Shown: positions 1 to 64,000 of the stretch, piece after piece | Layout: each line of letters opens with the position of its first letter | How positions within the stretch are numbered: the first letter of the stretch is position 1 | DNA from: an uncultured virus (IMG/VR IMGVR_UViG_3300050343_000259) | Taxonomy: Duplodnaviria; Heunggongvirae; Uroviricota; Caudoviricetes | Length of the DNA stretch: 64,000 bases | Strand: one strand, 5' to 3' | Virus record (IMG/VR): IMGVR_UViG_3300050343_000259 | Position numbers and translations under genes: made by a program | Notes under the pieces: generated by a model | The model's database searches: none | Told to the model about the DNA's origin: nothing | The model's input: the letters and a program-made list of their open reading frames with translations, nothing else

Positions 1-1
1 A

Positions 2-3000
2 AGCACAGGTACACAAGGAACTCAAGGAGCACAAGGTACAAATGGTACTATAGGGTCACAAGGTGCTACAGGAAGTCAAGGAATAAAAGGAGATAGAGGT
101 AGTCAAGGTACTGCCGGAAGTACAGGAACTCAAGGTGCTACAGGTAGCCAAGGTGCTACAGGAACTCAAGGAACAAATGGAACTCAAGGAACTACAGGTG
201 CTCAAGGAACAAAAGGAGATACAGGTAGTCAAGGTACTACGGGTACACAGGGAACAACAGGAACAACCGGTGCTCAGGGTACTCAAGGAATTCAAGGTAG
301 ACAAGGAAACGGAGGTACACAAGGAACAACAGGTTCACAAGGTGCACAAGGAATTCAAGGTAGAGGAGGTCCACAAGGTGCTACAGGAACTCAAGGAACA
401 AATGGTACACAAGGAACAAATGGTACTCAAGGAACTACAGGAGCACAAGGTATTAAAGGTGATACCGGAAGTCAGGGTGCTACAGGTACTCAAGGAACAT
501 CAGGAAGTCAAGGTTCTACAGGTAGTCAAGGTGCTACGGGAGCAACAGGAATTCAAGGAACTAACGGGGCTCAAGGGGCACAAGGTAGAGCAGGAACTAC
601 AGGTAGCCAAGGTGCTACAGGTACTCAAGGAACTACCGGGGCTCAAGGAATAAAAGGTGATACAGGGGCTCAAGGGGCACAAGGAACATCAGGTACTCAA
701 GGTGCCACAGGTGCTCAAGGTATAAAAGGAGATACAGGTTCACAAGGTGCCACAGGAACTCAGGGTAGTAGAGGTGCACAAGGAACAACAGGTGCACAAG
801 GTACCACAGGAACACAAGGAACAACAGGAACTCAAGGTGCCACAGGAACTCAAGGTACAACAGGGGCTCAAGGAACTACAGGGGCTCAAGGTAGAGATGG
901 AACTAATGGTACTCAGGGTGCAACAGGAACACAAGGGGCTCAAGGAAGAATAGGAAGTCAAGGTGCAACAGGTTCACAGGGTACACAAGGTATAAAAGGA
1001 GATACAGGTTCACAAGGTGCAACCGGTTCACAGGGTGCTCAAGGAATTATAGGAAATCAAGGAATTACCGGAGGAACGGGAAGTCAAGGAACATCAGGTA
1101 CTCAAGGTGCAACGGGAAGTCAAGGTGCTCAAGGTATAAAAGGAAATCAAGGACTTACCGGTGGAACAGGTAGTCAAGGAACTACGGGTGCTCAAGGTGC
1201 TCAAGGAAGAACAGGAACAGGTGGTACACAAGGAACTACAGGTTCTCAAGGTTCACAAGGAATTCAAGGTAGAGGAGGTCCACAAGGTGCGACAGGAACT
1301 CAGGGAACTAATGGTACACAAGGAACAACAGGAACTCAAGGAACTAATGGAACTCAAGGTTCTACGGGTAGCCAAGGGTCAGCAGGTTCTCAAGGAACAA
1401 CAGGAACTCAAGGTGCAACAGGAAGTCAAGGTACTCAAGGAATTCAAGGAAGAGGTGGTTCTCAAGGTGCTACCGGAACGCAGGGTGCTACAGGTAGTCA
1501 AGGTGCCACAGGAACACAAGGTGCTACAGGAAATCAAGGAACTACAGGTACTCAAGGTGCTAGAGGAAGTCAGGGAACAACAGGAACTCAAGGAACAACA
1601 GGAACTCAAGGTGCTACCGGTTCTCAAGGTGCAACAGGTTCACAGGGTGCAACAGGTTCACAGGGTGCAACAGGTGCACAAGGAACTAATGGAACACAAG
1701 GAACAACAGGAACTCAAGGTGCTAGAGGAACTCAAGGTACAACCGGTAGTCAAGGAACGACAGGTTCTCAAGGTGCTACAGGTTCACAAGGAAGAACAGG
1801 TTCACAAGGTGCTACAGGAAGTCAAGGTGCTACAGGAAGTCAAGGTGCTCAAGGAACAAAAGGTGATACGGGTGCACAGGGAACTCAAGGAATTAAAGGA
1901 ACTCAAGGAACGACAGGTTCTCAAGGAACGACAGGTAGCCAAGGTACTCAAGGTCTACAAGGTAGAGCAGGAAATAATGGTGCTCAAGGTGCTACAGGTA
2001 GCCAAGGAACAACAGGAAGCCAAGGAACTACAGGAAGCCAAGGAACTACAGGAAGCCAAGGAACCAAAGGTGCACAAGGTGCTACAGGTTCGCAAGGTGC
2101 GACAGGAACTCAAGGAACTACAGGTTCTCAAGGTGCAACGGGAAGTCAAGGTACTACAGGTGCTCAAGGTATAAAAGGAGATACAGGTAGTCAAGGAACA
2201 ACAGGAACTCAGGGTGCGACAGGAACACAAGGCAGAACAGGTTCTCAAGGTGCGACAGGAACACAAGGTGCTACAGGTTCTCAAGGAACAACAGGAACAA
2301 CCGGTGCTCAGGGTACACAAGGTATTCAAGGTAGAATAGGAACTACAGGTTCTCAAGGAGCAACGGGAAGTCAAGGTACTCAAGGAATTCAAGGTAGAGG
2401 AGGTCCACAAGGTGCTACAGGTACACAAGGAACTACAGGTTCGCAAGGTACTACCGGAGCAACAGGAAGTCAAGGAGCCCAAGGAACAAAAGGAACGCAA
2501 GGTGCCACAGGTTCTCAAGGAATAAAAGGTGATACAGGAAGCCAAGGTACTCAAGGGCTTCAAGGTAGAGCAGGAAATACAGGTTCTCAGGGTGCAACAG
2601 GTTCTCAGGGAACAACAGGAACTCAAGGTGCTACCGGAAGTCAAGGTGCTACCGGAAGTCAAGGAACTACGGGAACACAAGGAACTACGGGAACTCAAGG
2701 AGCAACAGGAACACAAGGTGCCACAGGTAGCCAAGGTAGAACAGGTGCTCAAGGAACTACGGGAACACAAGGAACAACAGGAACTCAAGGTGCCACCGGA
2801 ACTCAGGGAACAACAGGAACTCAAGGTGCCACAGGTAGCCAAGGTGCTACAGGTGCTCAAGGGCAAAAAGGTGCACAAGGTGCTACAGGTTCGCAAGGAA
2901 CTACAGGAACTCAAGGTGCAACAGGTAGTCAAGGTATAAAGGGTGCTCAAGGTGCCACAGGTGCTACCGGAAGTCAAGGAACTACGGGAACTCAAGGTGC

Positions 3001-6000
3001 TACCGGAAGTCAAGGAACTACGGGAACTCAAGGAGCAACAGGTTCTCAAGGTACTACAGGTAGTCAAGGTAGAACAGGTGCTCAAGGAACAACAGGAACT
3101 CAAGGAACTACCGGAACACAGGGTATAAAAGGTGACACAGGTTCACAAGGTACGCAAGGATTACAAGGAAGAGCAGGAAATACAGGTTCGCAAGGTGCCA
3201 CAGGAACACAAGGAACTACCGGAACTCAAGGAGCAACGGGTGCTCAAGGAACTACGGGTGCTCAGGGTGTAAAAGGTAATCAAGGTACTACAGGAGCAAC
3301 CGGTTCGCAAGGTGCTACAGGTGCTCAAGGAAGAACAGGTACAGGTGGTACACAAGGAACAACAGGTTCTCAGGGTGCAACAGGAAGCCAAGGTATAAAA
3401 GGTGCACAAGGAACAACCGGAACTCAAGGAACTACAGGTAGTCAAGGAACTCAAGGTATTCAAGGTATAAAAGGTAATATTGGTGGAACAGGTTCTCAAG
3501 GTGCTACAGGTGCTCAAGGTACTACAGGTTCACAAGGTACTAGAGGAACACAAGGAACAACCGGAACTCAAGGAACAACAGGAGCAACAGGAAGTCAAGG
3601 GGCACAAGGAACTAAAGGAACTCAAGGTGCTACCGGTTCTCAAGGAACAAAAGGCGATACAGGTTCTCAGGGAACTCAAGGGCTTCAAGGTAGAGCAGGA
3701 AATACAGGTTCAACAGGTTCACAGGGAGCCACAGGTTCACAGGGAACAACAGGTAGTCAAGGTACCACAGGTTCACAAGGGGCTACAGGTGCTCAAGGGC
3801 AAAGAGGTGTAACAGGTTTAACAGGTAGCCAAGGTGCTACGGGTGCTCAGGGTACAACAGGTAGCCAAGGTACGACAGGTTCGCAAGGAACAAAAGGCGA
3901 TACAGGTAATACAGGGTCGCAAGGTGCTACAGGTGCTCAAGGAAGAACAGGTACAGGTGGTACACAAGGAACAACAGGTTCTCAGGGTGCAACAGGAAGT
4001 CAAGGTATAAAAGGTGCACAAGGAACAACCGGAACTACAGGTTCAACAGGTTCACAAGGTGCTACAGGTTCGCAAGGAACAAAAGGTGCTCAAGGTACGA
4101 CAGGAACTACAGGCTCTACAGGTTCTCAAGGTGCAACGGGTGCTCAAGGACAGAGAGGTGTAACAGGATTAACAGGTAGCCAAGGTGCCACAGGTAGCCA
4201 AGGTGCCACAGGTGCTCAGGGTACAACCGGAACTACAGGTTCAACAGGAAGCCAAGGAGCAACAGGTGCACAAGGACAAAGAGGTGTAACAGGTTTAACG
4301 GGTAGCCAAGGTGCCACAGGTTCTCAGGGAACAACCGGAACTACAGGGGCAACAGGTAGTCAAGGGGCTACAGGTGCTCAAGGAAGAACAGGAACAACCG
4401 GTTAAACAGGTAGCCAAGGTGCAACAGGTTCTCAAGGTACGACAGGAACTACAGGTTCTACAGGTTCGCAAGGGACAACAGGTGCAACAGGTAGCCAAGG
4501 TGCTACGGGTGCTCAAGGGCAAAGAGGTACTACCGGTTTAACAGGTTCTCAAGGAGCAACAGGTTCACAAGGAAGAACAGGAACTACAGGTTCAACAGGT
4601 TCGCAAGGAACTCAGGGACTTCAAGGATTAAAAGGTACGACAGGTAATACAGGTTCGCAAGGTGCTACGGGTGCACAAGGACAGAGAGGTGTAACAGGAT
4701 TAACAGGTTCGCAAGGTGCCACAGGTGCTCAGGGTACGACAGGTACAACCGGTAATACAGGTAGCCAAGGAGCAACAGGTTCTCAAGGAAGAACAGGAAC
4801 AACAGGTAATACAGGTAGTCAAGGTACGACAGGTGCAACAGGTAGCCAAGGAGCAACAGGTGCTCAAGGACAGAGAGGTACTACCGGTTTAACAGGGTCG
4901 CAAGGTGCTACAGGTTCGCAAGGAAGAACAGGAACTACAGGTTCTACAGGAAGCCAAGGAGCAACAGGTGCAACGGGTTCAACAGGTTCGCAAGGTACTC
5001 AAGGATTAAAAGGAACTACAGGTTCCACAGGTTCTCAGGGTGCTACAGGAACAACAGGTTCAACAGGAAGCCAAGGTGCTACAGGTGCACAAGGAAGAAC
5101 AGGAACAACCGGTTCAACAGGTTCGCAGGGTACTCAAGGATTAAAAGGAAATACAGGAAATACAGGTAGCCAAGGTACAACCGGTACTACGGGTGGAACA
5201 GGTTCTCAAGGTGCTACAGGTGCACAAGGACAAAGAGGTACTACCGGTTTAACAGGTTCTCAAGGTACAACAGGTGCTACAGGTGGAACAGGTTCGACAG
5301 GTAGCCAAGGTACTACGGGAGCCACAGGTGCACAAGGAAGAACAGGAACAACCGGTTCAACCGGTTCAACAGGTTCGCAGGGTACTCAAGGACTAAAAGG
5401 AAATACAGGAAATACAGGTAGCCAAGGTACAACCGGTGCTACGGGTGGAACAGGTTCTACAGGTTCGCAAGGTGCGACAGGTGCTCAGGGACAAAGAGGT
5501 ACTACCGGTTTAACAGGGTCGCAAGGAGCAACAGGGTCGCAAGGAAGAACAGGAACAACCGGTTCAACAGGTAGCCAAGGAGCAACAGGTGCTACGGGTG
5601 GAACAGGTGGAACAGGTTCGCAAGGTACTCAAGGATTAAAAGGTAATACGGGTAATACAGGTTCAACAGGTTCTCAAGGAGCAACAGGTGCTACGGGTGG
5701 AACAGGTGGAACAGGTTCTCAAGGTGCTACAGGTTCGCAAGGAAGAACAGGAACAACCGGTTCAACAGGTTCGCAAGGAACTACAGGTGCTACGGGTGGA
5801 ACAGGTGGAACAGGTTCTCAAGGTGCTACAGGTGCACAAGGACAAAGAGGTGTAACAGGATTAACAGGTTCGCAAGGAACTACAGGTACAACGGGGTCTA
5901 CAGGTTCAACAGGAAGCCAAGGTACTACGGGTGCTACGGGTGGAACCGGTTCGCAAGGTGCACAAGGTAGGACAGGAACTACAGGTTCAACAGGAAGCCA

Positions 6001-6436
6001 AGGTGCTCAAGGATTAAAAGGTAATACGGGTGGAACAGGTTCTCAAGGAACTACAGGTGCAACGGGGTCTACAGGTTCAACAGGTTCTCAAGGAACTCAG
6101 GGACTTCAAGGAAGAACAGGTACAACCGGTAATACAGGTAGCCAAGGTGCAACAGGTTCTCAAGGTAGGACAGGTACGACAGGTACTCAGGGTAGGACAG
6201 GTTCAACAGGTTCAACGGGTTCTCAAGGTTCTACAGGAACAACCGGAACACAAGGTTCTACAGGAGCAACAGGAGGTTCGCCTGTTTTTAGTAGTGCTCT
6301 TTCTACCTCACTCCAAAGAAATGGATTTAATACAAGTACACCTTCTGCTACAGGTCTTGCTCCGGCAGGTTGGATAATAGTTACTGCTAGTAATGGTACA
6401 AGTTATTACTTACCTGCTTGGATATATGATAAATAA
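2..6436 (+). CDS. Giant collagen-like (Gly-X-Y)n fibre protein, 5'-truncated by the window, with one in-frame TAA at 4403-4405
   Basis: Frame +2 reads [24 protein letters not shown]...; Gly register holds at every position I sampled from 8 to 6280; ends in the non-repeat tail ...[25 protein letters not shown] (TAA 6434-6436). Absent from the ORF track, apparently because no start codon lies in this frame. Confidence 0.93.
8..6280 (+). repeat. 9-bp periodic GGN-NNN-NNN coding repeat (about 697 units)
   Basis: Units such as ggtgctaca, ggttctcaa, ggaactcaa, ggaagaaca recur throughout; longer blocks are duplicated locally. Confidence 0.95.
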
Positions 6437-6441
6437 AGATT

Positions 6442-7194
6442 ATGAATAATAAGAAACTAAATATAGCTTTAACAGTAGTTAGTGTGCTTTTCATAGGGGT
6501 TAGTGGAACCTTATTAATCAAATACATCAGAAATAGAAGAAAAAATAATTTTAAAGATGTAAATGGTAAAACTACTAAAGATAACTTTTGGCAAAAATTG
6601 CTTTATGGTGTAATATCTGTAGAATATGGTTTTAATACTCCTTGCGATAATATTTGGAGTAAAGGGTGCAGAGGTAAAAGATATACTGATGTATTACATT
6701 TAGATAGTGGTACAATAGGTATAGCCCATTTTGCAGCAGGTGGTTTAGGTAAAGTATATAAAAATATGGACACCGAAAAATATTTTGGTCGTTCAGAAAA
6801 AGATATGGTTAACAACTATGCTGATAGAAAAAGTGGTGCTTCTGATAATCAATGGTGGATTGATGGATTTAGAAAATGGGTTAATGACCGCAGAAACGAT
6901 AAGGTACAAGATAAAATTTTCAGAGAAGCAAGACAGAAATCTATAAATTATGCTAAAGAAGAAGGCGGTTGGAATACTGATAGAGAATTTGCTATAGCAG
7001 CAGGAATAGGAAACTCTTATGGTGATTCAGGATTTAGAAAATATGCTAGACAATACAATTGGGATGCAGACAAACTGCTAGAAGCATATAAGTATAAATT
7101 TGGTCAAAATGAATTTAGTAATCATAAAAACAAAAGAGTCATCCAAATAAATAAATGGTTTCCTAAATCTAAAGAAAGAAAAATAAATCTATAA
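6442..7194 (+). CDS. N-terminally membrane-anchored protein, possible lysozyme-like cell-wall hydrolase
   Basis: TM helix LNIALTVVSVLFIGVSGTLLI; the E...DSGTIGIAHFAAGGL segment resembles phage muramidases (weak). Confidence 0.4.
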   Translation: MNNKKLNIALTVVSVLFIGVSGTLLIKYIRNRRKNNFKDVNGKTTKDNFWQKLLYGVISVEYGFNTPCDNIWSKGCRGKRYTDVLHLDSGTIGIAHFAAGGLGKVYKNMDTEKYFGRSEKDMVNNYADRKSGASDNQWWIDGFRKWVNDRRNDKVQDKIFREARQKSINYAKEEGGWNTDREFAIAAGIGNSYGDSGFRKYARQYNWDADKLLEAYKYKFGQNEFSNHKNKRVIQINKWFPKSKERKINL

Positions 7195-9490
7195 TTACTT
7201 CTTATCCGACCCAAACATTGCCTTATCTAATTGTTCTTGTGTAATTGTAGCTACTACTTTCATAGAATTTTCATTTAGCATATAACTAGATGCCTTTTTA
7301 GTATCTTCAGAAGTATCTAGCATTTTTTCCATAATTTTAGGATTTATATACTTCGGATGAACATACCAATCTTCATAACAAGCAGTATCATTTGGTGCTA
7401 TATTTCTTACAACTAATTCATATCCTTTAGAATTAAGGAATAATCTTGATAACTCTCTGTATTTACTTTTTGGGTCTGCATAATGGTCGTGCTCATATGT
7501 AATTACTTTAAAATCACACTTATCAAAAGGTATAGAAGTTAAAATATCAAAAGTTACAGAAGCAGGGTCACAATCTATTTGTAAATAATCAATTACACCG
7601 ATTAGGTTGGAATAATCATATTTTCTTGCATCACAAAGTTCAACTTTATTTTTCCTCTCTTCTCTAAATTTATTTACAAAAACTTCATCTATATCTATTG
7701 ATACTCCTGTCCAACCTAATTCTTCTAATAAAGCAGTATTATTTCCGTAGAATGGGTCAGCAGAGCCTATTTCAAGATATTCTCCATTAGTCTTTCCATC
7801 CAACATTGATAATACAAACATATCCTGATAACATTGAGAATAATTTTTATCTATTTTTTTATAATTTTTGAATTTATATCTTAAACTATCTGCCATAGAT
7901 TTATCATAAGGGAGGCACGGATGACTTACTTCCCCTAAATCTGTAATATTTTTTAATATTAAATCCTTATAGAATTGTGTTAAAGGATAGTCTGATGAAT
8001 AGAGTTTACTAAACTTTTTTCTAGCATCATTTCCTTGTCCTAAATTCCAATCACATATAGCATCTTGAAACTCTAATTCATAAAAATGATGATATAAAAG
8101 AGCATTACTTATTGGTTCGCTATTATTTTTAAATTCAAGACCCAACCTAGCAAAGGTTTGAGATTGAGAAAAATTATTTCTATGTTCAAAATACTGTGAA
8201 ACAAATAGATATGCTTCCGGTCTTGTTGGTTTATATCTAATAGCATTATGCCACAATTCTATTTCTGTATCATCTCTCCTACCCAATAGACTAATACATT
8301 TAGCTACAAATAATAATGATTCATAAACTAAATTTTCAGGTGTTTCTTCTATTTCAGCAGTTCTCAAAAAGAAAGATAAAGCTGATGAATATTGACCACT
8401 TGTAAAATAATACAACCCTAATTCGTAATTTGTATTATATATATTTGGAGAATTAATAAAACTATTAATTAATCCGTTTGTACCTTCTACATCTATTTTT
8501 TTAAGTTTTGTATTCGGCTTCCTTAATCCTACCATTTCCTCAAACATATCACAAGGAAGTTTTAATAAGAATGCGGTTGTATCTTGATAGCCAAATGGTA
8601 AATAAAAGTTATCTCCTTCTAAATGCAAACCACAGGTAAACTCTATCTGAGCATCCATAAATTTAAATTCTTCTGAATGATGTACTATTTTCCAATCTTT
8701 ATCCCAAACAATAAACCTATGATAGTATTCACAATCTTTATTATTCTGCTCGTTAAACCATAAATCAACTTCGTGAGTAACACATACCCAATAGTCTTTA
8801 TATTTTATTACTTGTGAACCTCCTCTTAAATCTCTTGGAAACTCAACATCTTGCTCAATCGTTTTTATTGTTTTAGATTTTGTTTTGGTATTATTTACCT
8901 TGACAATTTCTGTAGGAGATGTCCATTTAACATAGTGATTTGGCATATCTAAAATTGGCATCCAATTCTTTTCACAGTATGTTTCCCTTGGTGCTTCTAT
9001 TCTATTTCTTGAAATCTCTTTATTGTTTTTTACTTCTGAGATTTCCATTCTTCCCTGCCCGTTTGTAGTGGTATCTCTTCTAACTCCTGTTAGCAAAACT
9101 TTTCCTCCCCAATTTACTAATCTAGCATCTTCTAATCCTACAAAATCCCAAAGTGGCTTTACATCTAATTTGGAAGTATCTACTAGATTATGTTTTTTTA
9201 ACTCTAAAGTTTTAGGGTCTAACTCACATAAAAAATTTCTAGTAGTAAGTGTTATATCATCTTCAGGATTTAAATATACTAATGGGTCCGTAAGGACTTT
9301 GATGTTTTTGTTTGAATTCTGAGTGGTATAAAGAATAACCTACCCACCTCATCACAACATATATTTTGTTTTTGATTTTAAGAATTGAAGGGTTCATCAA
9401 TCCTAATCCTTCAGTTTTTTCAGTTGGTATAATTAATGGAGTAACGGAACCTCCTTTTTGAAGGGCTAATTTGCAAATATTTTTATTCAT
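7195..9490 (-). CDS. Glycosidase-like beta-propeller (GH130-like) + TPR + FkbM-type methyltransferase fusion; one +1 frameshift at about 9285
   Basis: Removing one base from GGG 9284-9286 joins ORF 9263-9490 to ORF 7195-9096 (GPLVYLNPEDDITLTTRNFLC...GLEDARLV); TPR-like helices; C-terminal YSQCYQDMFVL...YLEIGS...IDYLQIDCD. Confidence 0.75.
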
Positions 9491-9521
9491 CGGGTGTGTT
9501 TTGAGTTAATATTATTAATAA

Positions 9522-9529
9522 CAAAAATA
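9522..9529 (-). promoter_or_regulatory. Bacteroidota-type -7 promoter element TAnnTTTG
   Basis: TATTTTTG on - strand in the gap upstream of ATG 9490. Confidence 0.5.
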
Positions 9530-9751
9530 TCAATTATAAACAAATAATAAGCTAATAATCAATATATTTAGTTTTTCTATAGCTAAAATATGATAGTATG
9601 CAGCCTCTAATCTGATAGAAAAATCTGCATATTTATAATTATTTTTCTTTCCTAAATCATTAGCTAACTTTATTACTTTAGATTTTATTCTTTTATCTAA
9701 AGATGATTTTAGTATTGCTGACTCTTTAGTCATTGACCTCTCTATTACCAT
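9530..9751 (-). CDS. hypothetical protein
   Basis: ORF co-oriented with neighbours; boundaries uncertain. Confidence 0.45.
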   Translation of the reverse strand: MVIERSMTKESAILKSSLDKRIKSKVIKLANDLGKKNNYKYADFSIRLEAAYYHILAIEKLNILIISLLFVYN

Positions 9752-10439
9752 TATAAAAATTATACAATGTCAATAAAGCTAAAGCCGTATGATGTACCTG
9801 TAATAGTAAAAGTTGTTGAGGGGATAATTCTTTTGGATTATCGAATCCTGTAAAAACACCATTTGAATCTTGGTCTGATTCTAGTTTCATTATCCATTTT
9901 TCTTTAATAGCAAAAGAATCTATTTTTGATAAAAAATATAATGCTTCTGTAGATACATCTGTACTATCAGGAATTCTTATGTATAAATTTTGTAAAGACC
10001 AAATCATAAAGTCTTTATAAGTTCTTATTAGGTGATTATCCTTAACAATTGTAAATAATGCCCAAATTAAATGAGTTAATTCATATCCCTCATTTATTTG
10101 TTGCTCTATTGTTAGGGATTTGCTAGATGAAATAATTTTATTGTAGTAAGTTATTTGTTTAATATAATCTTCTAAATCAATATTTTTTTTCAATAAAACA
10201 TCTGCTACATATTTTCTTCCGGATAATCTTTCTACATCTTTAATTGGATAAGACACCAACATTGCATCTCTTAAATCATCTACATTTTCTGTGGGAAGCC
10301 CTAAATTAATTTTGTAATTATCTTGAACCATAAGAATTAATCCTCTTGCTCCTGCATCATCGTGAGTAGTCTTTTGAGAGGTATCAATTTCTTGACTTAC
10401 ATATCTCTTTAAAAAGTTTAAGGATTTGTCATAATTCAT
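9726..10439 (-). CDS. hypothetical alpha-helical protein (possible alpha/alpha-toroid)
   Basis: 237-aa ORF with its own promoter; YELTH...QDSNGVF...HHTALALL motifs. Confidence 0.6.
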   Translation of the reverse strand: MNYDKSLNFLKRYVSQEIDTSQKTTHDDAGARGLILMVQDNYKINLGLPTENVDDLRDAMLVSYPIKDVERLSGRKYVADVLLKKNIDLEDYIKQITYYNKIISSSKSLTIEQQINEGYELTHLIWALFTIVKDNHLIRTYKDFMIWSLQNLYIRIPDSTDVSTEALYFLSKIDSFAIKEKWIMKLESDQDSNGVFTGFDNPKELSPQQLLLLQVHHTALALLTLYNFYNGNREVND

Positions 10440-10444
10440 AGTAA

Positions 10445-10452
10445 CAAAGATA
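10445..10452 (-). promoter_or_regulatory. TAnnTTTG promoter element
   Basis: TATCTTTG 5 nt upstream of ATG 10439 (near-leaderless). Confidence 0.55.
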
Positions 10453-10487
10453 GAAAACTCATTATAATAAATTTGTTTTATTCTTAA

Positions 10488-10712
10488 TTATTTATTATAT
10501 GCTGCATACCATTCATCAAAGTTCATTGGTCTGTCCATAAGTTCGTGCCTAACATCTCTACAATAGTCACTATATTCAGTAGCAACAGTTTTTAATTCCT
10601 CGTATCTTATTGATTTCAAATGTTCTAGGTACTTTAAGTCCTGTCTGAGTTTTTTTATTTCACTATCTTTTGTTTTTAGCAACATATTTTTAATGTCCTC
10701 TTTTTTTTCCAT
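10488..10712 (-). CDS. hypothetical protein (C-terminal MNFDEW motif)
   Basis: ORF; shares NFDEW with adjacent gene. Confidence 0.65.
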   Translation of the reverse strand: MEKKEDIKNMLLKTKDSEIKKLRQDLKYLEHLKSIRYEELKTVATEYSDYCRDVRHELMDRPMNFDEWYAAYNK

Positions 10713-10717
10713 TTTTT

Positions 10718-10927
10718 TTATATATTAAATCGTGAAACATACCTGTCAAACCATTCATCAAAATTTAATTTATTGTCCTTATCTAATCTATTATTTGTAC
10801 GGTATCTATAATAATCTATTGATGTATTTTTAATAAGAGTATAACCTATGACTTGAAATTTATCTTTAAACTCTTCAAAAAAAATATTTGCCTCTTCTAA
10901 ACTTTGTGAAGATTTATTTTTTTCCAT
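10718..10927 (-). CDS. hypothetical protein (C-terminal LNFDEW motif)
   Basis: ORF overlapping recT stop. Confidence 0.65.
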   Translation of the reverse strand: MEKNKSSQSLEEANIFFEEFKDKFQVIGYTLIKNTSIDYYRYRTNNRLDKDNKLNFDEWFDRYVSRFNI

Positions 10928-11957
10928 TTTTCTTTAATTTTTCAATAGACTTCATATTATCTACTATTTTCTTCATCTGCTTATCAGTATATTTTTTAGT
11001 AGTTTTTGTTTCTTTTATTTCTGCCAAATGAATATTAGCTGATTTAACTTTAGGGTCTAATCCCGGAAGTATAGGCTCAAACTCTACTTTTATTTGTTTT
11101 AAGTCATCCATTGTTTCTTCAAATCCCGGAATATCCCCTTCCCAATCAGTATGCTCTGCCTGTTCTTCAATAGTGGCTCCTTCATCTTCTTTCATAGCTT
11201 TTTCAAAAAGACTTGCAGTAGTTTTAGGTTTTGTTTCTATAACTATAGGCTGATTATTATCATCTAACCTCATAGCCCCTCCTCCTTCTACTACATTATC
11301 ATAAGCTATAACTTTAGCCATATTTAAGTTCTTAGGTAGTAGTTTGCATAATTGTTTAAAGCAGGTTTTCTTTAGCATCCAATTCTCAGGGTCTTTGGGT
11401 GAAAACCATATAGAACCATTACCTGCCTTTGAAAGTGCTTGTATGGCTCTTAAATCATCCATATTCATAACTTTAAAGATAGGCTCTTGGTTGGAAAATC
11501 TTACTACACAATATACTGCGATTAATGCCCCTCTCTTTACTGAAGTAGGTTTATGAGATAAAGTAGGAGTTAATCCTAGTTCATATTCAAACTCATCGTT
11601 CTCATAAACACATTCACTTGTTATATTTTGAACATTAGGATTTCGATATAATAATTTACTTAATCCTTGATAACCTATTTGAAATTGACATTCATTTCCA
11701 TAAGGTATTAACCAACATTCTCCCATTTGAGCAGTTGGAGATAATCCAAATTCCGCACAAGTTAAAATTGAAGAAAATACAGATGCCGGATTTTTAGTAA
11801 ATACTTGAAGTAATCTTGAATTTCTTTTTATTTGATTAACCGCCATATGCATAAACTGCTGAGGGTTAATTTCTTGTTCTTCTAAAAGGTCCTTTATAGT
11901 TTGTAGATAATACTTACTAAGTTGACTTTCAAATTTTAATGCTATTTCTTTTGACAT
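10914..11957 (-). CDS. recT: RecT-family ssDNA annealing protein
   Basis: SVFSSILTCAEFGLSP...GECWLIPYGNECQFQIGYQGL...VYENDEF...MLKKT motifs. Confidence 0.93.
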   Translation of the reverse strand: MSKEIALKFESQLSKYYLQTIKDLLEEQEINPQQFMHMAVNQIKRNSRLLQVFTKNPASVFSSILTCAEFGLSPTAQMGECWLIPYGNECQFQIGYQGLSKLLYRNPNVQNITSECVYENDEFEYELGLTPTLSHKPTSVKRGALIAVYCVVRFSNQEPIFKVMNMDDLRAIQALSKAGNGSIWFSPKDPENWMLKKTCFKQLCKLLPKNLNMAKVIAYDNVVEGGGAMRLDDNNQPIVIETKPKTTASLFEKAMKEDEGATIEEQAEHTDWEGDIPGFEETMDDLKQIKVEFEPILPGLDPKVKSANIHLAEIKETKTTKKYTDKQMKKIVDNMKSIEKLKKNGKK

Positions 11958-11976
11958 AGTGTGTGTGTGTTTTTAA

Positions 11977-12087
11977 AATAGATGATACGGTAAAGTTCCT
12001 GCTCGGCAACGGTCAAGTATGCTCCACAGGTTCAACGGACTTTTTTGATGGAGGACTGCTCGTAACTTACCCCTGCACTCATCTATT
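11977..12087 (-). ncRNA. Candidate structured RNA / leader upstream of recT
   Basis: GC-rich intergenic island closed by the inverted repeat AATAGATGA/TCATCTATT, with inner GGTAAG/CTTTACC and CTCCA/TGGAG pairs. Confidence 0.4.
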
Positions 12088-12090
12088 ATA

Positions 12091-12525
12091 TTATTTATTT
12101 AACTCTTTATATCTTGCTATTTTTTGGTTCATTGTTTTACATCCTTTATACTCATCCCCGTAAGAACCCATAGTATATATTTTGCAAAACTCTTTAACCT
12201 TAATATCTGTCCATAAATATTCTTGAATATCTTCAGACTCTCCATTCCATTCAAACTCTAATTCTGATTTGCTAGTATCTTCATCAGCAATCATAAATAT
12301 TGGTGTTTTTTCTCCCATATAGCTTCCAACTACATTATGTTGAAAAAATTCTACCGCCTCTTCTTCAGTCATTTTATCTCTTTCCATAAGTATTTGTATG
12401 CATTTTTTACTGCTATAAATAGCTTTGACTGTATTACATTGTGATATTCCGACTATAGCTTCATTAAAACCATCTGCCAATAAGCATTGATTAAAATCTA
12501 ACAACATTTCTAGTTCTTTATTCAT
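12091..12525 (-). CDS. phage hypothetical protein
   Basis: ADGFNEAIVG...EEAVEFFQHNVVGSYMGEKTP pattern I recall from phage proteins. Confidence 0.75.
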   Translation of the reverse strand: MNKELEMLLDFNQCLLADGFNEAIVGISQCNTVKAIYSSKKCIQILMERDKMTEEEAVEFFQHNVVGSYMGEKTPIFMIADEDTSKSELEFEWNGESEDIQEYLWTDIKVKEFCKIYTMGSYGDEYKGCKTMNQKIARYKELNK

Positions 12526-12775
12526 AATAAAAGTTATTTAATAATATTTCTTTTGCTTCATCAATGTTTTGCCTATCGTAATCGTGAAACGAATTAATAA
12601 TATGCATATCCGATAAACCAATAGCCTTTAATATTTTAATCGTTTGCCTTATTCCAAATATTTCGCTGCATTGCACTATTTGAATTGGATTTTTTTTCCA
12701 ATAGCTAAATTCATTTTTAGCAATGGTTATATTTCCATTAATGTAGGTTTCTATAATTTCCGCTAGTCTATTCAT
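12518..12775 (-). CDS. hypothetical protein
   Basis: ORF in tight operon. Confidence 0.7.
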   Translation of the reverse strand: MNRLAEIIETYINGNITIAKNEFSYWKKNPIQIVQCSEIFGIRQTIKILKAIGLSDMHIINSFHDYDRQNIDEAKEILLNNFYYE

Positions 12776-12806
12776 AATATTCTGTTTTTAATTTTGGCTA
12801 TTCTTT

Positions 12807-13010
12807 CTACTTTCTACGATTAATAAACCACTCCAACTTTTTAGTGAAATATTTTATTTGTTCTATATCAAGACTATTAACTGCCATAGACAATTGTTCC
12901 TGATAATATTCTATTTTGGGAGTATATCCGTTAGGATAACGGACTTCGTTTATACTTCCTTTTCTAATTCGGTCAAGTTCTACTTGATGTCGATGGTGTG
13001 GATTACTCAT
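12807..13010 (-). CDS. hypothetical protein
   Basis: ORF. Confidence 0.65.
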   Translation of the reverse strand: MSNPHHRHQVELDRIRKGSINEVRYPNGYTPKIEYYQEQLSMAVNSLDIEQIKYFTKKLEWFINRRK

Positions 13011-13030
13011 ATCTATTTGTTTTTTTGAGT

Positions 13031-13112
13031 AATTAAGGAAGTTGTGTTCCGCAGTACCACCCTCAGCCTGAGTGGGTCTTTTGCTGACTGACTATTTACA
13101 ACCTCCCTAATT
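13031..13112 (-). ncRNA. Candidate structured RNA element
   Basis: 15-bp closing stem AATTAGGGAGGTTGT/ACAACTTCCTTAATT (two G-U pairs on - strand) around a GC-rich CCACTCAGGCTGAGGGTGG hairpin. Confidence 0.4.
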
Positions 13113-13115
13113 AAA

Positions 13116-13271
13116 TTAATTATATACTTTTTCGACTTCTACTCTAACTCTTTTTGTTACTTTATCAATAGTATGGACACATATTAATCCGGTTGTCAAT
13201 TCTATTCTTTCAATTTCTTTTATTCTTCCTCCAAGTAATAAATACTTAATTTTTTTTAATAAATTTTTCAT
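13116..13271 (-). CDS. small hypothetical protein (51 aa)
   Basis: Read by hand: MKNLLKKIKYLLLGGRIKEIERIELTTGLICVHTIDK... Confidence 0.55.
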   Translation of the reverse strand: MKNLLKKIKYLLLGGRIKEIERIELTTGLICVHTIDKVTKRVRVEVEKVYN

Positions 13272-13329
13272 AATTTCTATTTTAATGTTTTAAACTATAA
13301 TTTGTCTTAACAATAATTCCTTCTGAGAA

Positions 13330-13626
13330 TTAATGTCTGTTTGGATAACCTAAATCGTTTCTCCATTTGTCTTGAAGTTTACCCTGTCTTTTAAGATACT
13401 TTACTCCTCTAAATTGAGGTTCTTCTTCTTGCAGTTTTGCTCTTGCTCTTTTTATACTTGGAGCAGATGTTAATTGCTTAGTTGCGTACAATCTTAAAAA
13501 ATCTTTATTTTCATATCCAAGTTGTTGAATTTCCTTGGACCAAATGTTAGCAGATAATCTTTCATCATCATCCTTTAAGGAGGGATGTTTATTTAGCCAA
13601 TACTTTACTTTATCTTTAGTTTTCAT
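13330..13626 (-). CDS. phage hypothetical protein
   Basis: LNKHPSLKDDDERL...SIKRARAKLQ pattern; promoter upstream. Confidence 0.75.
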   Translation of the reverse strand: MKTKDKVKYWLNKHPSLKDDDERLSANIWSKEIQQLGYENKDFLRLYATKQLTSAPSIKRARAKLQEEEPQFRGVKYLKRQGKLQDKWRNDLGYPNRH

Positions 13627-13650
13627 TACTATTTGATTTTGATTTCATTA

Positions 13651-13658
13651 CAAATATA
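13651..13658 (-). promoter_or_regulatory. TAnnTTTG promoter element
   Basis: TATATTTG in AT-rich gap upstream of 13626. Confidence 0.6.
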
Positions 13659-13720
13659 TAAAAAAAAACATAAAAACAATATATCTTTAAAGATAATTTG
13701 ATAATTATTTTAAAAAATAT

Positions 13721-14095
13721 TTATTTAACCTGATAATCGCCCATAAAAAAGGCACCATCTTTATCTAATTTTTGCTCTCTAATATGGAAATAAGCTAAAT
13801 CTACAGACTTAATATATTTCATATTTCGGTTAAAATCGGTCATTTGATGTGCCAAAACACCATTCTCCCATTTTTTGTGACAGGAAACACAATGATATTG
13901 TATGTTATTAGGGTCGGTAATTAGGTGCCTTGACCTAGAACGAGGAATAAGATGTGAATGAGTTAATTGCCTATAGGTTCCGCATCCTGTGCAGCGATGA
14001 GGTCTTTCTTCTGATATTCTTTGATATACTTCCTTTAACTCTGTGTCTATTAAAGATTGTTTATCGCTTTTGTATGAAAGGTGTGTTTTTTTCAA
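13721..14095 (-). CDS. HNH endonuclease (NinG/Rap-like)
   Basis: CTGCG...HSHLIPRS...DPNNIQYHCVSCH. Confidence 0.85.
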   Translation of the reverse strand: MKKTHLSYKSDKQSLIDTELKEVYQRISEERPHRCTGCGTYRQLTHSHLIPRSRSRHLITDPNNIQYHCVSCHKKWENGVLAHQMTDFNRNMKYIKSVDLAYFHIREQKLDKDGAFFMGDYQVK

Positions 14096-14097
14096 AT

Positions 14098-14436
14098 CTA
14101 ATCTAATATATCTCTCATTGCATCAAATAACATTTCTACTGATTTTTTAGAATCTTTTTCATTTGAAACATCTTCAAGTTTTTTGGCAAACTTTCTAAGT
14201 TTGAATGGAAAGGTTATCTTTTTCCATAGGTTTTTAAAAAACTGCTTTATATTATAGTATAATTTCATAATGTGTAAAGGGAATGTAAATAATAAGCAAA
14301 CTATCCATAAAGAAATTTCAATAATAATTGGCTCGTGAAATGGGAAATCATCCTGTATTTTTTTTCTATACTCTTCTTGAACCTTAAAGTATTCTACTAT
14401 ACCAACCAATATGTATATTATAACAAATATTCCCAT
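14098..14436 (-). CDS. membrane protein
   Basis: Two hydrophobic segments. Confidence 0.65.
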   Translation of the reverse strand: MGIFVIIYILVGIVEYFKVQEEYRKKIQDDFPFHEPIIIEISLWIVCLLFTFPLHIMKLYYNIKQFFKNLWKKITFPFKLRKFAKKLEDVSNEKDSKKSVEMLFDAMRDILD

Positions 14437-14470
14437 CTGATTTATTTATTCTCAAAGATAATTAATTATA

Positions 14471-15013
14471 CTACATACTATCCACAACTAAGGTTATATT
14501 ATCAAGTTCATTTATAAAAGTGTTTACATTGATGTACTTCTTATAATAATCCTTATGCTTAAATACTTCAATAATTAAAGTTAAGTTATCTTTTACCTCA
14601 GAAAGGTCATTAAACTCTATCTTTCTACCAATTAATTTTTTAATAGATTTTAAAGAGTAATTATTTAATATATGAGAATAAGAATTATGGTTTATATCAG
14701 TATTAAAAACTACATTATTAACGAAATGCATATGCTCCCCATTAGTGCTTGATAATTTAAAATCTGAGTTCAACTTAAAAGGAGGCTCTTTTTCTCTTAT
14801 GCTATTGACCTCAACACCGGTCATTTCGCATACAAAGGGAATGTTTTCAGGTATTTTCCTGCCTTTCCTGTCTACATCTCTAATTAATGCTTTTTGATGC
14901 CTTAAAACAGATATATACCTTTTTTGTAATATTGGGTCTAATATATTTGACTCTATAAAGTCTATAACGACATTTAGTTCTTGTATTTTCTTATCAAGTT
15001 TGTTTGGTTTCAT
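14471..15013 (-). CDS. hypothetical protein
   Basis: 180-aa ORF. Confidence 0.7.
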   Translation of the reverse strand: MKPNKLDKKIQELNVVIDFIESNILDPILQKRYISVLRHQKALIRDVDRKGRKIPENIPFVCEMTGVEVNSIREKEPPFKLNSDFKLSSTNGEHMHFVNNVVFNTDINHNSYSHILNNYSLKSIKKLIGRKIEFNDLSEVKDNLTLIIEVFKHKDYYKKYINVNTFINELDNITLVVDSM

Positions 15014-15028
15014 TTATTAGTGTGTGTA

Positions 15029-15859
15029 TTAATCTCCTATATTTTTAGTTATATGCTTGATTGTTGTACTAAACCAAACTTCACTTACTTCAGGAACCTT
15101 TACTTTTTCTTTACAATTTTCATTCAAAAAACATTTTGCACATCTTGAAATATTAGGGATTGCTTTAAAACCTGTTTTAAAATTGTGCATTAGGAAATTT
15201 AGACCTACTCTTATATCATTTGCGTGTTCTTCATATAACTCTTCTTCTATGTGAACTTTAATAATTTTGAAATCGTGCTGATTCGTAGTAGAGAAAACCC
15301 AAAAATAAAAGTCTAAATCTTCTCCGTGCAACTCTTTATATAGCCATTTATAGTGTAATGCCTGAATCAATAAGGTTAATTTTGGTCTAAATTCACCTGC
15401 AAGGTGCTCTGTATTCCACCCAAAATCATTCCATTTGTCATCAAATAATGCCGTAGTTTTTAGGTCAATGATTGATTTTTTGCCATTCACTTTAGCAATA
15501 ATATCAGCAGTTCCTGTTATGTTTCCCCAATTCATACTTACTCCTGACTGAATATCAGTTACATTATAATGCTTTATAGCCTCTTTATAATTTTCAACTT
15601 GATTTAGCATTCTTTCATATGCTACAGATAGTTTTCCGCTTTTTAAAACTTTTGGCTCAGGTACTTCAGGATGGTATGCCGGTAATGCTCCCGTACATTT
15701 ATATTCAAACCAATTACCTAATGCTTGAGCATCAGTCGTGAATCCTTTTGCCCCTTTGATATATAGGGCTTCAACTTTTAAACCACATTCTTTTTTTTCA
15801 GCATATTTAGTTAGTGCTTTTAAAAGAGATTGAGATATAGATAAATTATCAACTTTCAT
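15029..15859 (-). CDS. PD-(D/E)XK exonuclease (Cas4/RecE-like), probable RecT partner
   Basis: TGTADII...IIDLKT, Q-x3-Y, N-terminal Cys plus C-terminal CAKC...C Fe-S-type ligands. Confidence 0.85.
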   Translation of the reverse strand: MKVDNLSISQSLLKALTKYAEKKECGLKVEALYIKGAKGFTTDAQALGNWFEYKCTGALPAYHPEVPEPKVLKSGKLSVAYERMLNQVENYKEAIKHYNVTDIQSGVSMNWGNITGTADIIAKVNGKKSIIDLKTTALFDDKWNDFGWNTEHLAGEFRPKLTLLIQALHYKWLYKELHGEDLDFYFWVFSTTNQHDFKIIKVHIEEELYEEHANDIRVGLNFLMHNFKTGFKAIPNISRCAKCFLNENCKEKVKVPEVSEVWFSTTIKHITKNIGD

Positions 15860-16983
15860 TATTTTTTATTTTCTTTTGGTATAAATAATATATCCCATAT
15901 TTTTTCTCCTAAATCAGCATTACATTCTGATATTAAGTTTTTATAAGTATATCCTAATTCTAATAACTTTTTGAATTTTGTTTCTATTTGTTCATCTGTA
16001 ATAATAGAACCATAATCATAATCTCCCATACATTCTAAAACAATTACAGGTTTGAACTTTTGAATTATTTTTAGCCCTCCCCTAATAACATTTTCTTCAT
16101 ATCCTTCTACATCTATTTTAAGATAATCTAGGCTATCTAATTTTAATGAATCAAGAGTAATTACATCTACTTCTAAATCTAACTCTAGGTCATTTTTGTT
16201 TTTCCAAGTCTTTTTTATAGCACCTCCTTGTAATATGGTTGCTCCACAATTACCATCAGCAATAAAATCTATTTTAATCTTTCCTTTTTTTTCGCCTATT
16301 CCTTTTTTAAATGTCTTTACATTTTTACAATTATTTAAATCTAAATTTTTGTTTAATAAATCATAAGATTGTTTTAATGGCTCAAAAGAATATACTTCTT
16401 TAGATAACTTGCTTAATATAACAGTTAGTGTACCAATGTGTGCCCCAACTTCTACTACTGTAGAATTTGAATCTAAATATTTATATGCTAAATCGTGATG
16501 ATGCTCTTCCCATCTATAACCTCTTCTGATACAATCGGATATAATACATTTTTGATAAAGTTGAAATTTAGCGGTTTGCTCTTTATAGTAATTTGGTAAT
16601 TCTCGTATGGTGTTATCTAATCTAAAAGTAGCTATTTCAGGATGTAATAAGTCGAACAATTCTTCATACCAACCATTATCTCCTTCTTTAACTTTAAATA
16701 TATCTTCATCTTCTGCCATATCTCCACTTTCGACTATTTCACAATTATTTTTTGTATAGTCATCTACATAGCCTTGCACAATATCAGCATCAATTTCCCA
16801 CATATCATCATCGTAATCGTGACAAACATCTCCATCTTCATCGAGGTATGTTTCAACAGGAGATACATTTGCATATTCTCTTAAAACTCCTTTGTCCATA
16901 TAACTATAGTTTATACCATAGTAATTATTGTCTTTATCCTTGTAATAACAAATTTCTCCTGTATCAAATAGATGTACTAACAT
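15859..16983 (-). CDS. FkbM-family SAM methyltransferase with acidic N-terminal domain
   Basis: VEVGAHIG...VYSFEP...LDYLKIDVEGYEENVIRGG. Confidence 0.9.
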   Translation of the reverse strand: MLVHLFDTGEICYYKDKDNNYYGINYSYMDKGVLREYANVSPVETYLDEDGDVCHDYDDDMWEIDADIVQGYVDDYTKNNCEIVESGDMAEDEDIFKVKEGDNGWYEELFDLLHPEIATFRLDNTIRELPNYYKEQTAKFQLYQKCIISDCIRRGYRWEEHHHDLAYKYLDSNSTVVEVGAHIGTLTVILSKLSKEVYSFEPLKQSYDLLNKNLDLNNCKNVKTFKKGIGEKKGKIKIDFIADGNCGATILQGGAIKKTWKNKNDLELDLEVDVITLDSLKLDSLDYLKIDVEGYEENVIRGGLKIIQKFKPVIVLECMGDYDYGSIITDEQIETKFKKLLELGYTYKNLISECNADLGEKIWDILFIPKENKK

Positions 16984-17207
16984 AATTCTTTTCGTTTTTC
17001 TAGTAATTGTAATTCTAATTGAGTTGACCCTACTAAATCATCAGTAGCATTCAAATACAATTTGATATAATTTTTTGCAGAATTTAAATGTTTATCATTC
17101 TTACAACTTTCAATTACTTTTTCCGCTTTATTCTTTGCTTTAATAATATCCTCTATAGTGTCTATAGAAAGATATATGAGATTTTGATTTTTGTCTTTCC
17201 CTATCAT
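16977..17207 (-). CDS. hypothetical protein
   Basis: ORF, translationally coupled. Confidence 0.7.
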   Translation of the reverse strand: MIGKDKNQNLIYLSIDTIEDIIKAKNKAEKVIESCKNDKHLNSAKNYIKLYLNATDDLVGSTQLELQLLEKRKELC

Positions 17208-17416
17208 TACTTTTTGATTTTTGATAATTTTTCTATAAGATTTAAGATTTCTTCTTTATGCTTATAGTCTGTGTTTTTTAATTTATCTGAAATATATACA
17301 AGGTCTGTAGTTTTATCTTTTTCAATACCCATTTCTAATGCAAGAGTTGATAATCTCTTATATTTCTCAAGAATATTCCTTGTTTCAGGATTCATTAAGT
17401 CTGCTAATGTTGACAT
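17207..17416 (-). CDS. hypothetical protein
   Basis: ORF, TAATG overlap. Confidence 0.7.
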   Translation of the reverse strand: MSTLADLMNPETRNILEKYKRLSTLALEMGIEKDKTTDLVYISDKLKNTDYKHKEEILNLIEKLSKIKK

Positions 17417-17435
17417 TTTAATTTTAGTTTAATTA

Positions 17436-17858
17436 TTAAATAACAAATTTATCTGTAAGTATCACTTTCCTGCCTCTATCTTTAGTTCTTACACCTCTAA
17501 AGGGCATTTTCATTAATTCCTTTACATCTAAGATTTTTTTTAACGCAGTTAATAGTGGTAATGAACAAAAAACTATATCAACTTTCTTTTCATTATAAAG
17601 TAACTCCCACATATTAATTCTTGACATAAGTGCTTTTGATAACATAAAATCCATTTCAACTCCTGAAATATCCCTTATGTCTTTAACTACTTTTTCTCTA
17701 AACTGTACTTTAAAAAGACTTGACTCTCTAATATCACATTTCATTAGTTTACTTCCATCATCAAATGTGAATATATGTGGACTACTAAAATTTGCTACTT
17801 TGGTTCCGTTTTTAAGAGTGATTATAGAATCCTCTAAATCTTGCATACTTCTTCTCAT
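17436..17858 (-). CDS. hypothetical protein
   Basis: 140-aa ORF. Confidence 0.7.
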   Translation of the reverse strand: MRRSMQDLEDSIITLKNGTKVANFSSPHIFTFDDGSKLMKCDIRESSLFKVQFREKVVKDIRDISGVEMDFMLSKALMSRINMWELLYNEKKVDIVFCSLPLLTALKKILDVKELMKMPFRGVRTKDRGRKVILTDKFVI

Positions 17859-17866
17859 ACATCAAT

Positions 17867-18475
17867 TTAGAAAGGTAGTTTATCATCTTCTTCGTATGAA
17901 GTCATTTCATCTGTGAAATCTTCATCTTGAATATCTAAATCCATTAAGGCATTTGCTTGTTCTTCAACTAAAGAATTTGCTTGTTCTTCAACTATCAATT
18001 CAGGAGAAGGCTTTTTTTGTTTCCAAAAATCCTCATCTCTTGTAAACCAAGATTTTAAAGTAAGTATAGAAACCTCTTTTATTAATACCGGAGTATTATT
18101 TCCTCCTTCAGAATCATCTAATTTTGTATTAACTTGTACTCCTGCTTTCGGCATCCAAGCATACATATTGTTTTCTTTATCTTCTATTTGTATAGCTTTT
18201 TCACTTATTTTACTTACAAATACATTTTTGTTTTCATTATAAGATTTATCCTCAAAAACACATTCTTGATTAAGAGATAAATGTAATACCTCGCATCGTG
18301 TATGAATTTTTTTATCTTGTTGAGTTTCTTTTCTTAAATGAATTATTTGTTTTTCTGAAAGTGTTCCTCTTTCTTTATATTGGTTTGATAATGACTTTAA
18401 AAAAGGATTTTCTTTGTCATAATTTTCTAAGAAGTTTTTTTCTTCATCATTTAATAGTGGTGTGTGATTGTCCAT
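17867..18475 (-). CDS. hypothetical protein with SSB-like acidic C-terminal tail
   Basis: Ends ...EEDDKLPF*. Confidence 0.7.
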   Translation of the reverse strand: MDNHTPLLNDEEKNFLENYDKENPFLKSLSNQYKERGTLSEKQIIHLRKETQQDKKIHTRCEVLHLSLNQECVFEDKSYNENKNVFVSKISEKAIQIEDKENNMYAWMPKAGVQVNTKLDDSEGGNNTPVLIKEVSILTLKSWFTRDEDFWKQKKPSPELIVEEQANSLVEEQANALMDLDIQDEDFTDEMTSYEEDDKLPF

Positions 18476-18493
18476 TTTATTTATTTTATTTAT

Positions 18494-18949
18494 TTAAAAG
18501 CTAATTGTTATTTCTTTCGTTTCCCAATCTATTTCTATTCTTGTTAAAATTAAATGAGGAGCAGAATCTGATTCGTTTGGTGTGTAGTCTGTTCTTACAA
18601 TCCACTTTCTTTCATCCAAACTGAGTTTTTTTCTTTCTGTATTTTCTTGAACAGATAACGGGTAGTTAATAAAGTCATCGACCTCTAATTTGTAACTTCT
18701 CTCTCCTTCATTATAATTATCTCCCGGAAGTTCTTCTATATAATTGTAATCATATTCTAGTGCAATCTTTTCGATGATTGGAAAAATATCTGTGATACCT
18801 TGACCTTCTCTTTGATAAATTTCTGCACTCCAAGAAACTAAAATATCAATATCATTATGATAATCGTGATGTTTGTCAATCATCTTAGTGAATCCATAAA
18901 AGTCAATATCTTGATAATCTTTTAGTTTTGTTCTAAATTTAAATTCCAT
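18494..18949 (-). CDS. acidic hypothetical protein
   Basis: 151-aa ORF. Confidence 0.7.
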   Translation of the reverse strand: MEFKFRTKLKDYQDIDFYGFTKMIDKHHDYHNDIDILVSWSAEIYQREGQGITDIFPIIEKIALEYDYNYIEELPGDNYNEGERSYKLEVDDFINYPLSVQENTERKKLSLDERKWIVRTDYTPNESDSAPHLILTRIEIDWETKEITISF

Positions 18950-18953
18950 AGTA

Positions 18954-19250
18954 TTAAGATTTTAATTCGTTATTTTCTTTTTCTTCAAGACAGTTTAAGT
19001 ATGCATCATAACTAAATTCTTCATTTAGCATTTTGGTTGGAAGATAACCAAGTTGAAAAAGGTTATTGCCTAATAACTGCATATCTTCAGCATTTGAAAC
19101 TTCTCTTTTTTCTACCGGCATATCCATAAGATACTTTTGTGCATAGTATAAGGCTTGACCTATAATATACTTTCCTCGCATATTGTGAAATAATTCTAAT
19201 GCTATTTCTTTTTCTGAGTTCTCTACTTTTTTGCTTTGCTTAGTTGCCAT
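18954..19250 (-). CDS. hypothetical protein
   Basis: ORF. Confidence 0.7.
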   Translation of the reverse strand: MATKQSKKVENSEKEIALELFHNMRGKYIIGQALYYAQKYLMDMPVEKREVSNAEDMQLLGNNLFQLGYLPTKMLNEEFSYDAYLNCLEEKENNELKS

Positions 19251-19273
19251 AATTATTTTTTTAAATTTTTATT

Positions 19274-19561
19274 TTAGATAAATAGGAAAAAAGGGTCATT
19301 TTCCTTTGTGCTAATTAAATCTTTAACAATAGATATTTTGAATTTCCAATCTTGATATAACTTCATATCAGCAGGTTCTTGTTGCTCTAACTCTTTATGA
19401 AATTCAATAAGTTCTTCTGATGAATAATTTTTAAGATGATTAAGTTCATAGTATTCTAACTCAGAAACTTTTTTATCATCTATAAAGTATTCCCATCCTG
19501 ACTGTTTATTCTTTTCGCTGCTGCTAAAAAGAAGTTTAATAACTTTTTTCTTGTTTCCCAT
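19274..19561 (-). CDS. hypothetical protein
   Basis: First ORF after the AT-rich gap 19562-19758. Confidence 0.65.
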   Translation of the reverse strand: MGNKKKVIKLLFSSSEKNKQSGWEYFIDDKKVSELEYYELNHLKNYSSEELIEFHKELEQQEPADMKLYQDWKFKISIVKDLISTKENDPFFLFI

Positions 19562-19758
19562 TTTGTGTAATTTATTAATTAACTATTTGTGACTTGATTT
19601 CGATGTAAAGATAATTAAATTTTATAATCCACAAAAAAAAATAGACATAAATTACATATTTTTATATGCAACATCAGTATTATCAGGGTATGAGAGCCTG
19701 AAATTTGTTTTTAAAAATAATTATAAAATGGCGAAAATCTTAAAAATAATTGAAATAA

Positions 19759-21120
19759 TTACTCTTTTTCGATTGGGAAATCGTGCTTTTTGAATAATTT
19801 TCTTGCACCTTGCTCGGTATCAAGTTGATGCTGAACAAACTCCGGTGATGGTATAAATAGGTTTGTTCTTTGGAATGTACTTCCTACCATATCGAACTGA
19901 GGCATTTCCTCTACCTTTTCTTTTGAGAAGCAATCATAATTAATCATCATTTGCTTGATGTATATTAACTTTGATTTAATTTGGTCTTGCCATTTAGGAT
20001 TTTTTCCTGCATTTGAAGTAGATACCGCAGATACAGAATTTCCTGATTGATTAGAAAACTCTGATTTTGATGGTTTACCATCTTTTATCCATCTTAATTT
20101 TTCACTTAAATGCTTACTTCTTTTCATTAAGAAATCACAACCATACTTATCATATCCTTTTTCTAAACTATCTACGAAATCAGGAGTTATATAATCCTTG
20201 TTTAGTTTTGGTTGTTTTACTTTGGCAATCAAAGGAGTTGCTATATCTATATATACATAGTCTAGTATTAACCTTACCGTTGTTAAAGGAAGTAAATTAT
20301 ATTTTATTTTCGTAAAACCATCGAGTATGTACCCTTTTCCTTTTGGTGTAATAATGTAATTTTGAGATTGATATGGGTCAATAGTCGGTGTAAGTACCTT
20401 TTGATATACTTTACCTGTAGCTAATGTTCTATCAAATAAAAACGGCTCTAATATTTGTTCTTGATTTTCAGAAAATATTTGAAAATTCTTTATGTCGTAT
20501 GTCCTCTGAATTGTACTATACAAAAAGTCGTTGTAAGGGAAATTAGAAGTAGATATTACAGAAATATTGGGATTTGAAGGCAAAGTAGGTGCTGCGGCTG
20601 ATGCTGAAGGATATACTTGTATTGGTAGCCAAATTGCTCCTCCGGTTTGACCATTTAATAATATAGATTCTACCCCATAATTATACTGAGCAGTTGTAGC
20701 AATATTTTGTGCAGCTATATATGCAGGGTCTACAATAACTCTAATTACAAAACTTGTGGATTCAAGACCATAAGGTCCATCTACTGTCCATTGTCCTATT
20801 ACGGCAAATGGGTTAGCTGCATCATTTAAATATGTAACTAATTCAGCAGTAGATATATTTGATAATTTTGGGTCGGCAAGAGAACCAACTATAAATGTAC
20901 TACCATCTGCTCTAAAAATTCTTATTGACACAGAACCATTAGAGGCTACAAGTTTAGGATTCCACCAATCACCAAGAGTATATATAGGTGACCAATTAGA
21001 TTCAAAGTTCCAAACAGTTTCCGTGCTTGTATTGGGTGCACCTAAAGCTGAAGTTTCAAAAACTGAAAATTCTTGAACTTCTGTAGAATTATTTCTAAAA
21101 CTAAATACCGATGCATCCAT
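19759..21120 (-). CDS. Paralog of the candidate capsid protein, with insertion domain (putative minor capsid/turret protein)
   Basis: KVLTPTIDPYQSQ...YILDGFT matches KTLVPTIDPYQNQ...YKWDGFT of 53404-54153. Confidence 0.6.
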   Translation of the reverse strand: MDASVFSFRNNSTEVQEFSVFETSALGAPNTSTETVWNFESNWSPIYTLGDWWNPKLVASNGSVSIRIFRADGSTFIVGSLADPKLSNISTAELVTYLNDAANPFAVIGQWTVDGPYGLESTSFVIRVIVDPAYIAAQNIATTAQYNYGVESILLNGQTGGAIWLPIQVYPSASAAAPTLPSNPNISVISTSNFPYNDFLYSTIQRTYDIKNFQIFSENQEQILEPFLFDRTLATGKVYQKVLTPTIDPYQSQNYIITPKGKGYILDGFTKIKYNLLPLTTVRLILDYVYIDIATPLIAKVKQPKLNKDYITPDFVDSLEKGYDKYGCDFLMKRSKHLSEKLRWIKDGKPSKSEFSNQSGNSVSAVSTSNAGKNPKWQDQIKSKLIYIKQMMINYDCFSKEKVEEMPQFDMVGSTFQRTNLFIPSPEFVQHQLDTEQGARKLFKKHDFPIEKE

Positions 21121-21797
21121 TATTTGCTATTTTTTAATATTGTGAACCAATCTTGGGTATTATCATTTAAATATCCATTATTGTCTATACTTACAATTCG
21201 TTTTGTAACTCCATTACTGACATTACCTCCTATTACCTCTATATTTTTTCTTTTTCTATTAACATCTACAACTATATCACAATGTGATTTATAACTACTT
21301 TTTGTATCATAGTTTACACCCGTTTGTCTAGGATAACATATCAAATCTCCTTTTTCAGGTTTAACTTCGTGTACCTTATATCCTTTAAAGTCCGAATTAT
21401 TGTTTTGTTTTCTATTCTGAATAAAAGGTCTTATATAATTAGTATGTGCCGATGAATAAGGGAATTCGTTTCCTGCCCCACTCTTTTTCATTATGAATGA
21501 AATAAAAGCAGATGACCAAGGAGTTTTTCTATCACAACCATCATAATTTTTACCTGTTCCTTTTTTCCAATACTCTCCTACTCTATCTTTATATATAGGA
21601 GTACATTCAAACTCTCCTGATTCTTCTAATTTTCCTCCTACTATTACAGGGCTGCCCCATAGTTTCCACTCTTTATTAGCATTTGAAATAATAGCAGATT
21701 TGAATCCACTTAAAAGATACTTTTTAAACAAAATATATAGACCTGCCGATACGACAAGACCTATTCCAACCCCTATTGCTACCTGCCCCTTTTTCAC
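21120..21797 (-). CDS. DUF2272-like (CHAP/NlpC-related) protein with N-terminal TM
   Basis: PWSSAFISFIM...SAHTNYI...PEKGDLICY...SHCDIVV...IGGNVSN. Confidence 0.8.
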   Translation of the reverse strand: MKKGQVAIGVGIGLVVSAGLYILFKKYLLSGFKSAIISNANKEWKLWGSPVIVGGKLEESGEFECTPIYKDRVGEYWKKGTGKNYDGCDRKTPWSSAFISFIMKKSGAGNEFPYSSAHTNYIRPFIQNRKQNNNSDFKGYKVHEVKPEKGDLICYPRQTGVNYDTKSSYKSHCDIVVDVNRKRKNIEVIGGNVSNGVTKRIVSIDNNGYLNDNTQDWFTILKNSK

Positions 21798-22195
21798 TTT
21801 TTAAATTTAGTATAGGCATAATATCCAATAGCAAAAAATGCAGCCCAATAATACCATTTAATAGCCTTATTTTGCATAACTCCATCATCAGCCCTCTCTT
21901 CTACATTTCCATTAAGAACTCCTCCTAAAGACTCTCCTGCCTTGTTGTATTCTAAATTTATAGTATTTGTGCCTGATGAAAAATCTTTAATAGATACAGT
22001 TTTGTTCTTATATCCAACATAAGAAATAGTAAGAAAGTCAGAAGGAAAGACATCAATGGTAAATAAACCTTTTTTATTTCCGCTTGTCTTTTTTTTATTA
22101 TCAATAATATTGCCCTCTCCATCAGTTACATAAACCGTTGCTTGTGGTAATATTTCTTGAGTTTTACTATCTACTACTAATCCGTTTGCTAACAT
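21794..22195 (-). CDS. Carboxypeptidase-regulatory-like domain (SusC N-terminal type) with C-terminal TM
   Basis: GLVVDSKTQEILPQATV...GLFTI...LTISYVGYK. Confidence 0.8.
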   Translation of the reverse strand: MLANGLVVDSKTQEILPQATVYVTDGEGNIIDNKKKTSGNKKGLFTIDVFPSDFLTISYVGYKNKTVSIKDFSSGTNTINLEYNKAGESLGGVLNGNVEERADDGVMQNKAIKWYYWAAFFAIGYYAYTKFKK

Positions 22196-22200
22196 TTTAT

Positions 22201-22332
22201 TTATTTTTCCTGTGTTTCATCTATCATTTTATTGGAAATTGTTCTATGAATTAGTAAAAACACTCCTAATAAGACAACTCCTATAATTATATCTCTTTCC
22301 GCTTTCTTTATTTCTTTTTTTATACTAGACAT
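22201..22332 (-). CDS. small membrane protein (43 aa)
   Basis: Read by hand: MSSIKKEIKKAERDIIIGVVLLGVFLLIHR... Confidence 0.6.
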   Translation of the reverse strand: MSSIKKEIKKAERDIIIGVVLLGVFLLIHRTISNKMIDETQEK

Positions 22333-22333
22333 T

Positions 22334-22498
22334 TTATTTTTTTGTTTTTTTGTTTTTCTCTGTTTTTTGGGCTTCTGCTACTTTAGATTTTATTGCTCCC
22401 GATAATCCTGTGTTTCCTTGAAATCCTTGATTTCCTATATTGCCTGAATTACCTGACCTTAAACCTAATCCTTTATTTGCTTTACCCGATAATCCCAT
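22334..22498 (-). CDS. small basic protein with short Gly-X-Y run (54 aa)
   Basis: MGLSGKANKGLGLRSGNSGNIGNQGFQGNTGLSGAIKSK...KKTKK; TAATG coupling to upstream gene. Confidence 0.6.
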   Translation of the reverse strand: MGLSGKANKGLGLRSGNSGNIGNQGFQGNTGLSGAIKSKVAEAQKTEKNKKTKK

Positions 22499-24804
22499 TA
22501 TTTTCTTCCTAAAAATATGCCAAGAAGAATACCTGCTAAACCTCCTATTAACATTGAATTATCACCTTTTTTAGTAGAACTTTTATCCATCTTCTCTGCA
22601 TATTTATTGTCTTTGTCTACTTTTGCTTGAGTTTTAGCTTTATTTTTTTCATAATCAGATAAATCTTCCCATTCTTTATCAGAATATCCCCAATATTTTT
22701 TGGTATCAGAAACACTTAATTGACCTTTTTTCTTAACTTCTCCACCTTTTGCATATTTATTATCTTTTCTTCTGTAAAAATAATCTTGTGTATCTTTTAT
22801 GCCATAAGTATCAACATTATCAAACACACCTTTCTTTTCAAGTCGTTTTTCTATCATACTTGCACCTCTAAAAGTGTCTGAACTACCAACTACCTCTCCA
22901 TCATAACCACTATCTTTGTGAACAATGTATCTTTTGACTTTACCACCTTTTGCAAATCTCCCCATTTTCAATTCTCTTCCTTCTTTATAGTTATCACCAT
23001 TAAACCATTTAGATATTTTATCAATACCTTTTTGTAGTTTTTCTTTTAAATCTTCTATACTATCAAAAGTGAATTTGTCTTGTGTGTAATCTTCGTAATT
23101 TCCTGTTCTGTGATAAGGTGCTTCCATATTTACATTACCGGTAAGAACTATAGTATGCTTACCATCAATACCTCTGCTATTATCAGGATTATAGTAAAAT
23201 GCTTCTACTTCAAACATAATACTATCATCATCACTTCTTGAAAACTCATCTAAATCTTCTGCCTCATCCATATATCCTGCATCCTGTAAAGAAGAGTAAT
23301 CAACATTTTCAATACCTCCTAATTCTTTTACTATGTCAGGATATTCTTCTTCAAATCTTTCTTTACCATATTCATAATTTAGATTTTCTACTCTTTCTAA
23401 TTCAGCATCTAAAGTATTTGTAGGCAATGATTTTCCTGAGCCTGTTAGATAGTTTCCGTATGTGAAAAAACGGTATTCATAGCCTCCATCAGTAAAAGGT
23501 ATAAAGCCATCTCGACTCTTATATTCTACCTCTTCTCCTTTTATTTCTTGACCTTCATATTCTTGATTAGCATCTTCTAAAACATCTTCTAACTCATCTT
23601 TTAATACCTCAACTATTTTTTCTCTACTTATAGTTTCTCCACCCTCGGCAAACCCTTGAGGGAATTTAGAACTATATATTTCATCGTTATATCGAGATGC
23701 ATTATCAACTACTCTTACCCAAGTATTAGAATCTTCTATTTCTCTTGCTTTTGATATTGCTCTTTTTTTATTTGGTGCCTCATCATCTAAATACACTACA
23801 TCGTAGTTTTCATCAAAATCATAATCATCTTCGTTGTTGTAAACTCTAATAATATATTCTTTGTTTTCATCTAAATCTCCACCTTTTTCAAAACTTCTAA
23901 TCACGAAAATATCTCCATCATTAGACTTGTATTTCATTTTAGGAAAATACTTTTGTTTAGCTTCTTCAAAATTATCTCTATTCTGTCTTTCTGAATCAAC
24001 AAAAATCACTTTATAATTATCTCCTGCTAATACTTTTATTTCTTCTACATCATAATCATAATCTCCTCCGGACTGCCAATCATCTCCGAACTTTTGCTTT
24101 GCTAAATCAATTAAACCGTTTTCACTAACAAAATCATCTGTTGATGTGTAATTTCCACTTAAATCCTTTCCTAAACTGCCACCTTTTGCATATTTAGATA
24201 AATCGTATTCTTTTACTGTTCCTCCCTTTTTATAGTTTTGAAAATAATGTCCATCATATTCGTTATAATTGTTTATTGATAAATCTCTTCCCAAAGCCTC
24301 ATAGTCAAAATAATATTCAGGATTTGAAACACCTTCAATACCTCCTACATTATCAACATAATTTTCTCCTAATTCGTAATCCCCATCATATTGTCCTATA
24401 TATCTATCATCTACAAATTCCTCTAAATTATCAGGGCTAAAATCATTTGCTATGGATTGTAATACTTCAGCAGGAATTCCTTTTTCTTCTGATATTTTAT
24501 GAGTATCAATAATAATATCATAATCTGCCTCTCCCATATACTCACTATATAGGCTGCTATCAAAATTTTCGTAGTCGTGAATTGAGTGCTCAGTTTCTTC
24601 TCCGTTATGATACTTCTTGCTATATTCTTTCATAAGAGAAGCAATTTTATCGCTAACTTCTTCTCCACTATCATAATCAGTTAAATCAACCCACTCACCA
24701 ACTAACCTACCTTCATTATAAGATTTTAAGTCTGCAACATAAATTTTTGGAGTATCATCTTTAAATTCTCCTCCTTTATTATATTTATATTTTTTCATTT
24801 CCAT
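22498..24804 (-). CDS. Modular polyprotein: ArdA anti-restriction domain plus further modules separated by 7 [FY]xxGG linkers; C-terminal TM
   Basis: KIYVADLKSYNEGRLVGEWVDL...IHDYE...YFDYEALGRDL matches ArdA; ends MLIGGLAGILLGIFLGRK. Confidence 0.85.
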   Translation of the reverse strand: MEMKKYKYNKGGEFKDDTPKIYVADLKSYNEGRLVGEWVDLTDYDSGEEVSDKIASLMKEYSKKYHNGEETEHSIHDYENFDSSLYSEYMGEADYDIIIDTHKISEEKGIPAEVLQSIANDFSPDNLEEFVDDRYIGQYDGDYELGENYVDNVGGIEGVSNPEYYFDYEALGRDLSINNYNEYDGHYFQNYKKGGTVKEYDLSKYAKGGSLGKDLSGNYTSTDDFVSENGLIDLAKQKFGDDWQSGGDYDYDVEEIKVLAGDNYKVIFVDSERQNRDNFEEAKQKYFPKMKYKSNDGDIFVIRSFEKGGDLDENKEYIIRVYNNEDDYDFDENYDVVYLDDEAPNKKRAISKAREIEDSNTWVRVVDNASRYNDEIYSSKFPQGFAEGGETISREKIVEVLKDELEDVLEDANQEYEGQEIKGEEVEYKSRDGFIPFTDGGYEYRFFTYGNYLTGSGKSLPTNTLDAELERVENLNYEYGKERFEEEYPDIVKELGGIENVDYSSLQDAGYMDEAEDLDEFSRSDDDSIMFEVEAFYYNPDNSRGIDGKHTIVLTGNVNMEAPYHRTGNYEDYTQDKFTFDSIEDLKEKLQKGIDKISKWFNGDNYKEGRELKMGRFAKGGKVKRYIVHKDSGYDGEVVGSSDTFRGASMIEKRLEKKGVFDNVDTYGIKDTQDYFYRRKDNKYAKGGEVKKKGQLSVSDTKKYWGYSDKEWEDLSDYEKNKAKTQAKVDKDNKYAEKMDKSSTKKGDNSMLIGGLAGILLGIFLGRK

Positions 24805-24808
24805 ATTT

Positions 24809-25486
24809 TTATTTTATCAATAGTGCAGGTATAAGAATTCCTGTCCCTACACCTAGACCATACCAAAATCCTTTTTTATCATAGAATCTAGTATCATTTC
24901 TGATAACTATATTTTTCAAACTACTAACATTTACATAAGGATTTTCGTTTTTCACCAAGACTGAAGGTGTGGGAGCCTTGAAAAAACCGTTACTTTTCAT
25001 TCCCAAAGTAATAGTTTGCCGATTATACAAAGATAAAGAATCTATCCACATACCCTTTGTATTTATAGTTGAATATATAGAGTACCATTCATCTTCCACA
25101 CCGAACTTAGTAGGAAGTTTTAAAAAAGGTAATCCTGTAGCATCAAATGTAACTCTTTCAATAGTGTCTATAATGGGGACATATATACTATCTATCTTTG
25201 TAATAGTTCTAACTGTTACTTGAGATTTGACCTTTTTTAAATCCTCTATAACAAGCAAATTTAGAGCAATGGCATCCTTTTGTGAAAGGATTACCTGCTC
25301 TTGTTCTGCTATTTTTTCTCCGTTTTCATTTAATTTCTCAACAAAAACTTGTTCTCCATCTTTAAATTTAATGACCTGACTTTTATAATCTCTTAATCTT
25401 TCATTAGCACTAAAAAGTTGCCAAATAAGAATAAATAGAATTATAATACATATAGTTAGTGCATTATTTTTAAGTTTAGAAAACAT
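24809..25486 (-). CDS. N-terminal TM + coiled-coil protein, possible spanin-like lysis protein
   Basis: N-terminal TM, coiled coil, C-terminal GLGVGTG; next to a holin-like gene. Confidence 0.5.
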   Translation of the reverse strand: MFSKLKNNALTICIIILFILIWQLFSANERLRDYKSQVIKFKDGEQVFVEKLNENGEKIAEQEQVILSQKDAIALNLLVIEDLKKVKSQVTVRTITKIDSIYVPIIDTIERVTFDATGLPFLKLPTKFGVEDEWYSIYSTINTKGMWIDSLSLYNRQTITLGMKSNGFFKAPTPSVLVKNENPYVNVSSLKNIVIRNDTRFYDKKGFWYGLGVGTGILIPALLIK

Positions 25487-25494
25487 AATCCATT

Positions 25495-25689
25495 TTATTT
25501 CTTGTTTCCTATATTTGACAAGTGTTCTCCGGCATTACCTACTGCATAAATACCAAATATCCACATTACAAACTCAGACCAATTAGCAAAGTCTGCCTGT
25601 CCAATAAACAAGAAAACTGTTGCACATATAAACAATAAAATCGCAAAAAACATTTTACGACCACCTAAAAAACTAAATACTTTTTCCAT
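25495..25689 (-). CDS. small two-TM protein, holin-like
   Basis: FLGGRKMFFAILL..., two TMs, YAVGNAGEH. Confidence 0.6.
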   Translation of the reverse strand: MEKVFSFLGGRKMFFAILLFICATVFLFIGQADFANWSEFVMWIFGIYAVGNAGEHLSNIGNKK

Positions 25690-25701
25690 TTTTTCTTTTT
25701 T

Positions 25702-26373
25702 TTAATTCATAATTCTAACATCATATATATTCTGATTGGCGGCTATTATTCTTCTATTAACCTCATCCCAATTTATAATTTTAAATATATTTTTGATGTA
25801 TTTCGTTCTGTCTGCATCGTATTTCAAATAATATGCGTGTTCCCACACATCTACTCCTAATAAAGGATATGATTGATACTCAGGCATATATGGATTGTCT
25901 TGATAAGGGGTAGCTAGTATATTTGTACTGCCATCTCTATTCATTACCCACCATACCCATCCTGAGCCGAATCTTTTCTGCGATGCTTCAATAATAAATT
26001 CTTTAAATTGTCCGTAAGTACCAAAGTCTTGAATAATTTTAGCCAATGAAACACCGTGTGGTGGATTTGACTTTTTTGATGGATTAGGTTTAAGCATTTT
26101 CCAAAACATAGAATGATTTACATACCCTCCTCCATTATCTCTAATTTCAATTGGGTATCTATCTATGTTCTGCATTACTCTAATAACCGGGTCAGTAATA
26201 TCATATTTGTCTACTGCTGCGTTAAACTTTTTTAAATACCCTAAATAATGTTTATTGTAGTGTATTTGCATAGTTTCCTCATCAATATATGGCTCTAAAC
26301 CGTTATATTTATAAGGAAGCCTTACAGGAGAAAAATGTATTAAATCATAGTCATCATATTTATTCATTTTCAA
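25702..26373 (-). CDS. sodA: Fe/Mn superoxide dismutase (Mn-type signature)
   Basis: LPYKYNGLEPYI...HYNKH...NGGGYVNHSMFW...FGSGWVW...QDNP...DVWEHAYY; start may be the second Met (26367). Confidence 0.93.
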   Translation of the reverse strand: MKMNKYDDYDLIHFSPVRLPYKYNGLEPYIDEETMQIHYNKHYLGYLKKFNAAVDKYDITDPVIRVMQNIDRYPIEIRDNGGGYVNHSMFWKMLKPNPSKKSNPPHGVSLAKIIQDFGTYGQFKEFIIEASQKRFGSGWVWWVMNRDGSTNILATPYQDNPYMPEYQSYPLLGVDVWEHAYYLKYDADRTKYIKNIFKIINWDEVNRRIIAANQNIYDVRIMN

Positions 26374-26488
26374 ACTTTTTATTGCGTGTTAAGTTGCGTG
26401 TGGTAACATACGAACCTCTGAACAAAGCAAAAGAACCAATTACACACACGACTAACAAAGCACTTAGAACAACTTTATTATTCACTTA

Positions 26489-26587
26489 TTACTTACACTT
26501 ATAGATTAAGTAACCTAACATTCCAATGATAATTACATTGTGAACATTGTTACCACCTAAAAAATCTGCACTTTTAATATCAAACAT
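26489..26587 (-). CDS. micro membrane protein (32 aa)
   Basis: MFDIKSADFLGGNNVHNVIIIGMLGYLIYKCK. Confidence 0.5.
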   Translation of the reverse strand: MFDIKSADFLGGNNVHNVIIIGMLGYLIYKCK

Positions 26588-26796
26588 TTTTTTTAAATTT
26601 TTGGGTTAATACTCGTTTTATTTACTCTCCTGCAAGTTATATTTTTTAATGAGATTTTTAGCGATAGTTTGTAACTTCTTTTTATCGGCTCTTGCAGGTG
26701 GGAGATTGTCGTTAGTAATATTAAGTTTAGACTCTTGCATACTTGCAATTGTATATTTTAAATTCTTAACGATTTCTCTTGCCCTATTTACACTCA

Positions 26797-27288
26797 CTAC
26801 TTCTTCAATAATAAATAGGCACCTACACCTATTGCTATATATAAAATTAAATCATTATTATCTTTTTTACCTTCAACCGGCTCCGGATTTACTACAACTA
26901 CAGGAGTAGGTGTTACAGGAACTTCTGTAATAGGCTCAGTAACTACATTTTCTACAACGGCAGGACTGTATGGTAAAATAGGGTCAGTTAAAATAGGGTC
27001 AATAACAAAAGGTTCATCTTCTTTGGTTACTACCACAGGTGGACCTTTTACAATTGGTGTATTGCAAGGGTCTTTATCTAATGTCCATCCTTGAGGGCAA
27101 ACTGTTCCGGGGAACATATTAGAAACCCCATATCCTTTATCACACTTATTACATATTACAGTCTGAGTAACAGGGTCTACAGGTCTAGTTGGTACACTTG
27201 GCACCGAAACAGGTGGTCGATTAGTTGGTAATACAACCCTACTTCGACCTTGAGTAGCTGCTGCTTCAAACCATAATTCATTTGACAT
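26797..27288 (-). CDS. Pro/Val-rich tail-anchored protein with small Cys domain
   Basis: ICNKC...CPQGW...PC; C-terminal TM + KK. Confidence 0.75.
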   Translation of the reverse strand: MSNELWFEAAATQGRSRVVLPTNRPPVSVPSVPTRPVDPVTQTVICNKCDKGYGVSNMFPGTVCPQGWTLDKDPCNTPIVKGPPVVVTKEDEPFVIDPILTDPILPYSPAVVENVVTEPITEVPVTPTPVVVVNPEPVEGKKDNNDLILYIAIGVGAYLLLKK

Positions 27289-27481
27289 ATCTTTTTATTT
27301 TTTATTATTTAATCTAATCCTACTAATTCATCAATAGTTTTGCCATCGAAATATTTATCTTTTAAGAAATTATCATAAAAACCAACCAAGGCTACAATAG
27401 CTAATAAGTTAAAAGCTACTTGATATTCAAAAGGGGCTAAACCACCTTTTTTTAATTTATTGTATGACCTTTTATTCATTT

Positions 27482-27697
27482 TTAATCTTCATTTATATTC
27501 CAATCTTGCTGAGGCTTTACGGCAATTATTTTAGGTGAATTTTCTTCTTTTAATTCTTTTTTTACTAATTTTATTCTTAAAACATCTAAATATGTTTTTA
27601 CAATATAAGAAACTCCTATAGCAATTGCAATAGAACCTCCTACTGTTAGTATTTTTTGAAGATGACCTTCTTCTAAATAATCTTCCCACTTAGCCAT
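27482..27697 (-). CDS. small membrane protein
   Basis: Single TM. Confidence 0.7.
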   Translation of the reverse strand: MAKWEDYLEEGHLQKILTVGGSIAIAIGVSYIVKTYLDVLRIKLVKKELKEENSPKIIAVKPQQDWNINED

Positions 27698-27818
27698 TTA
27701 CAATGTGTTTTTAGTTATTGTAATATTTTTTGCTATATATTCTTGGTAAATCATATAAGCACCGTACCCTGCAAGGGCATATTTTATTATTGAAAACATA
27801 GTATATTATTTTTATTTG

Positions 27819-28271
27819 TTATGCTCCACAAGAACCACAAGCATTACTCATATTTGAAGTTTGCCAATCAGTACCTTGTAGGTTTCCTGATGCATTACTC
27901 ATATTAGTAGTTTGCCAATTTGTTCCTTGTAAATTTCCATTTGCACCATAGAATCCGGTTCTTCTTCTTCCCGGAATAGCTGCTAACCAATTGTTATCTG
28001 CACTAGGCAATGCTTTTCTATCTCTTGGTGGACCGTAAGGAATCATATATCCTCTTCTTGCTCCTGAAGCATTCTGAAACACACCACCTTCTTGCCACAT
28101 AGTTTCTCTGTTTCTACCTGACTGTTGCCAATTTGTTCCTGTAAAACTTGAAGTTGGTTCAGCACCTTCAATTGGTGGAACTGTACTTGTTTTTGGTTTA
28201 GAGAAATGCTCGTAAGCTGCATATGCTCCAAATCCTGCTAGTCCGTAAAGACCAATTTTCATTAAATCCAT
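27819..28271 (-). CDS. N-terminal TM protein with GTNWQ/NASG repeats
   Basis: Internal repeats GNLQGT[ND]WQT[TS]NMSNA; block shared with 50390-50779. Confidence 0.8.
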   Translation of the reverse strand: MDLMKIGLYGLAGFGAYAAYEHFSKPKTSTVPPIEGAEPTSSFTGTNWQQSGRNRETMWQEGGVFQNASGARRGYMIPYGPPRDRKALPSADNNWLAAIPGRRRTGFYGANGNLQGTNWQTTNMSNASGNLQGTDWQTSNMSNACGSCGA

Positions 28272-28290
28272 TTTTTCTTTTTTTTATTGA

Positions 28291-28704
28291 TTAATAATTA
28301 TTTAATTTTTGTTTGATAGGTATTTCTAAAACTTCGTTACCTTTAAATGTATATTCATTTTCAGGGTACATCATTTGCGAGTTACCTAAGTTGTCTATTC
28401 CCCAAACAGGAAAATCCACATCTTTCATTGTGATTCTTCCATTTGGAATGAGATTATAAGGTCTGTTTAAATCCTTACTATCTCTTTTATAACCTGTAAC
28501 AGAATATATGTCACCATTAAATCCTAATGATGCGGCTCCTCCAATTGGTAAGCCTCCTATTACTCCACTACTAGGTACAGTCACAACATATGGTTGTGAT
28601 TGTCTATTAGAATCAAAAAAGTCATCACCTTCGTTAAACCACGAGTTATTCGTGTCTAACAAATTAGATACATCAGCATAGCCATCTTTAATAATACTAT
28701 CCAT
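28291..28704 (-). CDS. phage hypothetical protein (ITMK...FPV domain)
   Basis: GYKRDSKD...NLIPNGRITMKDVDFPVWGID...MYPENEYTFKG..VLEIP, a module I recall from large phage proteins. Confidence 0.7.
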   Translation of the reverse strand: MDSIIKDGYADVSNLLDTNNSWFNEGDDFFDSNRQSQPYVVTVPSSGVIGGLPIGGAASLGFNGDIYSVTGYKRDSKDLNRPYNLIPNGRITMKDVDFPVWGIDNLGNSQMMYPENEYTFKGNEVLEIPIKQKLNNY

Positions 28705-28870
28705 TTAATCCTTTTTTGTCTAATTCTTCTTTTACTATTTTCTTTACTCCCGGTCTAAAAACATATATTTCTGCCCACATTTCAAGAGCAACAAAGGCAG
28801 CTACTGCTACTGTAACCGTACCCCAATTTATTTTATCACCGAATAACTTCATATTACCTTTTATATATTA

Positions 28871-29239
28871 TTAAAACAAAAATCTTGAGCCTGTAGGAAT
28901 ATCATATACAAAATCTTCACCTTCACAATAAAATGCTCCTTTTTTGCCATTTTTATCTAGCCAAAATTTTGATACAGTACAAGGTGTTTTACCATTAATA
29001 AGTCCTTTTGTTCCAATATGTAATCTTTCAGTTGCTTCATATTTATCATCACGAATTAAATCAATTGCATTATTATTTTTTGCATCACTAATGTTGATTG
29101 AATTATTAAATGTTGAAGCTAAATTATCCTGCCCTAAAGTTGTTTCAGTTAATTCATTTTTATCTTTTTTAATAAATAAAAAGTAAGCTGCTACTGCCGC
29201 TACTGATACACCTATAATAATTTTTGTTTTCTTATCCAT
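28871..29239 (-). CDS. N-terminal TM protein
   Basis: MDKKTKIIIGVSVAAVAAYFLF. Confidence 0.75.
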   Translation of the reverse strand: MDKKTKIIIGVSVAAVAAYFLFIKKDKNELTETTLGQDNLASTFNNSINISDAKNNNAIDLIRDDKYEATERLHIGTKGLINGKTPCTVSKFWLDKNGKKGAFYCEGEDFVYDIPTGSRFLF

Positions 29240-29252
29240 TTTATTATTTTAA

Positions 29253-29396
29253 TTACTTCTTTTTATATATCATCATACCTGTCTTTGTTTTTGATGCCAC
29301 ATAGGTACTTCCGTTATAACTAAATGATTTTTTTCCGGCTTTTCTTGCCTTTTCTTTTGCTTTCATATAAGCATTCATTGCTCTTTTCTTTGCCAT
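29253..29396 (-). CDS. small basic protein (47 aa), putative DNA-binding
   Basis: MAKKRAMNAYMKAKEKARKAGKKSFSYNGSTYVASKTKTGMMIYKKK. Confidence 0.7.
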   Translation of the reverse strand: MAKKRAMNAYMKAKEKARKAGKKSFSYNGSTYVASKTKTGMMIYKKK

Positions 29397-29398
29397 AA

Positions 29399-29563
29399 TT
29401 ATTTATTTTTAAATTTATTTTTATATATGTAAAATGCTAAACCTGCCACAAGAATTGCACCTCCTATATACATTAGATTCTTATTTCTTTTTTCCGTTTT
29501 TACTTCTTGAGTACGAGCATCAATAACTGCCTGTTCTTCAATAGTATGTTGTTTAGCCGCCAT
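29399..29563 (-). CDS. small tail-anchored protein (54 aa)
   Basis: MAAKQHTIEE...NLMYIGGAILVAGLAFYIYKNKFKNK. Confidence 0.7.
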   Translation of the reverse strand: MAAKQHTIEEQAVIDARTQEVKTEKRNKNLMYIGGAILVAGLAFYIYKNKFKNK

Positions 29564-29566
29564 AAT

Positions 29567-29833
29567 TTATTTTTTAAAAATTCCCTTACTGTAGGCATAA
29601 TATACACCTACTCCAATAATTGCTATCCAAGCTAAGTTTGGTAAGCCCATAAAACCTGCTTTTTTTGGCTTTACCTCTGCCGGTTTAGTTCCCACATTAT
29701 CTCCGGGTCCTATTACTTCTGCTTCAGCTAATAATTCTTCTTTTACTTCGGCATCATCTTTTCCTGCTCCGTATAAAGCATCATTTACCTTTTTTATATA
29801 TTCCGGGTCTGTTCCTTCTGCGAATCTTGACAT
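29567..29833 (-). CDS. tail-anchored protein, paralog of 29954-30217
   Basis: KKAGFMGLPNLAWIAIIGVGVYYAYSKGIFKK. Confidence 0.8.
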   Translation of the reverse strand: MSRFAEGTDPEYIKKVNDALYGAGKDDAEVKEELLAEAEVIGPGDNVGTKPAEVKPKKAGFMGLPNLAWIAIIGVGVYYAYSKGIFKK

Positions 29834-29839
29834 AATTTT

Positions 29840-29947
29840 TTATTTTTTTCGGGTATGACTTTTTACTGTCTTACCTTTTCGTTTATAACTCTTGATTATT
29901 GTGCAAGATTTACTTCCACTTTTTTTTACTGCTTTTTTCTTTGCCAT
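29840..29947 (-). CDS. small basic protein (35 aa)
   Basis: MAKKKAVKKSGSKSCTIIKSYKRKGKTVKSHTRKK. Confidence 0.65.
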   Translation of the reverse strand: MAKKKAVKKSGSKSCTIIKSYKRKGKTVKSHTRKK

Positions 29948-29953
29948 AATTTA

Positions 29954-30217
29954 TTATTTTTTAAACACTCCTTTTGTGTAAGCATAATATACACCTGCAC
30001 CAATAATTGCAACCCAAGCTAAAGTTGGCAATCCCATAAATCCTGCTTTTTTTGTTTTACCATCTACAACTTCTGTGGTAGTAGATTCTGCTGCTACTTC
30101 AGTTGTAGGTTCAGGTGTTGCAATTTTAACATTATCACTAGGTGCTTCTTTAAATTGTTCTGCCAATATTTCTTTTCTTTCTGCTACGAATTTTGGGTCT
30201 ATTTTTTTTGATGCCAT
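29954..30217 (-). CDS. tail-anchored protein, paralog of 29567-29833
   Basis: KKAGFMGLPTLAWVAIIGAGVYYAYTKGVFKK. Confidence 0.8.
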   Translation of the reverse strand: MASKKIDPKFVAERKEILAEQFKEAPSDNVKIATPEPTTEVAAESTTTEVVDGKTKKAGFMGLPTLAWVAIIGAGVYYAYTKGVFKK

Positions 30218-30235
30218 TTTTTATTAATTAATTAT

Positions 30236-30799
30236 TTATTTATTTCTGTTTCTTAACATATATGCTATAGCTAGTGCTCCTGCTACTGCTACTCCAAAAA
30301 TTAGGAGGTTATTAGTTGTTTTAGCTTTTTCTTCCGCCATATCTCTTGACAGTATCATATCGGTTTGTGCTTTACCTAATTCTATAGCAATTTGTTTTCT
30401 TGCGTTTAACTCTGCTAGTTCTCTATAGAATCTTTTATCTTCCTTGTCATACTGCTCTTGCCTTCTTGCCATATCACGACCAAAAGCTGCGTTTTTAGCA
30501 CCTATAAATATACCTGCTACTGATTGTGCAACTGCTGAAACTGCCGTTGCAATACCTACTAAAAGTGTAGCTGCTATATTAGAGAATCTTCCCTCCTCTA
30601 CCTTGCTTTGAAAAATTATTATTCTAGCAATAAAATCTTCATCTAGCATATGATATGCTACTGCTTTATTTACTTCATCTACAGGAGTATTAACAGGCAA
30701 CTCAGCATAACCATTCTCATTAAGCCATTGAATTACCAAAACTTTATGGTCAAGAATGAATCCGGCTAAACCCTTAAATGCTAAATTATTTGTTTTCAT
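30236..30799 (-). CDS. two-hydrophobic-segment membrane protein (family with 30799, 52070, 52770)
   Basis: Helical N-domain, FSNIA, hydrophobic segment, coiled coil, C-terminal TM. Confidence 0.8.
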   Translation of the reverse strand: MKTNNLAFKGLAGFILDHKVLVIQWLNENGYAELPVNTPVDEVNKAVAYHMLDEDFIARIIIFQSKVEEGRFSNIAATLLVGIATAVSAVAQSVAGIFIGAKNAAFGRDMARRQEQYDKEDKRFYRELAELNARKQIAIELGKAQTDMILSRDMAEEKAKTTNNLLIFGVAVAGALAIAYMLRNRNK

Positions 30800-31356
30800 T
30801 ATTTCATTATTTTTATCGCTATATATACAACTACTCCACCTGCTAATGCTATATATAATGAATTCATTCTCGTATTTTCTCTATTTTTTTGTATCAAATT
30901 TTCTTCTTGTTGTAGATAATCTGATTGTGCTAAAAGAAATTGTTTTTGCATTTCTTTTCTTTGTAAAAATGCTATTTCATCTCTTGTTTCTTTATTTAAA
31001 TACCTAGACCTAAAACCTTCTCTAAATATTTCTTCACGCATTTTTTTGTTTCTGCGTATATCTTGTTGTACCGCAATTCCTGCCGTTACAACTAATAAAC
31101 TTCCTATTATCCAAGCAGCCGTTGCAGTTAGAGTAAAAATTGCATTTTTATATTCATTTTCTTCAGTAGCTATTTCCATCAATCCGTTTTGTAACTCTTT
31201 ATTGGTTGAGTTATCAATAACTACTTCATTTACACTTGCAATAGGTGCATTTAAAGGCAGCGATGCTATCCTTAACCTATTGATTAGGGATATTACATCA
31301 TTTTTATTTTGCAGTAAAAAAACTGCTAAATTAGATATTGCCTTTTCTTTGTTCAT
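30799..31356 (-). CDS. two-hydrophobic-segment membrane protein, paralog of 30236-30799
   Basis: LAVFLLQNKNDVI...LPLNAPIASVN; YKNAI; C-terminal TM. Confidence 0.8.
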   Translation of the reverse strand: MNKEKAISNLAVFLLQNKNDVISLINRLRIASLPLNAPIASVNEVVIDNSTNKELQNGLMEIATEENEYKNAIFTLTATAAWIIGSLLVVTAGIAVQQDIRRNKKMREEIFREGFRSRYLNKETRDEIAFLQRKEMQKQFLLAQSDYLQQEENLIQKNRENTRMNSLYIALAGGVVVYIAIKIMK

Positions 31357-31357
31357 T

Positions 31358-31855
31358 TTATACTGTTGCAGGTTTCTTTTTTAATGCTACATATGCTACC
31401 ACTCCTATAACTAATGCCCCAACTCCTAAAGCAACATAGGTTAATGTTTTATCTTCTGTTTTTCTTGCAGCACTTTTCAAATTTGCTTCTTGAAACATTT
31501 TTTCAATATTAGCATCAAATTCTGCTGCTTGTTCATCTAATTTTTTCTGAGAACAGTCTAGTTCATCCCATTTATTTTTAAAGTCTAATCTTCTATTTTC
31601 TAAGGCTCTTGAATTTCTTGTGATTACTCTGTCTTTAGCACCACTATTAGCATTTTTAGTCAAATCCTTATCAATAACACCAATAGTATCATCAATGGTA
31701 TCACAATCCATCTCATCTTCTAACTTGTACTTATCGTTATATCTGTCTACTGCCTTGTTATATCTTTCTTTTTCTGCTTTTTTAGGTGCAAAAAAATCCT
31801 TGAACCAAGTTCCTCCTATAAATCCGGGGTGATTAAACCATAATTCTTCTTGCAT
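31358..31855 (-). CDS. tail-anchored helical protein, NHPGF family
   Basis: WFNHPGFIGGTWFKD; Cys pair; C-terminal TM. Confidence 0.8.
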   Translation of the reverse strand: MQEELWFNHPGFIGGTWFKDFFAPKKAEKERYNKAVDRYNDKYKLEDEMDCDTIDDTIGVIDKDLTKNANSGAKDRVITRNSRALENRRLDFKNKWDELDCSQKKLDEQAAEFDANIEKMFQEANLKSAARKTEDKTLTYVALGVGALVIGVVAYVALKKKPATV

Positions 31856-31859
31856 AATT

Positions 31860-32081
31860 TTATTTTTTTAATTTACTATATATTATTATTGCTACTATCG
31901 CAAGAGATATTCCTCCTACTAATTTTAAAACTGCACTTCCAATACTATTATCTTCTTCTTTAAATTCATCTATGCTTCCAACTGCATTAGAGTAATTTTC
32001 TTGTTTACATTTACCTCCGCACTTACATTCACCTCCATTTTGGCAAGGGTGATACTCTTTATTTTTGCATCCACAACTCAT
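31860..32081 (-). CDS. small Cys-rich (metallothionein-like) tail-anchored protein
   Basis: MSCGC...CQNGGECKCGGKC, YSNAVG, TM. Confidence 0.7.
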   Translation of the reverse strand: MSCGCKNKEYHPCQNGGECKCGGKCKQENYSNAVGSIDEFKEEDNSIGSAVLKLVGGISLAIVAIIIYSKLKK

Positions 32082-34348
32082 TACTTTCTTCCTAAAAATA
32101 TACCAAGAAGAATACCTGCAATTCCTCCTATCAGCATTGTGTTATGCTCTTCATTTCCTTTTTTCTTTACCTCTCCACCTTTTGCATAACCTCTTTCAGC
32201 TTTTATTTCTTCAATAGCATCTTGATATGTTTCATCCGTAGGAGTTCCATCTTCATTATATCCATCAAGTTCAGGATGTTTTTCAAGCCATTCTATTATT
32301 TCTTGATGTGATATTTCTCCACCTTTTGCAAAATCTTCTTTATCAAGTTCTAATGCCTCTAATAATTCTTCTTTAGTGTTTATGGGTGTCGGTGTATTCA
32401 TAGAATTTCCTAACCATATTTCATAAAGTTCTTCTCTTGATGGGTTGTTTTCAAGAACTTCCTCTATGTGCGAAACATCAATACCATCATTATTCATATC
32501 ATCTATATACATACGAACTATCTCCTCACTATTTACATTATCCCAATCTCCCTCGCCCTTATCTTGTAAATAATCATAAAATTCTCCAAAAGACATATCC
32601 TTAATAGAGCCACCTTTAGCAAAGTCCAATTTAGGTGTCCACTCTACTACTTTATATTGAATAGAACTACTCATTCTTTGCAGTTTATTTTTTTCGTCTT
32701 GAGCATCTTTGTATGATAGATATTTTTTGCCACCCGTTAAAAACTTCTCATCTTTCCATTTTGGAACTCCTAAATCATATTTACTTTTTTCTTGAATTTT
32801 GTAAATCTTTCCTTGTGTTTTACCACCTTTAGCAAATCTGTTTTTTTCTTCTACATATTTTAAACCTTGATTAGATAATTTATATTCTCCTTTATTTATT
32901 AATCTTGCCCAATTTTCAGCTTCTTTTTTTGTTTTATAAGAAGGGTTTGAGTATGTACTTCCATATTTTTTTAAGTAGTATTTTCCGTTAGTTCCATAAA
33001 CAGATACTTCCCCACCTTTTGCAAAAGTTTCTAAATTTTTAACCATTGCTTCAACTCTTCTTCCATTTGTTGCTTCAACTATTGCCACACCCCCATCATC
33101 TCCATCTGCTCTTAATTTTATTATTTCTTCTACTTTACCACTTTGTCCTTTTCCCATACCACTTATTGAATGTGGGAAATTGTCTTTTGTTGCTCTAACC
33201 ACATCTCCTACTTCAATTTTACCACCTTTAGCATAAGATTGAACACCATCTTCATCTACTTCCCAAAGATAACCTTGTTGACTCATAATTTGAGATTTAT
33301 ATGCACCATCTTCAATACTTGAAAGTGCAATTTCTAATGCCTCACTATATGTTTTTACTTCTTTATCTAAACTTGGCTTATTGCTATTGTATCTTGCTTT
33401 ACTTTTCCAAACCTCAACTGAAAAAGGACTATCTTTTTTAGGCTCTACTTCGCCACCTTTTGCGAACTCTAATTTCTCTTTTTTATAGACTTCATATGGA
33501 AATAAAAATTGAGCAGAATACAACTTCATTTCACCTTTTTTCCAAAGTTCTATTTCTTTTTCAGTAGGTGCAGAAAACTCATCCCAATCACTACCTTTTT
33601 CGTGCTTTACAAGAGCACTTGTTTGAATAGTATCTTCATCAACATAAAAATCCTCTTCTTTCATATCTGCGTATGAAACAAAATCATTTAAAGTTTCAAA
33701 TAAATCTTTTTTATTAGTAAACTTAGTTTTATATGGAAAATCATTTTCACCTAAGTAATATGAATGAAATTGGTCTTGCTCTCCCTCTTCATAAGAATCT
33801 TCGTAAAAAGTAACATCAGCACCCTTTATTTGGTATGTTTTTCCAACTTCCCCACCTTTTGCATAATCTTCGTGTTCTATTCCAAAATTATCATAATCCT
33901 CAATATCGTTTTTACTATCTATTAAGCCCTCTGATTCTTCGCTAATGTTTATTCCATAAATCTCTATTTTATCCCAATTTTTCTCTGCAAACGACTTGCT
34001 TACTTCTTGAAATTTATATCCATCAGAGAATGTTATAAAACCGCCTTTAGCAAATTTTGCTTTTTGTTTCTTAGCATCTTGAACGGTTTTGTATATGCCT
34101 CCTAAATCTTTCTTGATGTCTTTAATTTTGTTCTCTCTGTCCTTAATAGATTTCTTTTCTCTATCAATGCCACTTTCTAAATTATTAATTTGATTTTCGG
34201 AACTTGTAATATCTTTACGAATGCTTTTTATCTCATCTCTACCTTCATTGATTTCTTTATCGCCTTTTTTAGCGACATTACCCATAGCTTTAGCAAGTTC
34301 AATTTGACCTCCTCTTTCGTAACTATTATTTCTATTTCCTCTTTTCAT
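32081..34348 (-). CDS. Modular polyprotein with 10 [FY]xxGG linkers and C-terminal TM
   Basis: YERGG plus nine F/YAKGG; ends MLIGGIAGILLGIFLGRK. Confidence 0.85.
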   Translation of the reverse strand: MKRGNRNNSYERGGQIELAKAMGNVAKKGDKEINEGRDEIKSIRKDITSSENQINNLESGIDREKKSIKDRENKIKDIKKDLGGIYKTVQDAKKQKAKFAKGGFITFSDGYKFQEVSKSFAEKNWDKIEIYGINISEESEGLIDSKNDIEDYDNFGIEHEDYAKGGEVGKTYQIKGADVTFYEDSYEEGEQDQFHSYYLGENDFPYKTKFTNKKDLFETLNDFVSYADMKEEDFYVDEDTIQTSALVKHEKGSDWDEFSAPTEKEIELWKKGEMKLYSAQFLFPYEVYKKEKLEFAKGGEVEPKKDSPFSVEVWKSKARYNSNKPSLDKEVKTYSEALEIALSSIEDGAYKSQIMSQQGYLWEVDEDGVQSYAKGGKIEVGDVVRATKDNFPHSISGMGKGQSGKVEEIIKLRADGDDGGVAIVEATNGRRVEAMVKNLETFAKGGEVSVYGTNGKYYLKKYGSTYSNPSYKTKKEAENWARLINKGEYKLSNQGLKYVEEKNRFAKGGKTQGKIYKIQEKSKYDLGVPKWKDEKFLTGGKKYLSYKDAQDEKNKLQRMSSSIQYKVVEWTPKLDFAKGGSIKDMSFGEFYDYLQDKGEGDWDNVNSEEIVRMYIDDMNNDGIDVSHIEEVLENNPSREELYEIWLGNSMNTPTPINTKEELLEALELDKEDFAKGGEISHQEIIEWLEKHPELDGYNEDGTPTDETYQDAIEEIKAERGYAKGGEVKKKGNEEHNTMLIGGIAGILLGIFLGRK

Positions 34349-34350
34349 AA

Positions 34351-35388
34351 TTATCTTCCTATAAAAAATGCACCAAGTAAAATACCTGCTATCCCTCCTA
34401 CAAGTAAAGTTTGATTATTATTATCTTCAGTATTATCAACTTTTTTTGCTTCTACTTTTTCAATTTTATCATCACATTTATCTTTAGTGATAGTTGCTTT
34501 TCTTAAAGCACCTTTTTCCTTCTTTAGTTTAGCAATTTCTTTGTCTTTTTCTCTTCTTAGCTTAACATATCTATCTCTGTCAATTTTACCTTCAACAGAG
34601 CCTCCACGAGCCATTTTTATTTTCTCTATGCTTCTAACTCCATTTGCAAGTTGCTCTCCTTTGTTAAAATCTTCAATAGATTTATAATTAGTTTCAAAAC
34701 CTTCATTATGCTCATTAATAAATTCCATAGCTTCTGATTTTGTTAGATATTCAGTAGCATCTTCATCATCAGATTCACGATATACATATCCACCTTTAGC
34801 CATTTTTCTTTTGCCTTTATCCATTGTAGATACATCAGCATACTTTCTTCTACCCATAGATTTTTCCATTCCTGCACTTTCTCTCATTCTACTGTCTAAA
34901 GATTGAGATTTTTTTCCTCTGTTTCTTTCTCCTATGCTTTCTCTATCTCTGTCATCATAACCCTGAGTTTTTCCACCTTCCATAAACATTCTATCGCCTT
35001 TGTCCATAGTGTCTACACTTGAATATGCTCTACGACCTAGATTTTTATTAGCTGCTTTGCTTTCATCTCTTCGGTCTTTTAATGTTTGTGTATAATTGCT
35101 TTCTCTTCCAAGTCTAGTTCCTAAATCTTCATTTAACTTGTCGTTATACCCTTGTGGTTTATCGGTTTCTCCTCCTTTAGCCATCTTTTTCTTATTTGCT
35201 ATTTGTTGCATATTTAAAGCAAATTGTGCTCTTTCACGAGTTCTTTCTGAAAAGTCAGTTGGATTATCTTTTACTTTTTTAGCAAAATCTTGAACGGACA
35301 TACCTGCATCAGTAGCTTGTTTAGTAAACGCACCAACAGTTCCTTTTTTTTCCATTTCTTTATCTACATTTTGAATCCAATCTGCCAT
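34351..35388 (-). CDS. Modular polyprotein with 4 [MF]xxGG linkers, internal duplication and C-terminal TM
   Basis: MAKGG x2, FMEGG, MARGG; duplicated QGY[ND]D...ES...GRR.Y..V.TMDKG; ends LLVGGIAGILLGAFFIGR. Confidence 0.85.
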   Translation of the reverse strand: MADWIQNVDKEMEKKGTVGAFTKQATDAGMSVQDFAKKVKDNPTDFSERTRERAQFALNMQQIANKKKMAKGGETDKPQGYNDKLNEDLGTRLGRESNYTQTLKDRRDESKAANKNLGRRAYSSVDTMDKGDRMFMEGGKTQGYDDRDRESIGERNRGKKSQSLDSRMRESAGMEKSMGRRKYADVSTMDKGKRKMAKGGYVYRESDDEDATEYLTKSEAMEFINEHNEGFETNYKSIEDFNKGEQLANGVRSIEKIKMARGGSVEGKIDRDRYVKLRREKDKEIAKLKKEKGALRKATITKDKCDDKIEKVEAKKVDNTEDNNNQTLLVGGIAGILLGAFFIGR

Positions 35389-35392
35389 ATTA

Positions 35393-35896
35393 TTAATTTT
35401 TTTTCATTATTAAATAACCTAAAACTAAAACAACTGCTCCAATACCTAAATACATTGCCATATTGCTATCATCATCTGAGCCTGATGTAACACCTGCTGC
35501 TACACTATCATCGTTTACATCATAAGAGGTCAAGTCATCTGAATCAACTCCTAAATCTTCATCTATAACTTCATCAATCTCTTCTTGATTACTTGGTTGT
35601 TCCGAAATAGTCATTTCTGATAATTCATCATTAAAATCACTAAGATTCATAGATGTACCACCTTTTACTGTAACTTCTTTTCCGGGGTATCGTGAGTCTG
35701 ATGGTCCGTGTTCTCTTAATGTTGCACTATATCCATCTCTTACTGAAATATGTGATGCATCATCATTTGGAAAATCAGTATCTCCTAAAAAAGTACCTTC
35801 TCCAAAATTTTCTTGCCATCCCGGAAATCTACTATCACCATCTCCGTGTTGAGATAATGTTACTGCTCCTGTTTGTCCAAACCAAATATCACTCAT
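35393..35896 (-). CDS. beta-gamma-crystallin-like domain protein, tail-anchored
   Basis: VTLSQH...FPG...NDDASHISVRDGYSATLREH...YPG...FNDELSEMTI (two Greek-key-like motifs). Confidence 0.7.
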   Translation of the reverse strand: MSDIWFGQTGAVTLSQHGDGDSRFPGWQENFGEGTFLGDTDFPNDDASHISVRDGYSATLREHGPSDSRYPGKEVTVKGGTSMNLSDFNDELSEMTISEQPSNQEEIDEVIDEDLGVDSDDLTSYDVNDDSVAAGVTSGSDDDSNMAMYLGIGAVVLVLGYLIMKKN

Positions 35897-35997
35897 ATCT
35901 ATTTATTTATTAAAAACATTTTTGTTCATATACCATAATCCTACGGCTATAATTGACCAAAATACTATTCTAGGTTTTCTTTTCTTTTCTTTTGCCA

Positions 35998-36480
35998 TTA
36001 TCCTTCAGGGTTAAATGTTGCTTCCGGCAACTCCGGTCTTGGAGGTGCAGGAGCCATTGGAGCCTCTGCTACAGGTGAAGGCACAGTTTGTGGGGTAGGA
36101 GTATAGTCTACTTCTCCACCGTGGTCAAACTCTGCTCCATCTTCTTTCTCAAAGAATAATTTATATCCTACATAAACAATTCCTAAAAGCACCAATGCAT
36201 CAAAAATCTCTCTCTTGTTTCTTTGAAAGAAATTTCTTTTCCTAGACAATTCTTTTTTCTTGTATTGTTTTATGCTACTTTTTTGCATATCCTCAACCCA
36301 ATCTGAATTTCCATCATCGCTGACTTCCATTTTTCCATCAACGACATAAGTTTCTTCAGAATTTTTTTGAGTGTCAGAGCCTTTAGGTTCAGATAGTTTC
36401 TTGTCTATAAGACCCCATCTTTCCTGTTCTTCTCTGTCATCTACAAAGCCATTACTTTTAAAACCTGCATCTATACTCAT
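35998..36480 (-). CDS. membrane protein with FDHGG motif and Pro-rich tail
   Basis: Central TM; EFDHGGEV. Confidence 0.75.
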   Translation of the reverse strand: MSIDAGFKSNGFVDDREEQERWGLIDKKLSEPKGSDTQKNSEETYVVDGKMEVSDDGNSDWVEDMQKSSIKQYKKKELSRKRNFFQRNKREIFDALVLLGIVYVGYKLFFEKEDGAEFDHGGEVDYTPTPQTVPSPVAEAPMAPAPPRPELPEATFNPEG

Positions 36481-36644
36481 AACTTAATTATTTTTGTTCT
36501 CTTGCTACATTTCTACCTTTTTGCCACCCATATCCAAGTGCAAAAAACATTGCTCCTGTTAACACAAGAGAAACTGCGAAAGTGCCAATATTCATTTTTT
36601 GTTTTGCCATTTTATTATTATTTAATTGTTACAATTATTTATTA

Positions 36645-37031
36645 TTAAAGCATTGCATTATTATAATACTCTTCACTTGCCTGACCATATACTGCATTAG
36701 GGTACATTGATTTAAATGCTTCAAATGGTGATTGTTCTGATTTTAATGCTGCTTCGGTGTTTGAACCAAATTTTCCATCAACTTTTAAACCATAACTTCC
36801 TGCATCATTTAAAAATCTTTGTAAATTTTCTACTTTTACTCCTCCGCTACCTTTTTTTAATGGAAAGCCTCTTCCTGAAAATTTATCTACTGTTTTAATA
36901 TTAGGGCTATTATTTGTTCCATTATTACTTGGGGTAATTCTAACTCTACTAGGTCTTAATAGATAATATAGACCTACTCCTGTTCCGAGTACACCTACAA
37001 CTATTAATGTTATTTTTAAGTTTTTATTCAT
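36645..37031 (-). CDS. N-terminal TM + peptidoglycan-binding domain
   Basis: FPLKKGSGGVKVENLQRFLN...LKVDGKFGSNTEAAL (PG_binding_1 pattern). Confidence 0.85.
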   Translation of the reverse strand: MNKNLKITLIVVGVLGTGVGLYYLLRPSRVRITPSNNGTNNSPNIKTVDKFSGRGFPLKKGSGGVKVENLQRFLNDAGSYGLKVDGKFGSNTEAALKSEQSPFEAFKSMYPNAVYGQASEEYYNNAML

Positions 37032-37036
37032 AATTA

Positions 37037-37486
37037 TTAATCATTAAACCACATTTGGTCATTATATCCTCCAAAACCTTGTTGATTAAAATTAGAGTAT
37101 GATTCTCCATCAAATCCTATACTATTTCTTCCTCTAACGGAGCCACAACTTGCAGGGCTATTACTATAATTACCCAAAGAACCACAGTTACCTTGAGATG
37201 TTAGTGTTGTAAAGTTTGAACCCGGCATTGGCATTCCCACACCTTGACATCCTTGTGGATAGCAAAATCCTGTGTAGGTACAACTTCCATCATCTGTATT
37301 TGCTCCCGGACTATAATTGTTTGCACTAGAATCAGTACAACCGCTAATAGTATATTCACACGGACAATCAACCGTTGGTGGTGGTGGTGGTGGTGGTACA
37401 TTTATATTTGCTGCTGCATTAAAGAATTCATCTCTTGAAATGTAAGAGTTAAATCCATCTTGGTCGTTATTTAGTAAAAAAGCCAT
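37037..37486 (-). CDS. Cys-rich protein with GCTD...DDGSC repeat; paralog of 43801-44259
   Basis: GCTDSSANNYSPGANTDDGSC; ends GFGGYNDQMWFND. Confidence 0.8.
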   Translation of the reverse strand: MAFLLNNDQDGFNSYISRDEFFNAAANINVPPPPPPPTVDCPCEYTISGCTDSSANNYSPGANTDDGSCTYTGFCYPQGCQGVGMPMPGSNFTTLTSQGNCGSLGNYSNSPASCGSVRGRNSIGFDGESYSNFNQQGFGGYNDQMWFND

Positions 37487-37504
37487 TTTTTTTTATTTTT
37501 TATA

Positions 37505-38170
37505 TTAATAATCCCCCATCATAAAGGTTCCATCAAATCCTCTTGAATATGGTACACCTGTATTTACATTAGTTACTACATTTCCTGAATTAGGAGAAGT
37601 AGAACATCCGACTGTTGCATTAGGATTATAGTTATCTGCCAATGGGTCAGTACATCCTACTATTTGAACAGGAGGATATTGACAACTTCCATCATCTGCA
37701 ACTGCTAAAGAATCATAGTTTAATGCTGAAGGGTCCATACATCCTGCTATTGGCATTGGTGGTGGATTTAATTGACAAGTTCCATCATCACTATTTGCAT
37801 TAGGATTGAAATTAACTGCCTGTGGGTTGGTACACCCAAATACTGTGTAAGTACAACTTCCATCATCTGTATTTGCTCCCGGTGCAAAATTATTTGCATT
37901 AGAATCAGTACAACCTAAAATTTTTTGTGGAGGTGGCGGTAAAATAGTTATTGGGTCATCCGTATCTAGTGGAGGAAAGGTTGGTTGTGGTGTTACAATT
38001 AATGGCTCCTCTACATATATTGGCATTGAAGGCGGAACAACAATTGGCTCTGTTGGTGGCAATGTTGGTTCGGTATTGCTTACTATAGCAACCGTTTCAT
38101 CCTTTTTCTTGTTAAGAAGTAAGTAGGCAGCCACACCGATGCCTAATAATCCCAATAATTTGTTGTCCAT
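37505..38170 (-). CDS. N-terminal TM, Pro-rich stalk, four GC[TM][DN]..A.N[YF] repeats
   Basis: Repeats visible in translation; ends RGFDGTFMMGDY. Confidence 0.85.
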   Translation of the reverse strand: MDNKLLGLLGIGVAAYLLLNKKKDETVAIVSNTEPTLPPTEPIVVPPSMPIYVEEPLIVTPQPTFPPLDTDDPITILPPPPQKILGCTDSNANNFAPGANTDDGSCTYTVFGCTNPQAVNFNPNANSDDGTCQLNPPPMPIAGCMDPSALNYDSLAVADDGSCQYPPVQIVGCTDPLADNYNPNATVGCSTSPNSGNVVTNVNTGVPYSRGFDGTFMMGDY

Positions 38171-38176
38171 TTTTCT

Positions 38177-38416
38177 CTATTTTGTTAGTTCTTTCTTTAG
38201 TTTTTCAGCATCATTTTCATTAAAACCATCAAGAATTGTTTGCGATGTTCCGGAAACAGGTGTGGTAGGATTTGTCACATTTGCTACACTACCGTTTGAA
38301 ATGGCAGTATTTTTAGTAGCAGTTGTGCTTTCTCCTTGTTTACGAGAAAATATCCTGTGAAGGATAAATGTTGCAGCAATGGCTCCGATGATATATGTTA
38401 ATGGTACTTTTTTCAT
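38177..38416 (-). CDS. N-terminal TM protein
   Basis: Hydrophobic N-terminus. Confidence 0.7.
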   Translation of the reverse strand: MKKVPLTYIIGAIAATFILHRIFSRKQGESTTATKNTAISNGSVANVTNPTTPVSGTSQTILDGFNENDAEKLKKELTK

Positions 38417-38617
38417 TACTATTTTTTCTTTCTAGCTTTTTTTTCTTTAACTACAGGCTCTTCTACAACAGGTGGTGGTGGAGGAGGTGCCGGTAATTCT
38501 CCTGTTAAATCTACAGTTCCATAGGTATTAATTTCTTTTACTCCCCATCCTAATGCTTTATAATGCTTAAACATTATGCTTTTTTGTCTTGCGTTCATAG
38601 TTTTTAATTTTTTTTAA

Positions 38618-38872
38618 TTATTTCCAAAATTTAACTACTGCGGTAATTATAATACCCCATATTGTAGTTACGGCAGTTACTCCTCCCATAATTTTGTTTT
38701 TAAATGTTTTATCTTCGGCTATGTACTCAGAGTGCTCATTTACTTGTTCAATCAAGCCTTTTTGACCAAACTCTGCATCACCACATACCGCATTAGCTAA
38801 TCTCTCAATAAGAACACTTTGTTTAGTTAGTTCTTGCTTTATGTATGTTATATTCTCTTTTTGCGTTGCCAT
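38618..38872 (-). CDS. coiled-coil + C-terminal TM protein (holin/XhlA-like)
   Basis: Probable start MATQKEN at 38872; AVCGDAEFGQKGLIEQV then TM. Confidence 0.65.
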   Translation of the reverse strand: MATQKENITYIKQELTKQSVLIERLANAVCGDAEFGQKGLIEQVNEHSEYIAEDKTFKNKIMGGVTAVTTIWGIIITAVVKFWK

Positions 38873-38874
38873 AA

Positions 38875-39153
38875 TTACATTGCTACTACTATACCTGTGC
38901 TTCCTGCTCCACAAGTAATATCCAATACACCTAAATTTCTATTATCAGGGTTTTGGATTGTTATACTTTCATTTGCTTTTAAAACAATATTATTTGAATC
39001 ATCCCCTCCTATACTTCCTGTGCCTAGAATAGTAATTCCATTGGCTCCCGTATTATCTGTTTTACATAAGACAGAAATATATGTTATTCCCATACTTAAT
39101 GTTGTAGATACCGTGTCAGTTGCGGTTAGGGTTCTTGTAAATATTGCACTCAT
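38875..39153 (-). CDS. small all-beta protein, putative virion component
   Basis: Alternating beta-strand pattern, Thr/Gly-rich. Confidence 0.6.
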   Translation of the reverse strand: MSAIFTRTLTATDTVSTTLSMGITYISVLCKTDNTGANGITILGTGSIGGDDSNNIVLKANESITIQNPDNRNLGVLDITCGAGSTGIVVAM

Positions 39154-39154
39154 A

Positions 39155-39596
39155 TTATCCTATATTTCCTAATATCTCTTCAGGCTTATCGAATAGCCAA
39201 TTGAAAGATATTTGTTTAAAAAATTCGTTGTTGTGATAGGCTAACATATATACTTTATTAGCATCGCTATCTTTTGTTACTATTACAGATGACATTTCGT
39301 TTACATCTGTGTTTTTTTTCTTCTGCTAATCTTATAATAGATTGTTGTAAAAAAGGTGCGGTTAAAAACTCTCTTTGTTTAAAGTCAAACTTTACATCTA
39401 AAATTTCGTTGAAAGTTAAGTCACTTATTTTTTCATAATCTTTCATATAAGAATATAAAACACTTTTCCCGTTAAACTTAATAACGAGTTGAATGTTTTT
39501 TGCATCACAATTGTTTTTATCAGACAACCTTTTTAGAGCATTGCTCATTATGTCAATCGCTGAATTTACTATTTGTGCTTTTAGTGCCGTGTTCAT
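39155..39596 (-). CDS. hypothetical protein with +1 frameshift in an A8 run
   Basis: Deleting one T of 39312-39319 extends the ORF (EEKNTDVNEMSSVIV...EEILGNIG*) to a stop 1 nt before the next ATG. Confidence 0.7.
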
Positions 39597-39613
39597 CTTC
39601 TAGTTTTTATTTT

Positions 39614-39621
39614 CAAAAATA
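39614..39621 (-). promoter_or_regulatory. TAnnTTTG promoter element
   Basis: TATTTTTG upstream of ATG 39596. Confidence 0.45.
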
Positions 39622-39648
39622 ATAAAATTATTCAATTTATCCATTTTT

Positions 39649-40134
39649 TTATCCTATAAAATCACTTGTAGATGCCGTAACATCAATAGGTAAATTATTT
39701 ATAGTTACTATTCCTGCTCTTACATCTAAGCTACCTCTAAGGGTTGCCACTCCCGGTGTCTTATCTACTAATTGATTTATTATTGTTGCAATACCTAATG
39801 ATAATGACAAATTAGTGTCTGCATTCGCTACTACAGGAATTATTACTGAACCTTTTGCAGGAATATTATATTCTTTATCATCAGATGATTTTGCAACTAT
39901 CTTATTATCAATAATTAAATCAAATTGATACCTTTTTACTTTTATATTAAAATCCGCAGTATTTGTGAATTTCATTTGAACTTCTATTTTAGTATTGTTA
40001 TTAGATGTGCCTAAATATGTTACATTTTTTATCTTATATCCAAATGCTGATAGCAAATTTCTTTGTCTATTTATATAAGTTGCAAATGCAATACCGGCAG
40101 CCCCTAAAAGTGTAATAAACCAATACTTTTTCAT
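39649..40134 (-). CDS. LEA2/WHy-like domain protein with N-terminal TM
   Basis: IEVQMKFTNTADFNIKV...FDLIIDNKIVA...IPAKGSVIIPV. Confidence 0.75.
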   Translation of the reverse strand: MKKYWFITLLGAAGIAFATYINRQRNLLSAFGYKIKNVTYLGTSNNNTKIEVQMKFTNTADFNIKVKRYQFDLIIDNKIVAKSSDDKEYNIPAKGSVIIPVVANADTNLSLSLGIATIINQLVDKTPGVATLRGSLDVRAGIVTINNLPIDVTASTSDFIG

Positions 40135-40140
40135 AGTTAT

Positions 40141-40899
40141 TTAGTCGTTATAAAATTCCGGTTTTGGTCCTGATGCTTTAATTGCCATATATCCTAATGT
40201 TGCAACAACTCCTGCCACTAAGACCCATCCAATAATTTTAGTTGTACCATCTCCACCTAATGATGCTTGAGTAGTTGTAGTGGTTGTTCCTGCATTTACA
40301 TTTGCATTAGGGTCAAATTGTGGAGCCGGTACCCCCGGTTTTGTCATATTTACTCCTGTTGAAAAGCCTTTATTGATACTATCAAATATATTACCTATTT
40401 TACTCCAAGTATTTTGTTTTCTCGCATCAATTTCTGTTTGAGATAAACAAGTATTTCTTGAACTTGATGTCCATCCTGCCGGTTGTTGATTTTTAGGAAA
40501 TTGTTGACTGATTGGCATACCGTTTTGGCAAGTATGATAAGTTCTCATACCATCTCCACCAAAAATTCCTGATATAAATCCACCTCCACTAGAACTCTCT
40601 TCTGTAGCAGGAACTGTTCCTAAATCTACAGGAGGTAATTCACCTCCATCAACAGTATCGTTATCTCCTCCTCCAAATATTCCGCCTAAAAATCCCGGAT
40701 GATTACTCCAAGCATCATCTTGTACCTCTCCTGTAAAACTATTGTATTCAGCAGTACCATTTAATCCATCTCCTTGGTCAACAGAATTCGCTTGAGTATC
40801 AGGATTACCTCTCAATCCAAACGGATTTGGTAAAGGATTATGAAATGTATAATCTTGGGAATCTCCAAAGAAGTTTAAATATTTATCTTCACTTTTCAT
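40141..40899 (-). CDS. Gly-rich tail-anchored protein
   Basis: YLNFFG, WSNHPGFLGG, CQNG..C, QASLGG + TM. Confidence 0.8.
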   Translation of the reverse strand: MKSEDKYLNFFGDSQDYTFHNPLPNPFGLRGNPDTQANSVDQGDGLNGTAEYNSFTGEVQDDAWSNHPGFLGGIFGGGDNDTVDGGELPPVDLGTVPATEESSSGGGFISGIFGGDGMRTYHTCQNGMPISQQFPKNQQPAGWTSSSRNTCLSQTEIDARKQNTWSKIGNIFDSINKGFSTGVNMTKPGVPAPQFDPNANVNAGTTTTTTQASLGGDGTTKIIGWVLVAGVVATLGYMAIKASGPKPEFYND

Positions 40900-40907
40900 A
40901 TCTTTTT

Positions 40908-41567
40908 TTATTTTTTCATTATAAGATAGATAGCAACTGCACCTAATACTAATGCTATCGTTTTATCTATACACTTTTCTTCTCCTTGTACTTTAAATGG
41001 AATAGTATATTGGTCATCTCCACATCCACTTGACACTACCACAGGTGCCGGTTCAGGCACTACTACTACAGGCACAGGTTCCGGTTCAACCGTAGAAGTT
41101 GGTATTTGAGTCACGGTTAGAACAGTAAGTTCTGAAGATGCAAAGAAACCTGTTGTTCCATTATCCCAAAGTATTTCATATTTTTCAGGATATGTTTTTT
41201 GAATATTTCCTGTTACTGTTCCTTCAATCATATTAGCACTCATAGGACAAGGTGGCACCAAACAAGCCATATGGCTAACCATACCTACTCTTTGACCTGC
41301 TAACAATCTAATTGGCTTAATTCCTCCTGTATTGGGTGGTGTTGGTGTTGGCACGGGTGGTAAAACATAACCTACATCATTTGCTATTTCTTGTTGTGTT
41401 GCTCCCGGAGCAGGTAATCCTGATGCTACAGGTGTACCCATTGGTATTACTCCTCTATCTACAATGAAATTTCCTGCATTATCTTGAGGACATCCTCCAT
41501 ATATATTATCACAACTAATTCCGTTGTAAGTTTCTCCTGATTGATTGAACCATAATTTATTATCCAT
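40908..41567 (-). CDS. tail-anchored Cys/Pro-rich protein
   Basis: Probable start MDNKLWFNQSG at 41567; CLVPPCP; C-terminal TM. Confidence 0.8.
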   Translation of the reverse strand: MDNKLWFNQSGETYNGISCDNIYGGCPQDNAGNFIVDRGVIPMGTPVASGLPAPGATQQEIANDVGYVLPPVPTPTPPNTGGIKPIRLLAGQRVGMVSHMACLVPPCPMSANMIEGTVTGNIQKTYPEKYEILWDNGTTGFFASSELTVLTVTQIPTSTVEPEPVPVVVVPEPAPVVVSSGCGDDQYTIPFKVQGEEKCIDKTIALVLGAVAIYLIMKK

Positions 41568-41577
41568 AATTTTTTTT

Positions 41578-43008
41578 TTAGTAATCTCCGAACATAAATT
41601 CTCCATCAAAACCTCTTGTTGAGGAAGATATGTTTGTATTGTTTTTAATTTGTGTTTGTATTGGTTTAGTCGGTAACGGTGGCAATGTTGGACTCGTAGG
41701 TCTTGTCGGTCTTGTTGAACCTTGTTCGCAACATCTTTTTAATATATCGTATGCCTGATTATATGATAGTGTAAATCCAATACCTGCTGCATAAGTAGTA
41801 AATGTGCTTACTACATTTGGTATAGCAGTTTGTGGCTGACCGAATGCACTAGCATTTCTGAATTGTATGCAAAATTCTTCAGGTACATTTTCACAAGAAT
41901 AATCGCCTGATTGGTTAGATGGTTCACAACAAGAACAATAATCTGTTCCATTTGCTTGGTCATAGTACCAATTTCCTGTATTTGGATTCCAACTTACAGG
42001 GAAACTTCCATTTCCTGCTCTACATCTATCACAGTAATTGTTTTTACCATAGTTATAATTTGGCTGACCAATTGTTCCTCCCATTGCAAGATTTACCCAA
42101 TTTGGGTCATTACAAGGGTTATCACCTGTGTTACCATCACGACAACATTTTTGTAATAAACCATATGCTTGGTCATAAGTAAGAGTAACTCCATAACCAC
42201 TTGCGTAAGTAATAAATGGTATTACAGTTCCTTGCATATTAGGTGAATCTTTTCCAAATGCAAATGCTTGATTAAACTTAATGCACCATTCTTGTGTTAC
42301 AAATGAGCAATCAAAAGAAATCGGGTCATCTGTAGGCTCATCTATTGGTAATTCATAACCTTTACATAAGCATCTTTCAGCTAATAAAGCCTTTGCTTGT
42401 GCGTTGTCAATATTATACATTGATGCTACTGTAGCAGCTATTGTATTCATAGCACCGCCATTTCCTGAAATATAGGCTTGATAATATTTATCACAATATG
42501 CATCAACATTTGAATAATCATTTACAGGAGGTACTGAAATAGAAGGTCTTACAGGTCTTACAGGTTGAGCCGTTTGACCCAATGGTATTTCACGATTATA
42601 TACTTGAGGTACTGATGGCTCTATACCACCTGTACTTAAAAGCATATCTATGTAAGAAATTTTGTTTACTAGAAGTTGTTGCCATTTAGGGTATGTTCCT
42701 GCTGATGCTAATCCATTAAGTGTATTAACATTTACATTTCTTCTGTTTTGTAAAAATGAAACCCCAAACTTTTTAAATCCATCAATCATATTATTTTGGA
42801 ATATAACGGATGGTTGAATATCTTCTTTATCTTGATTTAGTGTGCCTATATTTTGACTTCCTGTACCTGCTTGTGCATAAGGGCTTTGAGATGGACAAGG
42901 TGTATTTCTTAATATTACCGTACCATCTGAATAAACACATTTAAATGTATATACATTATCATCTGAGCCTACAAATTGTCCTTGTCCTTGTCCTGTTAAT
43001 TCTGCCAT
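41578..43008 (-). CDS. Cys-rich repeat protein
   Basis: Probable start MAELTG at 43008; repeats C..V..E[WF]CI.F..A.AFG...Y.QAY..L..CC; ends RGFDGEFMFGDY. Confidence 0.8.
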   Translation of the reverse strand: MAELTGQGQGQFVGSDDNVYTFKCVYSDGTVILRNTPCPSQSPYAQAGTGSQNIGTLNQDKEDIQPSVIFQNNMIDGFKKFGVSFLQNRRNVNVNTLNGLASAGTYPKWQQLLVNKISYIDMLLSTGGIEPSVPQVYNREIPLGQTAQPVRPVRPSISVPPVNDYSNVDAYCDKYYQAYISGNGGAMNTIAATVASMYNIDNAQAKALLAERCLCKGYELPIDEPTDDPISFDCSFVTQEWCIKFNQAFAFGKDSPNMQGTVIPFITYASGYGVTLTYDQAYGLLQKCCRDGNTGDNPCNDPNWVNLAMGGTIGQPNYNYGKNNYCDRCRAGNGSFPVSWNPNTGNWYYDQANGTDYCSCCEPSNQSGDYSCENVPEEFCIQFRNASAFGQPQTAIPNVVSTFTTYAAGIGFTLSYNQAYDILKRCCEQGSTRPTRPTSPTLPPLPTKPIQTQIKNNTNISSSTRGFDGEFMFGDY

Positions 43009-43009
43009 A

Positions 43010-43504
43010 TTATATATTATTTTTATTACCAAAAATTCCTTTAGTGTAAGCATAGTATATACCACCTGCTGCTAAAAGCAATACAATTATAAGTTTGGTG
43101 TTACTACTACCCATTCCTGCTTCCAATACATCTCCCTCAGCCCCTGTTGTTTCAACTGAACTTGTCACTTCTGTATCATCAGAACTAGATGCGGCACAAT
43201 CCTTATAAAAATCAAGCCTATCTTGATTAGATGCAAATTTCATTGTCATAGCTGCATCTACACAACTTTGTGGAATTTTGGTTCTTGTCCCACCCTCTCT
43301 AAAACCTGCATTTGGGTTATTAGGATTACCACCTCTTCTATTAGGTGGATTTGTTCTTGCATTTATATAATCTTCAACCTCAGAGTTCATTTCTATTTCA
43401 CCTGATGCTACTGCTTCTTGAACTACCCTTATTTGGGCTTCACGAACTGCCGGTGAGTCAAATCTGCTTCCACCTTGATTGCTTCTTCCTCTTATAAATG
43501 CCAT
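43010..43504 (-). CDS. tail-anchored protein
   Basis: EAGMG + TM + YYAYTKGIF (same tail as 29567/29954). Confidence 0.8.
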   Translation of the reverse strand: MAFIRGRSNQGGSRFDSPAVREAQIRVVQEAVASGEIEMNSEVEDYINARTNPPNRRGGNPNNPNAGFREGGTRTKIPQSCVDAAMTMKFASNQDRLDFYKDCAASSSDDTEVTSSVETTGAEGDVLEAGMGSSNTKLIIVLLLAAGGIYYAYTKGIFGNKNNI

Positions 43505-43511
43505 ATTCTAT

Positions 43512-43775
43512 TTATTTTTTAAAATATTTTTGATAAGCTAGTAAACCAATTACACCGGCAGCTACACCAATCCAATAATTTTTTTCACTAAAAATATTTG
43601 TGTATGAATCAGCATCTCCACTCATTCTTCTATATCCTCTTCTGCTTCCTCCTGCTGAAGAACCTGATTTACCTGTGCATTGATAACCACTACATCCTCC
43701 ACATCCTTTTGGACATCCTACATTTGCATCACAGTAATAAGCACTACACGGTTTTTTACTTGCATTAATTGCCAT
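43512..43775 (-). CDS. small Cys-rich tail-anchored protein
   Basis: MAIN start, six Cys, TM. Confidence 0.75.
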   Translation of the reverse strand: MAINASKKPCSAYYCDANVGCPKGCGGCSGYQCTGKSGSSAGGSRRGYRRMSGDADSYTNIFSEKNYWIGVAAGVIGLLAYQKYFKK

Positions 43776-43800
43776 ATCTTTTATTTTTATTTGTTAATTA

Positions 43801-44259
43801 TTAATCGTTAAACCACATTTGGTCGTTATATCCACCAAATCCTTTTTGGTTGAAATTTGAGTATGAGCCACACCCACCTGCATTATAAAATGTTCCATCA
43901 AAACCTGAAGTTGGTCCTACACTTACAGGTCCTTGACTTGCACCACCTAATGCATTTCCGTTACAATCTACATTAGCACTAGGGTTGTAATTAAGTGCTG
44001 ATGGGTCAGTACATCCTGAAACAGGGGCTATACAAGAACCATCATCTTGATTTGCGTTAGGGTTATAGTTTAAGCTACCTGCGGTAGTACATCCTAAAAT
44101 TGGTGCAGGTGCATATTGACAAGGGCAACTTGCAGTTGGATTACCACCACCTACTGATGAATTACCAAGCCCTGTTGATATACTTCCTGCTACTCCTCCG
44201 CCTATTGTTCCTACTTGATTAAGCCAAGCATAATTTTCATTGTTTCTTAAAAAACTCAT
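43801..44259 (-). CDS. Cys-rich GCT..repeat protein, paralog of 37037-37486
   Basis: CPC, two repeats, YSNFNQKGFGGYNDQMWFND. Confidence 0.8.
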   Translation of the reverse strand: MSFLRNNENYAWLNQVGTIGGGVAGSISTGLGNSSVGGGNPTASCPCQYAPAPILGCTTAGSLNYNPNANQDDGSCIAPVSGCTDPSALNYNPSANVDCNGNALGGASQGPVSVGPTSGFDGTFYNAGGCGSYSNFNQKGFGGYNDQMWFND

Positions 44260-44286
44260 ATTTCTTTTTTTTATAATTATTTAATT

Positions 44287-44334
44287 AAAGGAAAGAGAAA
44301 GGGGACACACCCTCCCCTTGACTAAAAAGTCAAT
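44287..44334 (-). terminator. Hairpin pair / putative intrinsic terminator
   Basis: TTGACT-AAAA-AGTCAA and AAGGGGA...TCCCCTT stems, followed on - by a pyrimidine-rich tract. Confidence 0.45.
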
Positions 44335-44354
44335 CTCAATCCCGATTTATTTAT

Positions 44355-45197
44355 TTAAGGTACATCATCAAAAAATTGTTGTACCGATTGCACTTCGCTT
44401 TCTGTTCCTGTTTGTCCATCAAATGATAAAGCATCAGGACCTGAAAAACCAAATCCTTTACCCATTCCATAACTATGAGTCATAGAACTTTGCTTTGGGT
44501 AGTCATCTACAAAAGCATATTTACTTTTATAAAACTTACCTAATGGACTATCATACTTTTCTCCGAATCCGGGAACATTAAAATTGCTATATCCTGAAAA
44601 TCCACTAAAACCTGCACTTTTAAGTGCTTCATCACTAACATCTGCACCGTTTATAATGCTATTAAATAGTCCTTCAGTAATTTTCATATCTTCGCAATTA
44701 CATACTTCCCAAAGAAAACCTGAACTTTTACATAATCCGTACCATCTTCCTAATTGTTTTGCAGTTGAAGGACCTAAATCACCATCAACAGTAAGGTTGG
44801 AATGTTGATAGGGTGTACTTGGTAAACAAGCCCAATTGTATTCACTTCCCTGTCCTAATGAACTTCCGGGATTATGTTTTTCGTTTATTGCTAATTGTAG
44901 TTGAGCAACTTGTTTACAAGAATCTCCAACTCTTAAAGGAAAAGAACAACTTCCTAATACGGTAGTTTCTCCTTCATTAGGTTTATACTTAGGGTCTAGG
45001 TCATTTATTCTGTTTTTCTCTTCATCAGTCAGATTATTTTCATCTTTATTTCGTAATATATCTAACTCTCTTCTTTCTGAAGATGATAATTTATTTGTTT
45101 TAGTTTTTTTAAACAAAGCCCTAACTCCAAAAAATAATCCGGTAGCTAATGCTAATCCTCCTAAACTATATAATGCTATTTTTGTTGTTTTTTCCAT
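44355..45197 (-). CDS. N-terminal TM + PG-binding-like domain with Cys insertions
   Basis: FPLRVGDSCKQVAQLQLAIN...LTVDGDLGPST. Confidence 0.75.
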   Translation of the reverse strand: MEKTTKIALYSLGGLALATGLFFGVRALFKKTKTNKLSSSERRELDILRNKDENNLTDEEKNRINDLDPKYKPNEGETTVLGSCSFPLRVGDSCKQVAQLQLAINEKHNPGSSLGQGSEYNWACLPSTPYQHSNLTVDGDLGPSTAKQLGRWYGLCKSSGFLWEVCNCEDMKITEGLFNSIINGADVSDEALKSAGFSGFSGYSNFNVPGFGEKYDSPLGKFYKSKYAFVDDYPKQSSMTHSYGMGKGFGFSGPDALSFDGQTGTESEVQSVQQFFDDVP

Positions 45198-45198
45198 A

Positions 45199-45654
45199 TT
45201 ATGCGTTTCTAAATGGTGGTTTTTGAGATAGTATTTGTCCTATTTGACTAACTGTACCTTTATTTAAATCACCTATTTTTGTTCTTAAATCTCCATATCC
45301 TTTTTCTTCAAACTTCTGTGCAACCTGACTTAATGCTACACCATCAGGAAGTGACCTCATAACTCCAATAATTTCATTTTTATCATCGCTAAAAATACCA
45401 AATGCATCACCTAGCTTTCTTGCTTTTTGTAAAGCTAGACCGGGTGTAAGCAAAATATGTCCTCCATTGCTATAAGATGTATAATAAGTTGGACTAAACC
45501 ATTCATTATAATTACTAATATTGGCTCCTTCTCCCCCAATAGCAGAATATATTTCAGTAAATAATTTTTTTCTTCTAATTGAAGTGACAACTAAATACAC
45601 AATACCTAATCCGGCAACTGATGCTCCTAATGTTATTTTTTGCTTTCTAGTCAT
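45199..45654 (-). CDS. N-terminal TM + annexin-like repeat
   Basis: ARKLGDAFGIFSDDKNEIIGVMRSL...LSQVAQKFEEKGYGDLRTKI. Confidence 0.6.
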   Translation of the reverse strand: MTRKQKITLGASVAGLGIVYLVVTSIRRKKLFTEIYSAIGGEGANISNYNEWFSPTYYTSYSNGGHILLTPGLALQKARKLGDAFGIFSDDKNEIIGVMRSLPDGVALSQVAQKFEEKGYGDLRTKIGDLNKGTVSQIGQILSQKPPFRNA

Positions 45655-46097
45655 TATTGTCCTATTGCTTTTTGACCTCCGCCTATTTGTCCTGCTTCTG
45701 ACATTCCTCTTGTTCCTATTGCTGCACCAAGTCTTTTTGCTCCTTCAGGAGTTTTAACAATATTATAAATCATTAAACCTGCTCCTCCCACAATAATTAA
45801 TACAATTATCTTAGAGATAGTAGAACCAAAATTTATAGAGTTTCCAATAAAATCAAATACTCCTTTTCCTGTATCGGTCAATCTGTCTAAAACATCTCTA
45901 TCTAATTGAACACCTTGTTCTTCCATATACTCTCGTAATTCAACGGAATCCCCCGGCATTTCTTTATCAAAATTCATCATCCAAAGTTGATTGGCTTGTG
46001 ATTTTCCAACACAACTTTTTAATGACTTATGCCATTCTATCCAAGTAGAGAAACTACTTTGATTAGTAGGTATTATTAAACAGGCATCTTTGCTCAT
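45654..46097 (-). CDS. membrane protein
   Basis: Trp-rich N-domain, TM near C-terminus. Confidence 0.75.
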   Translation of the reverse strand: MSKDACLIIPTNQSSFSTWIEWHKSLKSCVGKSQANQLWMMNFDKEMPGDSVELREYMEEQGVQLDRDVLDRLTDTGKGVFDFIGNSINFGSTISKIIVLIIVGGAGLMIYNIVKTPEGAKRLGAAIGTRGMSEAGQIGGGQKAIGQ

Positions 46098-46103
46098 ATT
46101 TAT

Positions 46104-46625
46104 TTAATCAATTATTTTGACAACAACAACAACTATTAAAGCTGCTAATAAAAAAGTGTTAGTGTCTATACCTGCTGCTATATTATTATCTTCTATAGGT
46201 TCTTCAGCATCACAAAGAGAATTTGCTATTTCTAATTCTAAAAAATTATTATCTTTAGATACTGTTGGTTTTTCACTTTTGACTGCAATCTTTTTTATTA
46301 CATCTTCTTTTACTACTTTTTCTTTTGGCTCAAATGCATCATCTCTTTCAATACGAGTAACATTTTCTAACTTATCTCTTTTTTCTTTTTCTAAAGACAA
46401 AGAATTTAATTTAGATTTAAGTATCATTTCATCTTCTTCACAATTAGGCTCAATAGATGAAACTTCATTAATCATATCTGTTAAGTCATCATACTCCATA
46501 TGGTTAGCCATTCGTGATGAATTGGACTTATTACGATTAGGAATATTATATACTGTTACATTATCATCTCCCCAAGCTGAATTGCTTTTTCTAAATGCAT
46601 CTTTATGATTATTAAGAAATGCCAT
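46104..46625 (-). CDS. tail-anchored protein
   Basis: Probable start MAFLNNH at 46625; AAGID + TM. Confidence 0.75.
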   Translation of the reverse strand: MAFLNNHKDAFRKSNSAWGDDNVTVYNIPNRNKSNSSRMANHMEYDDLTDMINEVSSIEPNCEEDEMILKSKLNSLSLEKEKRDKLENVTRIERDDAFEPKEKVVKEDVIKKIAVKSEKPTVSKDNNFLELEIANSLCDAEEPIEDNNIAAGIDTNTFLLAALIVVVVVKIID

Positions 46626-46626
46626 A

Positions 46627-47097
46627 TTATGTAATATTTTGTATTGATGAAATTTTACAAGATTTTCTAGCCATATTATATGCCGTTTTAAATCCGGGAC
46701 CAATATAACCATCTACTCCACCTGAAGAATCAATTATAACCTTGATGTCAGGACTTAAATCAGACAGATTCATTTGCATTTTTTCGATTTCGGAAGATGA
46801 ATAATCATCTGCCTTAATACCATCCGCAGTATATGGGTCTGCCGGTGCTTCACAAGTTGGTGCCGTTGTAGGATTATTTTCTTTTTCTTTTTTTGCAAAA
46901 AGTTCAGAAAACAAATTTCCAATTGTTGTGCCCAAACTATCTACGGTGCTAGTTGATGGGTCATTTTGAATTGAACCGCCCCCTCCTGTAGTAGTAATAG
47001 TTGTTGTAGTTCCGGGTTTTCTAGTAAGCAAATAAACCCCAACACCTAATGCTCCAACTACACCAACACCAATAAGAATCTTATTAGTATCTGTCAT
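46627..47097 (-). CDS. N-terminal TM protein with PG-binding-like C-terminus
   Basis: IEKMQMNL...GGVDGYIGPGF. Confidence 0.7.
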   Translation of the reverse strand: MTDTNKILIGVGVVGALGVGVYLLTRKPGTTTTITTTGGGGSIQNDPSTSTVDSLGTTIGNLFSELFAKKEKENNPTTAPTCEAPADPYTADGIKADDYSSSEIEKMQMNLSDLSPDIKVIIDSSGGVDGYIGPGFKTAYNMARKSCKISSIQNIT

Positions 47098-47101
47098 AAT
47101 T

Positions 47102-47458
47102 TTACTTTTTTAAATATTTGTTATAAGCCCAAAATCCTACTAAAAGTGCTCCTGCAATAAATACTACTTTCTTAGTTGGAAAGTTAGATACACTTGCACC
47201 TGCCGTTACTTCTGAACTTCCTAAACTTACTGAACCGCTAACGGCTGCTCCTCTTGGAAACTCTATATTTTCATCAGCATTATCTAATACCACTTGCTCT
47301 TTAGTTCTTGGTGCATCAGGAATAAATCCTTCGCCATTCATATTAATGAATTCTTCATTTTCAATGAATTTTGCTCCATACTTGTTTTTTTGCTCTCCTA
47401 CCCACTCGCTGAATGGAGTATCTGAACCTGATAATTTGTAAACTTGATTTGCAGTCAT
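47102..47458 (-). CDS. tail-anchored protein
   Basis: FINMNG; C-terminal TM + KK. Confidence 0.75.
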   Translation of the reverse strand: MTANQVYKLSGSDTPFSEWVGEQKNKYGAKFIENEEFINMNGEGFIPDAPRTKEQVVLDNADENIEFPRGAAVSGSVSLGSSEVTAGASVSNFPTKKVVFIAGALLVGFWAYNKYLKK

Positions 47459-47491
47459 TTTTTTTTGATTTTAATTGTTAATTGTTATTAT

Positions 47492-48085
47492 TTATTTTTT
47501 TAAGACAAGAACTAAAAGCATAATTCCTACTAATGCTCCTGCACCTATCATTAAATTCTTTTTTTCTTTATCGGCTTTTGCAGTTTCACGATTTATTAAA
47601 GCCTGTGCTTCATTAAATGTTCTTTCAGTTGCTGCTGCCGAGTCCTTGCCCAATTGTGTTAATTGCTCTCTTATAGCATCTAGTTCTTTGTTTTTTTCTG
47701 CTACATCTGCAATACCTGCATCAATAGAAGATTCTACTGTAGTATTTACCTGACAATCTCTAGCATCCATAAAACTAACTACTTTACCTTTGTGGAATGT
47801 AGCTGCCTTTCTTTTTCTCTTAGGAACTCTACTATTACCTGTATTAGAGTTATAGATGTTTTGAAAGAAATCTTTACACTCTTGTAAGTCTACACAACTA
47901 TCTCCTGCTGCGTAATCACAATCAGCTTTTTGACTTGCCAATTCGGCATTATATCTGTCACTTTCGGCTCCTTTAGGGTTAGTTATATCTTTAAACCAAG
48001 ACCCTCCAATAAAGCCGGGATGATTTAAGAATTCACCATCTGTAAGAGATGATACATTTTGATTTGAATCACTATCTAAAAACAT
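47492..48085 (-). CDS. tail-anchored helical protein, NHPGF family
   Basis: FLNHPGFIGGSWFKD; FMDARDC shared with 48089. Confidence 0.8.
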   Translation of the reverse strand: MFLDSDSNQNVSSLTDGEFLNHPGFIGGSWFKDITNPKGAESDRYNAELASQKADCDYAAGDSCVDLQECKDFFQNIYNSNTGNSRVPKRKRKAATFHKGKVVSFMDARDCQVNTTVESSIDAGIADVAEKNKELDAIREQLTQLGKDSAAATERTFNEAQALINRETAKADKEKKNLMIGAGALVGIMLLVLVLKK

Positions 48086-48088
48086 AAT

Positions 48089-48919
48089 TTATTTCTTTTT
48101 TAATATTAATACTGCAATGACTATAGCTGCTCCAATCATAATCATTTTATTTCTTTTTGCTAACTCAGCATTATCTTCTGCTGCTATTGCTGCTGCTGCA
48201 TCTGACTCTTCTTTTATTAGTTCTATTTCTTGATTATATGCTGCATCTGATGTTTCTTTTTCTATTTGTGCTAATTCTGCTGCTGCTGCTGCATCTTCTG
48301 CTGCTGCTTCTGCTGCATTTTGTGCAATTTGAGCAGTATCAATAGCTGAGGTTGTGCCATTACAATCTCTTGCATCCATAAATCCTGAAACCTTACTTAA
48401 AGCATCAGAAATTTCACTTAAATATTTTGCTCTATAATCTCTATCAAATTCGTGTACTACCGAAGCATTACTCCAATCATTCATTAAAGAATTTAAACTT
48501 TCAGTAACACTAACATACTCTGCACAAGTCATATCTGAAGTAAATGGAACTAAGTTTTTTACTCTTGATTTAACTGAAGCAAGACTACTACTCATAGTAG
48601 CTAAATTAAGTCCGTGTGAGTTTAAACTTCTAGCTTTTGTATCATATGCTTCTTTGATTGCTTGATTTGAAGAGTAATCTCCAATTTTAAAGCCGGGTGT
48701 TTGGCACAGAATACCCATAAAACCTCTACAAGGAGTATATCCTGCATTTTGGAAACCTGCCTTACCGGGGAAAATATTATATTTTATAACAAATTCTCTG
48801 TAATTTACACTTGCAGCAGCATTATAATATTCTCCACTTGCATAAAGTGAGTTGTCCTGCATTGCATCTGTGTCAAAATTTCCAAAACTATTTGCGTTAA
48901 AGTCGCTATCTATAAACAT
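48089..48919 (-). CDS. tail-anchored helical protein, paralog of 47492
   Basis: MFIDSD start, FMDARDC, Ala-rich coiled coil, TM. Confidence 0.8.
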   Translation of the reverse strand: MFIDSDFNANSFGNFDTDAMQDNSLYASGEYYNAAASVNYREFVIKYNIFPGKAGFQNAGYTPCRGFMGILCQTPGFKIGDYSSNQAIKEAYDTKARSLNSHGLNLATMSSSLASVKSRVKNLVPFTSDMTCAEYVSVTESLNSLMNDWSNASVVHEFDRDYRAKYLSEISDALSKVSGFMDARDCNGTTSAIDTAQIAQNAAEAAAEDAAAAAELAQIEKETSDAAYNQEIELIKEESDAAAAIAAEDNAELAKRNKMIMIGAAIVIAVLILKKK

Positions 48920-48929
48920 ATTTCTTTTT

Positions 48930-49199
48930 TTAATTATCCATTACACCGTTTTTGAAACGGTATGCCCCAAGTTTTAATCCTTCTACTCCTCCAAACTTAG
49001 ATTTTGTTTTACAATCTTTATTTGTGAAAATTCCATCTCCACTATCATCCATACTGTCACAACCTCTGTCCCAAGTTAGTACAGGCTCATATGAATACTT
49101 ATCTCCTCCTACAGTAATAACTGCATCTCCGGATTGATTAAACCAAAGTTCTGTACTATTTTGTGCTCCTGATTGATTAAACCATAAATTGTTTTCCAT
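48930..49199 (-). CDS. small protein with tandem LWFNQSG motifs
   Basis: Probable start MENNLWFNQSG at 49199. Confidence 0.75.
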   Translation of the reverse strand: MENNLWFNQSGAQNSTELWFNQSGDAVITVGGDKYSYEPVLTWDRGCDSMDDSGDGIFTNKDCKTKSKFGGVEGLKLGAYRFKNGVMDN

Positions 49200-49209
49200 T
49201 TTCTTTTTT

Positions 49210-49533
49210 TTAATAATCTCCAAACATAAAATCACTACTACCACCAAATCCAAACCACACATCTGAATTGGCTTTTGTTCCTCCACTTGCATTTAGCATA
49301 GATGGAGTAATATTTTGATAAGGGTCAATCACACTTGTATTAACTCTTGTAGATGTATTACCTGCAACTGCATTTCCTGTTGTAACACTATATTGTTCAG
49401 TTGGACCACCAATACCATCTCCACCAAAAATTGATGAATAATCGCATCCGCTTCCATCAGGTAAACTACATAAAGGATAGCAAGGGTCATTTGTAACATA
49501 TTGTCCGTTACATAACATTGTTTTGTTGCTCAT
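49210..49533 (-). CDS. small Cys-rich protein ending FMFGDY
   Basis: Four Cys at N-terminus; MLNASG. Confidence 0.75.
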   Translation of the reverse strand: MSNKTMLCNGQYVTNDPCYPLCSLPDGSGCDYSSIFGGDGIGGPTEQYSVTTGNAVAGNTSTRVNTSVIDPYQNITPSMLNASGGTKANSDVWFGFGGSSDFMFGDY

Positions 49534-49537
49534 AATT

Positions 49538-50227
49538 TTATCTTTTCATTACTTTATAAATACCATATCCAACTGCTCCAAGAACTAAAAATCCAAGCAT
49601 TAAGTTTGTAGGACTATTTAGACCTCCTGTTGCTGCTGCGGATTGTGTAAATAATTGTTGTTGATTAGCCAAATTGACTTGTTGTGCTTGTTGTTCTGCA
49701 ATACAAGCTGATTCCATAGCATCTTTTATACTTGGTCTACGAATACCTCTTGTTTTTCTTGCTCTTGCATTAACTCTTCTAGAACCTCTACTTCCTCCAT
49801 CTTTATTGGCTTCTAATCTATCTACATCTCCATCTAATCTTTCTAAACTTGATGTAAGAACCGCACAGTTTCCTGTATTAGGATATTCTGCATTTACTTT
49901 AGCTTGTTCTTTAGCTTCTCGTTCTCTTTCAGCTTTCTTTTTACTCCAAGTTATGCCTAAAAATCCGGGATGGTTACTCCATACATCACTATCAGGCATT
50001 GAATTATTATCATCATCAGTTAAGACCATATTTGGTCTATTTCCAATATGATGGTCTAATGTGATTGATTCTTCTCCTGATGCATTAAAAGCAGTACCAA
50101 CTATCTGAGATACTCTTACTGCTTCTTCTTTTGTTACATTTCCTGCTTGATTTGACCAAACTGTGTTGCCCCAAGGCATATCATTTGGTACATCTGAAGC
50201 ATCCATATTTAAAAAGTTATTGTCCAT
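49538..50227 (-). CDS. tail-anchored protein, NHPGF family
   Basis: WSNQAG, FNASG, WSNHPGFLG; Arg-rich helix; TM. Confidence 0.8.
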   Translation of the reverse strand: MDNNFLNMDASDVPNDMPWGNTVWSNQAGNVTKEEAVRVSQIVGTAFNASGEESITLDHHIGNRPNMVLTDDDNNSMPDSDVWSNHPGFLGITWSKKKAEREREAKEQAKVNAEYPNTGNCAVLTSSLERLDGDVDRLEANKDGGSRGSRRVNARARKTRGIRRPSIKDAMESACIAEQQAQQVNLANQQQLFTQSAAATGGLNSPTNLMLGFLVLGAVGYGIYKVMKR

Positions 50228-50389
50228 TTTTTATATTTTTTTATTAAGCTGATTCTTGTCCTTTATAATATCCATAGCCAATTACATAAAATAATAATCC
50301 TACTGATACCATTGATAAAACAAAATTACCTACACTCATTTTCGATACATTTTCTTCTTCTGTTCTTGCCATTTTTTTAATTTTTTTTA

Positions 50390-50779
50390 TTACTTAGCAG
50401 CCGTACCGCCTTTTCTAATTGCATACCCAATTACAAATGCAGTTAAACCAATTCCTAAATATCCCATAACTAATTTGCCTACAGTCATTTTCATAACTCC
50501 TTTATTTTGTGACTCACCTGAAGCATTTTGGAATACTCCACCATCTTGCCACATAGTTTCACGATTTCTTCCTGATTGTTGCCAATTAGTACCCGTAAAA
50601 CTTCTAAAGTTTTGTCTTTGCCCTCTTGGACCATATCTTAATGAGCCTTGTGAAGGAACTCCTCTTGTTTTTGAAACATTAGTTCTAGGTACTTCAACAC
50701 AAATGCCATTTTGACATTCATAATTACAATTTGGACCACAAGTGGGGCACGAATAGGTACTACTACAATTAATTGCCAT
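50390..50779 (-). CDS. Cys-rich tail-anchored protein sharing a block with 27819-28271
   Basis: SFTGTNWQQSGRNRETMWQDGGVFQNASG. Confidence 0.8.
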   Translation of the reverse strand: MAINCSSTYSCPTCGPNCNYECQNGICVEVPRTNVSKTRGVPSQGSLRYGPRGQRQNFRSFTGTNWQQSGRNRETMWQDGGVFQNASGESQNKGVMKMTVGKLVMGYLGIGLTAFVIGYAIRKGGTAAK

Positions 50780-50790
50780 ATCTTTTTTTT

Positions 50791-51621
50791 TTATTTACTT
50801 GCTCTCAAATTAGGTGTACTATTCTGAGTGCAAAATTTATTTCTTTCAAAATTTGTTATAAACTGATTTAAAATGTCAAATCTTTCTTTATTTTGAGGTG
50901 TTGGAGTGTCCTTAAATGTTGTAAGGAAACTTTGATAAGCCTCTATTCTTGGATAACCAAGAGCCAAATAAATTAATAATCCATTCAAATCTGCTTCTGT
51001 TTCATCTTCCATATTCTCATTCAAATAAAAATGAGAAAACTCGTGTAATAGAATTGCCATTCTCATTGGAACAGTAAACTTTTTATAGTGTGCTTTGCTT
51101 ACTTGTATAATTCCTTTTGACTGACTAATTCTTGCAGGGGTTTGTATTACCAAACCTCTTTTTGTTCTAATATCATCAAAGTAATCTATTCTAAAATTAC
51201 CCTCATCTGAGATATATGTGCTTCCGTTTGGAAACTTTCCTGCACTTAATATTCCTGCGTTGTCTGAAAATTGTTGAGCAAAATTTGCAAAATCTCTTAT
51301 TTTTGGATTACTCCAATCAACACAATCCATTTTTCTTTCTAATGGTCTAGCATCTATTTTTACAACTTTAAATGATGCATCTTGACCCTTTTTCAAATTA
51401 CCGTTAGCTTTATTATATACACTTATAAGTGCTTCATAAGGAGATAAAGGCATTCTAACGAAGAATCTTTGCTTACCATCAATAGTTGCATATCTATTAG
51501 TATAATCAGTATTAGGCTTATTAATATCCTTAACTACTATCTGAATTTTTTGAGGACTATTTGTTACGACCTCTATCATAATAGTTAACGATTTTTGCTT
51601 TGTTTTAAATAAAATATTCAT
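50791..51621 (-). CDS. Zincin-like metalloprotease (HExxH)
   Basis: MAILLHEFSHFYLN...ETEADLNGL: HExxH plus downstream E-x-x-A-D ligand helix. Confidence 0.7.
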   Translation of the reverse strand: MNILFKTKQKSLTIMIEVVTNSPQKIQIVVKDINKPNTDYTNRYATIDGKQRFFVRMPLSPYEALISVYNKANGNLKKGQDASFKVVKIDARPLERKMDCVDWSNPKIRDFANFAQQFSDNAGILSAGKFPNGSTYISDEGNFRIDYFDDIRTKRGLVIQTPARISQSKGIIQVSKAHYKKFTVPMRMAILLHEFSHFYLNENMEDETEADLNGLLIYLALGYPRIEAYQSFLTTFKDTPTPQNKERFDILNQFITNFERNKFCTQNSTPNLRASK

Positions 51622-51749
51622 TTCTTAATTACCAAAATTATTAAACCTAATAATATGACTCCTCCTACTAACCTTAATCGAGTTACTGATATACCCTTTA
51701 TTTGCATATCCATTTCTTCTCTTTCTAAAGGTTGTAGTGCCACTTATCA

Positions 51750-52058
51750 TTACTTTTTAAAATTTATAATACTCTCCTTTGCTATGTAACCTCCGGCTAA
51801 TCCTCCGGCTAAAACTCCCATCCATACACTTTTCTTTCTCCATAATGATAGAATAGCCCCTAATACACTTCCTAATACTGCTCCTTTCAACATCTCTTTA
51901 GTGCTATCTTTAACTAAAGCTGCCTTTCCATCATCTACAATCGTACTGATACTTTCTTGTGTTTCAGTTGGCATTGTCATTCTGTTTGTGACATTATTTT
52001 GTCCATCAAAAGAAATTTCCTGAGCCTCATCAAAAAGATTTACTTCGCTATCAAACAT
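51750..52058 (-). CDS. membrane protein with glycine-zipper hairpin
   Basis: GAVLGSVLGAIL...GVLAGGLAGG. Confidence 0.75.
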   Translation of the reverse strand: MFDSEVNLFDEAQEISFDGQNNVTNRMTMPTETQESISTIVDDGKAALVKDSTKEMLKGAVLGSVLGAILSLWRKKSVWMGVLAGGLAGGYIAKESIINFKK

Positions 52059-52069
52059 ATTTCAAAGAA

Positions 52070-52768
52070 CTAATTTTGTACTGCCGGTGATGAACTTCCT
52101 TTTCTGCTATTATATAAAGCAAAACCTATAACTGCTAAAACCCCAACACCTAATAAAATAAATACAACTTTGCTAGAGCCTCCTAAACCTGCTTGAGTTG
52201 GCGGTAATACAGTTTGATTTGCACCTAATTCCATTTGCTGCAACATCAAATCTCTATTCATTCCTGCAAGTTCCAATTCGTGAGCCCTTTGCTTTCCTGC
52301 TTCTTTATAACTTTTATTTCCTTGCCAAATACCTGCAACTGTAGATAAGACTTGAATTCCTCCGTTTAACCATTGTCCGCCTGTTACTCCTGCACCTGTA
52401 CTTGCTGATGGAGCAGGAACTCCTCCTACTTGATTCATAAATCCATCTCTACTAGCATCCGTGTCCATTGGACTAATTTCTTCTGCACCTTCAATAAATG
52501 GCAATTGATTAGCTAAAACTAATTTCATAATTCCAATCCTTACACATTCACTTGTTAAATTGTATGCTACTGCCGTAACTAATTCAACTTTTCCTGCTCG
52601 TGAAGAAACTTTCACACCACAGTTAATAAGTGTTTTTCGTACTAAAGCCGGTCTACCCTCTATCACTTTAGCAACTTCGGATAACATTAACTCTCTCGTT
52701 ATAGCCATATCTTTTGTTTTATTTATTGCTTTAAAATTTTCTTTAAAATTATGATGCTCATATCTCAT
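52070..52768 (-). CDS. tail-anchored protein (30236 family)
   Basis: FMNQVGG, amphipathic segment, QAGLGG + TM. Confidence 0.8.
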   Translation of the reverse strand: MRYEHHNFKENFKAINKTKDMAITRELMLSEVAKVIEGRPALVRKTLINCGVKVSSRAGKVELVTAVAYNLTSECVRIGIMKLVLANQLPFIEGAEEISPMDTDASRDGFMNQVGGVPAPSASTGAGVTGGQWLNGGIQVLSTVAGIWQGNKSYKEAGKQRAHELELAGMNRDLMLQQMELGANQTVLPPTQAGLGGSSKVVFILLGVGVLAVIGFALYNSRKGSSSPAVQN

Positions 52769-52769
52769 A

Positions 52770-53279
52770 CTACTTTTTTGCTATTATATATCCTACCGCA
52801 AAACCAACTGCTAATAAAAGAATTGGAGATGTTTGCATTTCTTTCATTTTTCTATCTCTTGCTCTCCTATCTCTTTTTAGCTTTTCTCTAAGTATTTCTT
52901 TTTTTACTTCTTTTATTTCACTTACTACCTCTTTTGCATCAAAATTAGAACTTGATGTATTAGGCTCAAATGAAGATGGAGCCTCCGGTTTAAATGGGGT
53001 TGGCTCTACAACTTCAGGTTCAGCAAATCCCGGTGTTCTACCTGTTGCATAAGCGAAATCTTTATCTGAACCAAATGATTTAGTGAAAGACTCTAATAAA
53101 GACTTATCAGGATGAATTTCACTAATATCTTGTAAGGCAACTTTTTTGTATTTTCTTACAATTATTTTTAATCTGCTAATTAATTCACTTATACTGTTGG
53201 TAGCTTGAAAACCATAATTACTTAAAAGTTCATTAGCCCCTGAAGAATTATTATGTGCTATGTATGTGTATAAATTCAT
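52770..53279 (-). CDS. tail-anchored protein
   Basis: EIHPDK motif, C-terminal TM + KK. Confidence 0.8.
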   Translation of the reverse strand: MNLYTYIAHNNSSGANELLSNYGFQATNSISELISRLKIIVRKYKKVALQDISEIHPDKSLLESFTKSFGSDKDFAYATGRTPGFAEPEVVEPTPFKPEAPSSFEPNTSSSNFDAKEVVSEIKEVKKEILREKLKRDRRARDRKMKEMQTSPILLLAVGFAVGYIIAKK

Positions 53280-53317
53280 TTTTATCTTTTTTGTATATTT
53301 TTAATTTATCTTTTAGT

Positions 53318-53370
53318 AAAAAAAAATGGGGCTCGAAGAAAATGCCTTTGCATCTACCTCTGCCCCATTT
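53318..53370 (-). terminator. Intrinsic terminator after the candidate capsid gene
   Basis: AAATGGGGC...GCCCCATTT stem followed by T9 on - strand. Confidence 0.75.
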
Positions 53371-53403
53371 AATATCTAATCTCTAAGAATTAATAACTTA
53401 ATA

Positions 53404-54153
53404 TTAACCCTGTAATGCACGAGCAACTCCTTGACCAAGAACAATCTTGTCTTGTCTTACAACATTTGGATTACCATAACCACGAGCAATTGAATTGCCT
53501 GTTAGAGCACGACCTTGAGAAACAGTTTCAGATGGGAACAAGTAGACTTTTAAAGTCGCTTTTGCTGCAATACTGTTAACTGTTAATGTAGTAAAGCCAT
53601 CCCACTTATAGGTATGCTTTAATACAGTAATGTCTGTTTGGTTTTGGTAAGGGTCAATTGTAGGAACAAGAGTTTTTTGTTGTTGATTACCATTAGAGTC
53701 AACTACTTTTACTACGATAGTTTCTAGGACCTGTGTTGAGCCTCCATCACTTTGTAGGTAAGTTAATCCAACCACGAATGGTTTAGATGAACTTTGCCAT
53801 AAAAATTCAAGATAAGTTACACCTGAAATAGCCATATTATATAGGATATTTGCCGTGTTACCTGCTTCACCTGCCGGAATACCTCCACCTGCTGCGATTG
53901 CGGTTACCTTAGTTATCGTGTTATATGCTCCACCAATTTCAACAGATGCTACATCTGCTGCCGTAGAGTTATATAATGAGATAATGTAAGGTTGTGATGA
54001 ACTAGCATCAGCCGAACCCATTGCGTTTAAGTATTCTTCTTCAGAACCACCAAAGTCAAAAGCATCATCCCAATCATTTACACCATTAGCTGACATAAAT
54101 TCGTTTGAAATGTTTTCTTCTGCATCAGAGAAATAACGGTTTAAATTTTCCAT
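53404..54153 (-). CDS. Candidate major capsid protein (single jelly-roll-like) with acidic N-terminal extension
   Basis: Beta-strand-rich; codon choice looks high-expression; own terminator and structured leader; paralog at 19759; near packaging ATPase. Fold is inferred, not computed. Confidence 0.55.
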   Translation of the reverse strand: MENLNRYFSDAEENISNEFMSANGVNDWDDAFDFGGSEEEYLNAMGSADASSSQPYIISLYNSTAADVASVEIGGAYNTITKVTAIAAGGGIPAGEAGNTANILYNMAISGVTYLEFLWQSSSKPFVVGLTYLQSDGGSTQVLETIVVKVVDSNGNQQQKTLVPTIDPYQNQTDITVLKHTYKWDGFTTLTVNSIAAKATLKVYLFPSETVSQGRALTGNSIARGYGNPNVVRQDKIVLGQGVARALQG

Positions 54154-54188
54154 TTTTTCTTTAATTTTATTTGGTTAAACAATTATAA

Positions 54189-54345
54189 TTCATAAACTTT
54201 TTATGAACTAAACAACATAAACTCCCCTTAACGGGTCACTCTTTTTACAAAACTTAATAATTATCTTGTTATCAATTATCAACCTTTAGGAGCCGTGGGC
54301 TCAACTAAAAGGACCATATCAAACTGACTGCCCTTGGGACTTACC
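54189..54345 (-). promoter_or_regulatory. Structured leader upstream of candidate capsid gene
   Basis: Hairpins at 54283-54312 (CTTT[T]AG/GAGCC-cac-GGCTC/CTAAAG) and 54189-54207 (TTCATAAA-aag-TTTATGAA). Confidence 0.45.
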
Positions 54346-54356
54346 ATCAATAATTA

Positions 54357-54485
54357 CTATGCTTCACCATCTTTGTCTAGGAAATTCTTTTCAACCACAT
54401 TTGCTCCAATGATACCTATCATTACACCAACTGCGACTCCAAGAATACCCATCAACATAGACTTTTTTCCTTTTCCTTCAATCAT
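54357..54485 (-). CDS. small membrane protein (42 aa) preceding the capsid gene
   Basis: MIEGKGKKSMLMGILGVAVGVMIGIIGANVVEKNFLDKDGEA. Confidence 0.7.
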   Translation of the reverse strand: MIEGKGKKSMLMGILGVAVGVMIGIIGANVVEKNFLDKDGEA

Positions 54486-54671
54486 CTTACTAAAGATTTT
54501 AAATTAAACTTAGGCACAAGCCATTGTTAAATACAAAAACAAATTTATAAACATATATAGGTTTATTAGCTTGTTGTTATGTAAATAAGTGTAACCGGTT
54601 TGGTTGAAGTTATTTTAGAAAATACTATTTAACCCTGAAAATTTGATAAAAAAGTTGAAATTAAGTTGAAA

Positions 54672-54908
54672 TTAAAATGATTTTTTAACTTCATTGACTA
54701 TTACACCATTCATAATAGAAAATATTCCTACTATTAATGCTAACTTAACTAACTCTTTAGAATCCGGTAATTTGAAGTTATTTGGATTTGTCACTTCGCC
54801 TTCTAATTCTTTTGTATGATTTTTACCCATATTAAAATGGATAATTGCTTCAGTCATAAATAGAACAAAAGTTGTGCCTCCAACAATAAGACCTAGATTC
54901 TTTTTCAT
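54672..54908 (-). CDS. two-TM protein
   Basis: TTFVLFMTEAIIHFNMG...LALIVGIFSIMNG. Confidence 0.75.
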   Translation of the reverse strand: MKKNLGLIVGGTTFVLFMTEAIIHFNMGKNHTKELEGEVTNPNNFKLPDSKELVKLALIVGIFSIMNGVIVNEVKKSF

Positions 54909-54912
54909 TGGA

Positions 54913-54920
54913 CAAAGATA
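54913..54920 (-). promoter_or_regulatory. TAnnTTTG promoter element
   Basis: TATCTTTG 4 nt upstream of ATG 54908. Confidence 0.55.
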
Positions 54921-54942
54921 TATAAAAATATATTATAAAAAA

Positions 54943-56417
54943 TTAATTCAATATTTTTTCAATTTCCATTCCTGTTAAAACATACTTAATATCAGGATTT
55001 ATAGCAATATGATATTCTTTATAAAGCCCCATAGCTATTGCCATAGAAACGGAAGGATTGCAATAAAACTTACTACATTTTTTTATCATCCAAGCCATAT
55101 CATATAAGTCTTTGACTTTATCACCATAAAAAATTAAATTATCTTTTACATCATATTCTTTTAAAAGGGCTTCATATTCATCTTTTAAACCAATAAAATA
55201 GTTTTTACCTTTTTGTTCTTTTATGCATTTTTCCCAATTAAAATCTACACCATCTCTGTACCTCTGTGTTATATGGAAAACATTAAATTTTCCTTTTGGA
55301 ATTTCTACATTATTATTTAATTCAGGAGTATTAAATTTAAAATCATCCTTTAATAATAAATAAGGAAATGGGGTGTCTTGAGGATTTTCTTTCCAAACTC
55401 TAAAATATGAAAACACTACTTGTTCTTCAAAAAGTTTTGGCGAAAGCCTAAAATAATCTAAATCATAATCTAACTCTACTGAATTATCATATTTTACTTT
55501 AACACCTGTGTCGATTTCAGATGTTGAACCTTTTTTGTATGTTTTTTCTCCAAAACCATCTTTATATAAATTTACATTATTTATATAAGGTTGACATTTA
55601 AGCAGCCTGTATAAAGATTGATATTGCTTATTGGTGGCAGAAAATTTATGTTTATTTTTTAAATAAATATCTCCTCCTCCTTTTTTAATAATTAATGGCA
55701 ATGAAAATATTACATCTCCTAAACTTCCGCTATGTAAAAAACTTTGAACTCTTTTTTTAGAAAAATTTTCTACCCCTACTTCTTCTATAAATTCTTCTGT
55801 GCTCTTTATATTCATCCACTCTTCTCTGTTTTTTGAGAAATTATCCCAATCAAGAGTTATTTTACCTTTGATAGCCGGTTTTTTCTTTTGGGCAAATGTA
55901 ATCATACCAACCCCTGTATCTGTATCAATTACTGACATTTCTACATCTGTTCTTTCATTTCTAACTCGAACAAATGCTTTCCAAACATCTCCATTCCAAT
56001 AACTTGTTACTGCCGGTACTTTTTGATGGTCCTCTTCTAAAGGCAAACAATCGTGCATTAAAATTGTACCCCCCTTTATTTAAACAATCTATAGAATTAT
56101 TTATATCTCTATATACTTGCTCATTTAGGTGTAATCCATCAATAAATATAATATCATATTTGTGATTGTGATTTTTAAAATATTCATCTGATGTCATTCT
56201 AAAATCTACATCTATTTCTGATGGTTTCCATTTTTTATCAGATGTACTTTTAGCAACAGAAAATTCCGCTAAAAATCCTTCATCTAAAGGGTCACATCCT
56301 TTTTTATCATCTATTATAATTTGATTGAAACATTCTTTATCCCTTACCCCTATTTCGAGATATGTTTTGTAATTGTTTTTTTTTAATCAATGCGTTTATA
56401 ATGTCAAATCTTTTCAT
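54943..56417 (-). CDS. Class I SAM methyltransferase fused to a GT9-like glycosyltransferase; two +1 homopolymer frameshifts
   Basis: Correcting T9 (56376-84) and C6 (56069-74) gives MKRFDIINALIKKNNYKTYLEIGV...IFIDGLH...GGTILMHDCLP...HSGSLGDVIFSLP. Confidence 0.8.
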
Positions 56418-56437
56418 TTATTTATTTTTTAAAATAT

Positions 56438-57256
56438 TTATGTTAGGAAATATTGCTGCCTTATTCTAGCCCTTACTTGTCTAATAGCTTCATCTCTATC
56501 AATTTTAGAGCCATCACTTAAACTTTTTTTATTAATAGCAGGTTTTACTACGGAATTAAAATTTTTAGATAAGTATTCATCTATTCCATTATTTATAATT
56601 GCTTCAGACATTTTTCCTTTTAATTTTTCTTCATCTAAATCTACATACATAAAATATCTAGGATTATCATTAAAATACTGTGTGTTTACTATATTTTCAG
56701 CTATACTAAACATTTCGTATTTATCAGGAAATTTATTTCTATGTCTTTCAATACTATCTGAGTTTTTATGAAACCTCAACCAATTAGCATTTTGCCATAC
56801 TTTAGTTGTTATTCTTCCAATACTCTGAAAATGCATAATAATATCTAAGTCTGTGTGTCTGTTGGAGCAAATAGCACCTACAATATCTGTTGGAAGATGG
56901 TCACCTACATACTTATTAATGTCCTCAATCAATAACATACCCCCTCTAAAATAGTGTAGTATATCCCATAATTGATTTGCTATTTCTTTTAAAGTAAGTC
57001 TTATTCCTGTTTGCTCATTAAAAGGTCTTACCCTTCTTATTTCTGCGGTAGGCATAACAGAAAATCTTACTAAATCTTTCATAGATATAGCTTTATAATC
57101 TACAAACTCATCATTAACATCTAAAATTAATACTCTACGAGGAAGAACCCCTTTTGATGGATTTCCATAAACATAGGATTCAATAAGTATTTTAGTTTGA
57201 TAAGTTTTACCAATCCCTTTTTTTCCTACTGCCATTCCTAGCTTTGGTTCTCTCAT
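56438..57256 (-). CDS. A32/P9-like (FtsK-HerA superfamily) ATPase, candidate genome-packaging ATPase
   Basis: N-terminal Walker A GKKGIGKT, strand VLILDVNDEF, Walker B LLIED, RH..LDIIMHFQ (Arg finger and Q sensor); compact, no TM. Confidence 0.8.
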   Translation of the reverse strand: MREPKLGMAVGKKGIGKTYQTKILIESYVYGNPSKGVLPRRVLILDVNDEFVDYKAISMKDLVRFSVMPTAEIRRVRPFNEQTGIRLTLKEIANQLWDILHYFRGGMLLIEDINKYVGDHLPTDIVGAICSNRHTDLDIIMHFQSIGRITTKVWQNANWLRFHKNSDSIERHRNKFPDKYEMFSIAENIVNTQYFNDNPRYFMYVDLDEEKLKGKMSEAIINNGIDEYLSKNFNSVVKPAINKKSLSDGSKIDRDEAIRQVRARIRQQYFLT

Positions 57257-57257
57257 T

Positions 57258-57884
57258 CTATAATTTTTTAAATGTAGCAGTTAATATATTTGGTGTGTAA
57301 TTTTTATCAATTCTAACTTTATCTTCTATGTTAGTATAATTAATAATTTCAAAACCCATTCTTTTCATAAATTTTTCTAATGATTTTTCATCAAAGTGAT
57401 ACAAATGTTCATCAGGCTTTCTATGTTTCCAATTATTAAACCATTCATCATCTGATGCCCCCCAACACCAAGGAAGAGATATAACTGCGTATTTACACTT
57501 TAAATCTTTTACAAACTCAATATCATTAAAATGCTCTAAACTGTCAAAAAATGTAATCACATCCACCTCAACAGAGGTTATATCTTTTACAAATTTTATA
57601 TTATCTTTTAAAGGATATGCAGGTTCTACATCATTTCCATAAAGAACATCTATTGAGTTTTTACACGCATCTAAAAAATCTCCATTGCCATATCCAACAT
57701 CCATTAACGATTTTGGAATATGACCTATTGAGCCAATAATATATCCTAATCTTAGGTTAAGTATATTTCCCCTGTCATTAAATACTGAATACCTGCTATC
57801 TGAATATTCTTTAGAATATATATACGGTTTGCAATTTATTTGCTTAACTACTCCATCTATATTTTTTTTATAGTTAGCTAACAT
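57258..57884 (-). CDS. SAM-dependent methyltransferase
   Basis: LMDVGYGNGDFL...ITFFDSLEHF...EHLYHF. Confidence 0.85.
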   Translation of the reverse strand: MLANYKKNIDGVVKQINCKPYIYSKEYSDSRYSVFNDRGNILNLRLGYIIGSIGHIPKSLMDVGYGNGDFLDACKNSIDVLYGNDVEPAYPLKDNIKFVKDITSVEVDVITFFDSLEHFNDIEFVKDLKCKYAVISLPWCWGASDDEWFNNWKHRKPDEHLYHFDEKSLEKFMKRMGFEIINYTNIEDKVRIDKNYTPNILTATFKKL

Positions 57885-58316
57885 TTATTTTTTTTTATAG
57901 TCATTCACTTTTTTTTCACTTTCACCTGCTTCAAATCGTTTCATAAAATCTTCTTTGTAATAAATATATGTGTCTACATAAACATTTTTTTGAGATACGA
58001 TTTCTATTTTAATATTATGAGCATCTATTTTTGCCTGTGCTACATCTAATAGCATTTTATTATCCTCAATAGGATGTGCAATATATTCTTTAAGACATTT
58101 TTCTTTATCTTCTAAAAGTTCAACATATTTTTTTCGCAATTCTAACTGCCCCTCTAATCTTTCTTTTTGACCCTTCATAGAAGTATCTCTCTTCTTATCT
58201 CTTTCGCCTATATATTTTGTTATATCTCCGGGCATTTTCCACTTAAAGTCTTTATAATGAGTTTTTTTTGGCTCTTTCCTTAAATACTCTTTTCCGTTGT
58301 TTGCAAAGTGATTCAT
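57885..58316 (-). CDS. coiled-coil hypothetical protein
   Basis: 143-aa ORF. Confidence 0.7.
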   Translation of the reverse strand: MNHFANNGKEYLRKEPKKTHYKDFKWKMPGDITKYIGERDKKRDTSMKGQKERLEGQLELRKKYVELLEDKEKCLKEYIAHPIEDNKMLLDVAQAKIDAHNIKIEIVSQKNVYVDTYIYYKEDFMKRFEAGESEKKVNDYKKK

Positions 58317-58336
58317 ATTTTAATTGTGTTTATTTT

Positions 58337-59044
58337 TTAATTATAATCTTTTCCAAATTCTCCCCATTTTGAATTCTTATGTTTACATATTATACCTGTA
58401 TGAGCAAAATATTTTTGACCATTACGATATAAATCGTTTATGTAAACCACATCAGGAAACCATCTTTGCCCTTCTATATATCTGAAATCATACTTTTCAA
58501 ATACCGGTCTTGCAATCAAAATGCACCCTAAACCTGCTGACAATGTTTGAACAGGCTTTCCATCTATCATAAAGTTGTTACTTGCCCCTGAAATAGAACA
58601 TCTATGGTCATCTAAGTCTGATGATATTCTATTCAACATAGGTTGCCTATTCTCGTTATCGTTTAACTGATACAAGGCACCTATTACGGGCTTTCTTTCA
58701 AACATTAAGTCCTGAATTACATCAGGTGGAGGAAACACATCTGTTTCGAGATGAAGTATGTAGTCGTAATTCTTTCTTAAAGCATACTGCCTACACAACT
58801 CGTGACTAATCGCTAGTCTTTTTAAAACAGAATCTTTGTTATCTTCTTCAGTTACATTAATACAATCAAAACCTTTGGTTTTAATATATTCACTAAAGTC
58901 CTTTGTCAAAGAATTGTCCGCAAGAAAAACATCATATTCAGGATAGGTAAAGTTTTTTACATTTTCTGCCCACTCATCAAAGCAATAATCTTTTATATCT
59001 GATTGTGGTCCGCAGACTAAAACCTTTTTCCTTCTGTATTTCAT
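58337..59044 (-). CDS. GT-A fold (GT2-like) glycosyltransferase
   Basis: Probable start MKYRRK at 59044; YDYILHLETDVFPP...AGLGCILI...CKH. Confidence 0.8.
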   Translation of the reverse strand: MKYRRKKVLVCGPQSDIKDYCFDEWAENVKNFTYPEYDVFLADNSLTKDFSEYIKTKGFDCINVTEEDNKDSVLKRLAISHELCRQYALRKNYDYILHLETDVFPPPDVIQDLMFERKPVIGALYQLNDNENRQPMLNRISSDLDDHRCSISGASNNFMIDGKPVQTLSAGLGCILIARPVFEKYDFRYIEGQRWFPDVVYINDLYRNGQKYFAHTGIICKHKNSKWGEFGKDYN

Positions 59045-59048
59045 TTTT

Positions 59049-59258
59049 CTATTTCTTTTTCGTAAATCTTCCTCTAGGTCCTCTGTCAACATTTTTGTTG
59101 TACTGAGGATGCAGGTTCTTTTGAGCCCTCTTGATACTTTCTACTCTTTTGTCTTTGGGTTTAGAAGAATCATTTTCACAACTTCCTTTTCTGTTACACA
59201 AAGAATAAATAGAAAAACCAAAAAGAATAAGAACTACTAAAAAAATAATTATTTTCAT
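59049..59258 (-). CDS. small N-terminal TM protein with RGPRGRF tail
   Basis: ORF. Confidence 0.7.
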   Translation of the reverse strand: MKIIIFLVVLILFGFSIYSLCNRKGSCENDSSKPKDKRVESIKRAQKNLHPQYNKNVDRGPRGRFTKKK

Positions 59259-59289
59259 AATTTCATTTTTGGGTTAATACTAAGTTTAA

Positions 59290-60459
59290 TTATTTTTCTT
59301 CAGCTTCCATAGCATCTGACATATCGAAACCTTTATTTAAATCTACATCTTCAACTGTAGCTTCTATAATTGTTGTTTTACTTTCTTCTTCTGTTGGCTC
59401 TAACCTCATTTTTTTTCTAGGTCTGCCTCTTCTTCTTTTTGGAACTACGGTTATTTCATCTTCCATATCATCGTGAAAAGTTCCTTCATCTTCATTCGGA
59501 GAATTCATTTCCTGTTCTACAGTTTGTTTTATAGGGTTTGCAATTTCTTCTTGTTTCGGAAGCCCTCCAAACACCTCTTCTTCTCTTAAAGCAGATGGTG
59601 CTTCAGGCTCCGGAGTTGGTGGTGGCGGAGGTGGTGATTGGGGCTTAGGAGGATTTGGTGGAGGTGACTGAGGAGGAGGACTTTGTGGTCTTGGTCCTGT
59701 TGCTCCTTGAGAACTAGAGTTAAACTCAGGATTTACTTGAGCATTATACATTTCTGTCATCATTTTCAACGATTGTGTAAGTGATTTTTTGAATGTATAA
59801 AGTTGTGCTCCTTTTTGAACTATATCTTTTCCAAATGCTACCATTAAGAATTGCTCATCACTCAAACCATATCCTCTTGAAGAGAATACTCTAATCATTA
59901 CGGGTCTTACACTTTCTACAAACTCATCATCAACTACTAATACTTCAGTTACCTGTCTATTATATTCTCCAATAAACTCTTGAACTGAAATTGTTTGAGT
60001 CTGAGAAATAGGGATTCGCATATCAGGATTTATCTCTCCCTTGATAGCTTTTTTAACAATTTCTTCTTCACTTAATGAAAAGTATTTTTGTCCAAATGTA
60101 TGTGCAACTTTATATCCTTCTAAAAAAGTGTCTACCATCAAACTAGCACTTTCATCGGCATCTTTTTTACTATAATCTTGCAGGTCGTTATTTACAAAAG
60201 GGTCATCGCTTCCAAATCCTGATTTAGGTTTTGAGGGCTTTTCCTTTTTTGAAGCAGGTTTATCATCTTCATAATCATCCTCTTGTAATTCATCTAAATT
60301 CGGTTGCTGATACATTGGCTCCGGAATGCTTGTTATTGAAGCAGGGTCATAAGATACCTTGGGTTTTGTATATTCCCTTTGAACTACCGGCTCATCAAAT
60401 GGGTTGAAGTTTTCAGGAGTAGATAATTCCGAATAATCCGGTGTAGTGTTTTCAGACAT
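59290..60459 (-). CDS. Acidic/Pro-rich protein with AT-hook
   Basis: Probable start MSENTTP at 60459; poly-Pro; KRRRGRPRK. Confidence 0.8.
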   Translation of the reverse strand: MSENTTPDYSELSTPENFNPFDEPVVQREYTKPKVSYDPASITSIPEPMYQQPNLDELQEDDYEDDKPASKKEKPSKPKSGFGSDDPFVNNDLQDYSKKDADESASLMVDTFLEGYKVAHTFGQKYFSLSEEEIVKKAIKGEINPDMRIPISQTQTISVQEFIGEYNRQVTEVLVVDDEFVESVRPVMIRVFSSRGYGLSDEQFLMVAFGKDIVQKGAQLYTFKKSLTQSLKMMTEMYNAQVNPEFNSSSQGATGPRPQSPPPQSPPPNPPKPQSPPPPPPTPEPEAPSALREEEVFGGLPKQEEIANPIKQTVEQEMNSPNEDEGTFHDDMEDEITVVPKRRRGRPRKKMRLEPTEEESKTTIIEATVEDVDLNKGFDMSDAMEAEEK

Positions 60460-60460
60460 A

Positions 60461-60898
60461 TTATTTATTATTTTCAACGAATATCTTAATATCGTTGTTT
60501 ATTTTAATTAATTTATTATTTTGTTTTTTTTCTTCAGGAAATTTCGGATTCAAATTTTCCATATAACGCATATCTCTGCTTACAGTCGCTTTATTTAATT
60601 TAAGATTTTGAGATATTTGAGATTGTGACCAATGTAGATGTTCTCTGATTAGTAATACTAACATTGCTCGTGCTTTTGTTCTAACACCAAACTTCCTGCT
60701 TTTGCCTAGAAACAGTTCACTCTCTGATATGTTGAAATTTTTGCAAGTTGTTTTGATAATATAAGCTAAAAGATAATCTTGATTTTCATATCCTTCTTTT
60801 AGTCCTTTATCTATAATTTTTTTTGCCTTTTCGATTCCTTTCTCATCAACGAGTTTCATTAATTTTTTAATGAGTTCAAAAGAATTGGTGTGTTTCAC
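60461..60898 (-). CDS. DnaA C-terminal-like HTH DNA-binding protein
   Basis: IIKTTCKNFNISESEL...SRK...ARAMLVLLIREHLHWSQSQISQNL...ATV. Confidence 0.75.
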   Translation of the reverse strand: MKHTNSFELIKKLMKLVDEKGIEKAKKIIDKGLKEGYENQDYLLAYIIKTTCKNFNISESELFLGKSRKFGVRTKARAMLVLLIREHLHWSQSQISQNLKLNKATVSRDMRYMENLNPKFPEEKKQNNKLIKINNDIKIFVENNK

Positions 60899-60939
60899 GA
60901 ATGAATAATTTTATTTTAATAAATAATTACTAATTGCAA

Positions 60940-60947
60940 CAAAAGTA
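60940..60947 (-). promoter_or_regulatory. TAnnTTTG promoter element
   Basis: TACTTTTG in gap upstream of 60898. Confidence 0.5.
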
Positions 60948-60963
60948 AAAAAAAAAATTGCAA

Positions 60964-61359
60964 TTACAACCTATTTACTTGAATAATTATTTTTGGCTCT
61001 CCTTTTTGAAAGAAATAATGAATCTGTTGTATATGATGAACACTATCATCTTCTATTTTTCCCATTCTTTTAAGCAAATCACATAATACCTTTTGCCAAA
61101 AAAATGCTTTATTATCTAAATCGAAATGATTGTTTTTGTCTGTTTGATAACCTATTGATATACTTAGATTGCTTCCAAGAACCGGACAGTCTTGCAAGTG
61201 AGGAAGTAAAAATTGTTTAGCTTCATCGACCACTTGTTTTCTAACTTGGTAATGAACACTACTATAAAATAAATTTGCGGTTAAGTAGTAGGTAGATTTC
61301 TTTTTCTTTCCTAATTCTACTTTTTCTATTGGGGTGGGAATGACTTTTCTATACAACAT
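60964..61359 (-). CDS. RusA-like Holliday junction resolvase
   Basis: FDLDN...KVLCDLL...GKIEDDS; ATG at 61359. Confidence 0.75.
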   Translation of the reverse strand: MLYRKVIPTPIEKVELGKKKKSTYYLTANLFYSSVHYQVRKQVVDEAKQFLLPHLQDCPVLGSNLSISIGYQTDKNNHFDLDNKAFFWQKVLCDLLKRMGKIEDDSVHHIQQIHYFFQKGEPKIIIQVNRL

Positions 61360-61363
61360 AAAC

Positions 61364-61391
61364 AAAAAAAAAGTCAGGCACCAACCTGACT
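61364..61391 (-). terminator. Intrinsic terminator
   Basis: AGTCAGG-ttggtg-CCTGACT followed by a T run on - strand. Confidence 0.75.
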
Positions 61392-61437
61392 GAATTCTAA
61401 GGAATAAACAATTTGTAAAAAAGAGTTGTTTAAGCTA

Positions 61438-61445
61438 CAAATATA
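61438..61445 (-). promoter_or_regulatory. TAnnTTTG promoter element
   Basis: TATATTTG in gap downstream of amidase. Confidence 0.55.
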
Positions 61446-61484
61446 TAAAAAATTTATTAAACAAATCATTTTTGTGTTTTTTTT

Positions 61485-62120
61485 TTACAAGAACTTTAAT
61501 CCTCTCTCGGTTACTTCTTGTATTGATTTAAAATGTGATAATGAAAGTTGATAACTACCTTCATCACTCATTAGAACTTCAGCCTCTTTTAAATTGGTCA
61601 TAAATCCATTTTCAGTTAATACTGAAGGCATTGATGTATATTTTAATACATAAAAATTAGCGGTTTTAATACCTCTATTTCTCCATTTCATCTCCTCAAC
61701 AACATTATCATTAAATATGGATGCTAATCTTAATCCTTTGTCTGATTTTGGATAATGATAAGTTGACAATCCGTGTGCATTATTCCAACCTTTTCCGTAA
61801 GCATTATGATGTATTGATACATATATACAGTTATCTATCTTTTCAGCTATTAAATTAGCTTTTGAAACTCTATCGCTTAAAGAATTATCTCTCCATTCCT
61901 CTGATACTACACTATATTCGTAGTTGTTTTCATCTAGTAACTCTTTTAAACAATGTAAAACCTGTCTATTTCTTACTCCTTCATACAATACTTCTCCTGC
62001 ATATTTATTTGGAGTAGGGAATACCGGGCTTCTTTTACCTCTTGTTTGATACTCTCCGGTTTCAGGATTCAATCCTCCGTGACCTGCATCTAATATCCAA
62101 TGATATTTTTTAGTATTCAT
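61485..62120 (-). CDS. N-acetylmuramoyl-L-alanine amidase (Amidase_3), endolysin
   Basis: ILDAGHGG...E...SIHHNA...VLTENGFMTN; probable start MNTKK at 62120. Confidence 0.92.
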   Translation of the reverse strand: MNTKKYHWILDAGHGGLNPETGEYQTRGKRSPVFPTPNKYAGEVLYEGVRNRQVLHCLKELLDENNYEYSVVSEEWRDNSLSDRVSKANLIAEKIDNCIYVSIHHNAYGKGWNNAHGLSTYHYPKSDKGLRLASIFNDNVVEEMKWRNRGIKTANFYVLKYTSMPSVLTENGFMTNLKEAEVLMSDEGSYQLSLSHFKSIQEVTERGLKFL

Positions 62121-62130
62121 ATACTTATGT

Positions 62131-63099
62131 TTATTTAGGACCAAACGGAGGCATACCTCCTTCAGGTGCTTTAGGAAGCCCTCCAAATACCTCATTTTCA
62201 TTTACTGTTTTAGGTGGAGCAAATCTATTAGGATTTTGTCCTTGATTGCCTTGAGGACTGTTTTGTACTGCATTAGAGATTCCATAATTTTGTTGTGAAT
62301 CAAAATAATTTTCTGTCCCCGGATTATTATTTACATAATTCTTTATTGGGCTTTTGCTATCTCCTATACTTTCTGCAATTTTACTTGCATTAAAATATTT
62401 ATTTTTAAAGTTGTCATCGTTAATAATACCCTGAGCCAATTGCTTACCAAAAACTTCATCAGAAGGAAAATGAACTCCTAAAATTATTCTTGATTTAGAG
62501 CATTTATCAGCAAATTTAGTTAGCATATCTTGTTGGTCGGGATAACGAAAAGATAATATCTCTGCAAATACCCTGCTTTGTACTGTATGACCTGAAGGGT
62601 ATGAAGGTGACTGAGCAGATACCGTAGGCATTGGGTTCAAAGGAAACTTATAAATATTTGCAAGTTGATAAGGTCTTATTCTATTATAATAAAATTTTAA
62701 CTTCATTATAATTGGATTTATATCTTTATATAATTCTTTTACAAAACCTTCAGGATTTGAAACTCCGCATTTATATGCAGTATCAAGAAACATTCCTTCT
62801 AAATCTTCATCAAATTTGATACTTAACTCCACAACTTTATCGTGTTGGAGTTTTTCCATATCTTTTTGTATATCCTTTAACTCTTTAGCGGCATAAGTAC
62901 CATCATTATTTGGATAGGGTTTATCCATAAAATAATTTGCTATGTAATCAAAATCTCCTTCTTTTCTAATAAGTATATCTTGTGCTGCATTAGGATTTCC
63001 ATATGTTAGATTATTAACAGGAATTAGCCCATACTTAGTTTCAGGTGTAGAAGTATTAATTGTTTGCTGAGTTCTTTTTCTTGTTCTTGTTCTAGCCAT
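62131..63099 (-). CDS. PAP2/vanadium-haloperoxidase-superfamily phosphatase
   Basis: KFYYNRIRP, SPSYPSGH, SRIILGVHFPSD. Confidence 0.9.
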   Translation of the reverse strand: MARTRTRKRTQQTINTSTPETKYGLIPVNNLTYGNPNAAQDILIRKEGDFDYIANYFMDKPYPNNDGTYAAKELKDIQKDMEKLQHDKVVELSIKFDEDLEGMFLDTAYKCGVSNPEGFVKELYKDINPIIMKLKFYYNRIRPYQLANIYKFPLNPMPTVSAQSPSYPSGHTVQSRVFAEILSFRYPDQQDMLTKFADKCSKSRIILGVHFPSDEVFGKQLAQGIINDDNFKNKYFNASKIAESIGDSKSPIKNYVNNNPGTENYFDSQQNYGISNAVQNSPQGNQGQNPNRFAPPKTVNENEVFGGLPKAPEGGMPPFGPK

Positions 63100-63108
63100 A
63101 ATTATATA

Positions 63109-63543
63109 TTAAAAAAAGTAATCAAAAAGTGAATTTCCCTCTTGCTTAGGTTTAGACTCAGGCTCTTCTTTCAATTTTTCTTCTTCTAATCTTTTAGCTT
63201 CTGCCTGTTCTGTTCGCTTTAAATCCTCTTCTTCTTGAATTCTTTTTAGTTCTAAGGCTTCTTGTTGTAGTCTTTCTTCTTCTTTCTTTCTAGCTACGGC
63301 TTCTTGCCTTGTGGTATTCATATCTTCATAAATCTGAACACAAACTGATTTTGATAATCTTATTAATTTTTGTGTGTCAGATTCTGATACTTCAAAATCT
63401 TTGCCTTTTTTTTCTGCTCTTGATTGCTTTAAAGAAACTCCTCTATGAAAATGATTAAAATCTTTTAAATAATTTTGTGCTTCTCTTGTCAGATTTTCTT
63501 TTTGAAGTTTCTGCTCTTCCATTAAAACTTGGTGTGGGTACAT
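63109..63543 (-). CDS. coiled-coil hypothetical protein
   Basis: 144-aa ORF. Confidence 0.7.
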   Translation of the reverse strand: MYPHQVLMEEQKLQKENLTREAQNYLKDFNHFHRGVSLKQSRAEKKGKDFEVSESDTQKLIRLSKSVCVQIYEDMNTTRQEAVARKKEEERLQQEALELKRIQEEEDLKRTEQAEAKRLEEEKLKEEPESKPKQEGNSLFDYFF

Positions 63544-63565
63544 AATGTATAAGTTTAGTTAATAA

Positions 63566-64000
63566 TTAATTTTGTGCACCGGGCTTCAATCTTCCGGATG
63601 CTATGTCGGCTCTTATCTCGCCTAATTTTTTAATCAAATCTTTTATTAATTGGTCTGCATCTTTTTTATATTGTATCATTTCAACACAATTTTTAACAAT
63701 AGACTCAATATTGAATGCAATGGCTTTTTGTTCACTTTTGGTAATCTTCTGACCGGCATCAGATTTACTCTCAATAGTTTTAGCTTCATTTTTCAATGAT
63801 GTACTTGGTTTTAATGAACCATCTTTGATTGCTCTTCCTGATTTAATATTTTTTTCAGTTGTATCTTCTGCCTTTATATATCTTGCCTTCATCTCTGCTA
63901 GGATTTTATTACAATCCTCCTTAGAATATGTTCCTGCTATTTTCTTAGATTTTTTTTCTTTGGCTTTTTTGTCAGTTTCTGACTTTTTAGTTGCTTTAGC
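63566..64000 (-). CDS. Lys-rich protein, 5'-truncated by window edge
   Basis: The reading frame of ORF 63566-63892 appears open to the window end (AKATKKSETDKKAK...). Confidence 0.6.
   Translation of the reverse strand, partial: AKATKKSETDKKAKEKKSKKIAGTYSKEDCNKILAEMKARYIKAEDTTEKNIKSGRAIKDGSLKPSTSLKNEAKTIESKSDAGQKITKSEQKAIAFNIESIVKNCVEMIQYKKDADQLIKDLIKKLGEIRADIASGRLKPGAQN

Follow-up and report, generated by a model that had tools for sequence, protein, structure and literature searches.

The question raised by this locus is whether the protein encoded at 53404..54153, on the minus strand of a 64,000-nucleotide stretch of DNA from an uncultured virus (the window), builds the viral capsid, and what part is played by a related protein encoded at 19759..21120 on the same strand. 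The original prediction took the two products, here called ORF A (249 aa) and ORF B (453 aa), for a pair of capsid proteins of the Halopanivirales kind. Both reading frames exist as it described them, and the distance between them, put at about 33 kb, measures 32.3 kb. The window, with at least 57 kb of viral genes and a GC content of about 30%, belongs to an uncultured low-GC virus and may be less than a complete genome.

ORF A and its paralog ORF B

ORF A has at least 870 homologs; the group amounts to 870 clusters when 90% identity is applied and to 379 at 50%. In an alignment of 50 of them, identity within the family is 44-50% and 36 positions are invariant; the gene was found in 60 of 62 related loci and ranks as the second most conserved core gene. 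Three parts can be distinguished in the protein, all encoded on the minus strand. The leader (residues 1-46, 54016..54153) consists of a conserved helix at residues 4-19 and an acidic, disordered linker, with residues 18-51 at pLDDT below 50 in the AlphaFold model. An acidic leader of some 46 residues ending in YLNAMG had been expected, and it is exactly that long, with 12 D/E against 1 K/R and a net charge of about -11. Y7 and G24 are invariant among the 50 homologs and F8, A11 and G46 are present in at least 90% of them; the N-terminal helix, the acidic linker and the invariant SQPYI junction are all conserved features. A single protease specificity common to the motifs AKGG and FGGLP and the NAMG|S junction was considered and dropped, since the positions fail to line up. 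The core (residues 53-209, 53527..53997), predicted to be a jelly roll, is limited by the invariant motifs SQPYI and YPSE and contains the portion that aligns to ORF B. Finally, the C-terminal arm (residues 210-249, 53407..53526) is modelled with low confidence and carries a short terminal helix; the K/R-rich tail found in 27 of the 50 family members is absent from the window copy.

ORF B begins directly at the first strand, without a leader of the ORF A type, and its parts are likewise encoded on the minus strand. An insert (residues 23-185, 20566..21054) sits between sandwich strands 2 and 3 and is modelled as a separate mixed alpha/beta domain (pLDDT 75-94 at residues 31-170), the length of which varies across 35 aligned homologs. 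Estimated beforehand at about 150 aa, it comprises 163 residues where ORF A has 28 (75-102), a net difference of about 135. The conserved part of the sandwich follows (residues 186-291, 20248..20565), homologous to residues 94-209 of ORF A, and then a mostly helical C-terminal domain with conserved Cys (residues 292-453, 19762..20247), whose fold matches are generic helical hairpins only. This helical domain, from about residue 300, did not figure in the earlier description of the protein.

The relationship between both proteins was established at three levels. BLASTP aligned A107-193 with B189-275 (40.8 bits, E 2e-8, 28/88 identical), a stretch including the motifs PTIDPYQ and DGFT; a profile of 50 ORF A homologs, run against all window ORFs, retrieved ORF B at E 8.4e-16, the next ORF being at E 0.012; and profile-profile comparison gave a probability of 98.7% and E 3e-16 over 108 columns. 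Chance cannot account for a similarity of this order and, as judged from sequence, ORFs A and B are true paralogs, the profile alignment bearing out what had been claimed for them. The proposed correspondence of the first strands, VFSFRNNST and YIISLYNST, fared less uniformly: the match is not significant at the sequence level, because neither local nor global hhalign bridges the insert, while the strand layout of the AlphaFold models fits it, with strands at residues 2-10 and 16-22 in ORF B, at 56-62 and 68-74 in ORF A, and the conserved part next in both.

At least one further copy of the ORF A domain was found in seven of eight related genomes. In more distant relatives the place of ORF B is taken by other paralogs, short forms of about 155 aa as well as single ones of 320 and 397 aa; the longest is a tandem double copy of the domain, present in a single relative, G001. 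No further paralog was detected by profile comparison among the 72 other window ORFs of at least 90 aa, where the best match was a 22-column IDPYQ segment at 43% probability, and the neighbours of the short paralogs in three relatives gave no informative matches to window genes. Longer fused forms of ORF A were not found at E <=0.001, which is weak evidence because the known ORF B family was itself missed at that database size.

Folds were predicted with AlphaFold for two window proteins, ORFs A and B, and both are predicted jelly-roll sandwiches, the outcome anticipated for the monomer models. The ORF A model is a 9-strand beta sandwich at residues 56-207 (core-block mean pLDDT 75-87); in ORF B the sandwich-strand blocks reach pLDDT 67-84. 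The fold matches of ORF A are generic jelly rolls only (Z 4.6-7.0, all below 8), the best being a bacterial carbohydrate-binding module, AlgX (Z 7.0). In a second fold alignment, 27 of the 50 listed matches were capsid proteins of small icosahedral viruses (Z 4.6-6.4, identity 4-10%). A wide fold search also lists the penton protein of PR772 (Z 6.2), a capsid chain of phiCjT23 and PBCV-1 (both 5.8), EhV-201 (5.6) and the faustovirus major capsid protein (MCP; 5.4). TNF/C1q and nucleoplasmin cores score equal to these capsid proteins, and in Foldseek the top places go to C1q and TNF domains (E 1e-4 to 1e-2, TM 0.17-0.26). The Halopanivirales capsid proteins VP4/VP7 and VP16/VP17 do not appear among the listed ORF A matches. 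At the sequence level, the ORF A profile met four PDB chains, all unrelated (E 0.022-1.2), and the ESM Atlas yielded nothing above 0.78 for ORF A; a three-copy prediction of residues 47-249 scored 0.00, which gives no answer for or against self-association. ORF B, in turn, matches the minor capsid (penton) proteins of virophages (mavirus, E 8.7e-5; Qinghai Lake virophage, 6.9e-4) and the STIV turret protein (Z 6.2).

Expression signals and gene neighbourhood

Directly after ORF A lies a hairpin resembling a terminator, with nine U in a row behind it (53318..53370, minus strand; -26.4 kcal/mol, z -4.28), and none of 200 shuffles was equally stable. A simple terminator scan near ORF A had found nothing, because it limited loops to 3-8 bases, and it was folding that revealed the hairpin. 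A hairpin with a T-run occurs 3' of 56 of 57 ORF A homologs, against 19/58, 5/56 and 0/51 for three other core genes. The upstream region (54154..54547, minus strand) contains a 42-aa membrane ORF (54357-54485) and a single promoter-like motif, TAAATTTG (54540-54547), which is not significant alone. In relatives the upstream gap has a median of 335 nt, and the Bacteroidota-type promoter motif TAnnTTTG is found 180-291 nt upstream of ORF A in 58 of 60 loci (background 0.27 per 330 nt). The fold of the 203-nt region upstream of the gene is not unusual (z -1.82). Taken at the level of DNA, ORF A in relatives is a conserved single-gene expression unit, with a promoter-like motif and a long leader region before the gene and a terminator after it. 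Six public RNA runs contain 22-70% of the words sampled from 50500-58500; codon usage (ENC 40.1 against a median of 36.3) is uninformative, its bias being driven by AT content.

Over 62 viral contigs a conserved gene order was observed: PAP2, a 395-aa protein, an ATPase, ORF A, membrane proteins and an HExxH protein, all on the minus strand of the window. The PAP2-family (lipid phosphatase-like) core protein (62131..63099; Pfam PAP2 4.7e-9) is present in 52 of the 62 loci, and the acidic, proline-rich 395-aa core protein (59290..60477), with an AT-hook-like RGRPRKK stretch, in 56. The latter falls in the ESM Atlas into unnamed viral clusters only; these are labelled Uroviricota, an indirect sign that automatic pipelines now class such contigs as tailed phages. 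The P-loop ATPase (56438..57256, 272 aa), a candidate packaging ATPase and the module's sole conserved NTPase, was found in 58 of the 62 loci, up to 58% identical and mostly just upstream of ORF A, with invariant Walker A (GxxGxGKT) and Walker B (LLIED) motifs. Its Pfam matches are weak (AAA_22 in 27 of 29 members, DUF87/HerA in 20 and Zot in 8), the window copy scoring 19.8 bits against DUF87/HerA, under the cut-off of 23.2; its only PHROG match, phrog_2666, with the family name 'terminase large subunit', is also weak (24/29 members), and among PDB sequences no match extended beyond the P-loop. The ATPase is a possible rather than a firm member of the FtsK/HerA packaging clade.

Two tail-anchored membrane proteins of 169 and 232 aa (52070..53279) follow directly downstream of ORF A, the former detected by BLAST in 34 of the 62 loci and with 57 matches in an iterated search. 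The HExxH protein (50791..51621, 276 aa, 51/62 loci), a candidate metalloprotease, has invariant H193, E194, H197, E207 and D211; its matches to the SprT, M56 and M48 families are all weak, and comparison of the family with PDB sequences gave nothing meaningful. Membrane-like segments are predicted in 34 of 57 ORFs at 27-55 kb, against 8 of 48 elsewhere in the window; apart from ORF A, the proteins of at least 200 aa in this block that lack such a segment comprise the HExxH protein, one of 495 aa rich in Cys and one of 221 aa. Furthermore, the window encodes a collagen-repeat protein of >1467 aa and a 47-aa lysine-rich protein (29253-29396) conserved in 22 of the 62 loci.

The surroundings of ORF B are different. 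A membrane-anchored DUF2272/CHAP cell-wall hydrolase (21120..21797, minus strand; Pfam DUF2272 2.6e-29, CHAP 4.3e-5; membrane segment at residue 4) has a stop codon that overlaps the ORF B start codon by one base, the two genes being translationally coupled. ORF B has 55 homologs, as opposed to the far larger ORF A family, and is a non-core gene; no B-type gene lies within 10 kb of ORF A in the 62 related loci.

Scans of the window (64 ORFs with PHROGs, 66 with Pfam) revealed no major capsid, portal, large terminase, tail tube, sheath or tape-measure family, with the exception of the weak phrog_2666 match of the ATPase, and no double-jelly-roll protein; HK97 proteins that have diverged far enough may escape scans of this type. 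Completeness is rated at 94-100% for related contigs of 79-102 kb; in G001 (102 kb, 100%) a scan of all 129 ORFs likewise found none of the HK97 capsid, portal, large terminase and tail hallmark families. G001 also shows matches to 'short tail fiber/adhesin' families, from a 160-aa ORF, and to 'baseplate hub' domains of lysozyme type, which leaves room for a very divergent tailed virus. None of the core genes exceeds about 400 aa. Searches with tblastn of ORF A and the ATPase against 50,697 phage records gave no matches. DNA nearly identical to the window is present in 14 DNA sequencing runs, two of them labelled viral metagenome, spread over 11 studies (2015-2025), and no description of this lineage was found in the literature, judging by titles and abstracts. 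The lineage is an apparently undescribed, widespread group of aquatic bacterial viruses, the hosts of which are probably Bacteroidota.

Roles of the two proteins

The adjacency of the ATPase, the membrane-rich block, the conserved expression unit and the want of a rival capsid gene argue for ORF A as the best candidate for the major shell protein of a lineage of large, probably tailless and membrane-containing viruses, an assignment that we hold to be about as probable as its opposite. ORF A would then be the major jelly-roll shell protein, and the one made in the greatest amount, of large dsDNA viruses of aquatic bacteria (genomes of about 40-100 kb) and would build the capsid lattice, its flexible ends (the acidic N-terminal leader and, in about half of the family, the basic C-terminal tail) possibly linking the subunits with one another, with the membrane or with DNA. 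The virion itself is probably tailless, with a lipid membrane packed with viral tail-anchored proteins, for which the membrane segments in the 27-55 kb block, the core PAP2 gene and the negative scans for tail genes are indirect support. Removal of the leader on maturation, as the original prediction had it, may take place, with the conserved HExxH protein of the same module as a candidate protease, but is speculative and falls somewhat short of an even chance. To our knowledge, there is no precedent for a single-jelly-roll lattice around 60-100 kb of DNA.

The capsid reading of the original prediction holds in part: ORF A stands as an abundant shell candidate by its predicted jelly roll, its ATPase neighbour and its expression unit, while the Halopanivirales-like pair does not. 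ORF B, 32 kb away, coupled to a hydrolase, limited to 55 homologs and replaced by other paralogs in distant relatives, speaks against two co-assembling major capsid proteins, and is more likely a vertex or accessory protein. It would be a lineage-specific paralog with its inserted domain pointing outward and, co-expressed with the membrane-anchored hydrolase, would probably act at vertices or in entry.

A different place in the virion is conceivable for ORF A itself, whether as penton base, as cement or decoration protein or within an outer layer, with the true MCP unannotated in the module or outside the window. We regard this as rather unlikely, although single-jelly-roll pentons match ORF A (PR772 P31, Z 6.2; PRD1 P31, 4.8), as does the cement protein of phage KHP40 (Z 5.0-5.1), the window may be incomplete, and the predicted folds cover ORFs A and B rather than the other module proteins. 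Neither the module's clearest pairing of promoter and terminator around one gene nor the second-highest conservation of any core gene would be expected of a penton or cement protein, and the 27-55 kb block showed no further conserved soluble protein with the size of a capsid protein. The Foldseek ranking of C1q and TNF domains, which includes collagen-tailed C1q proteins of giant viruses, brings to mind instead the head of a fibre or spike, a host-binding TNF/C1q-like trimer whose paralogs would be alternative receptor-binding proteins; the long collagen-repeat protein of the window and the multi-copy, variable occurrence of the domain among genomes, as in receptor binders, point the same way. 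Receptor binders are usually the least conserved proteins, whereas ORF A is unusually conserved, has no collagen or coiled-coil stalk and adjoins the ATPase gene rather than a fibre gene cluster, all of which makes such a role improbable.

A function outside the particle appears slightly more improbable still. ORF A would in that case be an abundant acidic jelly-roll chaperone, a nucleoplasmin-like pentamer handling small basic DNA-binding proteins or mimicking DNA, for which the nucleoplasmin, NPM1, HDT and FKBP39 cores among its matches (Z 4.7-5.3), the net negative charge of the leader and the lysine-rich 47-aa protein can be cited. These Z scores are no better than those of capsid proteins, the acidic tract follows the core in nucleoplasmins but precedes it in ORF A, and the block of structural and membrane proteins, like the decorated paralogs, fits a virion role better.

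With ORF A as the candidate shell protein, a broader proposal can be made, more tentative and rather doubtful: an undescribed major lineage of 40-100 kb, tailless, membrane-containing viruses of Bacteroidota, whose shell would derive from one repeatedly duplicated single-jelly-roll family. The duplicates would be the leader-bearing ORF A, the insert-bearing ORF B, the forms of ~155 aa and the tandem-fused two-domain form, the last representing a step from single to double jelly roll, independent of or basal to the PRD1-adenovirus lineage. Were ORF A the shell protein, a very widespread aquatic virus group would belong neither to the tailed phages nor to any described jelly-roll family, and the size range of membrane-containing tailless phages would be extended several-fold. 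ORF A could then serve as a marker gene to count these viruses in metagenomes, and its duplicated and tandem-fused copies as a testable case for the origin of double-jelly-roll capsid proteins.

Comparison with known virus systems

In Halopanivirales the capsid genes adjoin each other and the ATPase gene. Members of the order (Sphaerolipoviridae, Simuloviridae and Matsushitaviridae) lack a tail, enclose an internal membrane and have two MCPs, each a vertical single jelly roll; the ICTV profile counts these MCPs and the putative ATPase with the best-conserved structural proteins (PMC12643093). Sphaerolipovirus genomes measure 28-31 kb (PMC12643093); those of Simuloviridae measure 16-19 kb, and phage P23-77 has Thermus as its host. 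The analogy with the present virus is only partial. It extends to two jelly-roll paralogs in one genome (by predicted fold), one of them decorated, to a candidate capsid gene, ORF A, adjoining a small ATPase gene, and to many virus-encoded membrane proteins, predicted ones in the present case. In contrast, ORFs A and B are non-adjacent and ORF B is non-core; ORF A has no sequence match to any solved chain; the genome is at least twice as large (window >=57 kb, relatives to 102 kb, against 16-31 kb); the hosts are bacterial, probably Bacteroidota, instead of haloarchaea or Thermus; and GC is about 30% as opposed to 67-68%.

From Caudoviricetes the virus differs in that HMM scans found no HK97-fold MCP, portal or large terminase family in the window or in G001, the weak phrog_2666 match of the ATPase being the one related signal; very divergent forms of these proteins may still be present. 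The capsid proteins of small icosahedral viruses (como-, bromo- and picorna-like, satellite) share with ORF A a compact eight- or nine-strand sandwich and disordered, charged terminal extensions; they belong to RNA or small DNA viruses of eukaryotes, and the resemblance, being one of fold, does not suggest a closer relationship.

In the PRD1-type viruses (Tectiviridae, Corticoviridae, Autolykiviridae and FLiP-like) the capsid protein is a double jelly roll and the penton a single one; the membrane is internal and the packaging ATPase small. Their genomes are 3 to 10 times smaller than that of this virus, in whose window no double-jelly-roll protein was detected by HMM scans. The likeness lies in gene logic, namely a small ATPase and jelly-roll proteins together with numerous small membrane proteins and cell-wall hydrolases associated with the virion, and in the folds, with the pentons of PR772 and PRD1 (P31) and the phiCjT23 chain among the matches of ORF A, and with ORF B resembling pentons that carry an inserted domain.

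Paralogy and predicted folds of ORFs A and B

ORF A (53404-54153, minus strand; 249 aa), the candidate shell protein, and ORF B (19759-21120, minus strand; 453 aa) are each the sole long frame at their position, the plus-strand frames across them being shadow ORFs of 40-82 aa. No Pfam family was matched by either protein at E up to 1, and PHROGs gave nothing better than E 0.2. The two are related by BLASTP (E 2e-8; 28/88 identities, A107-193 to B189-275), and a profile of 50 A homologs, run against all window ORFs, retrieved B at E 8.4e-16, the runner-up standing at E 0.012. Moreover, profile-profile alignment of the A family (A1) with the B family (A2, 35 sequences) reached a probability of 98.7% (E 3e-16, 108 columns). 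The common block runs from the third strand through the end of the sandwich, and both families keep DGFT and, with a few substitutions, PTIDPYQ. Judged from sequence, A and B are true paralogs, as the original prediction held on the basis of pairwise resemblance.

AlphaFold models were made for two proteins, A and B. In that of A (mean pLDDT 66; core blocks 75-87 on average), a helix at 4-19 and disorder at 18-51 precede nine strands within 56-207, among which lies a single helix (114-123); the C-terminal arm is of low confidence. The model of B (mean pLDDT 72.8) has N-terminal strands at 2-10 and 16-22, a separate domain at 34-170 (pLDDT 75-94 across 31-170), strands at 186-291 which are the counterpart of A 103-207, and subsequent helices at 313-442. 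On these models B begins at the first strand and has no counterpart to the leader (residues 1-46) of A; its insert measures about 160 residues, as against 28 at the corresponding place in A. The insert, proposed earlier at about 150 aa, is recovered as a domain of its own; the start of B at the first strand is supported by the models, but hhalign, global mode included, did not bridge the insert, and the equivalence of the first two strands of A and B is a model-based assignment.

The predicted fold of A is a jelly roll and nothing more specific, its matches being generic: all fold matches of A and B fall within the range that the tool calls common for generic folds. Foldseek found no PDB match for A at E 0.001 or below, and C1q-type domains were its top matches among viral models (E about 1e-4). 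The structure aligner related A to the AlgX carbohydrate-binding module (Z 7.0), a nepovirus capsid domain (6.4), the PR772 penton protein (6.2), a phiCjT23 capsid chain (5.8) and PBCV-1 (5.8). In a second-look structure alignment, capsid proteins of small icosahedral viruses made up 27 of the 50 matches listed, which also included nucleoplasmin and TNF-family cores. Among the matches of the B sandwich were that nepovirus domain (Z 6.5) and the turret protein of STIV (Z 6.2), and B weakly matches virophage minor capsid proteins (mavirus, E 8.7e-5; Qinghai Lake virophage, E 6.9e-4).

Conservation and predicted expression signals of ORF A

Homologs of A number 870 at E 0.001 or below (90%-identity clusters); most stem from aquatic metagenomes, marine ones included, and their contigs reach about 100 kb. 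At 50% identity, A matched 379 clusters. A relative is encoded on 62 IMG/VR viral contigs, and across these loci gene order is kept. By number of loci out of 62, the conserved genes are A (60), a P-loop ATPase (58), a 395-aa acidic proline-rich protein (56), a PAP2 protein (52), an HExxH protein (50791-51621; 51) and the tail-anchored protein directly downstream of A (34). Iterated searches of the 62 loci and G001, a 102-kb relative rated complete by CheckV, added four small proteins with 53-58 matches each; the largest core gene encodes no more than about 400 aa. The 395-aa protein (59290-60477, minus strand) and the PAP2 protein (62131-63099, minus strand) have EVFGGLPK near their C-terminal regions in common. 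The same searches gave 120 matches for a 165-aa tail-anchored protein (31358-31855, minus strand), about two copies per genome, which therefore forms a second multi-copy family.

Sequence signals mark A as an expression unit of one gene, kept among relatives. In the window, 34 nt past its stop codon, there is a hairpin of -26 kcal/mol (z -4.28) with nine U behind it, and a hairpin with a T-run occurs within 150 nt downstream of 56/57 homologs, as compared with 19/58 for the ATPase, 5/56 for the 395-aa gene and 0/51 for the HExxH gene. The gap upstream of A in relatives has a median of 335 nt and, in 58 of 60 loci, contains TAnnTTTG at 180-291 nt ahead of the start codon (background 0.27 per 330 nt); since the loci are mutually related, neither the terminator nor the motif counts are independent events. 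We take TAnnTTTG to be the -7 box of Bacteroidota promoters, and from its position the A homologs would have a long untranslated leader, some 200-250 nt in length. The nearest copy in the window (54540-54547), upstream of the 42-aa membrane ORF preceding A, is not significant alone. Neither A nor its homologs have a Shine-Dalgarno sequence ahead of them.

B, with only 55 homologs, is as such not a core gene on these sequence comparisons. Contig sizes of 89,259 and 68,694 bp, occurring for both families, suggest that A and B homologs are found together there. In distant genomes other A paralogs stand in place of B: G001 encodes, besides an A ortholog, paralogs of 174, 154 and 154 aa and a 397-aa tandem protein (L071:17225-18418) with complete A-domain copies at 58-205 and 226-394 (HMM E 2.7e-36 and 1.1e-32). 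Two matched stretches were also seen in 3 of the 150 cluster representatives listed (320-397 aa). A copy of about 155 aa is present in each of G002, G003, G004 and G007, a 320-aa form in G006 and a 237-aa form in G008; G005 has none, so that seven of the eight related genomes have at least one extra A-domain copy.

Genomic context, distribution and host

From about 7.2 kb to the window end the minus strand carries every gene, and GC is about 30%. Pfam and PHROGs recognised RecT, a PD-(D/E)XK nuclease, RusA, methyltransferases, an ArdA fusion, an Fe/Mn superoxide dismutase, an Amidase_3 endolysin, a peptidoglycan-binding protein, the PAP2 protein and a DUF2272/CHAP hydrolase; families of major capsid, portal, tail tube, sheath and tape-measure proteins were matched by none of 64 (PHROGs) or 66 (Pfam) window ORFs. 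The only packaging-type signal in the window, which is possibly less than the whole genome, is the 272-aa P-loop ATPase (56438-57256, minus strand), which matches DUF87/HerA under the Pfam cut-off and phrog_2666 ('terminase large subunit') at E 1.8e-4. Neither A nor the ATPase found a match by tblastn in 50,697 phage records, the ATPase not even at E 5. None of the 129 ORFs of G001, all examined, matched capsid, portal, large-terminase or tail-tube families; what G001 does have is 'baseplate hub' domains of lysozyme type and a single 'short tail fiber/adhesin' match, of 160 aa.

A simple hydropathy scan placed a membrane-like segment in 34/57 ORFs at 27-55 kb, the module containing A, vs 8/48 elsewhere, many of them single C-terminal anchors. 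This module and the core PAP2 gene lead us to infer a particle with a lipid membrane full of viral proteins. The tail-anchored set at 27000-55000 (minus strand) is unusually large for a phage.

Several further features were observed. An open-ended ORF at 2-4405 (plus strand; >1467 aa) consists almost entirely of collagen triple-helix repeats (Pfam Collagen, E 1e-211), with GC about 0.50 and strong purine skew against 30% GC in the remaining genome; this end is probably viral, because homologs of the following gene (6442-7194) occur on two related viral contigs. The superoxide dismutase gene (25702-26373, minus strand) is complete (Sod_Fe_C 1.2e-32, Sod_Fe_N 4.9e-21, Pfam). Repeated [F/Y/M]A(K/R)GG motifs split three minus-strand proteins (32081-34348, nine motifs; 34351-35388, three; 22498-24804, three) into segments of 60-130 aa; one is the fusion with the antirestriction protein ArdA, and each of the other two terminates in a membrane anchor. 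All three resemble polyproteins, or chains of cargo domains joined by a recurring linker or cleavage site. A 137-aa protein (28291-28704, minus strand) is laid out like A, with SQPYVV after an acidic N-terminus, and has a weak match to a 'virion structural protein' family of PHROGs. An IDPYQN motif occurs in a 107-aa ORF (49210-49533, minus strand), which shares the C-terminal ending FMFGDY with a Cys-rich 495-aa protein (41578-43065, minus strand).

Near-identical DNA (99% of sampled words) occurs in 14 DNA runs from 11 studies (2015-2025), two of them labelled viral metagenome; the window may derive from any one of the 14. Between 22 and 70% of sampled words occur in six RNA runs. The start codon of B overlaps the stop codon of the membrane-anchored DUF2272/CHAP hydrolase gene, itself preceded by a CarboxypepD_reg-like membrane protein gene. 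Four genome-collection contigs encoding a relative belong to bins named Flavobacteriales, Sediminibacterium, Ignavibacteria and, weakly, Legionellales, and one NCBI record names a Gammaproteobacteria bin. Taken with the promoter motif, the lack of Shine-Dalgarno sequences and the CarboxypepD_reg-like domain, the bin names point with moderate confidence to Bacteroidota as the likely phylum of the host. Full-text literature searches, judged by titles and abstracts, yielded no account of this lineage.

Proposed roles and comparison with known groups

For the major shell protein, A is the strongest candidate: no other conserved, soluble beta-sandwich protein of capsid size was recognised in the core, and A adjoins the ATPase, bears sequence signals of very high expression and has charged flexible ends of a kind common in jelly-roll capsid proteins, with a net charge of about -11 in the leader and a K/R-rich C-terminal tail in 27/50 homologs. 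The original prediction of a major capsid protein with a decorated minor capsomer is partly supported; B is not core, and it more likely has a vertex, penton-like or entry role than a place in the lattice as its second protein. As regards the leader, Y7 and G24 are invariant among 50 homologs, F8, A11 and G46 are kept in at least 90%, and the SQPYI junction is invariant, a conservation which argues for function; it could be cut off, as first proposed, or kept as an assembly arm. The HExxH protein, with H193, E194, H197, E207 and D211 invariant and weak matches to protease families, is on its sequence a candidate protease, nothing more.

The likeness to Halopanivirales, with family features taken from the ICTV profile (PMC12643093), is partial. 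The jelly-roll paralogs, the neighbouring ATPase and the many membrane proteins agree, whereas the A and B genes are not adjacent, B is not conserved as a second protein, no similarity was detected, and genome size and host are different. The double-jelly-roll protein of PRD1-type viruses was not recognised in the window virus, but its overall logic resembles theirs.
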